A stretch of DNA of 63,823 bases, taken from the NCBI GenBank assembly GCA_035289425.1, contig DATDXC010000074.1, positions 1-63,823 of the forward strand. The letters run 5' to 3'. This DNA is from Candidatus Nanoarchaeia archaeon. Its GTDB lineage: Archaea > Nanobdellota > Nanobdellia > Woesearchaeales > DATDXC01. The position numbers and the translations under genes are program-made. This document shows positions 1 to 63,823 of the stretch, piece after piece. The notes beneath the pieces were generated by a model, which made no database searches, was not told the origin of the DNA, and saw only the letters and a program-made list of their open reading frames with translations. Position 1 is the stretch's first letter; each line of letters starts with the position of its first letter.

Positions 1-91
1 GATTGCAGCCGACTAAGTCGGCAATCTGTTGCTGCGTTTTGTCTTCTTTGCTCCATTTCAGAACGAGTTCTCGTGTTTGTAGGTTTATCAT
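1..91 (-). CDS. partial CDS (N-terminus only, continues beyond window edge): helix-turn-helix protein
   Basis: ATG at 91 on the minus strand. Translation MINLQTRELVLKWSKEDKTQQQIADLVGCN... resembles the HTH of transposase/resolvase-type DNA-binding domains. Only 30 codons are visible. Confidence 0.3.
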   Translation of the reverse strand, partial: MINLQTRELVLKWSKEDKTQQQIADLVGCN

Positions 92-127
92 ACAATTACA
101 GAAGCAGAACTAGTATATAAATATGCG

Positions 128-547
128 TTATTTTTGTCTTACACTATACACCTTTATGACTTCTTTGATGCTTGTGGCACCCTTTAGATTCAGCTTTTCG
201 TTTCCAGGACAATATGCACTTTTGATGATTTCTCCATCTGAGAATAATCCTGCTGTGATGATGGGGAAGGCGTGACAGAGGATGGGCCGGTCTTCATAGA
301 TGGTGCAAGCATGATCCTTGTAGAATGGGCAATCATGATGGTTGAATTTCTGCAGAATCACCAACTCCTGCTTCGACTTTTCATCTGAGAGAGCCAAAGA
401 TGGCTGCAGATCAAGATGGATGTTCCGTTCTTTGGCGATTTGTGCCAGCTTCTTTGCCTCAAAACCGAAGACCACCATACCAAAAGAGGTAACGTCAGGC
501 AGGCTGGTGCAACATTTACCACAGCGGGTACATTCGAATTTTTGCAT
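128..547 (-). CDS. YkgJ/UPF0153-type cysteine-cluster (CxxCxxCC) putative Fe-S/zinc-binding protein
   Basis: N-terminal CTRCGKCC motif plus downstream HHDCPF...HACTIYEDRPILCH, the pattern of the CxxCxxCC family. Confidence 0.65.
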   Translation of the reverse strand: MQKFECTRCGKCCTSLPDVTSFGMVVFGFEAKKLAQIAKERNIHLDLQPSLALSDEKSKQELVILQKFNHHDCPFYKDHACTIYEDRPILCHAFPIITAGLFSDGEIIKSAYCPGNEKLNLKGATSIKEVIKVYSVRQK

Positions 548-636
548 CTTTACTTAAGATAAGTTGTGATTTATATTGATTATGTTGAAACAATACCATT
601 CCACCATTCTATGGTTTGATGGTCAAAATTGAAGTA

Positions 637-709
637 TGAGCCTGCAGGGATTCGAACCCTGATTAGCTGGTCCGAAGCCAACTGTGCTAATCCGTTACAC
701 CACAGGCCC
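637..709 (-). tRNA. tRNA-Arg (anticodon UCG)
   Basis: The reverse complement folds as a cloverleaf: acceptor GGGCCUG/CAGGCUC, D arm GUGU-AACGGAUUA-GCAC, anticodon arm GUUGG-CUUCGGA-CCAGC, T arm CAGGG-UUCGAAU-CCCUG. No CCA is encoded. The + strand ORF 629-832 is a shadow of it. Confidence 0.85.
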
Positions 710-855
710 GTGTTCAAAGACAAAAATAGAGAACTATATAAAACTAATCAAAACCGATGCTTGATGAGGCGCTTCATAAATCACCTTGTGGACTGGATGG
801 CTTGCTGCAGCGCAGACTCTTCTCTATCATAGATTTCAATTCGTAGCATCTCACA

Positions 856-1137
856 TCACTTCTTACTCAATGTTATCTCAATTACAGAGACTCTTACATC
901 TTTCCCTTCCTGGTTTTTGAAGCCTTCAGAGTCTATCCTGATATTTTTCACTATTATAGTGTTCTCCAGAAACCTCTTGGTGGAAACTTCAGCGACATCA
1001 ACAGCCCTGCTTATGAATTTGCCTCTTGCTTTCAGAATGACTTCCGATGCATTCTTGGTAGTGAACTGCATAACCACACCAGTTATATAGTTCATGAAAG
1101 GCTTTCCTCCTATGAAGATACTGTTATCTTCATGCAT
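856..1137 (-). CDS. albA: Alba (Sac10b) DNA/RNA-binding chromatin protein
   Basis: 93 aa with KPFMNYITGVVMQF...ILKARGKFISRAVDVAE..., typical of the Alba family. Confidence 0.9.
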   Translation of the reverse strand: MHEDNSIFIGGKPFMNYITGVVMQFTTKNASEVILKARGKFISRAVDVAEVSTKRFLENTIIVKNIRIDSEGFKNQEGKDVRVSVIEITLSKK

Positions 1138-1139
1138 GG

Positions 1140-1325
1140 CTATCCCTTCTTGATAGATTTAGTAATATACCCCGCAATGGTATTCCTAACTTTCTTGCTC
1201 TGGATTTCAGCGAGACCCGAGACAGCTTTCTTATTTTCCTCATAATCAGTTGAGAACTTTTCCCTGTGCTCAGCGATCAGGTCTCTTGTTACCCTTTTTA
1301 CCAGCTTTGTCTTTATTCTTCCCAT
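1140..1325 (-). CDS. rps17e: 30S ribosomal protein S17e
   Basis: Track ORF trimmed to the internal ATG at 1325. MGRIKTKLVKRVTRDLIAEHREKFSTDYEENKK... matches eS17. A TTTATAAA box lies at 1365-1372 and GGTGAT sits immediately upstream of the ATG. Confidence 0.85.
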   Translation of the reverse strand: MGRIKTKLVKRVTRDLIAEHREKFSTDYEENKKAVSGLAEIQSKKVRNTIAGYITKSIKKG

Positions 1326-1410
1326 GTAATCACCGTTGTTAGTGGCATGTATGGGTGCTGAAATTTTGTTTATAAAGGTTTCGAAAAAGTCGTTATAGAT
1401 AGTGGCATTC

Positions 1411-1548
1411 GGTAACAACAACTATGACGGCAAACCAGTTTTACTTCGTAAAACCTCTAGCTCAGAGATGTCGGAGACCAAATATATCTGAGCATGTTAA
1501 AAATTTTTTATTTTTAACACTTCACCCATTTGCGTCATTGTTGTTACC
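1411..1548. other. 138-nt structured element closed by a long-range inverted repeat (possible structured 5' leader or ncRNA)
   Basis: Left arm GGTAACAACAACTATGACG (1411-1429) pairs with right arm CGTCATTGTTGTTACC (1533-1548): 11 bp, a 3-nt bulge, then 5 bp. The interior holds perfect hairpins GTTTTAC-TTC-GTAAAAC (1438-1454) and GTTAAAAAT-TTTTT-ATTTTTAAC (1496-1518). It lies between the palindromic TATA box at 1365-1372 and the ATG at 1594. Confidence 0.4.
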
Positions 1549-1593
1549 TCATTTGGGGTTCCCATCCAATTTGGCATAGTCATACACTTAGGA

Positions 1594-2772
1594 ATGTCTC
1601 TTTTTTACGGAATCTTTAAAAAAGCTATTCCACTCCTTTCTGAAATGCCGGAAGCAATTGGACCATTAACAGAGTTAGTACAGCGAGCTATTCTGGCAAA
1701 TGATTTAACCCATTCTTTTATATGGGATTTTATGACTGCACCTAGCGACAGATTACGTGAAAATCTTGTTCATCTTGATGGGAATTACTTAGTAGCAGGT
1801 GGAAGCGGTAAGATGGGTCCAGAACTAGGTGCTATGATAGCCAGAGCGGATTCTGAACAAGATGTAGTAGTGTCAGCTAGATTTTCAAAAGGCAGGCCTT
1901 CCCAATTAAATCAATATGGAAATGTGGTCCTATCTCAAGCAGATTTTTTAAGGCCAGAGGAATTGGCAGCGATGCCTACTGCTCCCCATATAGTTTATAT
2001 GGTCGGAAGGAAATTTGATATAACTAAAAGAGATGATCTCTTAACAGCTCATCAGCTCAATGTCATATTACCTGAGCGATTTGCAAGGCGTCATTCTAAA
2101 TCAGATAGGATAGTTGTGTTTTCCTCAGGCAACCCCTATGAAAAGACCTATTTTGACGCAGGAGGTTCTCGTGAGAATGATCCTTTGGGTCCAACTTTTC
2201 CTTACGGATTCGGTGTTTTGGGGAGAGAAATGTCCTTTGAAAGTGTCGCTAGGGAAACAGGAACAAGACTTTCCTTTAATCGTTTGATGTACTCTCAACA
2301 TTTTTGTTATGGGGTTATAGTAGATTTGGCTAGAAAAGTTCAAAAAAATGAAGAAATCTATTTGGCAAAAGCACCATTCATAAATCTTATTTGGCAGAAT
2401 GATGCTAATGAATCTGCTATCGATCAACTTCTGACAGCATCCAGCAGTTCTTCAGGTAAAGGTACTGCTCCCGGTATCCAATTACATCCTGAAAATGAAA
2501 AATATGCAACTATAATGAATGTTGCAGGTCCCTGTGTTGAAGTTAGGTATATTGTAGAGAAATTAGGTGAAGTAATTGGACTAACATTTAGGATTGTCGA
2601 CACCGATAACCAGCATTCTCTTCTTGCAAATGATAGTAGATACAGGGACCATTTCTTACCTGACAAAAAATATAGATTTGCAGTTGATGATATGATCACT
2701 GCTGTTGGACTTTGGGTCAAGAATCATGGGGAAAATTGGAATATACCTACTCATTTCGGCGAGAAGATGTAG
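1594..2772 (+). CDS. NAD(P)-binding epimerase/dehydratase-like (extended SDR-like) protein
   Basis: VAGGSGKMG Rossmann glycine motif and an extended-SDR-like layout. The 3' end overlaps the apgM 3' end by 26 nt (convergent). Specific function cannot be assigned. Confidence 0.5.
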   Translation: MSLFYGIFKKAIPLLSEMPEAIGPLTELVQRAILANDLTHSFIWDFMTAPSDRLRENLVHLDGNYLVAGGSGKMGPELGAMIARADSEQDVVVSARFSKGRPSQLNQYGNVVLSQADFLRPEELAAMPTAPHIVYMVGRKFDITKRDDLLTAHQLNVILPERFARRHSKSDRIVVFSSGNPYEKTYFDAGGSRENDPLGPTFPYGFGVLGREMSFESVARETGTRLSFNRLMYSQHFCYGVIVDLARKVQKNEEIYLAKAPFINLIWQNDANESAIDQLLTASSSSSGKGTAPGIQLHPENEKYATIMNVAGPCVEVRYIVEKLGEVIGLTFRIVDTDNQHSLLANDSRYRDHFLPDKKYRFAVDDMITAVGLWVKNHGENWNIPTHFGEKM

Positions 2773-3988
2773 TCTTCTGCAGCAGATTTTTTATGAATTG
2801 GTCCTTCTCCAGCAAGCCATAGGCTCCTTTACTGCAGCTGAGCTCGTCATATTGTTTTACCTGATCTGGTCTCACTTTTTTGTCATATATAAGGAATGGA
2901 ATGGGTTCAGCTACGTGAATTCTCAATTCACAGGGTGTTGGGTGGTCGGGGAGCAATCCAATTCTTATCGGTTCTTTGAGATTATCAAGAACCCTGCCGA
3001 GCAAACGCTTATCAAAGTCTTCAATGGTCTTAACTTTTAGTTTTGCATTGCCTTCATGGCCTGCTTCATCAGGCCCTTCCAGATGGACATAGACTAAATC
3101 ATGGTCTTTCAATGCCTCAATGCATGCATCGGCTTTCCCTTCATAATTGGTGTCATGCAGGCCTGTTGCGCCAGGAACGTCAATAACATCAAATCCTGCA
3201 TAAATGCCCAGGCCTTTGATAAGGTCTACTGCTGAAATGACTGCACCCTTAATGCCATACAACTCCGGGAATGTCTTCATAGATGGCTTTTTGCCTGGGG
3301 ACCAGGGCCATACCATATTGGCAGGATCTTTTCCCTCTTTTATTCTTTGGATATTGACCGGATGTTTTTCCAGTATTGGCTTAGAATCCAGCATAAGCTT
3401 GTTCAATATCTGCGCCGTTGATGCTCCTCTCTCTGATTTTGCCTTGACCATCAATTTTGCGACTGGTTCCCCTGGGTGATCATGCGGCGGGCAACACTCA
3501 ACCTGCTCAGAGTAATCATCCTTGAGAACCAGCAAATGCCGATAGCTGACCCCTGGATATAATTTAACCTTATCATTGCCGAGCTGGGTGTCTAATGTCC
3601 TAATCAGTTCTGCTGATTCTTTGTTGGTTATGTGTCCTGCAGAGTGATTCTTGATCTTGTTGTTTTCTATACATAGCGTATTCAATCTAAACGCAACATC
3701 ATCCTCATCCAATTCAATCCCCATGGAAGCTGCTTCTAAGACGCCTCTGCCGTGGAAATGCACCAATGGATCATAGCCAAGCACTGATAGGTTTGCAACT
3801 GCTGATCCAGTATTGAAATTAGGAGGGATTGTCTTGAACATGCCGCATCTGCCTTTTTTTGCAAGCATGTCAATATGGGGTTTTTCAGCTGCCATCAAAG
3901 GCGTCTTATTGCCAAGTCCCTTTATGGGGTGATCAGCAGCACCATCAATGAGGAATACAATATATTTCATATCTGATAGAAATTTCAA
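2747..3988 (-). CDS. apgM: 2,3-bisphosphoglycerate-independent phosphoglycerate mutase, archaeal type
   Basis: MKYIVFLIDGAADHP, HLEGPDEAGHEGN and LLPDHPTP motifs of ApgM (alkaline-phosphatase superfamily). The true start may be the ATG at 3970. Confidence 0.9.
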   Translation of the reverse strand: MKFLSDMKYIVFLIDGAADHPIKGLGNKTPLMAAEKPHIDMLAKKGRCGMFKTIPPNFNTGSAVANLSVLGYDPLVHFHGRGVLEAASMGIELDEDDVAFRLNTLCIENNKIKNHSAGHITNKESAELIRTLDTQLGNDKVKLYPGVSYRHLLVLKDDYSEQVECCPPHDHPGEPVAKLMVKAKSERGASTAQILNKLMLDSKPILEKHPVNIQRIKEGKDPANMVWPWSPGKKPSMKTFPELYGIKGAVISAVDLIKGLGIYAGFDVIDVPGATGLHDTNYEGKADACIEALKDHDLVYVHLEGPDEAGHEGNAKLKVKTIEDFDKRLLGRVLDNLKEPIRIGLLPDHPTPCELRIHVAEPIPFLIYDKKVRPDQVKQYDELSCSKGAYGLLEKDQFIKNLLQKTTSSRRNE

Positions 3989-4485
3989 ATCCCTTTATAA
4001 ATTTTCTCCAGAATCAGCTGGACGCTTTCTGTTACGCCATGCCCGTCTATCGTAACTGTCACATCAGCGTACCTTGCATAGATTGGTTTTCGATAATCAT
4101 ATACCTGCTTCAGGGTATTTCCTTTCAACCCTACAATGATATTCATGCGGTTTTTATCAAATCTTTTTTCAATTATCTCAAATGGAACATCCACGAATAC
4201 AATCTTGGATATTTTCTTCAGGTGCTGCATGGCCTTTTTAGAGAGGATGCAGCTTCCGCCTGGCGCAAAGAGCTTCTTGTTGCCATCAAGCTCGCACAAG
4301 ACCTGTTCTTCAACCAGCATGAATGCATCATCCCCTTCCTTGTTTAGGATGTCATTAATCATCCTGCCCCTTTTCTCAATCTCCACATCACCATCTACAA
4401 ATTCAAGATCAAGCTCTTTTGCCAGCAATTTCCCCAAGGTTGATTTTCCTGAAGCTGCCATGCCGATAAGGGTAATATTTTCCAT
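3985..4485 (-). CDS. aroK: P-loop kinase, bacterial AroK-type shikimate kinase-like
   Basis: LIGMAASGKSTLGKLLAKELDLEFVDGDVEIEKR...APGGSCIL is collinear with AroK/AroL. The stop overlaps the apgM start as given in the track. Confidence 0.6.
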   Translation of the reverse strand: MENITLIGMAASGKSTLGKLLAKELDLEFVDGDVEIEKRGRMINDILNKEGDDAFMLVEEQVLCELDGNKKLFAPGGSCILSKKAMQHLKKISKIVFVDVPFEIIEKRFDKNRMNIIVGLKGNTLKQVYDYRKPIYARYADVTVTIDGHGVTESVQLILEKIYKGI

Positions 4486-4617
4486 GGAGCCAGAAAAACC
4501 GGGCAGTGTTTATAAATCTTTTTTGTGATATCTACCATTTTAGGACAAAATATCAGGCATATGTTTAAATAAACAACTCGATTCTTTATGAGAAAAATAT
4601 TCAATGGGGTGGTTATA

Positions 4618-5709
4618 ATGGCAGTGGCGCCTGTTAGATTCGCAATAAATGGATTTGGAAGAATAGGGCGGTTAGTGTATAGAGCAGCACAACCAGCTAT
4701 TGAAGCAGGTGAATTGGAAGCAGTCGCTATCAATGATTTGAAGGAAGCAAAAGTTCTTGCTCATTTATTTAAGTATGATAGTGCTCATGGGACTTATGAA
4801 GGGGAAGTTTCAGTGGCTGGTGATATTATTTCGGTTAATGGAAGAAAATTAAAAGCTCTTAAGGTTAAGGAAACACCTGAGAATCTTCCTTGGTCAGAAT
4901 ATCAACCTGATTGGGTTGTTGAGTCAACAGGATTATGGAGGACAAATAAACAGATTGGGGGACACTTTAAGGGCGGGGCGGGGAATGTTATTTTAACCGT
5001 TCCTTCTCAAGACCAGATCGACTATACCGTGGTACTTGGCGTTAATGAGGAAGGATTATTTAGCGACATAAATGCTGGCAGGACTGGGATGATTGTATCT
5101 AATGCTTCCTGCACAACTAACTGCTTGGCTCCTTTAGCAAAGACTATTGATGAAGCTTTTGGTGTTGAGGGCGGATTTATGGCGACAGTTCATTCTCCAA
5201 CTAATGATCAAGTAGTGAGGGATGGTATGCATTCTGATTTAAGAAGGGCAAGAGCAGCAGATTATAACATAATTCCCACCACAACTGGGGCTGCAGCAGC
5301 AATCGGAAAAGTGTATGCGCCGCTCGATGGGAGACTAGATGGAATGGCACTTAGAGTTCCTGTGCAGGATGGTTCTCTTGTCTATTTGGTTGTAAATTTA
5401 AGAGCAGAAGTAACGTCAGCTGACATTCATCGTGTTATGGCAGAAGCTGCGGGTAGACTACCAAGAATAATTGGATATGTAACCGCCCCAATAGTTTCTT
5501 CTGACATTCTGGGCAATACCCATTCATGCATCTTTGATGCAGACCCCCAATTTAGTAAGGTGTTGCCATCTGATCCGACTAGAATTAAAGATGACAATGC
5601 GCCAGGGAGGATGGCTCAGTTAATGGCATGGTATGATAATGAAGTAGGCTATTCAACTCGGGTTGTAGACATCATGAGACAAACTTTTAAAGCTCGCGCA
5701 AATAAGTAG
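4618..5709 (+). CDS. gapA: glyceraldehyde-3-phosphate dehydrogenase, class I (bacterial/eukaryotic type)
   Basis: NGFGRIGRLV NAD motif, SNASCTTNCLAP catalytic Cys motif and IPTTTGAAAAIGKV. Start moved to the ATG at 4618, which follows a GGGGTGG SD. Confidence 0.9.
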   Translation: MAVAPVRFAINGFGRIGRLVYRAAQPAIEAGELEAVAINDLKEAKVLAHLFKYDSAHGTYEGEVSVAGDIISVNGRKLKALKVKETPENLPWSEYQPDWVVESTGLWRTNKQIGGHFKGGAGNVILTVPSQDQIDYTVVLGVNEEGLFSDINAGRTGMIVSNASCTTNCLAPLAKTIDEAFGVEGGFMATVHSPTNDQVVRDGMHSDLRRARAADYNIIPTTTGAAAAIGKVYAPLDGRLDGMALRVPVQDGSLVYLVVNLRAEVTSADIHRVMAEAAGRLPRIIGYVTAPIVSSDILGNTHSCIFDADPQFSKVLPSDPTRIKDDNAPGRMAQLMAWYDNEVGYSTRVVDIMRQTFKARANK

Positions 5710-5710
5710 T

Positions 5711-7048
5711 TTACTTTATCTTTTCCTTTACTTTTTCATATTCTTTAGAAACAATCTGGAAATATTCTTCTTTTTCATCAAGACCAATCAGGCTTTTTGG
5801 CAACTTTGGCTCAATTCCCAGCAGCTTTTGGATCTTCTCAGGGAACTTTGCCGGATCAGCGGTTTCCAAACAGACCGTAGTTAGGTTTAATCCAGCTTTT
5901 TCATATGCTGCCAATGCAACAGCCACATGCGGCTCGATCAAAGTGCCATATTTTTTGTAATATTTGACTATGGTTTGATCCACTTCCTTGTCTGAGACAG
6001 AATAGCTGACGAAATCTCTTTTTAGCGCATCCATGTCAGGTTTCTGCTTGAGAACTCCTGCTTTGAGAACTTTTCCATTTTCATCCCGTTCGTCAGCCAG
6101 CCAACCGCCATACATATCGATTAACCTTGCTAGATTACTGGGATGGCCTACGTTCATCGCATTCGAAGAACAGTTTTTCGATGGAACCACCGGATTATAT
6201 GCCCCTGATTTCAGGAATTGGGGGAATTCATCATTTTCATTGACTGCCACAATAAACCTTTCAATAGGCAAGCCCATTTTCTTAATCAGCACACCTCCCA
6301 TCAGATTGCCAAAGTTGCCTGAAGGCACTGAAAAAATCCTGTTGTGAATCCTTGAATAGGCATAGATATAGTACACCATCTGGGGCATCAGCCTACCGAA
6401 ATTTATGGAGTTGGCTGACGTAAGGTTTAAGTGAGATAAATCCTTATCGTTAAAAGCCCGCTTCACGATTGCTTGGCAGTCATCAAAAGTACCTTTTATT
6501 GCCAATGCCTTCACATTTCCCCCTAAGGTGGTCATCTGTTTCCTTTGGGTGTCAGAGACTTCCTTCTCAGGGAATAAAATAATCACTTTTATACCAAGTA
6601 AATTATAAAAAGCTGATGCTACTGCACTGCCGGTATCTCCTGATGTAGCAACCAGCACTGTCAGCTTCTTTTTTTCATCTTTGGCGAAATAATCCATCAA
6701 TCTGGCCATCAGCCTTGCAGCAAAATCCTTGAAAGAAGCTGTGGGGCCCCTGTCTAAGCGCATTATGAATGATGTATCTGAAAGCCTCTCTAACGGCACA
6801 GTGAAGTTATAGGCATCCCTGCATAGTTTCTTTAATGTATCATTAGGAATCTGGTCTTTGAGGAATTTCTTGGCTACTTCGAAAGCTATTTCATGATACT
6901 CTAGATGGGTAAATGAGTCAATTTCCACTTGAGAGAATTGAGGCAATTGTACAGGCATGTAGAGCCCGTAATCAGGAGCCTGGCCTTTAAGCAAAGCTTC
7001 TTTGAATGAAACTTCAGGCGCAGAATTATTTGTGCTTCGGAATCTCAT
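5711..7048 (-). CDS. thrC: threonine synthase
   Basis: PLP-lysine context SFKDFAARLMA and the SGDTGSAVASAF loop. 445 aa with a ThrC-like layout. Confidence 0.85.
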   Translation of the reverse strand: MRFRSTNNSAPEVSFKEALLKGQAPDYGLYMPVQLPQFSQVEIDSFTHLEYHEIAFEVAKKFLKDQIPNDTLKKLCRDAYNFTVPLERLSDTSFIMRLDRGPTASFKDFAARLMARLMDYFAKDEKKKLTVLVATSGDTGSAVASAFYNLLGIKVIILFPEKEVSDTQRKQMTTLGGNVKALAIKGTFDDCQAIVKRAFNDKDLSHLNLTSANSINFGRLMPQMVYYIYAYSRIHNRIFSVPSGNFGNLMGGVLIKKMGLPIERFIVAVNENDEFPQFLKSGAYNPVVPSKNCSSNAMNVGHPSNLARLIDMYGGWLADERDENGKVLKAGVLKQKPDMDALKRDFVSYSVSDKEVDQTIVKYYKKYGTLIEPHVAVALAAYEKAGLNLTTVCLETADPAKFPEKIQKLLGIEPKLPKSLIGLDEKEEYFQIVSKEYEKVKEKIK

Positions 7049-7080
7049 TTTTAATTAGAAATAGCCGTGATTTAAAAAAC

Positions 7081-7806
7081 TTAGCATAACTCTGCTATAA
7101 TCTTAGCGCCGACTGTTGCAGTTTTTCCCCCGGGGTCGTTCTTGGAATCAATCTCTGAAAGATCCCACGCCCTGAGGTTATGCATCTTTTTTAATCTTTT
7201 TAGGAAGAATAACAATTCCCTTGTGGTCAAACCGCCTGGTTCTGGACAGTTAGTTCCTGGTGCAAATGCAGGATCCAATACATCCATGTCAATGCTGATG
7301 TACAGAGCATTAAATTCCTTCGCAACTACCATAATACTTTCTGAAATTTCCTGCAATCCTTCAGCAGCTATCTCATGCATGGAGAAATATTTAATGTTGT
7401 TCTTCTTAATAAATTTGTATTCTGCTGGCTTCCACGCCCTGGTCCCCACCAGTATAATATTCTCTTTTTTGATCAAATTCTTATGTATCAAGCCAAGGAG
7501 CAAATCCTCGGTACGGTATGTTGCATCCGCGTCAGGGTGAGCATCGAATATTACCATTCCAGGGTTTACGGGAAATACCTCACAAAATGCCTTTGCAATC
7601 GGTAAAGTTATTTCATGACTTTTCCCTAAGAATAGCGGCTTTAATGTCTCTTTAAGCGTCTCAATGGCTTTGGCATGAATGCTTGTGGAATTCTCATCTA
7701 TTTCAAGAGTTATCATGGATCCATCCTCTGTCAGAAATGATTTCTTGCAATAACTTAAAATCCTGTTTGCTTCAGTTTGATCTGGGAATAGGGAGATAAC
7801 TTTCAT
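7081..7806 (-). CDS. speB: agmatinase-like ureohydrolase (arginase family)
   Basis: Mn-binding motifs GKSHEITL, DAHPDA, SIDMDVLDPAFAPG and DLSEID. Short form, 241 aa. Confidence 0.8.
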   Translation of the reverse strand: MKVISLFPDQTEANRILSYCKKSFLTEDGSMITLEIDENSTSIHAKAIETLKETLKPLFLGKSHEITLPIAKAFCEVFPVNPGMVIFDAHPDADATYRTEDLLLGLIHKNLIKKENIILVGTRAWKPAEYKFIKKNNIKYFSMHEIAAEGLQEISESIMVVAKEFNALYISIDMDVLDPAFAPGTNCPEPGGLTTRELLFFLKRLKKMHNLRAWDLSEIDSKNDPGGKTATVGAKIIAELC

Positions 7807-8180
7807 TGTGTCCTGCTAAAGCGGGGAATATCTCTCTTAGTTGCATGAACTATGGCATCATGGACCTCATTTTCAAGGCCTTCAACTCTACCCTCAAGGT
7901 AAAATTGGCAGGTAACCCTTTCGGTTCTCGGTTTTGACCTAAGAATTGTAATCACAATGCCTTGGTCACTATTGGGGGTATGTATAACTCCCTCACTGTA
8001 AAGTGTGCCCATTCTGGATACCCCCATATGGTTATGATGGTAACCCATAAATCTCATTTCATTTATGAGTCTAACGAGAAAATCAATCTCTTGCGGCCCA
8101 TATGTAGCCCCCCCTGCATAAGCTACACGACTGAAGTCGGGCATACCCTCTGCTACCCGATATCTAAGGTGGGATTGCAT
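7803..8180 (-). CDS. hypothetical protein, translationally coupled to the agmatinase-like gene
   Basis: 125 aa with no motif I recognise. Arg/Gly/His-rich composition, unlike its neighbours. The stop overlaps the downstream start by 4 nt. Confidence 0.5.
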   Translation of the reverse strand: MQSHLRYRVAEGMPDFSRVAYAGGATYGPQEIDFLVRLINEMRFMGYHHNHMGVSRMGTLYSEGVIHTPNSDQGIVITILRSKPRTERVTCQFYLEGRVEGLENEVHDAIVHATKRDIPRFSRTQ

Positions 8181-8275
8181 GGTTGCAGGGATTGCAATCT
8201 GATTTAAATATTCTTCGTTGTGGCATACAAAGATTTAAATAAAAATAATTTTTCTGTGATGCTGAGGTGGTTTTT

Positions 8276-9292
8276 ATGGAAAAAAATATGCTCATACAGA
8301 CAGTCAAGGACATGTTACGGGTAGGGCTTTTGGCAGCTGACGAGAGCCATGGCAGCCCTGAGAATCCTAAGACTATAGAGAAGAGGCTGGAGAAGGCAGG
8401 TATTCCCCTGGCAGAAGAATGGGTTGATAAGTGGAGATTGCTGGTTCGGGATTGCCCTCATCTGGGGGAGTATGTCAGTGGCATTATTCTTGAGAAATCC
8501 CGTCTTAAGCCGGATGCAGCCATATTTGCAGGACATAGGATAGTGCCTGGTGTCAAGACTGATGGTGGGACCAATGCTAAGATAGGGCCACATGAGGAAT
8601 TACTTACTGTAGGTCTTGATGATTTGCCTCAAAGGTTGGCAAAGTATAAGGCCGAAGGAGCACGGTTTACCAAGTGGAGAACTGTAACCCCAATCGGAAG
8701 CAACGTACCGACGCAGGAAGCAATTGATGCTAACATGGATACTATCGTGAAGCAGGCTTTAGTTACCCAAGCTGCCGGTCTTGTGCCTATCTGTGAGCCT
8801 GAAGTGTTGATTGATGGCGACCATACTATCGAGAAATCATTTGACGTAACTAAGAAAGTCCTTTCTACCTTTTTTGCAAAAGCCAAGAAGGCAGGCGTCT
8901 TCTTTCCTGGCATGATTTTAAAGACTAGCATGGTGATTTATGGTAAGCAGTATGCTGGCAAGAGAAGCTATAGGGATGTTGCCCAGATGACGGTTAAATG
9001 CCTAAAGGAAACTGTGCCTGCCGAAATCGGTGGAGTGGTTTTCCTTTCCGGAGGACAGGAAGACCTTGAAGCGACCATGCACCTAAATGAGATGCATAAG
9101 ATGGGTAATCTATCTTGGCCCTTGACATTTTCATATTCAAGGGCAATACAGGATGCTCCTATGAAAATCTGGGTAGGAAAGGACGAGAATGTTGCTAAGG
9201 CTCAGGAAGCATTGATCGAGAGGGCTAAGGGAAATGCTTTGGCTGCAAAAGGAAAAGTGCCTGATGGATTTACCTATAAGATTTTGACCTAA
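8276..9292 (+). CDS. fructose-bisphosphate aldolase, class I (eukaryote/bacterial Glycolytic family), paralog 1
   Basis: LAADESHGS, FTKWRTV, VPICEPEV, Schiff-base Lys in MILKTSMV, VFLSGGQ and LTFSYSRA, collinear with muscle-type aldolase. Start set to the ATG at 8276, shortly downstream of a GAGGTGG SD. Confidence 0.9.
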   Translation: MEKNMLIQTVKDMLRVGLLAADESHGSPENPKTIEKRLEKAGIPLAEEWVDKWRLLVRDCPHLGEYVSGIILEKSRLKPDAAIFAGHRIVPGVKTDGGTNAKIGPHEELLTVGLDDLPQRLAKYKAEGARFTKWRTVTPIGSNVPTQEAIDANMDTIVKQALVTQAAGLVPICEPEVLIDGDHTIEKSFDVTKKVLSTFFAKAKKAGVFFPGMILKTSMVIYGKQYAGKRSYRDVAQMTVKCLKETVPAEIGGVVFLSGGQEDLEATMHLNEMHKMGNLSWPLTFSYSRAIQDAPMKIWVGKDENVAKAQEALIERAKGNALAAKGKVPDGFTYKILT

Positions 9293-9368
9293 TTAGGCCT
9301 AATTTTTATGGCAATGTTTAAATATCCGGGATTATTCTCCCCTATTACAAATTTAGGGGGATGAGATT

Positions 9369-10430
9369 ATGAGTGTAATTGAAGTTGATGAGACTCGACT
9401 AAGTGAAACTGTATCTGAAATATTACGTATCGGAATTTTGGCTGCAGATGAAAGCCATGGTTCTCCACAGAGACCAAAGACCATTGAAAGAAGACTCGCT
9501 AGTTTTGGTATACCCAATGATGAAGTACATGTTGATGCATGGCGTAAACTTGTGAGAGAAACCCCCCTCTTAGGAGATTATGTCAGCGGCATCATACTAG
9601 AAGGGTCACGAGTTCTTACCGATGCTTCGATTTATGCAGAAAGGGGCATTGTCCCTGGAGTTAAAGTTGATAAGGGCAATACGACCCTTACTGTTGGCCC
9701 ACATCAGGAGCCACTGACTGTGGGATTAGATGGTCTGCATTCCACAGTAGAAGTTTTTAGGGATTATGGGGCTCGGTTTACCAAGTGGAGGACAACCACC
9801 TCAATCAGCGATATATTACCAACTGATCAAGCAATTCGTGAAAATATGGGGACTCATGGCGAATCAGGTTATATTGTCCAAAGCGTTGGTCTCGTTCCTA
9901 TACTTGAGCCAGAAGTTGAGATCAAGGGAAATCATTCTTTGGAGACATCTTACACAGTAACATCTCGTGTTCTAAAAGCATGGGCAGAGCAGGTGCAGAA
10001 ACAGGGAGTTTACTTACCTGGTGCAATCCTAAAAACCAGTTTTGTAATATATGGCGATAAATTTACCGGTCAACGAAGCTATGCCGAAGTTGCCAAAGCA
10101 ACTCTAAGGTGTTTAATGGAAAATGTCCCCAAAGAGGTAGGTGGAGTAGTGTTCCTTTCTGGCGGGCAGTCAGATTTGGAAGCAATGAATCATCTTAATG
10201 AGCTGCAAAATCTGCGGATGGGTCAGCATCCTACACCTTGGCCAGTTACATTCTCTTATTCAAGAGCCCTGCAGAATGATGCTATGGAAATTTGGGGGGG
10301 CATGCCAGCGAATGTGGAAAGGGCCCAACAAGCGTTGCTTGAGCGGGCTTCAGCAGCATTGATGGCTACCCAAGGAGTTTTGCCGGCTGGTTATGAATTT
10401 CAGTTTGTTCCATCAAGAAAGGCACATTAA
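9369..10430 (+). CDS. fructose-bisphosphate aldolase, class I (eukaryote/bacterial Glycolytic family), paralog 2
   Basis: Same motif set: LAADESHGS, FTKWRTT, VPILEPEV, ILKTSFV, VFLSGGQ and VTFSYSRA. By eye about half the positions match paralog 1. GGGGGATGA SD upstream. Confidence 0.9.
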   Translation: MSVIEVDETRLSETVSEILRIGILAADESHGSPQRPKTIERRLASFGIPNDEVHVDAWRKLVRETPLLGDYVSGIILEGSRVLTDASIYAERGIVPGVKVDKGNTTLTVGPHQEPLTVGLDGLHSTVEVFRDYGARFTKWRTTTSISDILPTDQAIRENMGTHGESGYIVQSVGLVPILEPEVEIKGNHSLETSYTVTSRVLKAWAEQVQKQGVYLPGAILKTSFVIYGDKFTGQRSYAEVAKATLRCLMENVPKEVGGVVFLSGGQSDLEAMNHLNELQNLRMGQHPTPWPVTFSYSRALQNDAMEIWGGMPANVERAQQALLERASAALMATQGVLPAGYEFQFVPSRKAH

Positions 10431-10432
10431 TT

Positions 10433-11665
10433 TTATTTTTTCTTTATCTTTACTTTTACTATCCTATGCGCTTCGACTTCTTTGACTTCTAAGAGATATT
10501 TATCGATCTCCACACTTTCCCCTTCTTTTGGAATTCTGCCCAACTTGCCTAAGATCAATCCGGAAATGGTATTATAGTCACCAGCTTCCTTGAATTGAGA
10601 TTTGATTTTCTCATTTACTTCCTCAATGTCTGATTTACCCAGTACTTCCCATGTCTTACTCCCTATTTTTCTTACATGAGGATTGAGTTTATCAGACTCA
10701 TCTTTGATCTCTCCGACAATCTCCTCCAAAACATTTTCTAAGGTGACTAATCCAGTCACCAAGCCATGCTCATCAATCACAATTGCCATGTGCTCTTTTC
10801 TTTTCCTGAAGGCATTGAGCAATGAGTCAATGCGTTTGTTTTCAGGGACAAAAAAAGGAGGATACATTATCTTCTTTAACATAGGATTCTGCCCTTTTTT
10901 AAGTATGGGCACCAGATTTTTCATGTTGACAATTCCTACTATCTTGTTTAGGCTGTCTTCATATATTGGAACTCTCGTACGATTGGCTTTTATAATCGCA
11001 GGTAAAACCTGCTTCAGGTTCTGGGAGACCTCTAAGGCAAAAATATCATTCCTGGGAGTCATTATCTGGGAAACGTTTATCTCATCAAATTTGAAGATGT
11101 TTTCAATCAGCTCTTTCTCAGCAGCCTTGATAAAGCCTTCCTGCTTGCCGAGTTCAACAGCTGCTTCAATATCCTCTTCGGTTACTGAAGGCCTTTCCAC
11201 CTTCTTCACAAATATGCTTGTTATCTTATCTAATATGAAAATAATCGGTTTCAGGATGATCTGGAGCAATAACACCGGCTTGGCGACTACTAAAGAGATC
11301 CGCTCGCAGTGTGATGCTGCAAACGATTTAGGTATGAGCTCCCCGAAAAGGAGGATTATCAGGGTGGTCACACCGGTTGATAGGGCAACGGCATGGTTAG
11401 GGACTATTCGGAAAGCAATTGATGTTGCCAAGGAGGCAGCAGCTATAGTTACCACACTGCTTCCTATAAGGATGGCAGACAACAATGCATGTGGATCATC
11501 CTTCAGCTTCTTTATTGCTGCTGCGCCTGGTATATTACGCTGAAGCATTGCCCTCACCCTTATCCTGCCGAGAGAAAATAACGCAGTTTCGCACATGGAG
11601 AAGAATGCAGATAAGGTAATCAGTATAACCAACAGGTACATCTGTTCAATCATTCTGAGATTCAA
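10433..11665 (-). CDS. CNNM/HlyC-CorC family transporter (DUF21 + CBS pair + CorC_HlyC)
   Basis: Hydrophobic N-terminal 4-TM DUF21 region, a central CBS pair, and a C-terminal CorC-type domain ending ...VEIDKYLLEVKEVEAHRIVKVKI. Confidence 0.85.
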   Translation of the reverse strand: MNLRMIEQMYLLVILITLSAFFSMCETALFSLGRIRVRAMLQRNIPGAAAIKKLKDDPHALLSAILIGSSVVTIAAASLATSIAFRIVPNHAVALSTGVTTLIILLFGELIPKSFAASHCERISLVVAKPVLLLQIILKPIIFILDKITSIFVKKVERPSVTEEDIEAAVELGKQEGFIKAAEKELIENIFKFDEINVSQIMTPRNDIFALEVSQNLKQVLPAIIKANRTRVPIYEDSLNKIVGIVNMKNLVPILKKGQNPMLKKIMYPPFFVPENKRIDSLLNAFRKRKEHMAIVIDEHGLVTGLVTLENVLEEIVGEIKDESDKLNPHVRKIGSKTWEVLGKSDIEEVNEKIKSQFKEAGDYNTISGLILGKLGRIPKEGESVEIDKYLLEVKEVEAHRIVKVKIKKK

Positions 11666-11799
11666 AAGAAAGACGGTATAAAAATGTTTTGGTTGAAATT
11701 TTTGTCACCAATTTGGGACATAAGTGTCGACGATCAAATGAAAATGTTTTTAAAGCGATTACCACTTTCAATATTCATCACTAGTTGGGGGGGGTACAT

Positions 11800-13089
11800 A
11801 TGCCTAAAACACGATCTGATGGACGAAAAATTCCGAACATGCTTATGGTTGGCACTGGAGAGTACACCACCGGGTATACCAGTCAGGGCAAAAGCCAGTC
11901 GGATAAAAAGAAAGGTGTAGTGGGTTTAGTTCTATTTGATCAAAGAAGATTAGGTCATGTTGGGGAACTTTCAATGGTGGGTACCAATGGACGAAAGTTT
12001 CCTGCTATTCGAGATCATCTTCAGCGGGCAATAGGCGAGGTTTATCACGATATGGATGTTTCTTTTAATTCGTTTCCTGCGGATGATGCAGTTAATCCTG
12101 AAGCATACCGAGATGCAATCAGTCGTATGCAGCCGGGTGATGGCGTTATTATCTTTACCCCTGATGAGACCCACTATTCTATTGCCCGTACATCTTTGGA
12201 ACATGGTTTGCACGTATTGGTTACAAAACCACCAGTCATGACCTTAGTTGAACATCAGGATCTGGTTAGTTTGGCTGAAGGCCGCGATCTAATTGCTAAT
12301 GTGGAAGTGCATAAAAGATGGGACCCAAATTATCGCAATGCCAGACAGGAAATCCGAAGACATACACCATTCACTGACTTCAGATCATATATGGCTCAGC
12401 CAAAAAGGCAATTGGACACGTTTTCTAAATGGGTAGGTCAGAGTCCGACAGATATTAGCTATTACCTAAACTCTCATCATGTCGATTGGCATGTTTGGGC
12501 AATGGAAGGAATTGCTCGTCCTACAAAGGTACATGCAAGTGCTGCAACTGGTATTGCTCGAGCTAAAGGTTACAATACTGAAGACATGATAACACTAATT
12601 GTGGAATGGGTGGACTTGAAGAATCCTTCATTTGTGGGAACTGCTGTCTACACTGCTGGTTGGGTTGAACCAGAGAGTGAGGTTCATACCCGGCAAGGTT
12701 TTGATATTATTGCAGGTACTACTAAACTTCAGGAAGACCAAAGCAGGCGAGGTTACTGGGTACTCAGTGACGGCAAACAGGTAGAGTCTCGAAATCCTCT
12801 TTATATGGATTATGAACCAGATGAGGGGGGATTCTTTGCTGGTCAACATGGATATGGATATCTAAGCATCGCATCTTTTGTTGCTGCTATTGGTAATGTC
12901 TTAAATGGGGAAAGAAAAGTTAGTGATATGCATCGAACTCTCCCAACACTTAAGCGAACACAGCAGTTAACTGCAATCCTTCAGGCAGGAAGGATGAGCC
13001 TTAATAGTGGCCTTCCGATGGAAATTACATATGCCGATGCAACTTCTATTGTACCTGTAGCTATTCAGCAGTATGGCGGTCGAAAATGA
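11800..13089 (+). CDS. Gfo/Idh/MocA-like NAD(P)-dependent oxidoreductase
   Basis: N-terminal Rossmann segment MLMVGTGEYTTGY, FTPDETHY and VLVTKP (EKP-like). Start at the ATG at 11800, after a GGGGGGGT SD. Confidence 0.6.
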   Translation: MPKTRSDGRKIPNMLMVGTGEYTTGYTSQGKSQSDKKKGVVGLVLFDQRRLGHVGELSMVGTNGRKFPAIRDHLQRAIGEVYHDMDVSFNSFPADDAVNPEAYRDAISRMQPGDGVIIFTPDETHYSIARTSLEHGLHVLVTKPPVMTLVEHQDLVSLAEGRDLIANVEVHKRWDPNYRNARQEIRRHTPFTDFRSYMAQPKRQLDTFSKWVGQSPTDISYYLNSHHVDWHVWAMEGIARPTKVHASAATGIARAKGYNTEDMITLIVEWVDLKNPSFVGTAVYTAGWVEPESEVHTRQGFDIIAGTTKLQEDQSRRGYWVLSDGKQVESRNPLYMDYEPDEGGFFAGQHGYGYLSIASFVAAIGNVLNGERKVSDMHRTLPTLKRTQQLTAILQAGRMSLNSGLPMEITYADATSIVPVAIQQYGGRK

Positions 13090-14180
13090 AGGCTGTAACA
13101 TTAAAGGCTGTTCATCAGTATGAGGTTGGTACGGTACCTGACCCTACTGTCGGCCCCAATGATGTATTGCTCAGAGTTAATCAGGTAGGTATCTGTGGTT
13201 CGGATGTCCATATCTATAATGGACAAAATGCTTTTGTAAAACCGCCCATCATACAGGGCCATGAGTTTTCAGGGACTGTGGTGGAAACAGGGAAAGAAGT
13301 GACTGGCTATTTTGTCGGCGATGTAGTTTCTGTAGAACCCACATTAGGGTGTATGGAATGCGATCCTTGCAAAGGAAGCAGGAGAAATCAATGTGATAGT
13401 CTTCGGATTCTGGGGTGCCAGGCAGATGGAGCATTGGCTGAATATATTTCGGTTCCAGCATATACTGTTCACAAATTTAATGGACCTTTCGCAAACCAGC
13501 GAGACAATTACCGACTTGCCGCTTTAGGCGAACCAGCTGCAGTTGGTATTCATAGTGCTAGGCAGGGCGGTGCTGGTAAAACTACTTCAAATAGACGATA
13601 TTTTGTAATTGGTGCTGGCATCATAGGGTTTATGGCAATGAATGCCATTAAGTATCTGGATCCGGAAGCAAGGGTGGTTGCCAGTGACATGTCTGCTTTC
13701 AGACTTAAAAAGGTGCGGCAACTTGGAGCAGCGGATGAAATTGTAGTGGTGCAATCACCCGAAACGGCAACCTTAGTTGGCCAGTTGCGAGATCTTGAAC
13801 TTTATGGGAATGGATTTGATGTGGTTATAGACGCAGTAGGTGCGGGAAATACATTGGAGACTGCAATACATCTCGCTAAGAAAGGAAGTGGCACTGTGGT
13901 GCAACTTGGTATTACCCCTCAGCCTCAAAGAGTTTTGGAAAACCTCAGAAGAGAAACACGGATCGTTGGTTCACGGGTGTATAACCGAGATGATTTTACT
14001 GCAGCTTTGGACATGCTTAAACGACGTCCTGGGTTGCAGGCTTTGGTCACCCCACCTGTAAGAGAAGTTCCTCTGACGCGAGGTGGGTTTGACCTTGAAA
14101 GTGTTGAAGAAGCAATAGTATTAACGCAGCGCCAAGAATATTTTAAAGTGTTTGTTGAGGTGGATAGAGATGCAGGATAA
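13086..14180 (+). CDS. zinc-dependent medium-chain dehydrogenase (sorbitol/threonine dehydrogenase-like)
   Basis: GICGSDVHIYNG, GHEFSGTVVETG, structural Zn site CMECDPCKGSRRNQC and Rossmann VIGAGIIG. The ATG overlaps the stop of the upstream gene. Confidence 0.85.
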   Translation: MKAVTLKAVHQYEVGTVPDPTVGPNDVLLRVNQVGICGSDVHIYNGQNAFVKPPIIQGHEFSGTVVETGKEVTGYFVGDVVSVEPTLGCMECDPCKGSRRNQCDSLRILGCQADGALAEYISVPAYTVHKFNGPFANQRDNYRLAALGEPAAVGIHSARQGGAGKTTSNRRYFVIGAGIIGFMAMNAIKYLDPEARVVASDMSAFRLKKVRQLGAADEIVVVQSPETATLVGQLRDLELYGNGFDVVIDAVGAGNTLETAIHLAKKGSGTVVQLGITPQPQRVLENLRRETRIVGSRVYNRDDFTAALDMLKRRPGLQALVTPPVREVPLTRGGFDLESVEEAIVLTQRQEYFKVFVEVDRDAG

Positions 14181-14556
14181 TAGATTAGTGGCGAATGAAC
14201 AGCAATTTAATCAATCTTTGGCTGGCAAGGTAGTCGAAATCTCCGGTTCAATTATGGGAGCTACACATGGATATGCGCTTATGCCAGATGAGATTGCTTT
14301 AATTATTGGCCCTCTCCAAGAAGGCGTATTTGGTGTGGTAGCAACGGCACATAGCTCTGGCGAGAGTGATGCAGTACAATTACATGGTCATATAGTAAGT
14401 CAACCTCTTCAAGTTGACGGTTCAGCTACCCTTGTAAATTTAGAGGAAGCCACCAGAGGTGTGAGTTCACACCTTCATTATGCAAATTCATACGGATTGC
14501 GGCAGAAGATGGCAGACCTCGGATTATGCCTGGCCCATAAGGTATATCCTGCTTAA
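14170..14556 (+). CDS. hypothetical protein (third gene of dehydrogenase operon)
   Basis: The ATG at 14170 overlaps the upstream stop codon. No motif recognised. Confidence 0.4.
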   Translation: MQDNRLVANEQQFNQSLAGKVVEISGSIMGATHGYALMPDEIALIIGPLQEGVFGVVATAHSSGESDAVQLHGHIVSQPLQVDGSATLVNLEEATRGVSSHLHYANSYGLRQKMADLGLCLAHKVYPA

Positions 14557-14602
14557 TCTGAACTTCCTTTTTCTAAGAAGGGTTATACCTGGTATTGGAT
14601 GC

Positions 14603-16261
14603 CTACATCTTCTCCAACACATCAATCCCTAAGAGACTAAGTCCATTCTTCAGCACTTTCTGCACGCATTTAATCAAAATTAAACGTGCTTTCCTGTGTT
14701 CTGGAGCAGCCTTCAGGACAGGACAGGCATTGTAGAAATGGGAAAACTTGGAACTTAATTCAAAGATATAGTTGGCAATCAAGTTTGGTTTCAACTGTTC
14801 GGTTGCTTCTTTCACGACTTCAGGAAATTTTTGAAGCCATTTTATCAATTCAATCTCCTCATTTGTTTCCAATAAGCTATAATCTACCTTTCCCTTGACT
14901 TCTGCCTCATTCTTTTCTAATATGGAGGATATTCTGGCATACGCATACTGCAAGTAGGGGCCCGAATCACCTTCAAAACTCAATGCCTGGTCCCAATCGA
15001 ATAAGACGTTTTTCTCATTGCTTATTTTTAGTATAGCATACTTTATGGCACCATACGCAATCTTCTTAGCGTTTTCTTCTTTAACTTCACCATGCCTTTT
15101 TTGGATCTCTTTTCGTGCCTTTTCCAAAGCTTCTTTCATGAAATCTTCCAGTAAAATGACGTTGCCCTTGCGGGTTGACATCTTTTCATCCTGCAATAAG
15201 ATAAATGAGTAGGTAACCAATCTTGACGGTTTATGCTTCAACAAATCCAGTGCAGCAGAAATCTGCTGGTGGTACAGCTTGTGATCTTCGCCAAGGACAA
15301 TGATGTTCTCTCCTTTTTTCTTGTCAATGTTATACGCCAGATCCCTGAGGACATACAATGAAGTGCCATCCCCTCTTGTCAATACTAGAACAGGGCTCTT
15401 CATCGGCAGCTTGAATTCTTCCTGATTGAGGACTTTCCTTCCTTCATCATCGGTAAAGACTTTGCCTGTTTTTTCTAATTTCTTTAAGATCTCGTCTGTC
15501 TTCTTGTTTCCTAGATATTCTGACTCATAATCAAAGAAGTCATATTTTATGTCCAATTCGGCAAGAATAGCTGTCTGCCCTTTGATGCAGGTATCAATTA
15601 TTTTCTTATGCTCCTCTTTAATCTTCTTGTCTCCTTCCTCCAATCTCTTTAGTATCTCAAAAACCTTCTTTTCTATGGTAGGATCTGCTTCAACTTTCTT
15701 GTTGATATCGATATAGATGTTCAATAGGTCATTGAAAGTAGGCTTTTTACCTTTGGATCCCAGCAGAAGCATTGCAATCTGCTTTCCGAAATCATTCACC
15801 AGATAATGGACTTTGACATCATAACCTTGGAACCTTAGGATTCTGACAATAGAGTCACCAATAAGCGCATTACGAGCTCTCCCCACGTGAGGGGATGCAT
15901 TGGGGTTGATAGAAGTATGTTCTACGATAATCTTCTTATTTTTTCCCAGTCCCAAACTCCCATACTCCTCATTATTCTCAATATCTTTCAGGACATTCTC
16001 TGAAAGGCTTTTCTTATTAACAAAAAAATTCAGATACGGACCCTTTACTTCAACTTTGTTTATTATCTTGCTTAAATCAATCTTTTTGGCAAGCTCCTGT
16101 GCAATCTCAATAGGACTTTTCTTGTATACTTTTGCCAGGCTAAAACAGGGAAATGCAAAGTCGCCCAACTCCGGATTAGGTGGGATTTCCAGAACAATAT
16201 CCTTTTGTTTTGTCTCTTTCTCAAGTATTTTTGTAATCTCTTTCTTGAAGTCCATACCCAA
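14603..16261 (-). CDS. argS: arginine--tRNA ligase
   Basis: HTSINPNASPHVGRARN class I motif region, MSTRKG (KMSKS equivalent), and a C-terminal DALR-type anticodon-binding domain. Confidence 0.95.
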   Translation of the reverse strand: MGMDFKKEITKILEKETKQKDIVLEIPPNPELGDFAFPCFSLAKVYKKSPIEIAQELAKKIDLSKIINKVEVKGPYLNFFVNKKSLSENVLKDIENNEEYGSLGLGKNKKIIVEHTSINPNASPHVGRARNALIGDSIVRILRFQGYDVKVHYLVNDFGKQIAMLLLGSKGKKPTFNDLLNIYIDINKKVEADPTIEKKVFEILKRLEEGDKKIKEEHKKIIDTCIKGQTAILAELDIKYDFFDYESEYLGNKKTDEILKKLEKTGKVFTDDEGRKVLNQEEFKLPMKSPVLVLTRGDGTSLYVLRDLAYNIDKKKGENIIVLGEDHKLYHQQISAALDLLKHKPSRLVTYSFILLQDEKMSTRKGNVILLEDFMKEALEKARKEIQKRHGEVKEENAKKIAYGAIKYAILKISNEKNVLFDWDQALSFEGDSGPYLQYAYARISSILEKNEAEVKGKVDYSLLETNEEIELIKWLQKFPEVVKEATEQLKPNLIANYIFELSSKFSHFYNACPVLKAAPEHRKARLILIKCVQKVLKNGLSLLGIDVLEKM

Positions 16262-16278
16262 TGAATGCGAGCGAGAAA

Positions 16279-17454
16279 TTATAAATGTTTCGATTGTAGA
16301 TTTTTCTTGACTTCTTTATACGCTTGGCGGAAAGATGCGCCTTTTTTAACCAGGTCATACACTTTTTGAGTGGCATACAGATCAGGAGTCATTGCTTTGC
16401 TGCATTTATCCTTGTTGACCTTCAATTGGGAGATGACTAACTCCATTATCTCCACGCAATCTTTGGTGGTTTGGAGGCCTTTCATCACCGGCTCTTTGGT
16501 CAGTTGCAGATCACGATTGTAGCCTGAAGGCAGGTTGCCTATCAAGCTCTTCAATTGGAATTCATAGCCTAAGACAATTGAATATTTTGCCCGTGTCAAT
16601 TCCAGCACATCGGGATTCTTCTTCTGGGGCATGATTGAGGATCCTGTCGTGAATTCATCAGGAATCGAAAAAAAGCCAAATTCCTGCATAGAAAACAGGA
16701 TAAGGTCAGTTGCCAGCTTGTTTATGGTTGCCAGTATATTTGACATAACATTCAAGATTATTGCTTCATGCTTGCCGCGGGAATTCTGGGCATAGAGAGA
16801 ATTCTTGTAGTTTTCCTTGAACTTGAGCTCGCTCTTGGTGATGTCTTTATCAATCTTTAAGGGAACTCCATATCCCGCAGCAGTCCCCAATGGATTTTTG
16901 TCTATGATGTCTACTGCATTATCCAACAGTTTAATATCATCTTCCAATGATTCAATGAAGCTCTCTGCCCATATTTTTGTTGAGGAAGGCATCGCTTTCT
17001 GCATGTGGGTGTACCCAGGCATGTCCGCTGTTGGTATTTTTTTAAGGGCTGCAATCAGATTCAGGAGGGATTTAAAGATTAGGAGCAATTCATCCTTCTC
17101 ATACAGCTTCATGGCTGCAACCACCTGGTCATTTCTAGATCTTGCGGTGTGGATTTTCTTGCCTAATTCACCTAATTTTTTGGTTAGGTGGTTCTCAATT
17201 GCGGTGTGACAGTCTTCATCTTCTAGTGTTACCGCAAATGTACCTTTCTTATCCAGCTCAATGATATTTTTGAGCTCCTGCGCAAGCTTTTTTTGCTCTA
17301 TAGCTGACAATATGCCTATTTTCTCGAGCATCTTAGTGTGGGCTATGGAAGCATAGCAGTCATACTGTAATAGTTCTTTATCTAAGATGAAGTCATTTCC
17401 TACGGTGAACTTCTCTATCTTTTTGTTAACTGAGGTGTTGTATAGTTTCGGCAT
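16279..17454 (-). CDS. argH: argininosuccinate lyase (short form)
   Basis: Fumarate-lyase signature GSSIMPQKKNPDVLEL. Start moved to the ATG at 17454 because the track start is a TTG. The protein ends ...FRQAYKEVKKNLQSKHL, so it lacks the usual C-terminal extension. Only 17 nt separate it from the argS start. Confidence 0.9.
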   Translation of the reverse strand: MPKLYNTSVNKKIEKFTVGNDFILDKELLQYDCYASIAHTKMLEKIGILSAIEQKKLAQELKNIIELDKKGTFAVTLEDEDCHTAIENHLTKKLGELGKKIHTARSRNDQVVAAMKLYEKDELLLIFKSLLNLIAALKKIPTADMPGYTHMQKAMPSSTKIWAESFIESLEDDIKLLDNAVDIIDKNPLGTAAGYGVPLKIDKDITKSELKFKENYKNSLYAQNSRGKHEAIILNVMSNILATINKLATDLILFSMQEFGFFSIPDEFTTGSSIMPQKKNPDVLELTRAKYSIVLGYEFQLKSLIGNLPSGYNRDLQLTKEPVMKGLQTTKDCVEIMELVISQLKVNKDKCSKAMTPDLYATQKVYDLVKKGASFRQAYKEVKKNLQSKHL

Positions 17455-17483
17455 TGGAGTTTGTGAATTCCTTCTTTTCAAAT

Positions 17484-17600
17484 TCAATCAGTATACTTCG
17501 TTTTTTGCCTCCCGGCAAAAAGCTGTATTTGCGAAGTACAGCGCAAAACCAAAAAATTTCTCGGAGTGAAATTTTTGTTAATATTGAATATCTGTTGATT
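17484..17600 (-). promoter_or_regulatory. conserved structured 5' leader of argH-argS (copy A)
   Basis: Aligns by eye at about 75-80% with 41284-41410. Three hairpins: 17552-17576, 17528-17547, and 17502-17521 with a GGGA loop on the minus strand. No AUG in the leader. Confidence 0.6.
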
Positions 17601-17610
17601 ACTATCTTAA

Positions 17611-17669
17611 TTTATAAACTTATTGACCAGAAAAAAACTTATGGGACATAATTGTCTAGAATCAGACAT
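17611..17669 (-). promoter_or_regulatory. arg promoter/operator (copy A): TATA box + GGACA-N4-TGTCy palindrome + third half-site
   Basis: TTTATAAA 17611-17618; TATTGAC 17621-17627; a 16-nt spacer; GGACATAATTGTCT 17644-17657; a 6-nt spacer; AGACA 17664-17668. Spacings are identical in copies B and C. Confidence 0.65.
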
Positions 17670-18270
17670 CAGCCTTTCTGTATGCAATCAGATCCTTTAT
17701 CGAGTATATTCCCAGTTTATGCTGGCCTGCAAAATTCTCAAGGTCATCCAGCTTTGCCATCTCGCCATTATCCTTCATAATCTCTGCTATGATTGCTGCG
17801 GGGTACAAACTCGCCAGCTTGCAGAAATCAATGGCAGCTTCGGTATGGCCTTCCCTTTGCAGGACGCCATTTTCCTTGGCTCTTAATGGGAATATATGGC
17901 CGGGCTTATGGAAATCTGCCGGCTTAGATGCCGGATCAATCAATGCCTTGATGGTAGTGGCCCTGTCTTGTGCGCTGACGCCGGTAGTTACCTCTTTTTT
18001 GGCGTCAACTGAGATGGTGAATGCGCACCTCGTGTGGTCATCGGATTTCGCCATCAATGGAATCTCCAATGCATCGAGCCTTTTGCCTTCCATGGGCAGG
18101 CACATGATACCTCGAGCCCATTTTAGCATATTATTTATCTTAGATGGAGTAACCTTTTCTGCTGCAAGGATGAGGTCGCCTTCGTTCTCCCTGTTTTCAT
18201 CATCTACAATGATGATGAAATCCCCCCTTTGAAGGCTTTTTGTGGCCTCTTCAACTTTTCCGAAACGCAT
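17662..18270 (-). CDS. ribB: 3,4-dihydroxy-2-butanone 4-phosphate synthase
   Basis: DDENRENEGDLILAAE and REGHTEAAIDF motifs. Confidence 0.9.
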   Translation of the reverse strand: MRFGKVEEATKSLQRGDFIIIVDDENRENEGDLILAAEKVTPSKINNMLKWARGIMCLPMEGKRLDALEIPLMAKSDDHTRCAFTISVDAKKEVTTGVSAQDRATTIKALIDPASKPADFHKPGHIFPLRAKENGVLQREGHTEAAIDFCKLASLYPAAIIAEIMKDNGEMAKLDDLENFAGQHKLGIYSIKDLIAYRKADV

Positions 18271-18308
18271 ATTCTCAAAAAAATTGGCATACTATAAAAA
18301 TATATTGG

Positions 18309-19382
18309 TTATAGGTAGCCTTCAATAAGCATATCTTTGCCGAGCTTTTTATATGTCAGGTTCTTCACTTTTATGGAACGGTCTACCTTTTTAATGCCCA
18401 AATCTCCTAAGGCAGTAATGCCCTCGCCGATGAATTTAGGGGCAATGAAGAACAACACTTTGTCAACTATCTTTGAGCGGATGGCTTCTGCATTGAGCTC
18501 AGCTCCCCCCTCAACCAGGATGGAAGAAATCTCCCTCTTGCCCAATTCTTTCATCACTTCATCTAAGTCAACTTTGCCTTTCTTTGTTTTGAAAGCCAAG
18601 ACATTGACTCCTTTCTGCTGGAATTGCTTTATTTTGGACTTAGATGCCTGGTCAGATGTCACAATAAACAGCTTGCCTGGTTCATTTTTTACTATATTTG
18701 CGGTAAGCGGTGTCCGCAGCTTGCTGTCTACCACTATCTTAAGGGGATTCCTTCCTTTGGTAAGCCGCACAGTCAGCTGGGGACTATCTCTTAAGACCGT
18801 ATTTGAACCAACCATGACTGCATCATATTGGGATCTTAATTCATGCACATATTTTCTTGCCTGGTTTCCGGTTATATATTTTGAATCTCCGGTCTTAGTT
18901 GCAATCTTTCCGTCAAGACTGGTGGCTGCCTTTACCACGACAAAAGGCCTTTTTGTAGTAATCCATTTGGTATAAGGTTCGTTGATTCTCTTAGCTTCTT
19001 CTTCCAGGATACCTATCCGTGTTTTTATGCCCCTAAGCTTAAGCTCTTCATAGCCGTTTATGATCGGATTAGGGTCTTTCATTGCTATGACTACTTCTTT
19101 AACACCTGATTGCACAATCTTTTCGGTGCAAGGGGGAGTTTTACCCCAATGGGAGCATGGTTCTAATGTGGCATAGAGGATGCCATCCCTGGCTCTGCTG
19201 CCTGCTTCTTTCAATGCGTTAATCTCTGCATGGGGCTCCCCTGCTTTCTTATGGAATCCTTTGCCGATTATTTTGCCTCTCTTGACAATCAAGGCCCCCA
19301 CTAATGGATTGGGGGAGGTAAAGCCTTTGCCTTTCAGAGCTAGCTCAAGCGCCATCTCCATATATTTCTTGTGAGATATCAA
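18309..19382 (-). CDS. ribD: bifunctional riboflavin biosynthesis deaminase/reductase
   Basis: Deaminase Zn motif HAEINAL...PCSHWGKTPPC followed by a RibD_C-like reductase domain. Confidence 0.9.
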   Translation of the reverse strand: MISHKKYMEMALELALKGKGFTSPNPLVGALIVKRGKIIGKGFHKKAGEPHAEINALKEAGSRARDGILYATLEPCSHWGKTPPCTEKIVQSGVKEVVIAMKDPNPIINGYEELKLRGIKTRIGILEEEAKRINEPYTKWITTKRPFVVVKAATSLDGKIATKTGDSKYITGNQARKYVHELRSQYDAVMVGSNTVLRDSPQLTVRLTKGRNPLKIVVDSKLRTPLTANIVKNEPGKLFIVTSDQASKSKIKQFQQKGVNVLAFKTKKGKVDLDEVMKELGKREISSILVEGGAELNAEAIRSKIVDKVLFFIAPKFIGEGITALGDLGIKKVDRSIKVKNLTYKKLGKDMLIEGYL

Positions 19383-19497
19383 TTTATAAGGCTAAATCAA
19401 GATATAGTATATAAAGATTTGTGGCTATTAGTGAGGGAGTATCTTATCGGCAATACCCGAACCTGGTTTTTTTATCACCCTCCCCCCTATCAGCTAT

Positions 19498-20796
19498 TTA
19501 AGTATATGGTATGAACCCAAGATCTGTCTTAAATAAGTCTGGCCTTCTTCCTTGCAACCAGCCACACAGGCTTGGATAAGCTCTCCCAATAGCATCAAGA
19601 ACATCTGTCTTACCTTCAAACCTTTCCTGTCTTTGTGCCTTCCATACAGTCTCCAACCGAGCAGCCAACTCATGAGGTTGCACTACCTCGACTTCTTGTG
19701 CAAGTTGCCCTGTTTCTGGGTCAAGCATCAATGCGGCCGCAGCTGCTCCAGTTGCAAAATATGACTGGCGGATACCATGCTCTCTGCAAAATTTCAGAGC
19801 ACCCACTAATCTATCATCTGGATGTAGTTTTCTTGCTGGGTCTCTCGCTACTCTTGCAACACTGTCAGCTAAGTATGGATTAGATATCCTTTTAATCAAA
19901 GGTTCTGCATATGCAGTTCTCCATCCTTGTTGGGTAAATATTGGATCTTGCCCTTTATACGCTCTGCATAATGCTGCACCTGCCTCTGCAATCATCGCTT
20001 GTTGTGCCATAACTCTTATATCAACATTCTCCCTATCGTCGAGTTGAGGCATATCCTTTGCACCGACTAGTGCCAAAAGATAGGCTGCCATAGCATGTGG
20101 CCCATTATGCCCATATAATTTGACTCCATCAAACGGAACCAAATCTCTTTTTTCTTGGAATATGGCTAACATAGTTTCATATCCAGGTGGAAGCTGTGAT
20201 CTTGCCAATAAAATGTCAGGAGCTTCTTCTACTAAGAAAGCCGATTCTAATCCAGGAGTTATTGGAGTTAAGTTCATCTCCCTTATCTGGCTAGGATCAG
20301 TTACTCTCTGGCTCATCTTGCCTATGACCGTGTTTACAAACGTAGCTGTTGACATCTGGTCTAATTCAACCAGGGATTCTCTCAATAAGTGTGCAGCATT
20401 AATATTGTTCTCAGCAGTATAGACAACAACTCTTTTGGGGTTAACGGACAGTCCATGTTGTAATGGGTCTTTGACAGTAGGTTTAGAATAAAATTCCACA
20501 TTATTTAAAGCAGTTACAATCTCATCAGCTCTTTTTGTTGCGTCAAATAAACCGTTTACATCTTGAGGCTCTTCAGGATTAAGTATCGTTACTCCTTCAA
20601 CTTCTCTTGTAACTCTCCCATCCAGTGTTGCTGCATTAAAGGTATACTTTCCACCATTAGCCCTTACAGCTTCAACTGTTTTGGGGTCAACCTCAGAAAC
20701 AACCAGTTCATCAAACCTTCCTGACTTATAAGCTTCATAGAGGAATAATCCTGCCGATATTGGTCCAAATCCAAACGCAACAAATGTTTTTGACAT
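19498..20796 (-). CDS. mannitol dehydrogenase family protein (polyol/polyol-phosphate dehydrogenase)
   Basis: N-terminal FGFGPISAG dinucleotide fold. RISNPYLADSVARVARDPARKLHPDDRL is collinear with E. coli MtlD [28 protein letters not shown]. Confidence 0.7.
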   Translation of the reverse strand: MSKTFVAFGFGPISAGLFLYEAYKSGRFDELVVSEVDPKTVEAVRANGGKYTFNAATLDGRVTREVEGVTILNPEEPQDVNGLFDATKRADEIVTALNNVEFYSKPTVKDPLQHGLSVNPKRVVVYTAENNINAAHLLRESLVELDQMSTATFVNTVIGKMSQRVTDPSQIREMNLTPITPGLESAFLVEEAPDILLARSQLPPGYETMLAIFQEKRDLVPFDGVKLYGHNGPHAMAAYLLALVGAKDMPQLDDRENVDIRVMAQQAMIAEAGAALCRAYKGQDPIFTQQGWRTAYAEPLIKRISNPYLADSVARVARDPARKLHPDDRLVGALKFCREHGIRQSYFATGAAAAALMLDPETGQLAQEVEVVQPHELAARLETVWKAQRQERFEGKTDVLDAIGRAYPSLCGWLQGRRPDLFKTDLGFIPYT

Positions 20797-20923
20797 CTTG
20801 TCTACCCAATCTTGGAATATGCTTCCATCTCAACTAGTCTTTTAGTAAGCATTACCCTATTAAACTCAATACATCTTTGCAATATTCTTCTTACTTCTTG
20901 TGGAGTGGCTATGGGGGAGTATC

Positions 20924-21781
20924 TTATGGGAATTGTAGTTCTCCACCATCAGCACTGAACACCTTTGAGGTAGTTCTTTTAAATGGCCCATTAGGCGAAG
21001 CTAGCACCGCAACAATTTCTGCAACCTGTTCAGGTGTTGCCTGTATCATTGGCAACAACCCTCTGTGTTCATATGCTGCTGTAGCTGCTTCTGCAGTCAT
21101 TTTTTTTGTAGCAGCTCTTGAATCTAAGTATCCTCCTGCCCATAATCCGCTGCCTTGAACAACATTCCCGGGGGCGACAGCATTTGACCTAACCCCCATA
21201 GATCCTAATTCAGCAGCCATTTCTCTCATTAATGTAAGTCGAGCTCCGTTTGTAACGCCATATGGATTATTTGCAGACCCAACAATACCTGAATTTGAAC
21301 ATATGTAAATCAATGATCCATCCAAAAAGTGATGATCTCCTGCCTGTTCAATAAATGCTTGAGCAGCATACTTAGAGACTAAAGCATACCCTATCACATT
21401 TACATCAAGCAATTTTCTAAACTGCGCGACATCTAATCTGGCAATGGGCATACTTTCTTTCAAGGCAATCCCTGCATTATTGACGACTGTTTCTACAGTT
21501 CTGCCCTGCCTTAAATTATCAAAGATTGCTCTGACATTTCCTTCATCTTTTACATCACAGCTATAGAACTGAGCGCTCCCGCCGTTTCGCTTGATGGTTT
21601 CTTCTGTCTCACGACCACTAGCTTCCATAATGTCTAAAACTGCCACAAACATCTTTTGTCTCATCCCCAGTTCGTATGCAATTGCTCTTCCAATACATGA
21701 ACCTGCACCTGTCACGACTGCAGTTTTACCTGCTAAATCTGCATACACTGTTCCCTGTGAATATTGTTCGTTTGTTGACAT
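20924..21781 (-). CDS. short-chain dehydrogenase/reductase family protein
   Basis: TGAGSCIGRAIA, NNAGI, SNSGIVGSANNPYGVTNGA and APGNV. The expected Y-x-x-x-K reads YGVTN. Confidence 0.8.
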   Translation of the reverse strand: MSTNEQYSQGTVYADLAGKTAVVTGAGSCIGRAIAYELGMRQKMFVAVLDIMEASGRETEETIKRNGGSAQFYSCDVKDEGNVRAIFDNLRQGRTVETVVNNAGIALKESMPIARLDVAQFRKLLDVNVIGYALVSKYAAQAFIEQAGDHHFLDGSLIYICSNSGIVGSANNPYGVTNGARLTLMREMAAELGSMGVRSNAVAPGNVVQGSGLWAGGYLDSRAATKKMTAEAATAAYEHRGLLPMIQATPEQVAEIVAVLASPNGPFKRTTSKVFSADGGELQFP

Positions 21782-21820
21782 CTTTATCCCCCTATTCTTA
21801 CCTTTGACATTTTCTTTGCC

Positions 21821-23164
21821 TTACAAATAATGTTCCAGTAAAGCATCTTCAACTCTTCTTGTCAGTCTACCTTTTTCTATATCTTCAATGGCATCTCCCC
21901 ATTCTACCGGTAATTTAGTTAGATCGGAGATTGCAGTAAGTGGCAGATCAGCTACTTGATTGAGAACACAAATCTTTTGGTTGAATTTTCTATCATGTTG
22001 AGCCTCTAAAGCCTCTGGCAGTTTTTGCCATCCTGTAACTGCTTCAGCAAATCCATAAGTATTTATCTTACCATCTTCAAGCCTTTTAAGGACATCCCTC
22101 ATATCCTGCAGTGTGGATCCGCTGTTTCCGGTTACGACGAATGGCCTGCCCCCAATCCTAGCTTCCAATATGGTATTTGCCGAGTGGATAGCCTTTAAAC
22201 TTGAAGCCTGCCCTGAAGCTAATTGTATCGGACCTTCACCCCTATTATAACTGGAATACACATTAATAACTGCATGGTCACGTAATGCCTGTAAGTTTTG
22301 CAGTGTAACATCCGCAATTGGAGCCAATTCTAGATAATAGTCAATCTTTAAATCCCTAAACTCACCCTGATTAGGCAAGCCGCCACTCATACCCGATGGG
22401 TTAAACGGTAAAAGCCGTACACCTGCAGATGCAAGCTCTGCTCCAAACTTTTGTTCATATGCTTGCAGCCGTTTTGCATCCAGGTCACTAACGACCAATG
22501 TTGTTATTCCTTGATATTTGCCTTCTTTTCTTCTTAGTAATATTTCTTCAGTATGCATATTGCCCATCGGCCCACCTACACCATTAATCCATACTGTGTG
22601 ATCATCATCCCTGACAGGACCGACTTGATGAGACGCATATGCACATGTCGGACCTTCAACTAGGGCAGCTTCAATATATCCAATGTCCCTATCCAATTTG
22701 ATCAAATATTCTTGGACCACCGGTCCCCATTGTGCAAATCCTCTAAATGCACCGAAAACCCTATACCCCACAGCCTGATTATTAGCATATCCCCTTAGGT
22801 CAGCCTGCAACACAACCCTGTCACCAGAATTAAAATCCTGAACTTTATCGCCAACTTTAACTACAGTTAAGGTAGCTTCATGGCCATTGACTATGCCAGT
22901 TCCTTCAATATCAAATCCAGACTTGCCATCGGCTCCCACAATTCGTTCTCGGGCGTATGGCGTCCAGATATTTTTAACATCTGAAGTACAGATCACTGAA
23001 GCGTCAACTCTCAGCAACACTGCGTTATCTGTAACTGATGGAGTTTCCCATAATTCGAAATTAGTACTATCGATCCCTTCTCCTCTTTGAACAAATGCCC
23101 AGTACCTGTCTGGTGGCATGTGACTATCCAAGCTCCCGTATCTTGCTAACTTGTTTTGTTTCAT
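21821..23164 (-). CDS. medium-chain dehydrogenase/reductase-like protein (atypical, no obvious zinc ligands)
   Basis: GroES-like N-domain (VICTSDV, NGHEATLTVVKVGDKV). Start set to the ATG at 23164 (MKQNKLARYG). Confidence 0.55.
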   Translation of the reverse strand: MKQNKLARYGSLDSHMPPDRYWAFVQRGEGIDSTNFELWETPSVTDNAVLLRVDASVICTSDVKNIWTPYARERIVGADGKSGFDIEGTGIVNGHEATLTVVKVGDKVQDFNSGDRVVLQADLRGYANNQAVGYRVFGAFRGFAQWGPVVQEYLIKLDRDIGYIEAALVEGPTCAYASHQVGPVRDDDHTVWINGVGGPMGNMHTEEILLRRKEGKYQGITTLVVSDLDAKRLQAYEQKFGAELASAGVRLLPFNPSGMSGGLPNQGEFRDLKIDYYLELAPIADVTLQNLQALRDHAVINVYSSYNRGEGPIQLASGQASSLKAIHSANTILEARIGGRPFVVTGNSGSTLQDMRDVLKRLEDGKINTYGFAEAVTGWQKLPEALEAQHDRKFNQKICVLNQVADLPLTAISDLTKLPVEWGDAIEDIEKGRLTRRVEDALLEHYL

Positions 23165-23350
23165 AGTATCACCTTTTTGTTCTTTGCATCTGCAAATCTC
23201 CTGCCTGTTCAATAATCCAATCTCTGTATAGTTTTACCATCCAAACTCTGTAAATTTCTCTTTGATTTATAAACTTTTTCAATTATAACTACTTTTGAAT
23301 AGATACTTTGGGAAAGATTTAAAAATCTCCCACAATTTTACTCGAATAAA

Positions 23351-24022
23351 ATGCAAGAACCAGGAACTGTCGCAGCTGCAATGATTAATGTAGGAAAGCT
23401 AGCTTATCAACAAGGTTTATTTCGAGGTACTGATGGGAATATCTCAGTAAGAGAAAAACGATTATATTACGTTACAGAAAGCGGCGCTAATATAGGGTTA
23501 ATGGATGAACATCAAATTCTTTTAGGTTTTAGTGAAAGTCTTTTAGCTGCTTCAAGGAAACCATGCAAAGATAGGCCGTCAAAAGAATTTCCAGTTCATA
23601 TGGAATTTTATGATGCTGGTTACGGCGCAGTTGTCCATCTGCACGGACTATATGCCCAACATTTTGCTGAAACTAACTTAAGGTATAATCATCCTTTAGC
23701 AAGAGAACCTGTTTATCAGATCGAAAGGACAGAGCTCGGGCCAGTATTTGTGGTAGACTATTGTGAACCAGGAACATTAGTTGCAAAAGGTCTTGACCTA
23801 AAAACGACAAGGGCAGTTATAGTAAGAGGCCACGGAACTTTTGTTGCTGGAAGAGGAGAAGGAATAAACGCTTTAGATGATGCATTTGCAGCAACACAGA
23901 TGATTGAAGGTTTAGTGCAACTGATCATGATAAGAGAACACGATGCTAAACCGATTCCACCTGATAGATTAGTAGCAACATTAAAAAAATATGATGGAAG
24001 ATTATTACAGCCTTGGAGGTAA
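23351..24022 (+). CDS. class II aldolase/adducin N-terminal domain family protein
   Basis: FRGTDGNISVR, VVHLHGLYA and VIVRGHGTFVAG, as in fuculose-P aldolase, ribulose-5-P 4-epimerase and MtnB-type enzymes. Confidence 0.8.
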   Translation: MQEPGTVAAAMINVGKLAYQQGLFRGTDGNISVREKRLYYVTESGANIGLMDEHQILLGFSESLLAASRKPCKDRPSKEFPVHMEFYDAGYGAVVHLHGLYAQHFAETNLRYNHPLAREPVYQIERTELGPVFVVDYCEPGTLVAKGLDLKTTRAVIVRGHGTFVAGRGEGINALDDAFAATQMIEGLVQLIMIREHDAKPIPPDRLVATLKKYDGRLLQPWR

Positions 24023-24028
24023 AATAAG

Positions 24029-25288
24029 ATGACAAAACCAACTTTAGAAGCATGTTTAAGATTTCATGAAGAACAAGATCCAGATAAAAGACAGTTACCT
24101 ATTCTTATACCAGGACTAAACACTTATGCTTATGGTATAAACAGAGAAGCTAAAGAAAAAGGTTTCATAGACCAAGATAGGATGTCTTTGCAAGAAATAG
24201 AATCAGAGCTTTTTTTGCCACAGATTGAAGCAGGAATTCTTCAAGTTGAATTAGCAGAAGATATTTTTGAAAAGACAGATGAACCAGGAATTTTTAAAGG
24301 ACTTGACTTCAATGGGTATTTCCCACAGTGGCTACAACAAAGGGTTGATCTTATAAACAGGCTTGCCGAAAGACATAATCTTAAGATCCAATCAACAGGA
24401 ACCGGTCAATTTCTTTATACAAGGATGCTTGCCATAGCCAAAACTGGATGCATGGAATTGGGCGAGTCAGATAGTGAAGCAGTAATGAGAACATTTGATA
24501 ATCTAATAAAATTGGCAAATGCAGTTGGAGCGAGAATTGTTGGTGGCCATAGGGTAATGACTGCTAAGCCAGACGAACACGCTAAAATGTATTCCATAGA
24601 TCACTTTGCCAGAGAATTCGGATGGGATTTACCAACCACAGTAAAAATCAGAGATATAACAGAAGCAGAAGCATATAACATAGCAATGGCAATTCGACTA
24701 AACAAAAATCGATTTGGAATATCAAACACTACTGAGTTGATGTATCAACATTACGGTATGGCCCCAGTTGGTGTTGATCAGATGAATAGGATGCATTCAA
24801 TAATACAAGCAAATAGCCGTTGTCAAGTGTATGCTCATATGGATATTGGGCATGTAGCGGTTGGCGCAGGTGGACCAAAACAAAGACGGGATTATAACCT
24901 CAGAGAATATGGGACAGAAGTGGTCTGGCCTGCTTGGGTTGTTCACTTTAACTCCTTATATGATAATGCACATGGAATGCCAACTGCTGAAAATGTAGCA
25001 AAAGATCTTAGAGTTAGAGATGGACAAGAAACAACAAAAAAATCACCTCACCCAGATCTTTATTGCGATGTTTACCGAGATTGGCTAGTTCCGACAGCTG
25101 AAAGAACTAGAGTTATGCAACTAACTCCAGAACCAAAAGATACAAAAGATGTAAGCCGACTAGTCAGAGAAGCAAAAGAAACATATCGATTAATACAAGA
25201 ACAGTTTGCCGCTACGCATACTGACGTTCAAGGGTATCTGGTTCCAAATGGAATGCTGAAGGCATTTAAAGAGAGATTTGTACTGTAA
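24029..25288 (+). CDS. hypothetical protein (possibly xylose-isomerase-like TIM-barrel metalloenzyme)
   Basis: 419 aa preceded by a GGAGGT SD. The only hint is an HMDIGH-type motif; the ORF is secure but the function is not. Confidence 0.5.
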   Translation: MTKPTLEACLRFHEEQDPDKRQLPILIPGLNTYAYGINREAKEKGFIDQDRMSLQEIESELFLPQIEAGILQVELAEDIFEKTDEPGIFKGLDFNGYFPQWLQQRVDLINRLAERHNLKIQSTGTGQFLYTRMLAIAKTGCMELGESDSEAVMRTFDNLIKLANAVGARIVGGHRVMTAKPDEHAKMYSIDHFAREFGWDLPTTVKIRDITEAEAYNIAMAIRLNKNRFGISNTTELMYQHYGMAPVGVDQMNRMHSIIQANSRCQVYAHMDIGHVAVGAGGPKQRRDYNLREYGTEVVWPAWVVHFNSLYDNAHGMPTAENVAKDLRVRDGQETTKKSPHPDLYCDVYRDWLVPTAERTRVMQLTPEPKDTKDVSRLVREAKETYRLIQEQFAATHTDVQGYLVPNGMLKAFKERFVL

Positions 25289-25424
25289 AACAACAATATT
25301 CCACTCATCGCTAATATGTGGTTTTTGATTTAATTCTTCTTTTTTCTATCCGTAAATATTTTGAGCTATTCTTAAATGACAACAAAGTTTTAAATAAATC
25401 AGCGTTTTATTAAATGATTAGGGG

Positions 25425-28400
25425 GTGTTGATAACGTGTAAGTACAGTTTTGTGCTTGTATGTTTTATTTTCTTATTAGTTGTTCTGTTATCCGTTTCTG
25501 CTAACGAAACTTATTCTTTCGTCAATGAAACTGCTGATGAAACGATCTCAACCGAAGAAACAAACAAAACTGAGAAGATTATATCAATAGATTTATCGTA
25601 TGAGAAAGGAACGCCTTTTGACGAAGATGATGATGGCACTGCCTATACTGATGATATAATTGATTTTTCTGTCAATAAAACATCTTTTAACTGGAATGTT
25701 AATGAAGAGAAATTATGCACAAGCTGGAAAACCACCAGCTTAGAAACAGACGAATCAACAATAGCGTGCTATGGCTATGGGCAATGCTGCGGTTTTATCG
25801 GATTGACTCCAACAAGAGATAGCTGGAATGAAGTCTTTTACTCTAATTATGGGTTGTATGGGGCAACTTACAATAATACTATATCTGCGCAAGTTGTTTA
25901 TGTCGATTATAACTTAAGCTTTGAAAATCCGTATGAAGATGTTGCTTATAGCGAATGGTCTTCATTGAAGGCAGATTTTATTGAGAAAACAGTAACTATC
26001 TTTACAAAAATAACTGAATTGATTGTTGACCAGATTAATGCAGTGAAAGGCGCAATAGTAAACATACAAGCTAAATTAAGCTACGCCAATGATTCACCTA
26101 TGCCACTAGAGACAGTAAAACTATATTCAAATGGCAGTTTAGTTGAAACAGGAATGACAGATTTAACAGGAAATATTATCTTTTTATTGAACACCTCTGA
26201 ATTAGAATTTGGCAGTCATCTGGTTAATATAACATTTGAAGGAAAAGAAAGAGTTAATGATCAAAGAACAATTTCGATAAAGCCAAGCTATAATTTTACT
26301 TTGATTAATATTAAAGATAATGAAACAGAAATCAATGTAAATGAAGTTCAAATAGATGATCATTCTATAACAAGAACAGCAAATACTGAAACTGTTTGTC
26401 ATCCTGTTGAAGAAATCACTGAAATTTGCAGAGAAGAATGCATGGATTGGGATACTTCTGAAAACGGAACTGTCTATTGCTTAGGCGGTTATGGCGAGGT
26501 TTGCAGGAATAATGCTATAACCAAGCAAACCTGCGATAAGACCATATATGTTGGGATAAAATTTGTCAAAGAAGATGGTAAATGGAAAGATGTAAAAGAA
26601 GCAAGAAGCTTAAAAAATTATTTTAAAGTTGTTAAGAATGAAGACCCTGAATGGCCTGCTGAAGTTATAGACTTTAACTGGACTTCTATCACTTTAGATT
26701 TAGATATTGGTGATGATAAACATAAAAATAAAGATATTGAACTAAAAGTTTATGATAAAGAGGATAAAACAAAAAGACCAAAAGATAACAATGGCAACGA
26801 AAAAAACAAAGATAAAAAGATAAATATAAAGAATAAAGGAGAAAAACAAAGGGAGATTATTGATTTGAGCGATACTGCAGAAAGCATTCTTACACAAGAG
26901 ATTAAATGGGGCGATAATTCTACTACATTTCAGATTATTGAGGGAAATGATACATCTTTAGGAGAAGGCTATGATTATGATTATTATACTTTATGGGCTG
27001 ATGTCCATAATTCCCCCGGAGCATTTGTCACTAAGTCCAGCTCTGAGTTAAGAATTGGTGATGACGGTAATGTCTACACAGGTGATTACACTTGGATACT
27101 AAGGGGATTTGCACCAATAAATACCTCCGGGTTAGATGATTCAGCCTCAATTTCTTCTGCAAAGTTTTGTGCAAAGGTAACATTGGTTAGGGACCAGGAT
27201 AATGATGGGTATGATTATCTTGTTTTGGTGGAAAGCAAGCAATCTAGCTTCACTAATCTAATTGCTGGAGATTTTGATCAATGTGGAGATGCTATCAACA
27301 ATCCTTCTGAATTGAGCAATAGGATTGATTTTGGAACCATGAGTGCAGGCAGTTGGACTTGCTGGGATTTAAATGCTGCCGGATTGGCTAATATAAGCAA
27401 AACAGGGATAACTCCGCTTGCTATTAGAGAAGGCCATGATGTCGAAAATTCACCAATTGATCCATCATTGTCAAATAGACTTTACTTATCATCATATGAA
27501 TCTGGTGATGCTCCATATCTAAATGTAACCCAATCCTCAAATCAGCTTTCCATTTCATCCTGCACTATTCTGAATGCTCCTGGTGCGGTGTACACACTGA
27601 CGCAGGACATAATAAACTCGACTGCATCAAACTGCATGGACATTACATCCAATAATATAACCTTAGATTGCCAAGGGCATACTATTGATGGAAATGATGT
27701 CGCTGATTTTGGTGTAAGTATTTTAAGAAATTCGTCTGAAATTACTAACGTCACTGTTAAAAATTGTAAAGTGACTGATTGGGATAGCGCTGCTGTACAA
27801 AGCGAAGGTTCAAACAACGGAATTTCTCAAAATAATTTTATTAATTTAACCATAAGTTCAAATCCTTTTTATGGTTTGAGGGTCTGGGATTCACATAGTA
27901 ATATTTTTGAGAATATAACCATAGATGGAAGTAAGGTTAGCATGTTTATGATAGCAAATTATAAATCAAATTGTGACAACAGATTGATAAATGTTTATGG
28001 GGCAGAAAATAAACTCGTATTATACTATAATGAAACAATAAACATTCAGGATTACAACAATAATTTTTCTGATATTGTACTTTGTGGTGCGGACAATTCA
28101 ACATTAAGCAATATAATCTCAAGTGGGAACAGGACAAAAGGGATAATAATAACTGCCACGAATAATGTATCGCTTTCAAATATCACAGTTGAGAATATAA
28201 CCTCTATTAGGTTCTATCAATCAAATAATATATCCCTAATAAGCTCAGATATATCATCAAGTGAGAATGGCATAGTCTCTACTTTTTCCAATGATAATGA
28301 TATTATGGGTAATGTATTCCAAGATAATGACCAAGGCATTTCATTTGGTGTATTTTCTCAGGATTGGGCGATTAGTAATAATCTTCTTAATAATACCCTA

Positions 28401-31400
28401 AATATTGAATTTGGTGCTTCAACTACAAATAACTGGAACACATCAAACCAATCTGTGGTAAATATTATTGGTGGGTCTTATCTTGGCGGCAATTATTGGG
28501 CTTATCCGAATGGTACAGGCTATTCACAAGTTTGTGATGATATCAATTCAGATGGTTTTTGTGATGATCCTTATGATGTTGAAAATAATGTTCCATGTAC
28601 ATCGGGGGTTAATTGCTCAAATAACACGGATTATCTGCCTTTGACAGGTTTTAATGATACAACAAACATCATAGACTGTGCAAATTTAACCCAGGCAAGC
28701 ACAGAGTATACTTTACAGAATAATGTAACTGCAAATGGAACATGCTTTGTGGTAAATTCAAATGATATAACCCTTGATTTAAATGGATATACTATAATTG
28801 GAAATGGAACCGGCTATGGTGTTTATATTGATAGTTCTGGCTCAACTATCAAAAACGGCAATATCTACAATTTTGAGAATGGCGTTTATATTTCGTCTTA
28901 TTCTGATAATAACTTGCTTCTAAACAATAATATATATGAAAATATAAATGAAGAAATATTTGATGAAGGCAACATCTCAACTAAGAACTATCTCGTTTAT
29001 AATAACAGCTTTGGGGAGATAAGATGGGTTAATGAGATGTTCTTACAAAATTTAACAACAGAAGGAGATTTAACGTTACCTGGAAATATCGGGATAGGAA
29101 ATAACTCTGCTTACTTCAATTCAATAGAATTTTTTGGTTTAATTAATTCAAGCGCAAATATAACACTTACCAAAATTGGTCTTAGGGGGTTTATACTTCC
29201 CGCCGTGCTTAGAGATGACAAAGTCTGTACAGATTGCCATGCATTAACCAATTTAACTGATAGTAATGTGGTATTTAATGTAACTGGATGGAGTAATTAT
29301 TCCATTGGTGAAGGATGGCAGGAGATTATAGATGGAATGTTTATTGTAAAATTTGAATCAGGGGTGGTACTTATGCCCGAAAACAAAACTGCACTACCTA
29401 TACAAAACTTAACAATTATCCCAGATTCCATTAATCAATTAATTATAAACTTTGGTGTTACATATATCGAAAAGGTATTCCCAGAACAGGATAATGCCTT
29501 GAAGGAAATTTACAAACTAAATGTATCCGATACAGTAAACATCTCAGATGCTGTCTTGGCATTTGAGAATGATACAAATGTGGTGTATGCTGCACCAGTT
29601 ATTAGGATTAAGCAAACTGTCTGGCCTAATGATCCATTATTCTTTCCAAATCAATGGGCTTTACTTAACACAACGAACATAAGCGAGGCATGGAATCTTA
29701 CAAAAGGTGATTCTAACATAGTGATTGCAATAATAGATAGTGGGATAGATCCATCACATCAGGACTTAAAAAATAATATATGGAACAACACCAATGAAAC
29801 TCCCAATGATGGTTTGGACAATGATAACAATGGATTTATAGATGATATAATGGGGTGGGATTTTGTAAGTTATGATGGAAGTGGCCTTTATCAGGTTTGT
29901 ACTGATGATTGCACCGAACCAGACAATTCTTTAAACGATATTGATGGGCATGGCACTCATGTGGCGGGAATAGCCGGTGCTGTAACCAACAATAGTTTTG
30001 GTATATCTGGCGTTTGTTATAATTGTACTATTTTGCCCCTTAAAGCAGGGTATGAAATTTTTGACGCTATCCAATTCGGATATTATGCTGTTTTGAACAC
30101 AGACGATGTTGCGAGAGCCATAATTTATGCTGCTGATAATGGGGCAGATATCATTAGCATGAGTTTCGGAGGATCAGAATCTTTATTAGAAGAAGATGCT
30201 ATAGATTACGCTGTGAACAAAGGAGTCATCTTGGTTGCAGCTGCTGGAAATAATGGAAACAATAATTCAGTATATCCAGCAGCGTACAAAAATGTGCTCT
30301 CCGTGGCTGCTACAAACAAAGAAGGTGAAAAGGCTTCGTACTCTACTTACGGTAGCTGGGTCGATCTTGCTGCTCCTGGAGATGACATATATAGCACTTG
30401 GATTGGTGGGGGGTTCCAGTCTCTCACCGGAACTTCCATGGCTACGCCAATTGTATCTGGTACGGTCGCTTTATTACTTAGTGTAAATCCTACATTAAAC
30501 GTGAAGGATGTAGCATATATATTGAATCAGACCGCAAAAATTGTGGGTGTTCCTGACTACAACCTTTCAAGAATAGATGTGTTAGAAGCAGTCAACATGA
30601 CATTAAATTTTGTGAGTATAACTTCTCCACGACCCGACCAAACCTTTAGTCTTTCTTGTGATGATGGTTTAAGCTTTAATGTAACATTGGTGCAACCAGC
30701 GGTCGTTTGTAAGGTGGAAGTTGACTTAGGCAACGGAAAAAAGAACCATACTATGACTAGCGTTGACACTTATAACTTTAATTGGTCAATTCCTTACCAA
30801 AACTTTAGTTTGGGTTCCTATTTGACAAACATATGGTGTAATTTTGCCGATGGAAAGAACAGTACCAGTATGAGGAATTTTATAATAGATTATACAAAAA
30901 TAAATAGTTGCGAAATGCTCCAATGCATGAACCAACATATGAATGAGTCATATACATTGGAAAATGATATTAATTGCTCAGATACTGCGACAGGAGCCGG
31001 ATTTGGCCCAATCGGAGATGCATACAATAATATGTTTAATGGCACATTGAATGGACAGAATCATATAATCCATGGCCTGCATATCAACAGGCCAGCTGAA
31101 AATTATATAGGCTTATTTGGATATACTGGTCCTAATTTCAATGTTTCCAATCTTGGTCTTGAGGATGTAAACATAACAGGCAATGATATTGTTGGCACTA
31201 TTGTAGGGCACCAACAAGGTATTGTAGGTGAGGTGTATGCTACTGGAAGTGTTTCAGGAGATGATGATGTTGGGGGCATGGTTGGAAGAAATCATGGCAC
31301 TATAAAAAATACATACGCAAATGTCAGCCTTACAGCAACAGGACAAGGTAGTGGTGGCATCGCTGGCGTTGGTGTAAATATAATCAATTCATCATACGCT

Positions 31401-33533
31401 GTTGGCCCAGTCAGTGGATATGGAAATGTGGGCGGCTTGGTAGGATTTTTTGTGGGAAATATTTCTAATTCTTTTGCATCAAATGATGTATCGGGAGTTT
31501 CATCTATTGGCGGTATTATTGGCTATAATGGAGGTACCATAACAAACTCTTATTGGAATAATCATTCAGACAATCCTAATGATTGTTATAGTGGGGGCAA
31601 TACTGAATGTAATGTGGTTCAAAGCGATTTAGAGCACTTTAAAGGTGATGTATACTCTCATCGAGAGCCAATGAAAAGCTGGCAATTTTTTGAGATTTGG
31701 GAGGAACGTGAAGATAATTTCCCTTCGTTAGTTGGTTTTGGATTGGGTGATTATTATGACTCAACAAAAGTAACTAAGTGTGGGAGGTTGATGCTCGAAA
31801 ACGTTACATATACCCTGCAAAATGATATTATGATTTCTGGAAACTGTTTTAATATAACTACAAGAAACATTACTTTGGATTTTGTGAGATTCAACATTAC
31901 TGGAGACGGTTCGGGGAATGGGATAACTATTAGCGGTTATAACAACTCTATTATTAAGGAAGGGGTGATTTCAGGTTTCAAAAATGGAATTTTGATTGAT
32001 AGCACTTCCGGAGATAATCTAATACTTAACAACAACTTATTTAGCAATACAGATTGGGAAATTCAAGACCTTTCTTCTCTCAGCTACAAAAATCAGCTGA
32101 TCTTTAACAACACATTTGGGTCAATTGAATGGATTAATCAGAGTTTCTTGCAGAACTTAACCACCAAAGGCAATCTAATTTTCCATAAATATCAAGAAGA
32201 TCCGAACGATGTCAGCGCACAAAGTTTATATTTTTATGTAAACTATACCAAACCTCTTGGGTCCGTAGGTTCCGAGTGGGAAGTGAAACATGGTACACTA
32301 CAACCCTACAAGATTTCGGTTCCCCCACAGTGTTGGGACTACCTTGCGGATAAAATTGTACTAAAAATATCGAGTATATCTAACGATGGGGCAGGTCATG
32401 CAATATCCCAACCTTATTGTTACGATGGTTTTGTCTGGCAACAAATAGGTAAAACATCAATAAGTAGTTTCTCATATGCAAGCGGCGGCTATTATGGCTT
32501 CCAAAACGCTTATGATGGAGATTGGAACACGTATATGGGTTGGAGGTGGAATAGCCCAGCAGGTTTTGTGAACCAGGTTTCTCCTCAATCAACATTTGTT
32601 ATCTATGAAGAGGGCATTTGGTGGCAGTTCTCCAATACTAACATTAGTATATTAAATAATTCCATATACTTGAATCCACAATTCTTTGTTGGAAATATGA
32701 ATTCATCGGTTAATATTAGTTTACATGGACTTACTTATGATGGTAGCTACCCCGCAATTTTAAGAAAGCCCCTCAGGAATAATACTGAGTGTACTGATTG
32801 TGAAAAATCTGGTACATTTAGTGGAAGCACAGTTAATTTCCAAGTAGATAATTTTGATGGAAATTATTCTGTGGGCAAATACGTGCGAGATTCCAGCAAT
32901 GTAACATTATATTCTGGATGGAATATGTTTGCGATTACTTTAGAAAATAAAGACAATAATACTGATAGGAACATATCCTTATCTTCTTCAGGAGATGGTA
33001 GGAATCTAATAGGTTATTCATCAGATACAGAACTAAATACTTCGTCAATTAGCTTCACACCAGCAGGCGGAAACGAGAAGACATGGGATGAAGCAGTAAC
33101 AGATGGAGACATTAAAAGTGAATTGACATTTTATGATAACAATCCATCATATAAGAAATATTTGCACACCCCATTGCAAGTTAATAATCTGAAAAACAAA
33201 ACAGGCTATTGGGTTCAAGCAAATGTCCCTGGTAATTTGACTATAAAAAATGTTGGTGGATCATTTACTAATGAATCTTATGAATGGAAAAATTTGATGT
33301 TCACGAATTGCACAGAAGGAATGGTGGTTGGTGTGGATTGTTTGGAATTGAATATAAGTGATGCTAATAATACCGGGTGGATAGATCAAAGAATACAATA
33401 TTGGGAAACTAATCCACCAACAGGAAATGTACGTTGGATGATAATGCCAGATAATAAAGAAGAACTGAAACCATGGGAAGGCTTTGTGATTGATGCCAAA
33501 AAAGATAATATCCAACTTTTGAGGCAGAATTAA
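25425..33533 (+). CDS. giant secreted multidomain surface protein: beta-helix modules + subtilisin-like S8 protease + GLUG repeats
   Basis: Signal peptide ...VVLLSVSA|NE. NosD/pectin-lyase-like beta-helix modules start at about 27561, 28677 and 31780. An I9-like propeptide (from 29337) precedes a subtilase with D1438 (29736), H1509 (29949) and S1671 (30435) in IDSG, HGTHVAG and GTSMATP contexts. GLUG-type repeats span 31100-31560. N-x-S/T sequons are very frequent. The start codon is uncertain: GTG 25425 or TTG 25428. Confidence 0.85.
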   Translation: MLITCKYSFVLVCFIFLLVVLLSVSANETYSFVNETADETISTEETNKTEKIISIDLSYEKGTPFDEDDDGTAYTDDIIDFSVNKTSFNWNVNEEKLCTSWKTTSLETDESTIACYGYGQCCGFIGLTPTRDSWNEVFYSNYGLYGATYNNTISAQVVYVDYNLSFENPYEDVAYSEWSSLKADFIEKTVTIFTKITELIVDQINAVKGAIVNIQAKLSYANDSPMPLETVKLYSNGSLVETGMTDLTGNIIFLLNTSELEFGSHLVNITFEGKERVNDQRTISIKPSYNFTLINIKDNETEINVNEVQIDDHSITRTANTETVCHPVEEITEICREECMDWDTSENGTVYCLGGYGEVCRNNAITKQTCDKTIYVGIKFVKEDGKWKDVKEARSLKNYFKVVKNEDPEWPAEVIDFNWTSITLDLDIGDDKHKNKDIELKVYDKEDKTKRPKDNNGNEKNKDKKINIKNKGEKQREIIDLSDTAESILTQEIKWGDNSTTFQIIEGNDTSLGEGYDYDYYTLWADVHNSPGAFVTKSSSELRIGDDGNVYTGDYTWILRGFAPINTSGLDDSASISSAKFCAKVTLVRDQDNDGYDYLVLVESKQSSFTNLIAGDFDQCGDAINNPSELSNRIDFGTMSAGSWTCWDLNAAGLANISKTGITPLAIREGHDVENSPIDPSLSNRLYLSSYESGDAPYLNVTQSSNQLSISSCTILNAPGAVYTLTQDIINSTASNCMDITSNNITLDCQGHTIDGNDVADFGVSILRNSSEITNVTVKNCKVTDWDSAAVQSEGSNNGISQNNFINLTISSNPFYGLRVWDSHSNIFENITIDGSKVSMFMIANYKSNCDNRLINVYGAENKLVLYYNETINIQDYNNNFSDIVLCGADNSTLSNIISSGNRTKGIIITATNNVSLSNITVENITSIRFYQSNNISLISSDISSSENGIVSTFSNDNDIMGNVFQDNDQGISFGVFSQDWAISNNLLNNTLNIEFGASTTNNWNTSNQSVVNIIGGSYLGGNYWAYPNGTGYSQVCDDINSDGFCDDPYDVENNVPCTSGVNCSNNTDYLPLTGFNDTTNIIDCANLTQASTEYTLQNNVTANGTCFVVNSNDITLDLNGYTIIGNGTGYGVYIDSSGSTIKNGNIYNFENGVYISSYSDNNLLLNNNIYENINEEIFDEGNISTKNYLVYNNSFGEIRWVNEMFLQNLTTEGDLTLPGNIGIGNNSAYFNSIEFFGLINSSANITLTKIGLRGFILPAVLRDDKVCTDCHALTNLTDSNVVFNVTGWSNYSIGEGWQEIIDGMFIVKFESGVVLMPENKTALPIQNLTIIPDSINQLIINFGVTYIEKVFPEQDNALKEIYKLNVSDTVNISDAVLAFENDTNVVYAAPVIRIKQTVWPNDPLFFPNQWALLNTTNISEAWNLTKGDSNIVIAIIDSGIDPSHQDLKNNIWNNTNETPNDGLDNDNNGFIDDIMGWDFVSYDGSGLYQVCTDDCTEPDNSLNDIDGHGTHVAGIAGAVTNNSFGISGVCYNCTILPLKAGYEIFDAIQFGYYAVLNTDDVARAIIYAADNGADIISMSFGGSESLLEEDAIDYAVNKGVILVAAAGNNGNNNSVYPAAYKNVLSVAATNKEGEKASYSTYGSWVDLAAPGDDIYSTWIGGGFQSLTGTSMATPIVSGTVALLLSVNPTLNVKDVAYILNQTAKIVGVPDYNLSRIDVLEAVNMTLNFVSITSPRPDQTFSLSCDDGLSFNVTLVQPAVVCKVEVDLGNGKKNHTMTSVDTYNFNWSIPYQNFSLGSYLTNIWCNFADGKNSTSMRNFIIDYTKINSCEMLQCMNQHMNESYTLENDINCSDTATGAGFGPIGDAYNNMFNGTLNGQNHIIHGLHINRPAENYIGLFGYTGPNFNVSNLGLEDVNITGNDIVGTIVGHQQGIVGEVYATGSVSGDDDVGGMVGRNHGTIKNTYANVSLTATGQGSGGIAGVGVNIINSSYAVGPVSGYGNVGGLVGFFVGNISNSFASNDVSGVSSIGGIIGYNGGTITNSYWNNHSDNPNDCYSGGNTECNVVQSDLEHFKGDVYSHREPMKSWQFFEIWEEREDNFPSLVGFGLGDYYDSTKVTKCGRLMLENVTYTLQNDIMISGNCFNITTRNITLDFVRFNITGDGSGNGITISGYNNSIIKEGVISGFKNGILIDSTSGDNLILNNNLFSNTDWEIQDLSSLSYKNQLIFNNTFGSIEWINQSFLQNLTTKGNLIFHKYQEDPNDVSAQSLYFYVNYTKPLGSVGSEWEVKHGTLQPYKISVPPQCWDYLADKIVLKISSISNDGAGHAISQPYCYDGFVWQQIGKTSISSFSYASGGYYGFQNAYDGDWNTYMGWRWNSPAGFVNQVSPQSTFVIYEEGIWWQFSNTNISILNNSIYLNPQFFVGNMNSSVNISLHGLTYDGSYPAILRKPLRNNTECTDCEKSGTFSGSTVNFQVDNFDGNYSVGKYVRDSSNVTLYSGWNMFAITLENKDNNTDRNISLSSSGDGRNLIGYSSDTELNTSSISFTPAGGNEKTWDEAVTDGDIKSELTFYDNNPSYKKYLHTPLQVNNLKNKTGYWVQANVPGNLTIKNVGGSFTNESYEWKNLMFTNCTEGMVVGVDCLELNISDANNTGWIDQRIQYWETNPPTGNVRWMIMPDNKEELKPWEGFVIDAKKDNIQLLRQN

Positions 33534-33575
33534 ATGGGAATATTTATAAGTATAAACTACTTCCAAGTGATAAAA

Positions 33576-34502
33576 ATGATAAGAAATAAATTCAGTAAAG
33601 CACTGCTGGCTGCATTAAGTGTTTATATAGGAAGCATAGCTTATCGCAATAGATGCCATGCTGGAAAAATAGAAATTGTCCCTTGGTGTGATGAAACTCC
33701 CATTGGTAGCCAAGTTATAATAGATGACGACTCTCATAGTTCAGAATCACCACCAACACCAGAACCAAATACGTTAATAAGAGACACTAATGGTTGGTCC
33801 GTAATCGGTATCCCTTCATCAACACCAATATCGGTTTTACTTAATATCACAATTAATGGATATACAGGCAACGCTAATCTCCACCTGTCGGTTAATTATC
33901 TACAAGAATATAGTACTAGTAGAGTAATTACTATGGAATCCGAAACGATTATGGGTGAAAGAAAAACAAGAGACATACGTTATGATATCGCACATGGGAC
34001 TAACATAAATGGTAAACTATACGCTATATACCATTTTACAAACACAATCTCAGGTTACGCAAACCACCAAGTTGTTGCAACTGTTAAAGTCAATATTGGT
34101 CCAGCAGATACTAATGTTTACATAATTGGGATTACAAAAGATACAAACGGAACAGTTAATCTGCAAACCAAAGGTCAAGCAGGAACATGGGTTAGGCACA
34201 ATGTTGCTTATCTAGATGATTTAACAAATGACTGGACAAATTCTATTGTAGTAACAAATAATGAAGTACATATTCCTGTAACAGATGAAACATTAGCAAA
34301 TGGACAATCAATTGTGATAAGTAATGTTCCTGTAGCCTCGCTTAAAAGATTATATCGATTATTATCAAGAAAACAGGGTGTACCAGAAGGAGGATATACA
34401 ACAAATTTAGAACAAGAAGTAACTCAACCATTTTATAAAAAATTAGATAGATATGGGCCAAGAAAAAATCAATTGTATAAGCAAAAAGCATTAGTTCGTT
34501 AA
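33576..34502 (+). CDS. secreted/membrane-anchored hypothetical protein with basic QPFYK C-terminal tail
   Basis: Start set to the ATG at 33576 (MIRNKFSKALLAALSV...). No known domain recognised. The C-terminus is ...LYRLLSRKQGVPEGGYTTNLEQEVTQPFYKKLDRYGPRKNQLYKQKALVR. Confidence 0.6.
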   Translation: MIRNKFSKALLAALSVYIGSIAYRNRCHAGKIEIVPWCDETPIGSQVIIDDDSHSSESPPTPEPNTLIRDTNGWSVIGIPSSTPISVLLNITINGYTGNANLHLSVNYLQEYSTSRVITMESETIMGERKTRDIRYDIAHGTNINGKLYAIYHFTNTISGYANHQVVATVKVNIGPADTNVYIIGITKDTNGTVNLQTKGQAGTWVRHNVAYLDDLTNDWTNSIVVTNNEVHIPVTDETLANGQSIVISNVPVASLKRLYRLLSRKQGVPEGGYTTNLEQEVTQPFYKKLDRYGPRKNQLYKQKALVR

Positions 34503-34597
34503 AATTGAATAAAAAAGAGGAGTTAGATGATATCAATAAAAAAAATTAGTTTTAAAATAACAAAATGGTGTTCAAGCAAAGGAAAGGTGGTTTGGAA

Positions 34598-35848
34598 ATG
34601 ATTTTGGCAGGCATATTAGCAGCAACTTTAACAGCTGGCAGAGAAGCAAATGCGTATACTGTTACGCAATTAACCCAAAACGGATGTGCTAATTGGTCTC
34701 CCGCATATAGTCCTGATGGAGATAATATCGTTTTTGCATCGAGTAGAGATGGGAATAGTGAGATATACGTAATGGATGCCAATGGTAATAATCAAAGAAG
34801 GTTAACTCACACGGATGAGTTTAACGAATATTCTCCTGTTTTTTCTCCAGATGGGCAAAAAATAGCATATACGCGACAACCAACGAATTCTCTAACTAAC
34901 GGTGGCCTTTACACTATGGACTCAGCTAATGGAGATAACATTACGTTATTGGTGGTGGGTAGGTTATACTCTCCCTCATGGTCTCATGATGGTAATAAAA
35001 TTGCATATGCTATATCTTTGGATATGAGCAGTGCTATCTATTTTTTTAATTTAAAAACTTCAAACTCAGAATATGTTGTAATGGGGAATAATCCATCATG
35101 GTCTTCTGATGGTACCAATCTAACATATGCACGATGGTTAGACAATACAACACCAATTCATTCTTTTATTTATAACCTTAATCTGTTAACGGGCAATGAA
35201 CAACTTTTAGTTGAAGGTTCTCTTCCTAATTGGGACTATAGAAAAGACAAGATTATTTTTAATGATACCAATGGGTTTATCTGTGTGATAGACCATAATG
35301 GAAGCAATATTACCCAGATAGTTAGAAATTCAACTAATAGTATTCCTGCAGTCCCCAAATGGGGTCCAGACGGAACTAAAGCTGTGTTTATGGGGCGGGA
35401 CATAACACAAATGGGTAGCAATAATATTATTTATGTTGTTTCTGGAATTTTAAGGCGGCCAGAGATAAATAGATTAAGAGTTGATAGCAGTACTGCGATA
35501 ATAGATGCCAAAGTATCTCCAGAATCTTTTATTAGTATAGAGTATGCTGGTAACATTTATTTTACAAATTCTGTTGTTACTAATTTTGGATTGATGCCTA
35601 ATTTCGGTCAGGGTTTTGCAGCAAACCAGTTTGTTGTTCATGTTCCGACAAATTCAGATAGCCAATTTTATAGGTTAATTGCAGAAGTAACAAACCAACC
35701 AACTAACATACCAAGTGACAACCCAATTGGGATTAATGCCCCAAATTTAAAACAAGAAAAACAACCTTTTTACAAATCTTTGCCAAGATATCGGGAAAAA
35801 AAAGACGCTTTATTTAGAAGTGAGGGTTTTGTTCCGTTTGTACGTTAA
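34598..35848 (+). CDS. TolB-like PD40 beta-propeller protein with basic QPFYK C-terminal tail
   Basis: PD40 repeats: YSPDGDNIVFASSRDGNSEIYVMDANG, FSPDGQKIAYT, WSHDGNKIAYA, WSSDGTNLTYA and WGPDGTKAVFMG. Start set to the ATG at 34598, after a GGAAAGGTGG SD. The C-terminus is ...FYRLIAEV...KQEKQPFYKSLPRYREKKDALFRSEGFVPFVR. Confidence 0.75.
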   Translation: MILAGILAATLTAGREANAYTVTQLTQNGCANWSPAYSPDGDNIVFASSRDGNSEIYVMDANGNNQRRLTHTDEFNEYSPVFSPDGQKIAYTRQPTNSLTNGGLYTMDSANGDNITLLVVGRLYSPSWSHDGNKIAYAISLDMSSAIYFFNLKTSNSEYVVMGNNPSWSSDGTNLTYARWLDNTTPIHSFIYNLNLLTGNEQLLVEGSLPNWDYRKDKIIFNDTNGFICVIDHNGSNITQIVRNSTNSIPAVPKWGPDGTKAVFMGRDITQMGSNNIIYVVSGILRRPEINRLRVDSSTAIIDAKVSPESFISIEYAGNIYFTNSVVTNFGLMPNFGQGFAANQFVVHVPTNSDSQFYRLIAEVTNQPTNIPSDNPIGINAPNLKQEKQPFYKSLPRYREKKDALFRSEGFVPFVR

Positions 35849-35880
35849 AATCAATTTATTAAAAACAAAAGAGGTAAAAA

Positions 35881-38154
35881 ATGAGGGGAATAAAAAGAGG
35901 AGTAACTAGATTTATGATAATCTTTTTGCTATTAGCAATAATTTCCCCTATAGCTTACGCTGAATTGCAATTAACCATAAACGCCAAGCTTAATGATTAT
36001 AATGCAGATTTTATTGCAAGAACTAATGCAAATGCAAATTCTGCTTATAATGACGGATATGATATTGTTGTTTATGATTTGCCTGATAATTATTCTCAGT
36101 TTTACTCAACTAATGGAAGCACAAAGCTGTCTGTTGACACATGGAGTAATACATCCATTTCAAGAACAATAAATCTAACTTATCTAACTTCTAATCATGA
36201 ATCTGGAACTTTAAACCTTTCATGGTTTATTTCTCCAGAGTTTGGTTTTGCTTATCTCACAGATTATGGATATGACAGCAGTTACACACTTCAAAACAGC
36301 AGTGAAATAAATATGAAAACAGATTCTTCATACGCAACAGATGTCAATGGCTCTAACAGATACCTGCAACTAAGAATAACTACTGACCTGTGTTATGCAG
36401 GCATGGCTGGATCTAACACAGTAGCAGATCCATGCATGATAACCAGCTGCACACAGCTGCAGAATATGAGCATGGACTTATCAGGCAATTATGCATTAAG
36501 CAATAATATAAACTGTTCTGAAACATCAACATGGAACTGGGATGGAAGCCAATACCTTGGTTTCAAGCCGGTTGGCAATGAATCAGTTTCATTCACTGGA
36601 ACGCTACAAGGAAACAACAACACCATAAGTAAACTGTTCATACAAAGGCCTGCGACAGACTATGTTGGATTATTTGGCAGTATCGATGAAGGCGCAATTA
36701 TAGGCCTTAACCTGACTGAAGCAAACATTACAGGCCATAGCTTTGTAGGAGGGATAACTGGTTACATCCTGAAAGGAAGCATCAACTATTCAAGAGTTAG
36801 TGGTGTATTCAATTCAACCATGGATGTAAATGCAGCATTGGGCGGCTTGGCAGGATACATACACAATAGCACGGTTATAGGAGTTGTGGTTAATGCTACC
36901 TTCTTCAATAATGGAAGGTATACAGGCGGTATCACTGGTTATGCATATTACAGTACAATTATCCAGTCTGCATCATCTGGATATATCCGAAGCCCGAGCC
37001 TTGCAGCAGGCGGCTTGGTCGGTAGCCTTGATTACAGCACTATCCTAGAATCGTATTCCACTGTAACAGTGAACCTTACAGACTCTGGAGTAGGGGGATT
37101 AGCAGGCTTGGCTTTTGAATCTTCTATATCTGACTCATATGCAACAGGCAGAATCAACGGATCAAACCAGGTTGGCGGCCTTGTTGGAGTAAGCACCTCG
37201 CAGATCAATAATTCATATGCCACTGGAAATGTCAACGGCAATGCTAATGTCGGTGGCTTAATCGGTGATTTGCAGGGAGGGGTTGTAAGAAACTCATTTT
37301 CAACAGGTAATGTGACTGGGGCAGCTTCAATTGGCGGACTTACAGGATCTCACGGAGGAACAATCATAAATGGTTATTGGTATAATAACTCAGAAAATCC
37401 TTCTGATTGCTATTCCGGTGGAAACAGCGGATGCACTTCCGAAAGCCAGATTGATTATTTTACTGGAGATGTCAATTATGAAGAGCCGATGAGCTACTGG
37501 GATTTCTTTGAAACTTGGAGTGAAATAGATTCAGACTATCCAGTTTTGACTTGGCAGGGCATCGGAACAGATGTTTTATCCAGGATTTATGTTTACAACC
37601 TAACTGAGCTTTATTCTGATGGGACATTAAAGATATTTGAATTTTTTATAAAAAACAACGACACCAAAACAATAAGGAATATCAGCTGGGTGTTGTATAC
37701 TGGGGAAGAAAACATCACTTCTGATTATACTTTAACATTGGCTCAGAATGAGAGCATTTCTGTTATTGTCCAATACAACTACACTCAAACAAAAGAATAT
37801 ACTGTAAATGCCACAGCAACAAAAGGCAATAGCCAGGATTCAAAAATCATCATTATAGACGTAGAAGATATTGAGCTAAATAATCTGGCATTGTTGAATA
37901 AAACTTCAACCAATGCCATATTTGAATTTTCAATAACTAATTATTTAGCAAATCCTTTAACTGATGTTTCATGGATTTTTGACACCGATGATAATTATGT
38001 AATAAACAGCACAATAAACTTAACATTGCAACCAGATGAAAGCATTTTTGTTTATGTTGAATATAATTACTCGACTGTAGGAACTTATTATCCTAATGCT
38101 ACTGCCATAAATGGCAGTTTGCAGGATTCAGCGAACATAAGCATCATCATTTAA
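35881..38154 (+). CDS. secreted GLUG-motif repeat protein with two C-terminal Ig/CARDB-like repeats
   Basis: Signal peptide ...SPIAYA|EL. GLUG repeats: VGGITGY, LGGLAGY, AAGGLVGS, GVGGLAGL, QVGGLVGV, NVGGLIGD and SIGGLTGS. The module is collinear with residues encoded at about 30900-31745 of the giant gene. Two repeats of about 95 aa end the protein. Confidence 0.8.
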   Translation: MRGIKRGVTRFMIIFLLLAIISPIAYAELQLTINAKLNDYNADFIARTNANANSAYNDGYDIVVYDLPDNYSQFYSTNGSTKLSVDTWSNTSISRTINLTYLTSNHESGTLNLSWFISPEFGFAYLTDYGYDSSYTLQNSSEINMKTDSSYATDVNGSNRYLQLRITTDLCYAGMAGSNTVADPCMITSCTQLQNMSMDLSGNYALSNNINCSETSTWNWDGSQYLGFKPVGNESVSFTGTLQGNNNTISKLFIQRPATDYVGLFGSIDEGAIIGLNLTEANITGHSFVGGITGYILKGSINYSRVSGVFNSTMDVNAALGGLAGYIHNSTVIGVVVNATFFNNGRYTGGITGYAYYSTIIQSASSGYIRSPSLAAGGLVGSLDYSTILESYSTVTVNLTDSGVGGLAGLAFESSISDSYATGRINGSNQVGGLVGVSTSQINNSYATGNVNGNANVGGLIGDLQGGVVRNSFSTGNVTGAASIGGLTGSHGGTIINGYWYNNSENPSDCYSGGNSGCTSESQIDYFTGDVNYEEPMSYWDFFETWSEIDSDYPVLTWQGIGTDVLSRIYVYNLTELYSDGTLKIFEFFIKNNDTKTIRNISWVLYTGEENITSDYTLTLAQNESISVIVQYNYTQTKEYTVNATATKGNSQDSKIIIIDVEDIELNNLALLNKTSTNAIFEFSITNYLANPLTDVSWIFDTDDNYVINSTINLTLQPDESIFVYVEYNYSTVGTYYPNATAINGSLQDSANISIII

Positions 38155-38175
38155 GGCAATAAGGGGGTGTTTTCA

Positions 38176-39996
38176 ATGAATAAAAAAATAATTTTGTGCG
38201 CAGTAATGTCTGTACTGTTAGCTGGTATTGCATTATCACAAGAAACTATCCAATCAACAAGTGATAAAATATCCTATAAGGGGATTGATGTAACTCCCTA
38301 CACATCGCAAGATATGATATATAATTCTACAATGTTTGATTGGGTTATAGATGGAAATTCATTTTACCCAGAACCCAAATCTTTAAAGTCATTTGGCGAG
38401 TTTCATTATCTGGTTAACAGATTGAAGTCAGAAGCAGAATGCGAACAAAAAAATCAATATTACGCAGACTGCAGCTATTATCAGATAAGCTTTGACAAAT
38501 TCATAGGGAAGAACAACATAACAAAAAGCGCAATAACTCAAATAAATGGAACATGTGGTGATAATCATTGCGTAATAGGAAATATGGTCAGCTTTTATGG
38601 AGCTATAACTAATTTAGACCCTGAGTTTGAATTAAGATACTCAACTTCAACATCCGGGTTTTATAATCAAACAGAAGCAACTGCTAATGGCATAAGATTA
38701 TCCGGAGCAAATCTACATGGAGACTTTAGATACTATGTGTATTATAACGGAACATCAAGCTATTGGGGCATTACATTAGGTAATAACGCTTCTGGAGGAA
38801 ATAATATAACACTGCAGACAAGGACAGCAGACAGCTATAATATCTCTGATATAGGCTTAATCAGCCTATGGGGATTGAATGATGATCCAAGCATTGGAGA
38901 AAATGCAACTTTCTTTGTAGATTCAACTGGAAGACATAATGGAACTTGCTCATCTTGCCCACTATTGACTCCAAATGGGACAGTAGGCAGCGATTATACT
39001 TTCAATAACAACCAGCTTAACTTAGGGAATATAGCGCCAAAAACAAGAAACCTTTCTATATCTTTATGGATCAATTTTAATTCAGACAGTGGTGGCAATC
39101 CGATGACGCCAGTAAATTTTAATGGTTATGTTAATCAAGAAAATTGTGGTTCGTATACGCTGCAGATATACCAAAGCGGCGGAACTGATATGGGATTTAC
39201 ATGTGGAGACAGATGGTATTCAAATGCAACCGAAACTGGCGAATATATTGTAGGAAATTGGTACCATCTAGTCATTAACCAGTATGCCAACGGTTCAATA
39301 AATGTGTTTAAAAATAATATCCAAATAAATCCTGACCCTGCAGCCACATCAGCTTCAACTTTAGATGATTGGGATAACGTTGTTTTGGGTAGGGGTGGCT
39401 GGGGAGTAAGATATTTAGATGGAAAGCTGGATGAAATCCGCATATATAATCGTTCTCTTTCAGCAGCAGAAGTTGCTGAATTATACAACTTAGGAAGCTA
39501 TCATATTGAATGGAATGGCGGAGAGGCTAACTGGAGTTCTGCAACAACAGTATCAGATGGAATTCCTATCACAACTTCTGCAAGTGGTAAGTTCATGCAG
39601 TTTAAAGCTAATCTTCATACTAATGATACTTCTGTAAGCCCTTATTTGATGAACCATAGCGTAAGCTTAACAGCACTTCCCCCTATATCGGCAAATGAGG
39701 CAGAAGGAAGGACAGCAATAGAGACAGGAATCAATAATGCGTTAATATCTCCAGCAGTCTATACTGACAAACAGATCTATTTAAGAAATAAGCTGAATAA
39801 CCAAGACATAGGAACTTTTGATAAGGTAGCTGTTAAGGGAAGCCAAAGATGGGCAATAAATTATATAACTACTGGAGAAAGTTACACAAATATGTTTAAT
39901 ATAACTCCTGTTGTTTATGTTTTAGAAATGACAAATCTAACGAGCAGCGAGATAACGACAGAAGTAGAAAATTTTATTAATAGTACTAGAAGTTGA
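38176..39996 (+). CDS. secreted LamG (Laminin_G_3 / concanavalin A-like lectin) domain protein
   Basis: Signal peptide MNKKIILCAVMSVLLAGIALS. The LamG hallmark ...LDGKLDEIRIYNRSLSAAEVAELYNLG is present. The ATG at 38176 follows an AAGGGGGTG SD. Confidence 0.8.
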   Translation: MNKKIILCAVMSVLLAGIALSQETIQSTSDKISYKGIDVTPYTSQDMIYNSTMFDWVIDGNSFYPEPKSLKSFGEFHYLVNRLKSEAECEQKNQYYADCSYYQISFDKFIGKNNITKSAITQINGTCGDNHCVIGNMVSFYGAITNLDPEFELRYSTSTSGFYNQTEATANGIRLSGANLHGDFRYYVYYNGTSSYWGITLGNNASGGNNITLQTRTADSYNISDIGLISLWGLNDDPSIGENATFFVDSTGRHNGTCSSCPLLTPNGTVGSDYTFNNNQLNLGNIAPKTRNLSISLWINFNSDSGGNPMTPVNFNGYVNQENCGSYTLQIYQSGGTDMGFTCGDRWYSNATETGEYIVGNWYHLVINQYANGSINVFKNNIQINPDPAATSASTLDDWDNVVLGRGGWGVRYLDGKLDEIRIYNRSLSAAEVAELYNLGSYHIEWNGGEANWSSATTVSDGIPITTSASGKFMQFKANLHTNDTSVSPYLMNHSVSLTALPPISANEAEGRTAIETGINNALISPAVYTDKQIYLRNKLNNQDIGTFDKVAVKGSQRWAINYITTGESYTNMFNITPVVYVLEMTNLTSSEITTEVENFINSTRS

Positions 39997-40039
39997 TTTC
40001 AGAGCGTTTAATTTTAGAAAAAATAAAAAATTATATTTT

Positions 40040-41254
40040 TTATTTCTTCCTATTTGCCCATGCTTTCAGTCGTAGAGCATTCAATTTGATAAAGCCGATT
40101 GCATCCATCTGATTATAGCCGCCGTGTTCATCCATCGAAGCTATCTTAGCATTATACAAGCTGGAAGGGCTCTCTCTACCTATAGCATTGACATTTCCTT
40201 TGTACAGCTTTAGATACACTTTTCCAGAGACATTTTCCTGAGATTTGTTTATCATGGTCTGCAACAGCTCCATCTCAGGAGAGTACCAGAATCCATTGTA
40301 GATCAATGATGACAATTTAGGTGTCAATGAATCACGGATCTGCATCACTTCCCTGTCCATGGTCATGCCTTCTATGTCTAAATGCGCTATTCGTAATACT
40401 GTTCCGGCCGGTGTTTCATATACCCCCCGAGATTTCATGCCGACAAAGCGGTCTTCTACTATATCAATTCTTCCTATTCCATTTTCTCCGGCAACCTTAT
40501 TCAGATAAGAGAATAATTTTAGTGGATCTGTTTCAGATTTCTTTTCGTTTGTTACCTTAATCGGAATTCCTTTCTTGAATTCGATTGATATCAAAGTAGG
40601 CTTATCAGGCGCTGTCTCAGGGCTTACTGTCAATTGAAATGCCTCTTCAGGTAATGTATACAGCGGGTCTTCCAGGACACCTGCTTCATAGCTGATGTGC
40701 ATGATGTTGGCGTCAGAGCTATAAGGGGCCTTCTTAGTAACCTGGATAGGAATACCTTTTTCTTTGGCATACTCAATCATATCCTGACGGCCTTTGAACT
40801 GTTTCAGGAATGAGTCATCCTTCCAGGGGCTGATTATTTTTACATCAGGCATTAGTGTGTAATAGGTCATCTCAAACCTTACCTGGTCATTGCCTTTGCC
40901 TGTTGCACCATGCGCTACAATGTTTGTTTTCTCTTTCTTTGCAATCTCAACCTGCTTTTTTGCTATTAAAGGTCTCGCCAATGATGTTCCCAACAGGTAT
41001 TTTCCTTCGTAAATAGCGTTTCCTTTGAGCGCAGGGAAAATAAAATCAGTAACAAATTCTTTCTTAACGTCTTCTATGTAGACCTTAGATGCGCCTAAGG
41101 AGAGAGCTTTCTTCTTTGCTGCATCAAAATCTTCTTTCTGGCCGAGGTCTGCTAAGAAGCAAACTACCTCATAGCCTTTATCAATAAGCCACTTTAGGAT
41201 TACGGATGTATCTAGGCCGCCTGAGTACGCTAAGATCACTTTTTGTTTTTGCAT
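40040..41254 (-). CDS. argG: argininosuccinate synthase
   Basis: [12 protein letters not shown]-pyrophosphatase motif and [13 protein letters not shown]. Confidence 0.95.
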
Positions 41255-41283
41255 TTTGAATAAAATTGCTTTTTTCTAAACTT

Positions 41284-41410
41284 TAATCAATATACTGCGC
41301 TTTTTGCCTCCCGGCAAAAAGCCGTATTTGCGCTGTGTATTGCAAATCCCAAAATTTCCGTTCCACGGAAATTTTGTTAAGATTGAATATTACTGCGCAA
41401 TTGATTATTA
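41284..41410 (-). promoter_or_regulatory. conserved structured 5' leader of argG (copy B)
   Basis: Paralogous to 17484-17600. Hairpins at 41351-41375 (10 bp), 41327-41346, and 41300-41321 (9 bp, GGGA loop on the minus strand). No AUG in the leader. Confidence 0.6.
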
Positions 41411-41416
41411 TCCTAA

Positions 41417-41475
41417 TTTATAAACTTATTGACTCAAAGAAGACAGTATGGACAAATTTGTCCTATTTTGGACAT
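41417..41475 (-). promoter_or_regulatory. arg promoter/operator (copy B)
   Basis: TTTATAAA 41417-41424; TATTGAC 41427-41433; a 16-nt spacer; perfect palindrome GGACAAATTTGTCC 41450-41463; a 6-nt spacer; GGACA 41470-41474, adjacent to the argC stop codon. Confidence 0.65.
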
Positions 41476-42452
41476 CACTTGAGCCCTTCTACTTCCTTGA
41501 GCCCGAACATGAGATTCATGTTCTGCACTGCCTGGCCGACTGCTCCCTTGATGAGGTTGTCTATAGCTGAGACTATCACAATCTGATTGTTCTCATCCAT
41601 CTCAAAGCCGCCGATTACGCATTTGTTTGTCTTCTGCACATCATGCAGATCAGGAATTTGGTCTATGACTTCCACGAATGGACAATTATGATACTGGCTC
41701 TTGAATATGTTCTTCACCTGTTCTGGCTCCAGATGTTTCTTAAGCAGCACATGTGCAGTGCAGAGAATCCCTTGGTAAGTATTGATCACGTGCGGGGTAA
41801 AACTCATCTTGGTCTTGATGAACTGTTCAATCTCATATTTATGGCGATGGTTGGCCAGCTTATAGGCTTGGATGTTGTCCTGGATTATGCTGGGATCCTG
41901 GAAATATACTGATCCTTTGCCTGCTCCTGAGAATCCTGATTTGCAGTCGAAGACTATGTATTTAGCAAATTTCTGGATAGGATAGGAAGCAAGAATGCAT
42001 GCTGTCGCAAAGCAACCAGGGTTGGCTATGACCTTTGCTTTTTGGATCTTATTCTTAAATATCTCCGGAAGCCCATAGACTGCCTTTGTTTTTTTGTCCT
42101 GATGCTGCACGCCGTATATTTTTTCAAATTCAACCGGATCCTTGAAGCGGTAATCAGCGCTTAGGTCTATTACTTTGGGCTTCAGCCAGGGAACATGCTT
42201 CATGGCTTCTGTGTGGGGAACGCATAGGAATACCACATCAGCTCCCAAGCCATTGATTTCCACATCAGTCATGTTGTGATATATGGTCTCCCTGAGCTCG
42301 CCTTCAGTTTCAGGGAATACCTCCTTGACTTTTTTACCGTCACAGCTCTGGCTGTTGAGAAGTTTTATCTCTACCTGGGGATGCTTATCCAGTATCTTGG
42401 TGAGCTCATAGCCGGTTATGCCTGATGCTCCGATTATTACTGCGCGTATCAT
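41475..42452 (-). CDS. argC: N-acetyl-gamma-glutamyl-phosphate reductase
   Basis: GASGITGYEL NAD motif and catalytic Cys in NPGCFATA. Confidence 0.9.
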   Translation of the reverse strand: MIRAVIIGASGITGYELTKILDKHPQVEIKLLNSQSCDGKKVKEVFPETEGELRETIYHNMTDVEINGLGADVVFLCVPHTEAMKHVPWLKPKVIDLSADYRFKDPVEFEKIYGVQHQDKKTKAVYGLPEIFKNKIQKAKVIANPGCFATACILASYPIQKFAKYIVFDCKSGFSGAGKGSVYFQDPSIIQDNIQAYKLANHRHKYEIEQFIKTKMSFTPHVINTYQGILCTAHVLLKKHLEPEQVKNIFKSQYHNCPFVEVIDQIPDLHDVQKTNKCVIGGFEMDENNQIVIVSAIDNLIKGAVGQAVQNMNLMFGLKEVEGLK

Positions 42453-43588
42453 AGTACCTCTTTCAGTATCTTAACAGCGGTGTCAGCTTCCTTTTTGGTT
42501 ATAGTGAGCGGTGGCAGGCAACGGAGGATATCATCTGCCACATTATTTACCAATAATCCTTTTTTCAGGCATTTCAATGTTATGTTTTTTGCTACATCCT
42601 TCTTAAGTTCAATGCCAATCATAAGCCCTTTTCCTTTTACCTTCTTTATGATTGGTTTCTTTATGTTTTTCAACTGCTGCATAAGATAGTTTCCCATCTT
42701 TTGGGCATTCTGCATCAGTTTCATGATCTCATCAATGGTTGCAATAGCAGCAGCGCATGCCAAGCTATTGCCTCCAAATGTGGATGCATGCTCTCCTGGC
42801 TTGAAATCAAGGCCCTTCCGTGCTATACAGACTCCTATGGGAAATCCATTTGCCAGGCCCTTGGCAGTTGTGACAATGTCAGGCTTTACATTCTCAAGCT
42901 GATATGCAAAGAATTTTCCTGTCTTACCATTGCCTGACTGCACTTCATCCACTATCAACAGTATTTTGTGTTTCTTGCAGACCTTCTCTACCTGTTTTAG
43001 ATATCCTTTGTCTGGGATGATGATCCCCGCTTCTCCCTGGATAGGCTCTATGATCACTGCAGCAGTTTCCTTGGATATTGCTTGCTCCAATGAGCTGATA
43101 TCGTTGTATTTGACAAAGGTAACCAAGGGGGCTAATGGCATAAAGGGCTCCTTATATTTTATTTTTGAGGTTGCAGCCAATGAGCCAGTAGTTCTTCCAT
43201 GGAAGCTGTGCTCAAAAGCAATGAATTTCTTCTTTTTGGAGATCTTTTTTGCGAGCTTGATCGCTGCTTCGTTCGCTTCTGTTCCAGAATTACAAAAGAA
43301 GCATTTCTGCAAGCCGGAAATCTTCGATAGTTTTTGGGCTAATTCAACCTGGGGTTTTGTATAATATAGATTGCTTACCTGCATCAGCGATGCAGCCTGC
43401 TTTGCCATAGCTTTTGAGACAGCAGGATTTGCATGGCCTAAAGGAACACAGCCAATCCCCGTGATGAAATCTAAGTATTTCTTTCCTTTATCATCAAATA
43501 CATAGCAGCCTTTGCCTTTAGTTATGACTACATCAAAGCGGTTGTAGGTGTGCATGATATACTGATGCTCTAATTCCTTAATTCCCAT
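42449..43588 (-). CDS. argD: acetylornithine aminotransferase
   Basis: Class III aminotransferase with PLP-Lys context DEVQSGNGKTGKFFA. Confidence 0.9.
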   Translation of the reverse strand: MGIKELEHQYIMHTYNRFDVVITKGKGCYVFDDKGKKYLDFITGIGCVPLGHANPAVSKAMAKQAASLMQVSNLYYTKPQVELAQKLSKISGLQKCFFCNSGTEANEAAIKLAKKISKKKKFIAFEHSFHGRTTGSLAATSKIKYKEPFMPLAPLVTFVKYNDISSLEQAISKETAAVIIEPIQGEAGIIIPDKGYLKQVEKVCKKHKILLIVDEVQSGNGKTGKFFAYQLENVKPDIVTTAKGLANGFPIGVCIARKGLDFKPGEHASTFGGNSLACAAAIATIDEIMKLMQNAQKMGNYLMQQLKNIKKPIIKKVKGKGLMIGIELKKDVAKNITLKCLKKGLLVNNVADDILRCLPPLTITKKEADTAVKILKEVL

Positions 43589-44429
43589 TTTTCACAATCT
43601 CCGTGCCAATACCTTTATCAGTGAAGAACTCCAACAAAATTGAATGGGGTGAAGTTCCGTTTATCAAGTGGGCTTTTTTGACTCCCTTCTGCACTGCATT
43701 GGAGCACGCCAATACTTTGGGTATCATACCTTTGCTGATGAAGCCTTGCTTGATCCCCTTTTTGGCGTCCTGGATGCTTAGGTGGGGTATCAATTTACCT
43801 TTCTCATATACCCCATCAACATCGGTAAGGATAGTGAGTTTCTCAGCGCCCACTGCTTCGGCTACCTTGGCAGCTACTGTATCAGCATTAATATTGGTGA
43901 ACTGATCATCGTATATACCTATCGGGCTAATTATAGGGGTTATGCCTGCTGCTATCTTTGCAAACAGCTTTTTTTTGTCTACTGATGTGATTTCACCCAC
44001 TAATCCAAGATGCTTGTCCTTTATCTTGGTGTGCAGAAGCCCTTGTGTAAGATTCTCTGCCTTGCATTTCTGCTTGTTCAGCAGTTGGACAATCTCTTTG
44101 TTGATCTGGTCGCTTACTCTCTTTACAATCTGCATTGTCTGTTTGTTAGTATAGCGGAGCCCATTAACGAAGACGGGCTTGATGTGGGCTTTGCGCATCT
44201 CCTTGTTTATTGATGGGCCACCCCCATGCACCACAATAGGGCTTATGCCCACATGTTTGAGGAACGCAATATCTGCCATGACTGCTTCTTTCATATCCTG
44301 GTCAATCATTGCATTACCGCCGTATTTTATCACAAAAATCTTGCCTGAATATTTTTGGATATAGGGCAATGCTTCGCTTAATGTATTTGCTTTTTTTTGT
44401 ATAGTGTCCATCTTAGTTGTAGTCTGCAT
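43578..44429 (-). CDS. argB: acetylglutamate kinase
   Basis: Amino-acid kinase motifs VIKYGGNAM and VHGGGP. The true start may be the internal ATG near 44411. Confidence 0.9.
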   Translation of the reverse strand: MQTTTKMDTIQKKANTLSEALPYIQKYSGKIFVIKYGGNAMIDQDMKEAVMADIAFLKHVGISPIVVHGGGPSINKEMRKAHIKPVFVNGLRYTNKQTMQIVKRVSDQINKEIVQLLNKQKCKAENLTQGLLHTKIKDKHLGLVGEITSVDKKKLFAKIAAGITPIISPIGIYDDQFTNINADTVAAKVAEAVGAEKLTILTDVDGVYEKGKLIPHLSIQDAKKGIKQGFISKGMIPKVLACSNAVQKGVKKAHLINGTSPHSILLEFFTDKGIGTEIVKNGN

Positions 44430-45573
44430 TTATCTGCACATAGTCATAGCTTAGATCACAGCCCCATGCAGTGGCTTTTTCCTTTCCTCCTTTAACATCC
44501 AGGGTTATGATGACTTTGTCTGATTTGATGAGCTTGCTTAATCTCTTAGGATCAAATTTTGTACCTGAGCTATTTTTGCAGATCAAACTGCCCTGGATGT
44601 AAATGTCCAGCGTGTTCTGGTTGAAGTCAGCTCCCGAGTAGCCTGCTGCGCACATTATGCGGCCCCAGTTAGGGCTGTTTCCGAATAAAGCACACTTAAT
44701 CAGGTTAGAAGAGACTATGCTCTTTGCAAGCTTCCGGGCATCTGCTTTAGACTTTGCGTTCTTTACATTAACTTCAACTAATTTGGTGGCGCCTTCTCCA
44801 TCAGCGGCAACCTTCTTGACTATTTCAGTGCACACATAGGTAAGGGCATCCTGGAATTGCCTTTTGGAGATCTTTTGGGCATTGGTTGATAGTAATAATA
44901 CCATATCTGAAGTTGAAGTGTCCATATCCACTGACACCATATTAAAGCTTTCATCGACTGACTGCTTGAGCATTTTCTTCAGTTCTTTACTTGAAAAATC
45001 TGCATCAGTGGTGATGAAGCAGAGCATGGTAGCCATGTTTGGATGGATCATGCCTGAGCCTTTTGCGATTGCCCCCATGGTGCAATTCCCAACCTTGATG
45101 GCAATTTCTTTCTTTACAAGGTCTGTTGTCAATATTGCCTCAGCTGCTGAATTCACTTTCTTAAGCTGCTTCTTTGAGTGTGAAATTCCTTTCTTGATCA
45201 ACTGCATGGGCAATGGCTGTCCGATAATGCCGGTTGAAGCTACCAGCACATTGAATGGGTTAATATCCAGTTCTGCAGCTGCAAGCTTAGCGGTGAGAAC
45301 TGCATCCATGATGCCTTTCTTGCCTGTAGCCACATTAGAGCAGCCCGAATTCACCACAATCGCCTGGGCTTTTCCATTTGCGATATGCTTTTGCGTAACA
45401 ATTATCGGAGCTCCCTTTACCTTATTCAGGGTAAACATGCCTGCTGCACTGCACACCTTATCTGCACAGATGATTGCGAAGTCTTTCTTTCCTTTCTTGA
45501 TGCCGATGGCTTTGCCTACAGCAGTAAATCCTTCAACAGCTGTTACATTATTCTTAAGGTGTTTGTATATCAT
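44413..45573 (-). CDS. argJ: bifunctional ornithine acetyltransferase/N-acetylglutamate synthase
   Basis: Autoproteolytic site context ATMLCFITTDA. Confidence 0.9.
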   Translation of the reverse strand: MIYKHLKNNVTAVEGFTAVGKAIGIKKGKKDFAIICADKVCSAAGMFTLNKVKGAPIIVTQKHIANGKAQAIVVNSGCSNVATGKKGIMDAVLTAKLAAAELDINPFNVLVASTGIIGQPLPMQLIKKGISHSKKQLKKVNSAAEAILTTDLVKKEIAIKVGNCTMGAIAKGSGMIHPNMATMLCFITTDADFSSKELKKMLKQSVDESFNMVSVDMDTSTSDMVLLLSTNAQKISKRQFQDALTYVCTEIVKKVAADGEGATKLVEVNVKNAKSKADARKLAKSIVSSNLIKCALFGNSPNWGRIMCAAGYSGADFNQNTLDIYIQGSLICKNSSGTKFDPKRLSKLIKSDKVIITLDVKGGKEKATAWGCDLSYDYVQINADYN

Positions 45574-45578
45574 TTTGA

Positions 45579-45747
45579 ATCATGTTGTCTGAGAACCCAA
45601 CAACAATGATGGCTTCGGACGGTCTCACTTCGTTCGACCTGCTCGGCACCCCGTAAGTCTCCGAAATCGAAGATTTCTGAGATCTTCAAAATGCAGAGCA
45701 TTTTCGAGATGACAACCCCTGCCTCGCCCTCGCCATGTTGTTGGGTT
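45579..45747 (-). other. GC-rich structured intercistronic element between argF and argJ with alternative pairings
   Basis: Arms AACCCAACAACAATGATGGC (45594-45613) and GCCATGTTGTTGGGTT (45732-45747) pair as 12 bp, a 4-nt bulge, then 4 bp. The interior has hairpins at 45669-45687 and 45688-45704, enclosed by 45658-45663/45705-45709. A third segment, ATCATGTTGT (45579-45588), 5 nt from the argJ ATG, competes for the same arm (45600-45610). Confidence 0.5.
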
Positions 45748-46604
45748 TACTTCTTTTCCAACAGCGTGAGCATAAGCGCTTTCTGTGCATGCAACCTGTT
45801 CTCTGCCTGGTCAAAGACTATGCTTTGTTTGGAGTCAATGACCTCATCGGTAACCTCAAAGCCACGATAGGCTGGTAGGCAGTGCATGAACAATGCTTTT
45901 CCCAATAATTTTTTTGTAACCTGATATTTTTTGAAGATCTTGATGCGTTTGGCTTTTTCAGCTTCCTGGCCCATGGAAACCCAGGTGTCTGCATATACGA
46001 TGTCGGCACCTTCAGCAGCTTTTGCCGGATCTGTTGTCAGCACATCAGGTTTTTCCAATGGCTCAAATCCCTTAGGGCATGCAACCGATATCTTAATCCC
46101 CACTTTTTTACATCCGATGATCAATGAATTGCATACATTATTACCATCACCTATAAAGGCTAGCTTCAATCCTTTCAGCTTTCCAAATTTCTCCTTTATG
46201 GTCTGCAGATCTCCAAGGATCTGGCAGGGATGATATTTGTCGCAGAGGCCGTTGATGACAGGCACTTTTGAATTTGCTGCTATTTCCTTAACTGTATCAT
46301 GAGAGTATACGCGTGCCATGATAATATCACAGTAGCTGGCGATGCATTTGATCTCATCCTTGAGTTTCGCTTTTTTAAGCTGGGTAGTGGTCCAGTCCAG
46401 GAAGATCGCATGCCCTCCCAGTTGGGCCATGCCTGCTTCAAAGCTTGTTCTTGTTCTGGTGGATGTTTTTTCAAACAGCATTACTAAGATTTTATTTTTA
46501 AGGCGGCTATAGTATTTCTCTGGATTTTTCTTTAGTTTGATTGCTAAGTTTAAGATGTCCTCGATCCATTTTCCTGAAAACGGTTTTAGGTTTAATGCGT
46601 GCAT
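45747..46604 (-). CDS. argF: ornithine carbamoyltransferase
   Basis: STRTRTSFE carbamoyl-phosphate site and HCLPA. The TATA box lies about 26 nt upstream of the ATG (leaderless geometry). Confidence 0.9.
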   Translation of the reverse strand: MHALNLKPFSGKWIEDILNLAIKLKKNPEKYYSRLKNKILVMLFEKTSTRTRTSFEAGMAQLGGHAIFLDWTTTQLKKAKLKDEIKCIASYCDIIMARVYSHDTVKEIAANSKVPVINGLCDKYHPCQILGDLQTIKEKFGKLKGLKLAFIGDGNNVCNSLIIGCKKVGIKISVACPKGFEPLEKPDVLTTDPAKAAEGADIVYADTWVSMGQEAEKAKRIKIFKKYQVTKKLLGKALFMHCLPAYRGFEVTDEVIDSKQSIVFDQAENRLHAQKALMLTLLEKK

Positions 46605-46626
46605 ACAGTTAATCTTCCTTCATTTA

Positions 46627-46684
46627 TTTATAAACCTATTGACTTAAATGAGACTAGTTGGACAGAAATGTCCAGAATGGGACA
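46627..46684 (-). promoter_or_regulatory. arg promoter/operator (copy C)
   Basis: TTTATAAA 46627-46634; TATTGAC 46637-46643; a 16-nt spacer; palindrome GGACAGAAATGTCC 46660-46673; a 6-nt spacer; GGACA 46680-46684. Confidence 0.65.
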
Positions 46685-46753
46685 TATTTTGTTATTTTTC
46701 AACTTTTCACAAAAATAATACTATTTTTTCCACTACTTTATGATAGTAATCAA

Positions 46754-47281
46754 ATGGTAAGATTTAAAAATCGGAGGAGTTTTCCGTTCAGTATGAAGTT
46801 AAACAATATTGCCACACGATTATGGGGGTCGCCTTACGTAAGATACCAGACAGAGGCTCAATTTAATAGAAGGCAGGGCGGCCAACTTTCTCAAATTCCA
46901 GTTTCAGAATTGCTCGAGATTGCTCGAGGAGGACGAAGGGAACACCTTCAACTTGGGATACTTCCTGATGGGCAACTAATTGTCTCTTATGCTGGCGATC
47001 TTCCCGGTTTCATGAGAAAGACTTTTGAAGCGCTGGACCTTTATAGGGCAGATGGGCAGAATCCAGCAGTGCAAGCTTTTAGGGATATTGCGACAGCTTT
47101 AGAGCGGGGTAAGTCTTCAGATGTATATCTGGAAAAACGTTTGGCTGTCGCAACCGAAGAGCAGTTGGAGCCACTTTTGAGGTCAGTATCAACCCATTTT
47201 ATATCCCACGATGTGGAAACACCTAATTGGGATGAGCTTCCTGGTTTATATACGGAAAAAAAATCGCCTTTTGATCATTAG
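46754..47281 (+). CDS. hypothetical protein (divergent from argF)
   Basis: No motif recognised; Arg/Gly/Gln/Leu-rich. The alternative ATG at 46793 sits about 25 nt downstream of TTTAAAAAT (46763-46771), so a leaderless shorter form is plausible. Confidence 0.45.
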   Translation: MVRFKNRRSFPFSMKLNNIATRLWGSPYVRYQTEAQFNRRQGGQLSQIPVSELLEIARGGRREHLQLGILPDGQLIVSYAGDLPGFMRKTFEALDLYRADGQNPAVQAFRDIATALERGKSSDVYLEKRLAVATEEQLEPLLRSVSTHFISHDVETPNWDELPGLYTEKKSPFDH

Positions 47282-47315
47282 CTTTTTCTGACAAATATGT
47301 CCTATTTGAGGAATA

Positions 47316-48398
47316 ATGTCTAAAAAGAAACATTTAAATATATGTTATTCCAGTGAAATGCATGAGCGGTATGTTTTGAGAGTACCGAACTTAACAAAGC
47401 ATGCACGCTCCATCTCATGGGGGCCATGTGAGCATGGCCTACCATCTTACTATGCAAAAAGAACTAAACGATTTCATCGATGTTTCTTCGGTTGTGATCG
47501 ACCAATCGGTACTTATCAAGCTAAAATGAATGTGGGGGGCATTGTCAAACGGGCTTTTCCCGAATCGCGCATCGTTTCTATATATCGGATACCAAAGGGA
47601 AGTGTTAATCACACCTATGACATTACGATATCCAAACCAGATAAACAACTTATCTTAAGATTATTCCCCCAAGATGGTTGGAAGGCAGAGAAAGATAGGT
47701 TCATCTATAATTTGATCGCAAAAAAAACGGATGTGAAAGTTCCTGAAGTGTATGCATTGCGTGCTTCTCGGCCAGCGTACAGCCTCTTATCCAAGATCCC
47801 CGGCAGTGAGTTAGGGCATAGCGCATCTAAGCCGATTAAGGAAGCAGGAGCAATCTTGGCTAAGATTCATTCAATCAAATTCCCCAAATTCGGGTGGATA
47901 ATTGGCAGCACCATCAAGCCATCATTTGGCTCATGGCTTGAATTCTCAATCTATGATTTCAACCATAAGATCAGGAACTTACGGATGAAAGTCAGCAAAA
48001 AATTGCTGCAGGAAGCTCAGATGTATTTTAAGGAGCATCAGTCACTGCTTGATATAAGGACAAAGCCCTGCCTCATCCATAAGGACTTCCACAATTCCCA
48101 TATCTTAGTGGACCACGGCAGAGTGAGCGGTGTTATTGATGTTGAGTGGGCTATGTCAGGGCATAATGAGCTCGATTTAGCCAAATCATTATGGTGGATG
48201 TTTTCAGGAAACAGCAGGATGGAAGCAATATTCATGTCCGGATATTTACAGCATGGCAGGGTATCTGCAGATTTTCAGGAAAGGAGAAAGCTCTATGAGC
48301 TGATGATAGCCTTGAGCTCCTGCCTATTCTCCTATGAGCAGCGTAATTTCAAGTGGCTATCCCATAATCTAAAAAAAGTGAGGAGCATTGTAACATGA
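47316..48398 (+). CDS. aminoglycoside phosphotransferase (APH)/choline-kinase-like small-molecule kinase
   Basis: Catalytic loop LIHKDFHNSHILVD and GVIDVEWA. The Cys/His-rich 70-aa N-terminal extension may not be translated; an alternative ATG lies at 47526. Confidence 0.7.
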   Translation: MSKKKHLNICYSSEMHERYVLRVPNLTKHARSISWGPCEHGLPSYYAKRTKRFHRCFFGCDRPIGTYQAKMNVGGIVKRAFPESRIVSIYRIPKGSVNHTYDITISKPDKQLILRLFPQDGWKAEKDRFIYNLIAKKTDVKVPEVYALRASRPAYSLLSKIPGSELGHSASKPIKEAGAILAKIHSIKFPKFGWIIGSTIKPSFGSWLEFSIYDFNHKIRNLRMKVSKKLLQEAQMYFKEHQSLLDIRTKPCLIHKDFHNSHILVDHGRVSGVIDVEWAMSGHNELDLAKSLWWMFSGNSRMEAIFMSGYLQHGRVSADFQERRKLYELMIALSSCLFSYEQRNFKWLSHNLKKVRSIVT

Positions 48399-49027
48399 AC
48401 ATAACCAAACTGACTGAAGAGTATATCCAAAGCCACCCTAGCATAAAGGACGGCGTACAAAAAGGACTGATAAACTATTCTGCCTTAACAAGGCGCATTG
48501 CAGCAGAAATGTCCCTTAACCTTAAGGATAATTTTGATGCAATCCTCATTGCCTGCAGGCGCTATTATCAAAAGGTAAAGAAAGAAGCAGTATCGGAGAT
48601 GAAGATACTCGACATCCTCAGGGAGAGCAAGCTTGAAGTCAAGAATAAGGTGATAGTGGCCGTTGTTGAGAAGGATGTATACTTCAGCCACATTCTTGAA
48701 TTGCATAAGTCTGTCAAAAGCAAGGCAGAGCTCTTCCATGTGATTGAAGGAAGCAACAGCATTACGCTTATCACCACCGAGGAATTCACTGCTGATGTCA
48801 AGAAACTGTTCAAGAATAAGGTGATCAAGCTTACGAAAGCACTGGCAGAGATAACTTTGCGAAGCTCAACAGAGCTCGAGAATACACCTGGCGTGGTTGC
48901 CTATCTATTTTCCCTGTTTGCCAGCCATGGGATCAACATCATAGAAACTATGTCAACATATACTGACACATTATTTGTCATAGATGAGAAAGACATCGCT
49001 AAGGTTCTGGAGCTGCTTCACTTTTAG
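48395..49027 (+). CDS. HTH-like N-terminal domain + C-terminal ACT domain protein (putative amino-acid-responsive regulator)
   Basis: The C-terminus LAEITLRSSTELENTPGVVAYLFSLFASHGINIIETMSTYTDTLFVIDEKD is ACT-like. The N-terminus GLINYSALTRRIAAEM is HTH-like. The ATG overlaps the kinase stop. Confidence 0.55.
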   Translation: MNITKLTEEYIQSHPSIKDGVQKGLINYSALTRRIAAEMSLNLKDNFDAILIACRRYYQKVKKEAVSEMKILDILRESKLEVKNKVIVAVVEKDVYFSHILELHKSVKSKAELFHVIEGSNSITLITTEEFTADVKKLFKNKVIKLTKALAEITLRSSTELENTPGVVAYLFSLFASHGINIIETMSTYTDTLFVIDEKDIAKVLELLHF

Positions 49028-49029
49028 AA

Positions 49030-49635
49030 TCATTTAATTACACCCTGGCTTTCAAAGATATGGCCTAACTTATCCCGTTTCGCATCCAGGTATTTCCGTG
49101 AATGCTCTGTGGGTTTAATTATCAAGGGGACTCTTTCGGTAATCTTAAGATCGTATTTCTCCAATCCTGAGATCTTTGCGGGGTTGTTAGTGAGCACTCT
49201 CATTGAGCTGACTCCCAAGTCTGCAAGTATCTGGGCTCCGATTGTATAATCCCGGAGATCTGCTTTGAATCCAAGCTTTTCATTCGCTTCTACGGTATCA
49301 CAGCCCTCATCCTGCAAAGCGTATGCTTTTATCTTATTTATGAGGCCAATACCTCTTCCTTCCTGCCGGAGATACACCAAGATGCCTCCTTCTTTTCCGA
49401 TAGCTTTCAGGGCCGCATGGAGCTGTTCACCGCAATCACACCTGATAGAATGAAGCACATCTCCGGTGAAGCATTCAGAGTGCACTCTGACCAAGATATT
49501 TTTCTTGATCTCGCCCTTTACCAATGCTACATGATTGTTTTTTTCGGCGTCCTCATACATATACAACATGAAGTCGCCAAATTCTTTCGTTGGCAGCAGC
49601 GCTGAGGCTTTTTTTGCAATCATGTAGAGAATCAT
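49030..49635 (-). CDS. ribA: GTP cyclohydrolase II
   Basis: Zinc site [22 protein letters not shown] and [11 protein letters not shown]. Confidence 0.9.
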
Positions 49636-49661
49636 TTAGAATACATTTAAAAAACTTGTGG

Positions 49662-49841
49662 CTATTCGTCTTCCTCGACAACTTCCTCAGGCTCATCAGA
49701 TTCAGCAGCATCATATCCTTCCATGAAGGCTTCTTCCTCTGCACTCATTGCGTCTCCCTCAACCAGGTCTGCCCTGTTTTCAGCCCCGTAGACAGACTCA
49801 TCCTGCATCTCATCCACTTCTTCCTCTTCATGTTCTGCCAT
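49662..49841 (-). CDS. small highly acidic protein (59 aa), not in ORF track
   Basis: Hand translation: MAEHEEEEVDEMQDESVYGAENRADLVEGDAMSAEEEAFMEGYDAAESDEPEEVVEEDE. A TTTAAATA box at 49864-49871 is about 26 nt upstream of the ATG (leaderless geometry). Confidence 0.5.
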   Translation of the reverse strand: MAEHEEEEVDEMQDESVYGAENRADLVEGDAMSAEEEAFMEGYDAAESDEPEEVVEEDE

Positions 49842-49926
49842 AAAAAAAATTTCAGATCAGTTGTTTAAATAGTTTGTGTTTTGCAGATAACAGAAAATGC
49901 ATTACTTATATTTTATATAATAAATT

Positions 49927-51096
49927 TTACCGTGTGCCCCAATTATTCTGATTTCTTATGGTAAAGAGGGCATGGAGGAAAACCCACCTGAAATATACCT
50001 CATCCAAAATCGAGAACAGGATCCGATAAGGGACTTCTTTTATATTTTTAACTATCATATCCAATGCGAACATGAGCGAAACTATCAAAATAATTCCAAA
50101 ATAGTACACCAGAATTACCGGATTTCTTACCGCAATGATCAAGATTGCAATTCTCACAATCGTCTGGAATAGCGCTATTAAGTGATTAGCCCACACATCC
50201 ACCACCAGCAGGGGTTTTTTCCTGATCTTTCTCCCTATTAATAAGGCTTCTCTGATGCTCCCTAATTTCCAGCGCAAAAACATTTTATATGCTTTCTGCA
50301 AAGTTTCCGGAACAACGGTGAAGGCAACCGCCTTTTCCGCATATACAATCTTTTTTCCAAATTCAGTTTGCAGGTAATGGGTGATGTACCTGTCATCTGA
50401 GAGTGTGCACTTTCTACCCATGAAAACCTGATCGGTATACCCTGGCATTAATTTCCATAATAATTCGGTCCGATAACAGGACAGCTGCCCGTTTGTCACC
50501 TGCATATAACCGACCTTTGATGGCGCTTTTCGCCATATATTTGAAGCAGACCAGTACATGGCAGCAATGGATTTGGTCAGAAGGCCTTTCTCCCTATTTG
50601 CCACTTTTATGCATGCCGTGACTCCACCTATAGATTCCTCATTCATGGGCTTCACTAACTCAGTGATTGAATTCCTCAGAAGCAGCGTGTCTGAGTCCAT
50701 AAATACTACAACATCAATATCTGGACTAATATTTTTCATCCCTTCAAATTGGGCCACCCGTTTACCCCTATTTTCCTTCAATTCCACAATTGTGTAATCT
50801 CCCCCATTATATCTATCAAGGATAGCTTTTGCATTATTGGTTGATCCATCATTAACATAAATCACTTCATGAATCCCTTCGGCAGCCTTAACTCTTTTGA
50901 TGGTTTGTTCTAAAATTGCCTCATCTTCGTTAAAAATAGGCACGATCATGGCAACTTTGCCATTGTAGGGAGCGTACACTACATCCTTAACTGCATAGAG
51001 CATAAAATAGTAAAAGAACCAGAGTGATTTTGCAAGGATAGCAAATACTATCAGGAATGTAAACCAGCCAACGCTGTCAAATATCATTTGAAACAC
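49927..51096 (-). CDS. membrane-integrated processive family-2 glycosyltransferase, hyaluronan/chitin-synthase-like
   Basis: VNDGSTNN, FMDSDT (DxD), LSDDRYITHYL (GDDR-x-LT-like) and FLRWKLGSIRE (QxxRW-like). TM helices at the N-terminus and across the C-terminal third. Confidence 0.8.
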   Translation of the reverse strand: MFQMIFDSVGWFTFLIVFAILAKSLWFFYYFMLYAVKDVVYAPYNGKVAMIVPIFNEDEAILEQTIKRVKAAEGIHEVIYVNDGSTNNAKAILDRYNGGDYTIVELKENRGKRVAQFEGMKNISPDIDVVVFMDSDTLLLRNSITELVKPMNEESIGGVTACIKVANREKGLLTKSIAAMYWSASNIWRKAPSKVGYMQVTNGQLSCYRTELLWKLMPGYTDQVFMGRKCTLSDDRYITHYLQTEFGKKIVYAEKAVAFTVVPETLQKAYKMFLRWKLGSIREALLIGRKIRKKPLLVVDVWANHLIALFQTIVRIAILIIAVRNPVILVYYFGIILIVSLMFALDMIVKNIKEVPYRILFSILDEVYFRWVFLHALFTIRNQNNWGTR

Positions 51097-51305
51097 ACCG
51101 CTTGGATGAACTTTATTTCTTCATTCAGCGCAACCATTTTTTCTTTGAGGACCTCGTCATCCGTCAAGTTAATCAATTCTTCCATCTGCATATTAATGCC
51201 AGAAGCTTGTTTATATCTCACATCAACGATATAATTGGATATGGAAATAGAAGATAGAATAAGAAAAAATAAAACAACTATTGCCACGCCGACGTACTTA
51301 TTCAT
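51084..51305 (-). CDS. small single-pass membrane protein
   Basis: MNKYVGVAIVVLFFLILSSISI TM helix followed by a charged helical tail. It overlaps both neighbouring genes (operon). Confidence 0.5.
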   Translation of the reverse strand: MNKYVGVAIVVLFFLILSSISISNYIVDVRYKQASGINMQMEELINLTDDEVLKEKMVALNEEIKFIQAVCFK

Positions 51306-51901
51306 TTTTCGATGAGCGCAATGTATGTCGGCTCTTCAATGGTAACCCCATAGACCCTGTTTTGACCATTGGAATAACTGAAATCAGGGTAAAACTCAAT
51401 CCATGTATTTCCCTCCCTCAAATACCAAGAATATTCCTTATCCAATTCCAGATAAATTACCAGACTGATACTTTCTGGCGTTATCACCTTCTGCAGCGAA
51501 CTGCTTTGTCCGTTTGCCGAAACTCGGATAAGCTTATCCGCTTCGATGTCAACGAGGTTCTGCGCATTTTTTCCCTTTAATGAATACACATCTACAAATC
51601 CCAACCTTACTTTATGGTTAAAATATATCGTATACCCCCTTACCACTGCATCCCGTAGGCACTGGGAAAATTCTCGGACTATGGTGTCATCCCTGATTAC
51701 AACCGAGTCTCCATTATCAACGCAATTAAAATCATAACTATCTCCGTCAGAAAACCTGCTGTGCTGGGCAATGTTTTGGTCACTGCCAGTCCTGCTTGAT
51801 ATATAGAATATCCCTCCGCCGCCAGCATACGCGAATGCTGCTATCGGAGTCATTGCTATCAAAAGAATTAAACTTACGATTAATATTTTCACTAGTCCCA
51901 C
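51302..51901 (-). CDS. secreted/anchored hypothetical protein (first gene of GT2 operon)
   Basis: Signal/anchor MGLVKILIVSLILLIAMTPIAAFAYA. No known domain recognised. Confidence 0.55.
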   Translation of the reverse strand: MGLVKILIVSLILLIAMTPIAAFAYAGGGGIFYISSRTGSDQNIAQHSRFSDGDSYDFNCVDNGDSVVIRDDTIVREFSQCLRDAVVRGYTIYFNHKVRLGFVDVYSLKGKNAQNLVDIEADKLIRVSANGQSSSLQKVITPESISLVIYLELDKEYSWYLREGNTWIEFYPDFSYSNGQNRVYGVTIEEPTYIALIEK

Positions 51902-52469
51902 CCCCTGTCAAAATTTCTAAAGTCCATATATTTAAGTTTATCGAGACTGCAATCTATATACTATTGGATCAATTGGGATACTATTTCATGGCTGTTCAAA
52001 AACTAAACTATTTTCACATCATAACAAAAAACTTTTTTATAATTTAGTGATATACACACCAAAGTGTATATATCTCATACTGTATTGCTGAGAATCTATT
52101 GCTGTTGATTTTCGGACAACACGCACTGATAAACGTTTAAACAGCTGTGCTACGTAAGACTAATCGGATAAACGTTAGTAACTCCGCCAGATTTTGTTAA
52201 ACAAAAACTCATCATATACGGACCCATACCTCCCATAGAACCAATCTGGCAAACTTGCTGTAATCGAATTTCTTTTTTAAAAAGTAGCTTTTTAACATAT
52301 ATACTCCAGAATATATCAAAAACAAAACATTTATATACTACTAGTATAGAGATATGTATACTAATTTACAAAAACCAGAGGTAGGGTTTGGCAGGCCTTG
52401 CGCATTAAGGGATCATAAAAAAAACTTTTGAGACCTACTAAACGCGCGAGCCGCTACCTCATTTTAAAA

Positions 52470-52727
52470 ATGGAAACAGAAACAAGGCAATTCATAGATA
52501 ATGTCGATGCATGGATCAAGCAGATTCGGTCAGAGTTCGGCCAAATAACTGATGTGTCTGCTATTGTTGAGGAGAATGTCGGTAATATCCAGCACAACTA
52601 TGAACTCATCCAGGAGCTTAGGGATGAAGTTGAGGGCCTTAAGAAAGAAGTAGGCGCATTAAAACTCCTTCAAATCGTACATTTAAAAGAAAAGATGCGT
52701 ACAAATATCACTTCTGGATCTCATTAA
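52470..52727 (+). CDS. small coiled-coil hypothetical protein
   Basis: METETRQFIDNVDAWIKQIRSEFGQ...LRDEVEGLKKEVGALK. The 3' end overlaps the convergent gene by 20 nt. Weak call. Confidence 0.3.
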   Translation: METETRQFIDNVDAWIKQIRSEFGQITDVSAIVEENVGNIQHNYELIQELRDEVEGLKKEVGALKLLQIVHLKEKMRTNITSGSH

Positions 52728-53028
52728 TTATCTTCTTGAGCACTGAATCAACTGCTATGAAGAGATTCCTTTCTGTAATCTCCGAAACATAGGGTTTTCC
52801 ATTGTCTATGCATTTAGCATGTATCTCATAGATTTCAGATGCTTCTGTCTTATGGACTGGCTTCATGATAACCGAAATGCTTTCAAATCTGCGGCAGATT
52901 TCTGTCAGCCTTTTAGTGTAGTTCCCTACAATCTTCTTGATCACAACCATCTGGGATGGATCCACTCCAGCAAATCCAGAAAAATTGATGCTGCCACCCA
53001 GCTCCAGAATATCCTCACTCTGTTCCAT
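52708..53028 (-). CDS. hypothetical protein, possibly HPF/RaiA (S30AE) ribosome-hibernation-factor-like
   Basis: 106 aa preceded by an AGGGGGTGGGA SD. The pattern ...SISVIMKP...YEIHAKCIDNGKPYVSEITERNLFIAVDSVLKKIINEIQK is loosely collinear with bacterial RaiA/HPF (...DMYAAID.LIDKL.RQL.K). Confidence 0.35.
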   Translation of the reverse strand: MEQSEDILELGGSINFSGFAGVDPSQMVVIKKIVGNYTKRLTEICRRFESISVIMKPVHKTEASEIYEIHAKCIDNGKPYVSEITERNLFIAVDSVLKKIINEIQK

Positions 53029-53112
53029 TTATCCCACCCCCTGACCTAACTATAATTGTATCACAGGTATAAAAATCTTATGTTGTATCTGTTTCAGGAT
53101 GGAATAATTTTG

Positions 53113-53673
53113 TTACGCATGCTTCAGCAGCCTGGCTACACTCTCTTGGCTTTTGGGATGAAAAGCATAGGGCATTGCACCTAAATCATGTTTTAGTATA
53201 GGCCCTCCGGCAGCATTATCTTCATCACCTCCCATCTTTGAAATAATCCTTCTGTCATGCACTATGCCAACATGTTCTGGAAGGCGTCTTCCAATGGCAT
53301 TGTAATAAGATTCGTATAACACGATGGTTGCCTCTTCAAGAGCATCCACTGGTTGGAGCTTCGCAATCCTCTGCCACGCCTGAGACCTCTGCCTCATACC
53401 TACCATATGCATCACAAATGCAAGACAATCCCCTGCCCTTGCAGGCCCATAGCCAATCTCAGATGGATCTATCACTTGTATGCCCAAATCTTCCAAATCC
53501 CTATAATCTCCTTGGTAAACTTCAAATGGGGCGATGTACCTTCTTCCATCAAACCTTTCAGGATGGGAAAGATCGCTTGCGATACACTTGGCGTATCTCT
53601 CCTGCACTTTCCTAACCACCAGCGGATCTAGTTTTATCATAGAAAATTCCCGGAGCAACTTATATATAAACAT
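53113..53673 (-). CDS. hypothetical protein
   Basis: No secure motif and an atypical Arg/Ala/Gly-rich composition. An alternative ATG lies at 53640. Confidence 0.4.
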   Translation of the reverse strand: MFIYKLLREFSMIKLDPLVVRKVQERYAKCIASDLSHPERFDGRRYIAPFEVYQGDYRDLEDLGIQVIDPSEIGYGPARAGDCLAFVMHMVGMRQRSQAWQRIAKLQPVDALEEATIVLYESYYNAIGRRLPEHVGIVHDRRIISKMGGDEDNAAGGPILKHDLGAMPYAFHPKSQESVARLLKHA

Positions 53674-53760
53674 TTCTATTTTGTTACTACTATAAAGTAA
53701 TTATTAATTGGCAATCTAAGGGGCTACATATTTATAAATAAGTTGAATTCCAATAAGACC

Positions 53761-55143
53761 ATGGCATTAGTAGAATCCTTTTCAGGTATACGGGGTGTTT
53801 TTGGAAAAGACCTCACCGGAAATATCGCACGGAGATACGCATATGTCTATCATCAATACCTAACCGAAAAGCTGCAGAAGACTCCTCAGATTGTGGTAGG
53901 GACTGATACGAGAGAATCAGCAACTATGCTCAAGGAAGCTATTTTTGATTCTTTGTTTGACATCATTGATGTAGGCGTCATGACTACGCCTGGCATAGAG
54001 TTTGCAGTCAGGGAGCTGAAGGCTGATGGCGGCATCATAGTTACGGCATCCCATAATGAGCCCGAGTTCAATGGCCTGAAATTCTTAGGTGATGATGGCG
54101 GCATATTGCAGGAAAGCCAGGCAATAATCGATAGGTATCATGCAATCGAGAACTTAAGCGAAGAGGACTTCCTTAACACACTGTTGTACAAAGATACAGA
54201 ACCAGGCCGGGTAAAGCACATCATGAATGTTGATATCAAGAGCAGATATTTCGATTTCTTGCTGAAGATCATTGGCTCCAAGGCAATTGGACTCATCAGG
54301 TCTGCAGGGTTGAGCGTTGTTTTGGATCCGGTAGGAGGGACTGCAATAATAGCTCGCGACATCCTCAAGAATCTTAACGTGAAGGTAAAGTGCCTTAATT
54401 GTAAAGAAGGAGATTTTACCAGGGAGATTGACCCCAGCGGTGATGCTATCGAGTATCTAACCAATGAGGTAGGGAATTATAATTTTGCAGCAGCCTTTGA
54501 TTTGGATGGCGACCGGATGGCTATCGCAACTAAGGAAGGGACCATATCTGGAAATCAGATTCTTGCATTGCTGGTTGAAGATGTGATATCACAGAAGAAA
54601 GGAACTATCGTAATTAATGATGCCACCTCCCAGGTTGTCAATGCTGTTGCTGCGGAGCATAAGGTTGATATCAAGGAAGTCGAGGTTGGTGAGGCAAATG
54701 TTGTCAAGACAATGTATGATCTCAACAGTCCGATAGGTGGAGAAGGAAGCAGCGCAGGTGCCATTTATCCCCCATCACGATGCAGGGATGGGATACTTAG
54801 CTTGCTATTCATACTGAAGATACTGGCAGAGAATCAGAAAACCCTGCAGCAGCTTGTAGCTGCGCTACCCATATACCACAATATTAAGAAAGCTCTTCCT
54901 TTTGATCCATCTAAGAATGATGAAATCAAAGAGAAGCTGAAAAAGCATTATCGCCAGCACAAGATGCAGGAAACAGGTGGCAGTACTGGCGGACTTAAAG
55001 TAGTCATTGACAAGCATACCTATGTGTGGTTCAGGGCTTCTAAGACTGAGGGAAATCTGTTCCGCATCATTGTTGACTCTGATGATAAGGAGAAAGCCCA
55101 CAGATTAATGACGCAGGCAGTGGAATTCTTTCAGTCTCTGTAG
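53761..55143 (+). CDS. alpha-D-phosphohexomutase (phosphoglucosamine/phosphomannomutase-like)
   Basis: Phosphoserine loop TASHNEPEFNGLKF, Mg site FDLDGDR and sugar loop GGEGS. ATG at 53761 (the track start at 53743 is a TTG). Confidence 0.85.
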   Translation: MALVESFSGIRGVFGKDLTGNIARRYAYVYHQYLTEKLQKTPQIVVGTDTRESATMLKEAIFDSLFDIIDVGVMTTPGIEFAVRELKADGGIIVTASHNEPEFNGLKFLGDDGGILQESQAIIDRYHAIENLSEEDFLNTLLYKDTEPGRVKHIMNVDIKSRYFDFLLKIIGSKAIGLIRSAGLSVVLDPVGGTAIIARDILKNLNVKVKCLNCKEGDFTREIDPSGDAIEYLTNEVGNYNFAAAFDLDGDRMAIATKEGTISGNQILALLVEDVISQKKGTIVINDATSQVVNAVAAEHKVDIKEVEVGEANVVKTMYDLNSPIGGEGSSAGAIYPPSRCRDGILSLLFILKILAENQKTLQQLVAALPIYHNIKKALPFDPSKNDEIKEKLKKHYRQHKMQETGGSTGGLKVVIDKHTYVWFRASKTEGNLFRIIVDSDDKEKAHRLMTQAVEFFQSL

Positions 55144-55240
55144 TTCTGCTCTCAAAAGGTTACCTTGCACCCGTAACAAAAATAACAAAACCTTTATAAA
55201 TGAATATCTACATATGTCGACTGTAAGGGGTGGTTGCAGG

Positions 55241-55378
55241 ATGCCTGAATATGGCACATGTGGCCTTTGTGGAAAAGGTCAATTAGCTTTATTAGAGCAG
55301 AAGAACGTGGCCAATACGCCCTATAATATACTTAGGTGCTCTTTATGCAAGCACGAAGTGGCTAAACGAGTTGAATGA
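55241..55378 (+). CDS. 45-aa zinc-ribbon protein, not in ORF track
   Basis: MPEYGTCGLCGKGQLALLEQKNVANTPYNILRCSLCKHEVAKRVE carries two CxxC pairs. A TATA box lies at 55193-55200 and an AAGGGGTGG SD at 55226-55234. Confidence 0.5.
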   Translation: MPEYGTCGLCGKGQLALLEQKNVANTPYNILRCSLCKHEVAKRVE

Positions 55379-55379
55379 T

Positions 55380-55511
55380 ATGGTCGGTCAAAAATCAATC
55401 CAGGACATTGAAGGGGAAGGGGCTAAGAAATGCCCTGAATGCGGCAGCAAGGATCTTGTTAAGAGAGACGATGAGATCTACTGCAAGAAATGCGGTTTTG
55501 TATTAGAGTAA
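55380..55511 (+). CDS. 43-aa TFIIB-type zinc-ribbon-only protein, not in ORF track
   Basis: MVGQKSIQDIEGEGAKKCPECGSKDLVKRDDEIYCKKCGFVLE has the CPECGS...L...E.YC..CG.VL pattern of the TFB/TFIIB N-terminal ribbon. It starts 1 nt after the previous stop. Confidence 0.55.
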   Translation: MVGQKSIQDIEGEGAKKCPECGSKDLVKRDDEIYCKKCGFVLE

Positions 55512-55516
55512 TTCTT

Positions 55517-56197
55517 ATGGATATCAAAGAAATTGTTGAGGAACTGTTGCAGATACGGTGCATTGTAAAGTATATAGTTCTGCCGGCTCCCACCAAGGCG
55601 AAGCAAGAGGGTTCTCTAGAACAGATGGTACGTAAGGAAAAGATACCTCAGCTTGATAATCTTGATTTCATCCAAAAAGCAGTCTTGGAACTGGAACAGA
55701 CCCAGAAAAAATCTTTCTCAGTTTCTGTAGAAAGACCATCCCAGAGCACTCAAAAGGTCAATGTCACCTATCGGGAAACTGAAGAAAGCCAGGAGATACA
55801 TGTTCAGACTTCAAAGTATTCAATTTCGATCTCTCAACTGAAGGAGAAACCAGATGAAAAGCCTTACACTCTTTCAATACACTATGAGAATACTGAGATA
55901 GAGCGGCTGCATGTCTCGTATGCTTTACGTGAGTATCCCAAAGAGAGGGATGAAGCTTTGCAGGATCACACTCACAAAATTGACAAGACTTTGCACATCA
56001 TGCCTACGTCCTTGATGGGCGGCGTATTAGGCTATACATATCTCGGTGAAAATTTCATGGCGAGAAGAGATGATTTGGTAGGTGATATGGCGCGGATGGT
56101 GGATGTGCATGAAGCTATCCATACACCGGATGAATATGAGACCAGAGTTCTTACTTCTTGGATGTTGCAGAGGACGCAGTTGAAGTATAAGCAGTAA
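55517..56197 (+). CDS. hypothetical protein with C-terminal HEAIH motif
   Basis: The start at ATG 55517 (MDIKEIVEEL) avoids overlap with the zinc-ribbon ORF. The only motif is VDVHEAIHTPDEYE (HExxH). Confidence 0.45.
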   Translation: MDIKEIVEELLQIRCIVKYIVLPAPTKAKQEGSLEQMVRKEKIPQLDNLDFIQKAVLELEQTQKKSFSVSVERPSQSTQKVNVTYRETEESQEIHVQTSKYSISISQLKEKPDEKPYTLSIHYENTEIERLHVSYALREYPKERDEALQDHTHKIDKTLHIMPTSLMGGVLGYTYLGENFMARRDDLVGDMARMVDVHEAIHTPDEYETRVLTSWMLQRTQLKYKQ

Positions 56198-56259
56198 TCC
56201 TACTGAAGTTTTTGCGCTAAGTATAAAATTATCTACAGCTCTTGGTTAAAACTTTCTTA

Positions 56260-57288
56260 TTACTCAGCTGAATGCTTGCCAATGTCTATCCGCAATGCTT
56301 TGTTGGTCTTGGCAATCGATGCTTTTCCATCCTTGAAGCCCATCACTGCCCTGATCGCATCGATGTTTTCGCACACAACATCCGATTCCTGATGGATAGC
56401 CTGCATATAGAGCAACTTGTTCTTGTATGTTCCAATCGCTTCCTTCCATACCACAATTTCTGGCATGTCTGCTCTGTCCCTTCCCAGATCTTTTGCAAAT
56501 TCCATGATCTCTGCAGTTGACCGTACTGCAGATTCATTTGCAACAACCCTTATCCTGGTAGTGTTCTTGAACAGTTTGATCACTTCATCTACATTGGGCG
56601 TCTCTTTGCAGTCAACAGTGATAGTATGCAGATGCATCAAAGTGGTTGAAACTGAAATGGCTGTTGTGAAAATCTCAACATCAGGAAGCACTGTCCTGAC
56701 ATCAGGTCCATGGTGGGATGGCAGCTCCAATACGGGCACTATGGCGTTGATCGGACCATGGCGTATGTCCCACGGGTCAGCTCCTCTCCTTATCATGGTT
56801 GCATGAACAGCTTCTATCCCATATTTGCTCCTTATAGCATTCAAGGTTCTGCACAATCCAGTGGTGTTGCAGCTTACCACCCTGAGATAATTTTTGCCGA
56901 CACACGCATCATAGTTTGACTGCGCATTAAAACTTGCATCTGCAACCTTTGGCTTTTCACCACCTTGGAAGATAGCCTTAATCTTATTTGGAATGTAATA
57001 TTTTTCCTTATTTTCAGCCCCCCCTTTCTTTGGTGAGCAATCTACAATAACATCAACTTTCTTGAGCAAGTCTTCAAAAGTTCCTGCAATATTAAGCCCA
57101 TTGAGTTCTTCTGATTCGGGCCATGTATACATAGCTATGCCTTTTTCCTGGCACGCTATCATCCGGTAATTATAGCTGTGCACTGTAACTCCGACCAATT
57201 CCATGTCGTCCTGCAGCCTGACTGCATCTGCAACCCTTTTTCCGATAGTACCGTAGCCCACAATCCCCACTCTTATTTTTCCAGCCAT
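56260..57288 (-). CDS. gap: glyceraldehyde-3-phosphate dehydrogenase, archaeal type II
   Basis: VGIVGYGTIGKRVA, catalytic Cys in VVSCNTTGLCR, and IVPVLELPSHHGPDV. Confidence 0.9.
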   Translation of the reverse strand: MAGKIRVGIVGYGTIGKRVADAVRLQDDMELVGVTVHSYNYRMIACQEKGIAMYTWPESEELNGLNIAGTFEDLLKKVDVIVDCSPKKGGAENKEKYYIPNKIKAIFQGGEKPKVADASFNAQSNYDACVGKNYLRVVSCNTTGLCRTLNAIRSKYGIEAVHATMIRRGADPWDIRHGPINAIVPVLELPSHHGPDVRTVLPDVEIFTTAISVSTTLMHLHTITVDCKETPNVDEVIKLFKNTTRIRVVANESAVRSTAEIMEFAKDLGRDRADMPEIVVWKEAIGTYKNKLLYMQAIHQESDVVCENIDAIRAVMGFKDGKASIAKTNKALRIDIGKHSAE

Positions 57289-57291
57289 TTT

Positions 57292-58353
57292 TTATTCACC
57301 CTTTTCGAAGAATAGTTTTGCTTCATCAAATCTTCCCTTTGGAACTGTCTTCAGTTTGCCTACTGCTTTTTCCAGGGGTACTGACACTATTTCAGTCCCT
57401 TTCAGAGACGCCATCATTCCAAATTCCCCTTTATCGACCATCTCTGCTGCTTTGATGCCCAGCCTTGTGCCCAATACCCGATCAAACACAGTCGGTTCAC
57501 CAGCCCTTTGGAGATGGCCGAGAACAACATGCCTGCATTCTACACTAGTTCTTTTCTCAATCTCAGCTGCCAATCTTTCTCCGATTCCACCAAGCCGTAC
57601 ATGACCAAATTCATCTTTCTCGCTTGTTTTCAGTTCCATCTGCCCTTTTTTTGGAACAGCTCCTTCTGCAACTGCAATAATAGCATAATTCTTGCCTTTC
57701 TTCTGCCTGTTTTTGATTATTGTGCAAATATCATTAATATCAAATTCCTCTTCTGGCAGCAGGATACAAGAAGCTCCTCCAGCCATGCCTGCTTCCAATG
57801 TCATCCATCCTGCATGCCTTCCCATGACCTCTATAACTAGTGTTCTGTGGTGAGATTGAGCAGTAGTGTGCAGATTTTGAATTGCTTCAGTTGCTCGTGT
57901 TATCGCAGTATTGAAGCCAAAGGTGTAATCTGTCTCACTGAGATCATTGTCTATAGTTTTTGGTACACCTACAACTTTGATACCTTCCTTTGTCAATTTC
58001 TGAGCTACTCCTAAGGTATCTTCTCCGCCAATCGCAATAAGGTAATCACATTTTAGGGATTTAAGGCTGTCCTTAACTTTTTGCGGCCCGCCATCTACTT
58101 TGTAAGGATTTGTCCGGGAGGTATGTAATATGGTTCCACCCAACATGTGGATGTCTTGCACCTGGTCCAGATCTAAGATGCCTTTATGGGTCCCTTCAAT
58201 CAATCCTTTCCATCCATCGGTAATACCGATGACATCATATCCCAGCTTCTTTGCTTTGAACACTATACCTCTGATTACTGCATTCAAGCCAGGCGCATCT
58301 CCTCCACCTGTTAATACTGCAATCTGCTTGTTCTTTTTACCGGTTATTGCCAT
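57292..58353 (-). CDS. pfk: 6-phosphofructokinase, PFK-A family (PPi-type signature residues)
   Basis: GGGDAPGLNAVIRG, IGGEDTLG (E. coli GGDGS), GVPKTIDND (E. coli GLPGTIDND) and MGRHAGW. The TATA box is about 25 nt upstream of the ATG. Confidence 0.85.
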   Translation of the reverse strand: MAITGKKNKQIAVLTGGGDAPGLNAVIRGIVFKAKKLGYDVIGITDGWKGLIEGTHKGILDLDQVQDIHMLGGTILHTSRTNPYKVDGGPQKVKDSLKSLKCDYLIAIGGEDTLGVAQKLTKEGIKVVGVPKTIDNDLSETDYTFGFNTAITRATEAIQNLHTTAQSHHRTLVIEVMGRHAGWMTLEAGMAGGASCILLPEEEFDINDICTIIKNRQKKGKNYAIIAVAEGAVPKKGQMELKTSEKDEFGHVRLGGIGERLAAEIEKRTSVECRHVVLGHLQRAGEPTVFDRVLGTRLGIKAAEMVDKGEFGMMASLKGTEIVSVPLEKAVGKLKTVPKGRFDEAKLFFEKGE

Positions 58354-58456
58354 GCAAAGGCTTGAAATGCCACCGGTATATAAATCTTTCTATCATCATA
58401 CACTATCATACAAAAAACAAAAGCTTTATATACATGCATTATAAATCACCACTATT

Positions 58457-59317
58457 ATGAAAGAACGAGTAACTATAACACTCGATGCTGCCCTTATCAG
58501 GCAGCTTGACAAAAGGGTCGATGGCAAAGAGATCAAGAATCGGAGCCAGGAGATAGAGCAGATGCTTGAAGATGCTTTAGGCATGACTGTTCCGGAAAAA
58601 GCAGTGATCCTTGCAGGTGGAAAGGGCACTCGATTACGGCCGTTGACGCTTCACACTCCCAAAGCCCTTGTCGATATACAGGGAAAAACGATAACTGAAT
58701 GGATATTTGACCTGCTTAAACGCTTTGGCATCAGGGATGCAATCCTTTCAGTCGGTTACCTTGCGGACAAGGTCAGGGATCATTTCACTGATGGAAGCAA
58801 GTTTGGGATGAATTTGGAATATGTTGAGGAAGATCCGGAAAAGCCTTTGGGCACTGCAGGGCCTTTGCTGCTTGCACAAAAATTGCTGAAAGACAGCTTT
58901 ATCCTTTCCAATGGTGATGAGTTAAAATGCATCAACATCCCTCGCATGTATCGGCTGCACAAACGGAAGAACGCACTTGCCACTCTTGCTTTGACTACGG
59001 TAGAAGACCCTTCGCAATATGGTGTCGCACGTCTCGATGGGAATAGGATCCTCGATTTTGTGGAAAAACCGAAGAGATCCGAAGCACCATCCAACCTGAT
59101 CAATTCCGGATTTTATATCTTAGAACCTGAGGTCATTGAGATGGTGCCTAAAGGGAAGTTCTGCATGATTGAGAAGGATATCTTTCCCCAGCTGGCCAGG
59201 GAGGGCAAGTTACGCGGTTTTCCCTTTTCCGGGCAATGGTTTGATACAGGCAGCTTTGAACGGTTAGAAAGGGCACGGAAGTTATGGAAGGGAATTCAGA
59301 TTGAGGAAGGGGATTAA
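58457..59317 (+). CDS. ribbon-helix-helix (CopG-like) domain fused to sugar-1-phosphate nucleotidylyltransferase
   Basis: The N-terminus MKERVTITLDAALIRQLDKRVDGKEIKNRSQEIEQMLEDAL has the RHH pattern. It is followed by AVILAGGKGTRLRPLT and a full NTP_transferase domain. TTTATATA at 58425-58432 places a leaderless start at 58457. Confidence 0.75.
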   Translation: MKERVTITLDAALIRQLDKRVDGKEIKNRSQEIEQMLEDALGMTVPEKAVILAGGKGTRLRPLTLHTPKALVDIQGKTITEWIFDLLKRFGIRDAILSVGYLADKVRDHFTDGSKFGMNLEYVEEDPEKPLGTAGPLLLAQKLLKDSFILSNGDELKCINIPRMYRLHKRKNALATLALTTVEDPSQYGVARLDGNRILDFVEKPKRSEAPSNLINSGFYILEPEVIEMVPKGKFCMIEKDIFPQLAREGKLRGFPFSGQWFDTGSFERLERARKLWKGIQIEEGD

Positions 59318-59360
59318 TTGCAACCAGAATATACATGGAAACAGAATAAACTTTAAAAAG

Positions 59361-60158
59361 TTACTTTATCCTGTATCTCTTTTTCTTTTTCTCAACAAAA
59401 CCTTCCCTTTCCAATCCCTCAAGAATCTTAATTGTTAGGATACTGTCCCTATCAATTTTTCGGATTAATTCCTCTTTGGAGACATTCTTTTTACCCAGTA
59501 ATTTTAGGATCTGGCCCCTCACCTGTCGGTTGGAGCCTTCAAACTTTGGCTGCTTGTAATATTGCTTGCTTTTTCTGTTGGGATTAGGGTATTTTTGCTT
59601 GAGCATGACCCCATAATCCATCAAGGCGTAATACCAGTCTCTCGGGTTTTTCTTGTCTAATGTCTTTTCAACCAGCTTTATTACCTCTTTATCATCAACC
59701 TTGCTTTTGTTTTTGAAAAAGAAATGAATAAACACTGTTCGTATGTTTGTCTCGATGAAAATAACCGGCTTGTTGAATGCGAAGGCTGCTATCTCACAGG
59801 CAGTTGCATGGCCAATTCCTGGTAGGGATTGTAAGGTATCGATATCATCAGGCAGTTTTCCTTTGAACTTTTCGCTTACAATCTCTGCCGTCTTCTTCAG
59901 AAACAATGCTCTCCTATTATAGCCCAGACCTGACCACGCTTTGATGACTTCTGATGATTTAGAATGCGCCAATGCTTTGAATGTAGGGAATTTTTTTATG
60001 AAGGCAGGAAAATAATCTTTGACCCTTTTCACTTGCGTCTGCTGGAGCATGAATTCAGAAACAAGAACCTTGTATGAATACTTCACATGCCTCCAAGCAA
60101 GTTTCCTGCCTTTTTCATAATAATGGTGGTATATAGTGCTTCTAAATGAATCTTGCAT
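59361..60158 (-). CDS. MutY/EndoIII-like HhH-GPD DNA glycosylase lacking the Fe-S cluster loop, with C-terminal winged-helix-like domain
   Basis: SEFMLQQTQV, WSGLGYNRRA and LPGIGHATACEI (HhH). There is no Cx6Cx2Cx5C. The C-terminus NRQVRGQILKLLGKKNVSKEELIRKI...LEGLEREGFVEK is wHTH-like. Confidence 0.7.
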   Translation of the reverse strand: MQDSFRSTIYHHYYEKGRKLAWRHVKYSYKVLVSEFMLQQTQVKRVKDYFPAFIKKFPTFKALAHSKSSEVIKAWSGLGYNRRALFLKKTAEIVSEKFKGKLPDDIDTLQSLPGIGHATACEIAAFAFNKPVIFIETNIRTVFIHFFFKNKSKVDDKEVIKLVEKTLDKKNPRDWYYALMDYGVMLKQKYPNPNRKSKQYYKQPKFEGSNRQVRGQILKLLGKKNVSKEELIRKIDRDSILTIKILEGLEREGFVEKKKKRYRIK

Positions 60159-60205
60159 TTTTTAAATAAGAAACTTTTATATATATTTAACTTTCCTTTA
60201 TTAGC

Positions 60206-61531
60206 ATGTCAATCTTTAAGGCATATGATGTAAGGGGCATCTATCCATCAGAACTTGATGAGGAATTAGCCTACAAAGCCGGCAGGGCTTTTGTGACCTT
60301 TCTTAAGATCAAAAGTGTGGTGGTTTCTCAAGACATGCGTGAAAGTTCTTCGAGTCTGAAGAGATCTTTGATTAAGGGAATAATTGATCAGGGAGCTGAT
60401 GTGCTTGAAGTGGAAGGGCTGTGCAGCACCCCTCGGAATTACTTCGCCTGCTGGTCCTTGAAAGCGCCTGGCAGCATCATGGTAACGGCATCCCATAATC
60501 CAGGGAAGTATAACGGGTTTAAGTTTACGAGAGAGAAAGCTATTCCGATTTCAGGCGAGACTGGCATCAAAAATATTGAGAAGTTAGTGCTGGAGAACAA
60601 ATTCAAAGATATTGGCAAAAAAGGCAAGGTTATTAAGAAGAATATTGTTGATGATTATAAAAAACATATTCTTTCGTTATTCGATCATAAGAGAATAAAA
60701 CCGCTAAAAGTCGTTATCGATGCAGGCAATGGCATGGGTGGAAGAGACATGGATTTGATCTTAACTGAATTGCCTTTAAAAGTGATTAGGATGTATTTTG
60801 ATCCTGATGGAAACTTCCCTAATCATGAAGCAAACCCTCTCGAGACAGAGAATGTTGTAGAACTTCAGAAAAAAGTGGTCTCTGAGAATGCTGATTTGGG
60901 GATAGCCTTAGATGGGGATGCAGATAGGGTGTTCTTTGTCGATGAAAAAGGAAGAATAGTCCCTGCTGATTTCATCACTTGTCTGCTCGCTGAAGAGATC
61001 CTGAAAAGAAAGAAGGGTACTGTGCTGTATGACCTGAGGAGCTCCTGGATTGTTGCTGAGACTATCAGGAAGCATGGAGGAAAGCCGCTCATGTCCAGGG
61101 TTGGGCATGCATTCATCAAGGAGCAGATGCGGAAGGAGAAAGCTGTCTTTGCAGGGGAATTGTCTGGTCACTTTTATTTCCAGGATAACTTCAACACAGA
61201 TTCCGGAATAGTTGCTGCTGTCAGGATTTTAGAGATCATCTCGAAAGAGAATAAGAAATTCAGTGAATTAGTTAAACCATATGAACACTATTGCCAAACT
61301 GGCGAGATCAACTTTGAAGTCAAAGACAAGGAAGGAAAGATGAAAGAGTTGGAGAAAAAATATTCAACTGGTAAGGTGTCTCACCTAGATGGCATCAGGA
61401 TAGACTTTGATGACTGGTGGTTTAATGCAAGAGCATCTAATACCGAACCTCTCCTGAGACTGAACCTGGAAGCGAAATCAAGAAAATTAATGGAAGAAAA
61501 AAAGAAAGAAATTTCCATTATTCTGAGCTAA
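60206..61531 (+). CDS. phosphomannomutase/phosphoglucomutase
   Basis: TASHNPGKYNGFKF, ALDGDADR and GELSGH motifs. Confidence 0.9.
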   Translation: MSIFKAYDVRGIYPSELDEELAYKAGRAFVTFLKIKSVVVSQDMRESSSSLKRSLIKGIIDQGADVLEVEGLCSTPRNYFACWSLKAPGSIMVTASHNPGKYNGFKFTREKAIPISGETGIKNIEKLVLENKFKDIGKKGKVIKKNIVDDYKKHILSLFDHKRIKPLKVVIDAGNGMGGRDMDLILTELPLKVIRMYFDPDGNFPNHEANPLETENVVELQKKVVSENADLGIALDGDADRVFFVDEKGRIVPADFITCLLAEEILKRKKGTVLYDLRSSWIVAETIRKHGGKPLMSRVGHAFIKEQMRKEKAVFAGELSGHFYFQDNFNTDSGIVAAVRILEIISKENKKFSELVKPYEHYCQTGEINFEVKDKEGKMKELEKKYSTGKVSHLDGIRIDFDDWWFNARASNTEPLLRLNLEAKSRKLMEEKKKEISIILS

Positions 61532-61707
61532 ATCATCTCCCCGATCTCTACACTATCATTCTCTGGAATGATGCTGTCATCTATCTGTTGTGCTACATCT
61601 TCCTGGGGTTCTTCAGTAGGTGCTTCAACTTGGGGGGCTTCTTCCTGGGTGGCACATCCGACAATCAGAGCGGACAGCACCAGGCAAAGCAATAATAATG
61701 TTCTCAT
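61528..61707 (-). CDS. 59-aa acidic putative lipoprotein, not in ORF track
   Basis: MRTLLLLCLVLSALIVGCATQEEAPQVEAP... has a lipobox-like LIVGC. Its ATG overlaps the stop of the upstream gene (ATGA). Confidence 0.5.
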   Translation of the reverse strand: MRTLLLLCLVLSALIVGCATQEEAPQVEAPTEEPQEDVAQQIDDSIIPENDSVEIGEMI

Positions 61708-62879
61708 TCGTCATCACCTGTTTCATTCTCATCATCATCTTCCCTGAGCTCATCTATAACCTTGTTTTGTTCCTCAAGCTGCTTATTCTCTTCCTTGATT
61801 TTTTCCGATGCTGCTTTCCTGAAGATCTCTTCCTTAATCTTCTGTTCCTTCAGTTCGACGCTCAGCTGTCTTTTTTCTTCCTCAGACACCTCACGCATCT
61901 TTTCCTTGATATCCTCCTTGATATCTTTCAATGTTGAGTCGCCCTCTTTAAGGCGGTCCAGCTCACTGTCGTTTAGGTCAAGCTTTTCGTAAACCTTCTG
62001 AAGCTTTTGTGTATTGAAGTCAGCAATCTTTTTCTTTACTGCCCCACCAAGCTCAACAATTTTCTTGTTTGTACTGTTGCTGACACTGTTTCTAAGCCTT
62101 ATTATCTTCTCTTCGCTGAGCATGCTGTGGACAATTTTCTTGAATTGCTGGCTTAGCTCCCTTGCTTCATGCTTCAATCTCACAAACTCCTGCACTGCAT
62201 CCTCTGACACCGGGTCAAGATCGTGCACCTGCTGTTTAAGATCTTTTAACTGCATGAGGATTGAGTCAAGCTCAGTTGTGTTTTTGCCTTCAGCCAACAG
62301 ATGGGACATGACCCTCTGCCCAATTAGGATATTCCGCTCAATGGCTAATTCAAGCTGCACTAGCCTCATCTCAGCTCCGATGAGGTGACCCATGACAGAA
62401 ATCTCATCAGAATCCCCTTCATCAGACGTTTCATCTTCATTAGATACTTCGTCTTCATCCTCATCATCTACTTCTTCCCCGTCATCATCATTCTGCTTGC
62501 ATTCAAAAGTTACATTTGTATCATTGCCCCCTATGATGGTGGTACGCAGTTTCTTATCTACTGTGCATGAGCTGCTCCATGAAAGCACATCCCCTGCAGA
62601 ACCGGTTACAACTGCCACACAGCTTCCAATGCCGGTGCAGCCAAATTCTCCATCTTCAGTGGTGCATTTTTCATCCTCATCAGAGCCTTCAAAGACACAT
62701 TTTACTTCCTCTGAAACTGTTGTTGATGCATTAGATGTTGTTTGCGTGCTACTCACATTAGCCGGTACGTTTGTAGTACTGCTTCCAACACTCACATTGG
62801 ATTGTGTGTTGCTCGTTACATTAGCCAAAGCAACTGTGGCCATCAATCCAACCAGGATCAAAGCCAATACTCCTTTCAT
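61704..62879 (-). CDS. secreted protein: Ser/Thr-rich stalk, Cys-containing domain, poly-acidic tract, long coiled coil
   Basis: Start set to the ATG at 62879, a few nt downstream of GGAGGAA. Signal peptide MKGVLALILVGLMATVALA. No known domain recognised. Confidence 0.6.
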   Translation of the reverse strand: MKGVLALILVGLMATVALANVTSNTQSNVSVGSSTTNVPANVSSTQTTSNASTTVSEEVKCVFEGSDEDEKCTTEDGEFGCTGIGSCVAVVTGSAGDVLSWSSSCTVDKKLRTTIIGGNDTNVTFECKQNDDDGEEVDDEDEDEVSNEDETSDEGDSDEISVMGHLIGAEMRLVQLELAIERNILIGQRVMSHLLAEGKNTTELDSILMQLKDLKQQVHDLDPVSEDAVQEFVRLKHEARELSQQFKKIVHSMLSEEKIIRLRNSVSNSTNKKIVELGGAVKKKIADFNTQKLQKVYEKLDLNDSELDRLKEGDSTLKDIKEDIKEKMREVSEEEKRQLSVELKEQKIKEEIFRKAASEKIKEENKQLEEQNKVIDELREDDDENETGDDE

Positions 62880-62930
62880 ATTCTTTCCTCCGAAATCGTT
62901 TGATTTCACCATATAGTGCAGTGGAACAAC

Positions 62931-63635
62931 CTATAGTTTTTTGCCGGAATTACCGGAATTAGGCGGAACAACCTTGATAATATTGGACATGCCTGATTCG
63001 GTCTTTTCCAGAAGCCCCCTTAGCTCTAATGACCTGATATTTCTTGACAAGGAAGCTTTGGGAATCTTAAAGACACTTTGCAGCTGAGCCTGGGTCATAG
63101 GGGCAGTATGCTTTGAGAGCATCTCCATTATCTTTTTCTGCCTGGCAGGCAAGTAACTATAGTCTTGAATTTTTTTACTTGGCAATCTCTTTTTTAACAG
63201 GAAGAGAGATACTGCACCTAAGGCTACAATCACTATGCTCCAGAGCGCAAATATGTTTTTCTTCTGGATGGAGTACTGCACCAGAATCTGGACAGGGACA
63301 TTCTCCCCATACCCCCTGATTGTGAGATGGTTCTGGCTATTTTCGATGCGAAGCGGGCTCGAGCTCTTGATGTAGCTCACTGAAGAGGCTTCAGGCAGGT
63401 TTATCACATAAACCAAATTCGAAAAAGAGTCCTGCACTGTCACGTTCAACAGCCAATTATCCTTTTCCTTCGATGTGAATATCTGGCTGTCTTCAGCCAA
63501 CAGATCTGGATGATTGGTGCTTCCCCTGATAGAAACAAAGCCAGATTCATCAACTGAGATGGCTATATCTGCATAATAATCTGTTGCAACTACAGATGGG
63601 AAGAGTAATAGCAATATCAGTACCTCTTTTTTCAT
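62931..63635 (-). CDS. membrane-anchored winged-helix transcriptional regulator with extracytoplasmic domain
   Basis: Start at the ATG at 63635. Signal/TM MKKEVLILLLLFPSVVA, an external domain of about 130 aa, TM IFALWSIVIVALGAVSLFLL, and a cytoplasmic wHTH ...MTQAQLQSVFKIPKASLSRNIRSLELRGLLEK. Confidence 0.6.
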   Translation of the reverse strand: MKKEVLILLLLFPSVVATDYYADIAISVDESGFVSIRGSTNHPDLLAEDSQIFTSKEKDNWLLNVTVQDSFSNLVYVINLPEASSVSYIKSSSPLRIENSQNHLTIRGYGENVPVQILVQYSIQKKNIFALWSIVIVALGAVSLFLLKKRLPSKKIQDYSYLPARQKKIMEMLSKHTAPMTQAQLQSVFKIPKASLSRNIRSLELRGLLEKTESGMSNIIKVVPPNSGNSGKKL

Positions 63636-63823
63636 TCTGGCAACAATCTGGAGATGCTTCTTTAAAAATATTGTGGAAATATGGTGATATTGAAAAGTTA
63701 TATTAGTGGGTTTCCCCACTTATCTTTTATGTCCATAAACGATGAGGGGTGGGGAGCACCCACAATGAGCATAGATTGGAAGAGAGGTATAAAATTGTTG
63801 CGGAATAATTTCCGCAAACAGGG

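Follow-up and report, generated by a model that had tools for sequence, protein, structure and literature searches.

A Candidate Arginine Operator and a Two-Copy Hairpin Leader Upstream of argH and argG in a Woesearchaeota Genome

In a tiny groundwater archaeon of the Woesearchaeota (DPANN), the argH and argG genes are preceded by closely similar modules of ~115 nt, each containing three inverted repeats and extending from the predicted transcription start to the last ~20 nt before the ATG. We suggest, with a probability of about 0.5, that this leader (Y) belongs, as its downstream portion, to an arg promoter cassette found at two loci in a single Woesearchaeota species, and that it is a structured 5′ UTR specific to this lineage, either passive or attenuating and made of hairpins and U-tracts, arginine control being exerted mainly at an operator in the DNA. 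The cis-element that is truly conserved is a TGTCY/RGACA module, a candidate DNA operator/promoter of the arginine regulon. A preliminary description of the same DNA had proposed the leader as a conserved candidate cis-regulatory RNA; what stands of this proposal is a long hairpin-containing 5′ UTR free of AUG, and what does not is its conservation, as two copies only were found and none in relatives.

Promoters and Hairpins of the Two Leaders

We analyzed a stretch of 63,823 nt (hereafter the window), whose arg genes were named via NCBIfam models and all lie on the minus strand (table 1). A ribD-ribB-argH-argS block is located 24 kb away from the argF-argG cluster. The nearest relatives of ArgG (80–82% identity) come from Woesearchaeota/DPANN MAGs, and the next ones from Deltaproteobacteria (69–71% identity), which suggests a gene of bacterial type. 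The nearest ArgH relatives, labeled Woesearchaeota or Nanoarchaeota, are only 76% identical, so that no sister species is available for comparison. Identical ArgH and ArgG proteins were detected on contigs from several groundwater metagenomes, and the population is present in ENA ERZ28563803, ERZ4903137, ERZ27254754, and ERZ27254763; the upstream regions of these same-population contigs (L090–L097) equal the window base for base, with no population variation, and are thus uninformative on the conservation of the leader. ArgH is a short protein, covering just positions 8–386 of the 455-position argH model, and nearly all of its Woesearchaeota homologs cover only this part. Between argG and the ribD-ribB-argH block stands a low-GC region (~24000–40000; 34–38% GC vs. 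about 41–44% elsewhere in the window), which holds a 2477-aa ORF (26100–33533) and other large plus-strand ORFs. Because argG is directly upstream of ribD in two relatives (L098 and L099), this region looks like an inserted island.

The same 20-mer, comprising a BRE/TATA core, precedes argH and argG, and a copy with two mismatches is found before argF (46624–46643, minus strand). The distance from the end of the TATA 8-mer to the ATG is 22 nt at argF, 22–25 nt at eight other genes of the window and 21–25 nt in leaderless genes across the clade; in contrast, it is 156 nt at argH and 162 nt at argG, in good agreement with the ~160 nt previously estimated for both. Using a position weight matrix trained on 18 leaderless promoters, we found that the distal TATA boxes of argH and argG score 15.7 bits each, well within the range of true promoters (12–20 bits), and that no site above 4 bits lies nearer the ATG of either gene. 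A cryptic proximal promoter, which the preliminary description had named as a finding that would speak against it, is thus rejected on matrix score and spacing. A BRE/TATA promoter followed by a long 5′ UTR is plausible at both genes, as had been proposed from the distal TATA box. Since leaderless genes space TATA and ATG by 22–25 nt, transcription is predicted to start at ~17586–17589 (argH) and ~41391–41394 (argG). No Shine-Dalgarno motif was recognized before the ATG of argH or argG; other leadered genes of the window have motifs of the GGTGA or GAGGT type.

The leader had been assigned to an argH-argS unit. Its position at argH is confirmed, but a single transcription unit is not, because argS has its own leaderless promoter and the two genes need not be cotranscribed. 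The argS TATA box (TTTATAAT, 16278–16285, minus strand) is conserved and contains the argH stop codon TAA; the promoter aaCCTTTATAATc also precedes argS in L103, L106, and L107.

Table 1. Arginine-Related Genes, Promoter Elements, Predicted Leaders, Hairpins and Copies of Element X (Positions in the Window Unless Another Contig Is Named)
Feature	Position	Strand	Remarks
argF	45747-46604	minus	NCBIfam
argJ	44413-45573	minus	NCBIfam
argB	43578-44429	minus	NCBIfam
argD	42449-43588	minus	NCBIfam
argC	41475-42452	minus	NCBIfam
argG	40040-41254	minus	404 aa; NF001770, 573 bits
argH	16279-17454	minus	391 aa; TIGR00838, 332 bits
argS	14603-16255	minus	NCBIfam
ribB	17662-18270	minus	NCBIfam; ribD in same block
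Operator, argH	17644-17669	minus	ATGTC (17665-17669), AGACA-N4-TGTCC (17644-17657)
Operator, argG	41441-41475	minus	ATGTCC (41470-41475), GGACA-N4-TGTCC (41450-41463), TGTCT (41441-41445)
Operator, argF	46651-46685	minus	Same layout
BRE/TATA core, argH	17608-17627	minus	GTCAATAAGTTTATAAATTA; TATA 8-mer 17611-17618; 15.7 bits
BRE/TATA core, argG	41414-41433	minus	20/20 identical to argH copy
Operator and TATA, argF	46627-46685	minus	Third copy, no leader; TATA ends 22 nt before ATG 46604
argH 5′ UTR (leader Y, copy 1)	17455-17589	minus	Predicted, ~135 nt
argG 5′ UTR (leader Y, copy 2)	41255-41394	minus	Predicted, ~140 nt
H1, argH	17552-17576	minus	AAAAAUUUC/GAAAUUUUU, 7-nt loop; -3.9 kcal/mol; then U6GGU4
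H1, argG	41351-41375	minus	-9.5 kcal/mol; then U4GGGAU3
H2, argH	17528-17547	minus	UUUGCG/CGCAAA, 8-nt loop; -5.0 kcal/mol; marginal
H2, argG	41327-41346	minus	5 bp and A.C mismatch; -2.9 kcal/mol
H3, argH	17502-17521	minus	UUUUUGCC-GGGA-GGCAAAAA; -9.7 kcal/mol with flanks
H3, argG	41301-41320	minus	Same sequence; -16.8 kcal/mol in extended form with flanks
Conserved leader tail	17478-17501	minus	ACGAAGUAUACUGAUUGAAUUUGA
Element X, argF-argJ spacer	45595-45746	minus	~150 nt, before argJ, no promoter
Element X, L107 (JAIYPB010000108.1)	1411-1520 and 9833-9987		argG and argH leaders
Diverged X-like copy	1402-1558	minus	Outer stem GGUAACAACAAUGACG/CGUCAUAGUUGUUGUUACC; upstream of rps17e promoter

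The blocks upstream of argH and argG share 83% identity over ~240 nt and 88% over a 114-nt core, which exceeds the 75–80% first estimated by eye. All three hairpins described earlier were located at both genes, H3 of argG being two nucleotides shorter than the 41300–41321 originally given for it. Within H1, the stem is kept while the apex differs, as had been noticed: all nine pairs hold in both copies in a common register, and in two of them both partners have changed (A-U to U-A, U-A to C-G). The only structural evidence that the two sequences offer lies in these double changes, which come down to shifting the pairing of an A/U palindrome by one base. H3 proved invariant, and its loop reads GGGA (GNRA) on the minus strand only, also as described; both copies have the same 22-mer around it, which occurs nowhere else in the window (0 expected by chance). 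The earlier picture of H2 was correct for argH, whereas the argG counterpart has a mismatch. In both copies H2 is no better than shuffled sequences (9 of 200 shuffles fold as well in argH and 25 of 200 in argG), and the minimum-energy fold of argG has a different pairing in its place. H1 and H3 are solid and H2 is marginal. Across the two copies, which are two sequences only, H1 thus has two double changes, H2 one broken pair and H3 none.

Whole-leader z-scores are −2.2 for argH, which is modest, and −7.2 for argG, and the opposite strand is about as structured as the leader strand. The leader consists of three separate A/U-rich hairpins in which we found neither a junction or pseudoknot core nor a conserved unpaired core beyond H3. 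Minimum-energy folds differ between the two copies, and no alternative (terminator/antiterminator) pairing is common to both. U-tracts follow H1 (U6 in argH, U4 in argG), and an invariant U5 is located inside H3, the tracts lying at about 17543–17548, 17517–17521, and 41316–41320; a scan for bacterial-type terminators flagged H3 alone, on the opposite strand. In the conserved tail, AUUGAAU is the inverted counterpart of an AUUCAAU located at the leader's 5′ end.

Several other readings of these hairpins were rejected. Neither leader contains an ATG, as had been stated, and ORFs starting from TTG lie in different frames in the two copies, which argues against a leader peptide, including a leader-peptide attenuator, or another small ORF. 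Antisense coding would be disrupted in every frame by the 7- and 4-nt indels between the copies. A C/D-box sRNA was dismissed, since CUGA in argH is UUGA in argG and UGAUGU is upstream of TATA, and base pairing between the H3 loop and the start region was dismissed too, as the two copies do not share it.

The arg Operator and the Leader in Related Loci

We compared 12 related loci and the window, and observed one operator layout at all three arg promoters of the window and at 17 arg promoters in relatives: ATGTCY, 7–8 nt, RGACA-N4-TGTCY, usually another TGTCY, and then GTCAATA-NN-TTTATAAAT. It was found in L002, L003, L098, L099, L101, L103, L106, L107, L108, and L109. In the window, the argH operator overlaps the ribB stop codon (17662–17664), the ATGTCC of the argG operator overlaps the argC stop codon, and the argG operator is of the argG type found in L107 and L109. 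The palindrome GACAN4TGTC occurs five times in the window vs. 0.65 expected. Two of these occurrences (11717–11728 and 47290–47301) are outside the arg promoters and lack the full operator/TATA layout; one is before a GFO/IDH-type oxidoreductase operon, and the other 15 nt before a gene pair encoding an APH-family kinase and an ACT-domain protein. Arginine control most likely acts at this operator, via a putative DNA-binding factor. In the literature we found nothing relevant on a riboswitch in Woesearchaeota or on an archaeal arg operator.

The distribution of leader Y is very different from that of the operator. Examination of the arg loci of 15 related Woesearchaeota genomes revealed no copy of Y. 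In L001 and L011 argC and argG abut or overlap, and in L002, L003, L098, L099, L101, L106, L108, and L109 argG or argH is leaderless, starting 21–25 nt after TATA. From the two copies we built a covariance model (R1), as the preliminary description had proposed; searches with it yielded no further homolog in ~760 kb (220 kb of Woesearchaeota loci and 537 kb of other loci). In the window and 16 related loci, R1 matched only the two copies and their own reverse strands (the latter at E-values of about 1e-4 to 1e-3), leaving no other copy in the 64-kb window; in the remaining loci it gave only H3-only matches, on contigs that had been fetched via H3. The term conserved, which had been applied to the leader, therefore covers two paralogous copies in one genome, and the lack of structural conservation in relatives, foreseen as an outcome that would weaken the proposal, is largely what we observed, the genes there being mostly leaderless.

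The H3 20-mer (TTTTTGCCGGGAGGCAAAAA) was found in nine metagenome contigs (L081–L089), the flanks of which do not resemble the leader; at 1016–1042 of L087, 27 nt are identical to the argH copy and comprise H3 and its immediate flanks only. Scans of viral contigs for the patterns of Y and of a second element, X (see below), gave no match. When the entire window was scanned against Rfam 15 at gathering thresholds, tRNA-Arg was the only match. Neither leader matched a family in E-value scans, the best sub-threshold results being TD-1 (29.7 bits, threshold 64.5, on the opposite strand) and sRNA162 (14.5 bits, threshold 78). No T-box motifs were found in the leader.

Some relatives carry unrelated leaders, of about 125 nt in L004, 61 nt in L001, and 33 nt in L103. 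The L004 leader (2205–2330) is located before argG and behind the same operator/TATA; it folds weakly (z-score −1.5) and contains a 21-codon ORF, the TGA stop of which overlaps the argG ATG (ATGA).

Origin and Possible Roles of the Leader

The argG copy of leader Y appears to derive from that of the argH promoter, by a copying event that began in the shared promoter core. The spacer that follows TATA at argH of the window (TTAAGATAGTAATC) resembles the argH spacers of relatives (TAAGTGATAGTTTAATC), whose argH ATG falls where the leader of the window begins. On the other hand, argG of the window follows the argH sequence from TATA onward, despite its L107/L109-type argG operator. An argH spacer like that of relatives and an argG promoter that switches to the argH sequence at TATA point to this direction of copying. 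The earlier caveat that the shared block might be a promoter duplication thus largely holds, in the form of a copied promoter-plus-leader cassette.

A reasonable hypothesis is that the module either arose or was inserted near +1 of argH, after which recombination carried a copy to the argG promoter, beginning in the 20-nt promoter core that both genes share and ending about 20 nt before the argG ATG. Leaderless mRNAs would in this way have become leadered mRNAs without a recognizable Shine-Dalgarno sequence. Arginine-dependent control would act mainly on DNA, through a factor binding the operator, and the leader hairpins and U-tracts might make archaeal RNA polymerase terminate prematurely to some extent, affect mRNA stability, or do both. 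Any action of the leader would be that of a generic RNA element and not of a metabolite-sensing riboswitch. The role in attenuation or stability is putative, and the U-tract after H1 is only U4 in argG. In addition, the changes between the copies are unevenly distributed, affecting 11 of 15 loop positions of H1 and H2, 5 of 46 stem positions (4 of them compensatory) and none of the 20 positions of H3; this could be the pattern expected under selection for hairpins, which speaks against our reading. Element X, located at argG and argH of another genome (JAIYPB01), also hints that structured arg leaders are selected.

It is possible, if doubtful, that the leader is instead a neutral or selfish palindromic insertion (MITE- or REP-like) at +1 of an arg promoter, which was recombined to the second promoter and has no regulatory role. 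Its hairpins would then persist by template-switch repair of quasi-palindromes, not by selection. Viewed as DNA, the leader has a rough dyad symmetry: its ends are ATATTCAAT and ATTGAAT, and its own model also matches both copies on the reverse strand, at the E-values given above. The apical parts of the hairpins agree better between the copies when one of them is inverted (H2, 16/20 vs. 14/20; H1 apical part, 17/25 vs. 14/25), as loop inversion gives, although this preference is statistically weak. Template-switch repair could generate such an inverted-apex pattern and keep the stems without selection, and two sequences cannot separate selection from mutation bias. That the leader is species-specific and that L004, L001, and L103 have gained unrelated leaders of their own also agree with an insertion. 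However, both copies known are at arg genes and in the same orientation, with none elsewhere in the window; no target-site duplication was identified, and the terminal repeats are short (7–9 nt in argH) and weaker in argG.

It is unlikely, in our opinion, that the leader is a cis-regulatory RNA that senses arginine status (a metabolite, tRNA-Arg or an RNA-binding protein) and controls read-through or translation of argG and argH. The predicted long 5′ UTR would suit such a function, as would the location at the last two genes of the arginine pathway, the survival of H1 pairing through two-sided changes, and an invariant H3 with a GNRA loop amid otherwise near-saturated loops; the U-tracts could be an archaeal termination platform. 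The main reason for keeping this reading is that element X, which is unrelated, structured and has seven compensatory pairs, holds the same positions in another genome. Nevertheless, leader Y is known from just two paralogous copies and is absent from the relatives examined, has no multi-helix junction, and has no conserved unpaired core beyond H3; H2 is marginal, the minimum-energy folds differ and share no terminator/antiterminator pairing, and the two "compensatory" pairs of H1 come down to the shifted A/U palindrome noted above. With the operator, a means of regulation exists already. A riboswitch has no comparative support and is not the best-supported reading of these sequences.

Two further readings were considered. 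The leader might be a separate small RNA of ~50–110 nt that ends at a U-tract, argH and argG being leaderless genes transcribed from a weak proximal promoter (TTTGAAAA or TTTAGAAA, 18–20 nt before the ATG). Degenerate TATA-like strings do occur at this distance upstream of both ATGs, both start codons lack a Shine-Dalgarno sequence, and the T5–T6 runs of the leader are typical archaeal termination signals; but the proximal sites score at most 4 bits vs. 12–20 bits for true promoters, their spacing is 2–5 nt below that of every leaderless gene, and a proximal promoter would escape control by the operator, which is at the distal promoter, so this is very unlikely. Least probable of all is that H1, H2, and H3 are DNA operators downstream of the start, bound by dimeric proteins that block elongation: H3 is an 8+8 bp inverted repeat, identical with its flanks in both copies, and both strands are equally structured, but the palindromes all differ from one another in sequence, do not resemble the TGTCY operator, and occur at no other arg promoter in the clade.

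Element X and Relationship to Known Systems

Element X, an RNA-like element, is about 110–155 nt long and is present in the argF-argJ spacer of the window and in L107, where both copies stand behind the arg operator/TATA in sense orientation. It is closed by a long stem and has a multi-helix fold with conserved unpaired motifs (GAGGRCGAG, CGGGGUG, and GUCCGAAG). RNAalifold predicted 30 pairs for the three copies, seven of which show compensatory changes. A covariance model of X (R2) recovered these three copies and a diverged one (30 bits, E-value 1e-4), and E-value scans of the window and L107 copies against Rfam gave no match. The diverged copy is located near the Alba and tRNA-Arg(TCG) genes, outside the arg genes, and may be a stand-alone RNA gene, given the TATA-like run that precedes it and the T5 run that follows. 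Every copy of X is centered in a short palindrome, such as AACCC|GGGTT and AAAATTTC|GAAATTTT, indicating that a mobile origin is also possible.

Like leader Y, X lacks an Rfam match and, at argG and argH of L107, fills the stretch that separates the gene from its operator/TATA. Otherwise, the two lack sequence similarity, and the multi-helix fold and seven compensatory pairs distinguish X. At L107 argH, the outermost stem of X has the same sequence as the H1 stem of the argH leader; homology would rest on this A/U-rich stem alone, and chance would give about one A/T-rich 9-mer in common. X is a stronger lead than Y. That Woesearchaeota repeatedly placed structured, arginine-sensing leader RNAs, Y and X among them, behind a common arg operator is quite unlikely in our view.

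Gene regulation in DPANN archaea is essentially unstudied, and the conserved operator/promoter would provide them with a candidate arginine regulon. X adds a second element with covariation that recurs before arg genes in two genomes, and together with the operator it makes arginine regulation in Woesearchaeota testable. If leader Y is only a lineage-specific insertion, its value would be descriptive: it would illustrate that long structured 5′ UTRs can be acquired by archaeal genes that were leaderless, and that coregulated promoters can pass such a leader from one to another via the core they have in common. If either leader responds to a signal, it would represent a new class of archaeal cis-regulatory RNA, and if the arginine-sensing reading is true, Y and X would be the first arginine-pathway riboregulators described in Archaea, alongside a DNA operator.

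Three known systems may be compared with these elements. REP/BIME and MITE-like elements are palindromic intergenic elements, and, like them, leader Y is a short, noncoding, dyad-symmetric hairpin module that is confined to one lineage, occurs more than once and is included in mRNA transcripts. It differs from them in having only two copies, in the same context and orientation, with a terminal match of 7–9 nt, no target-site duplication and no linked transposase, and was not assigned to either class.

Riboswitches and T-box leaders are 5′ leaders that sense metabolites or tRNAs. To our knowledge, few riboswitch classes have been reported in Archaea, for example, TPP and fluoride. The leader shares with these RNAs a long structured 5′ UTR free of AUG before biosynthetic genes, and U-tracts as a possible expression platform; unlike them, it has no Rfam family, cross-species conservation, junction or pseudoknot, shared alternative pairing or T-box motifs.

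In the bacterial ArgR/ARG-box system, a DNA operator overlaps arg promoters. Here too, several arg units have one repeated, partly palindromic DNA motif beside the core promoter. The differences are that the promoters are of the archaeal BRE/TATA type, the half-site is another one and the sites are upstream of TATA, and the likeness concerns the operator, not the leader.
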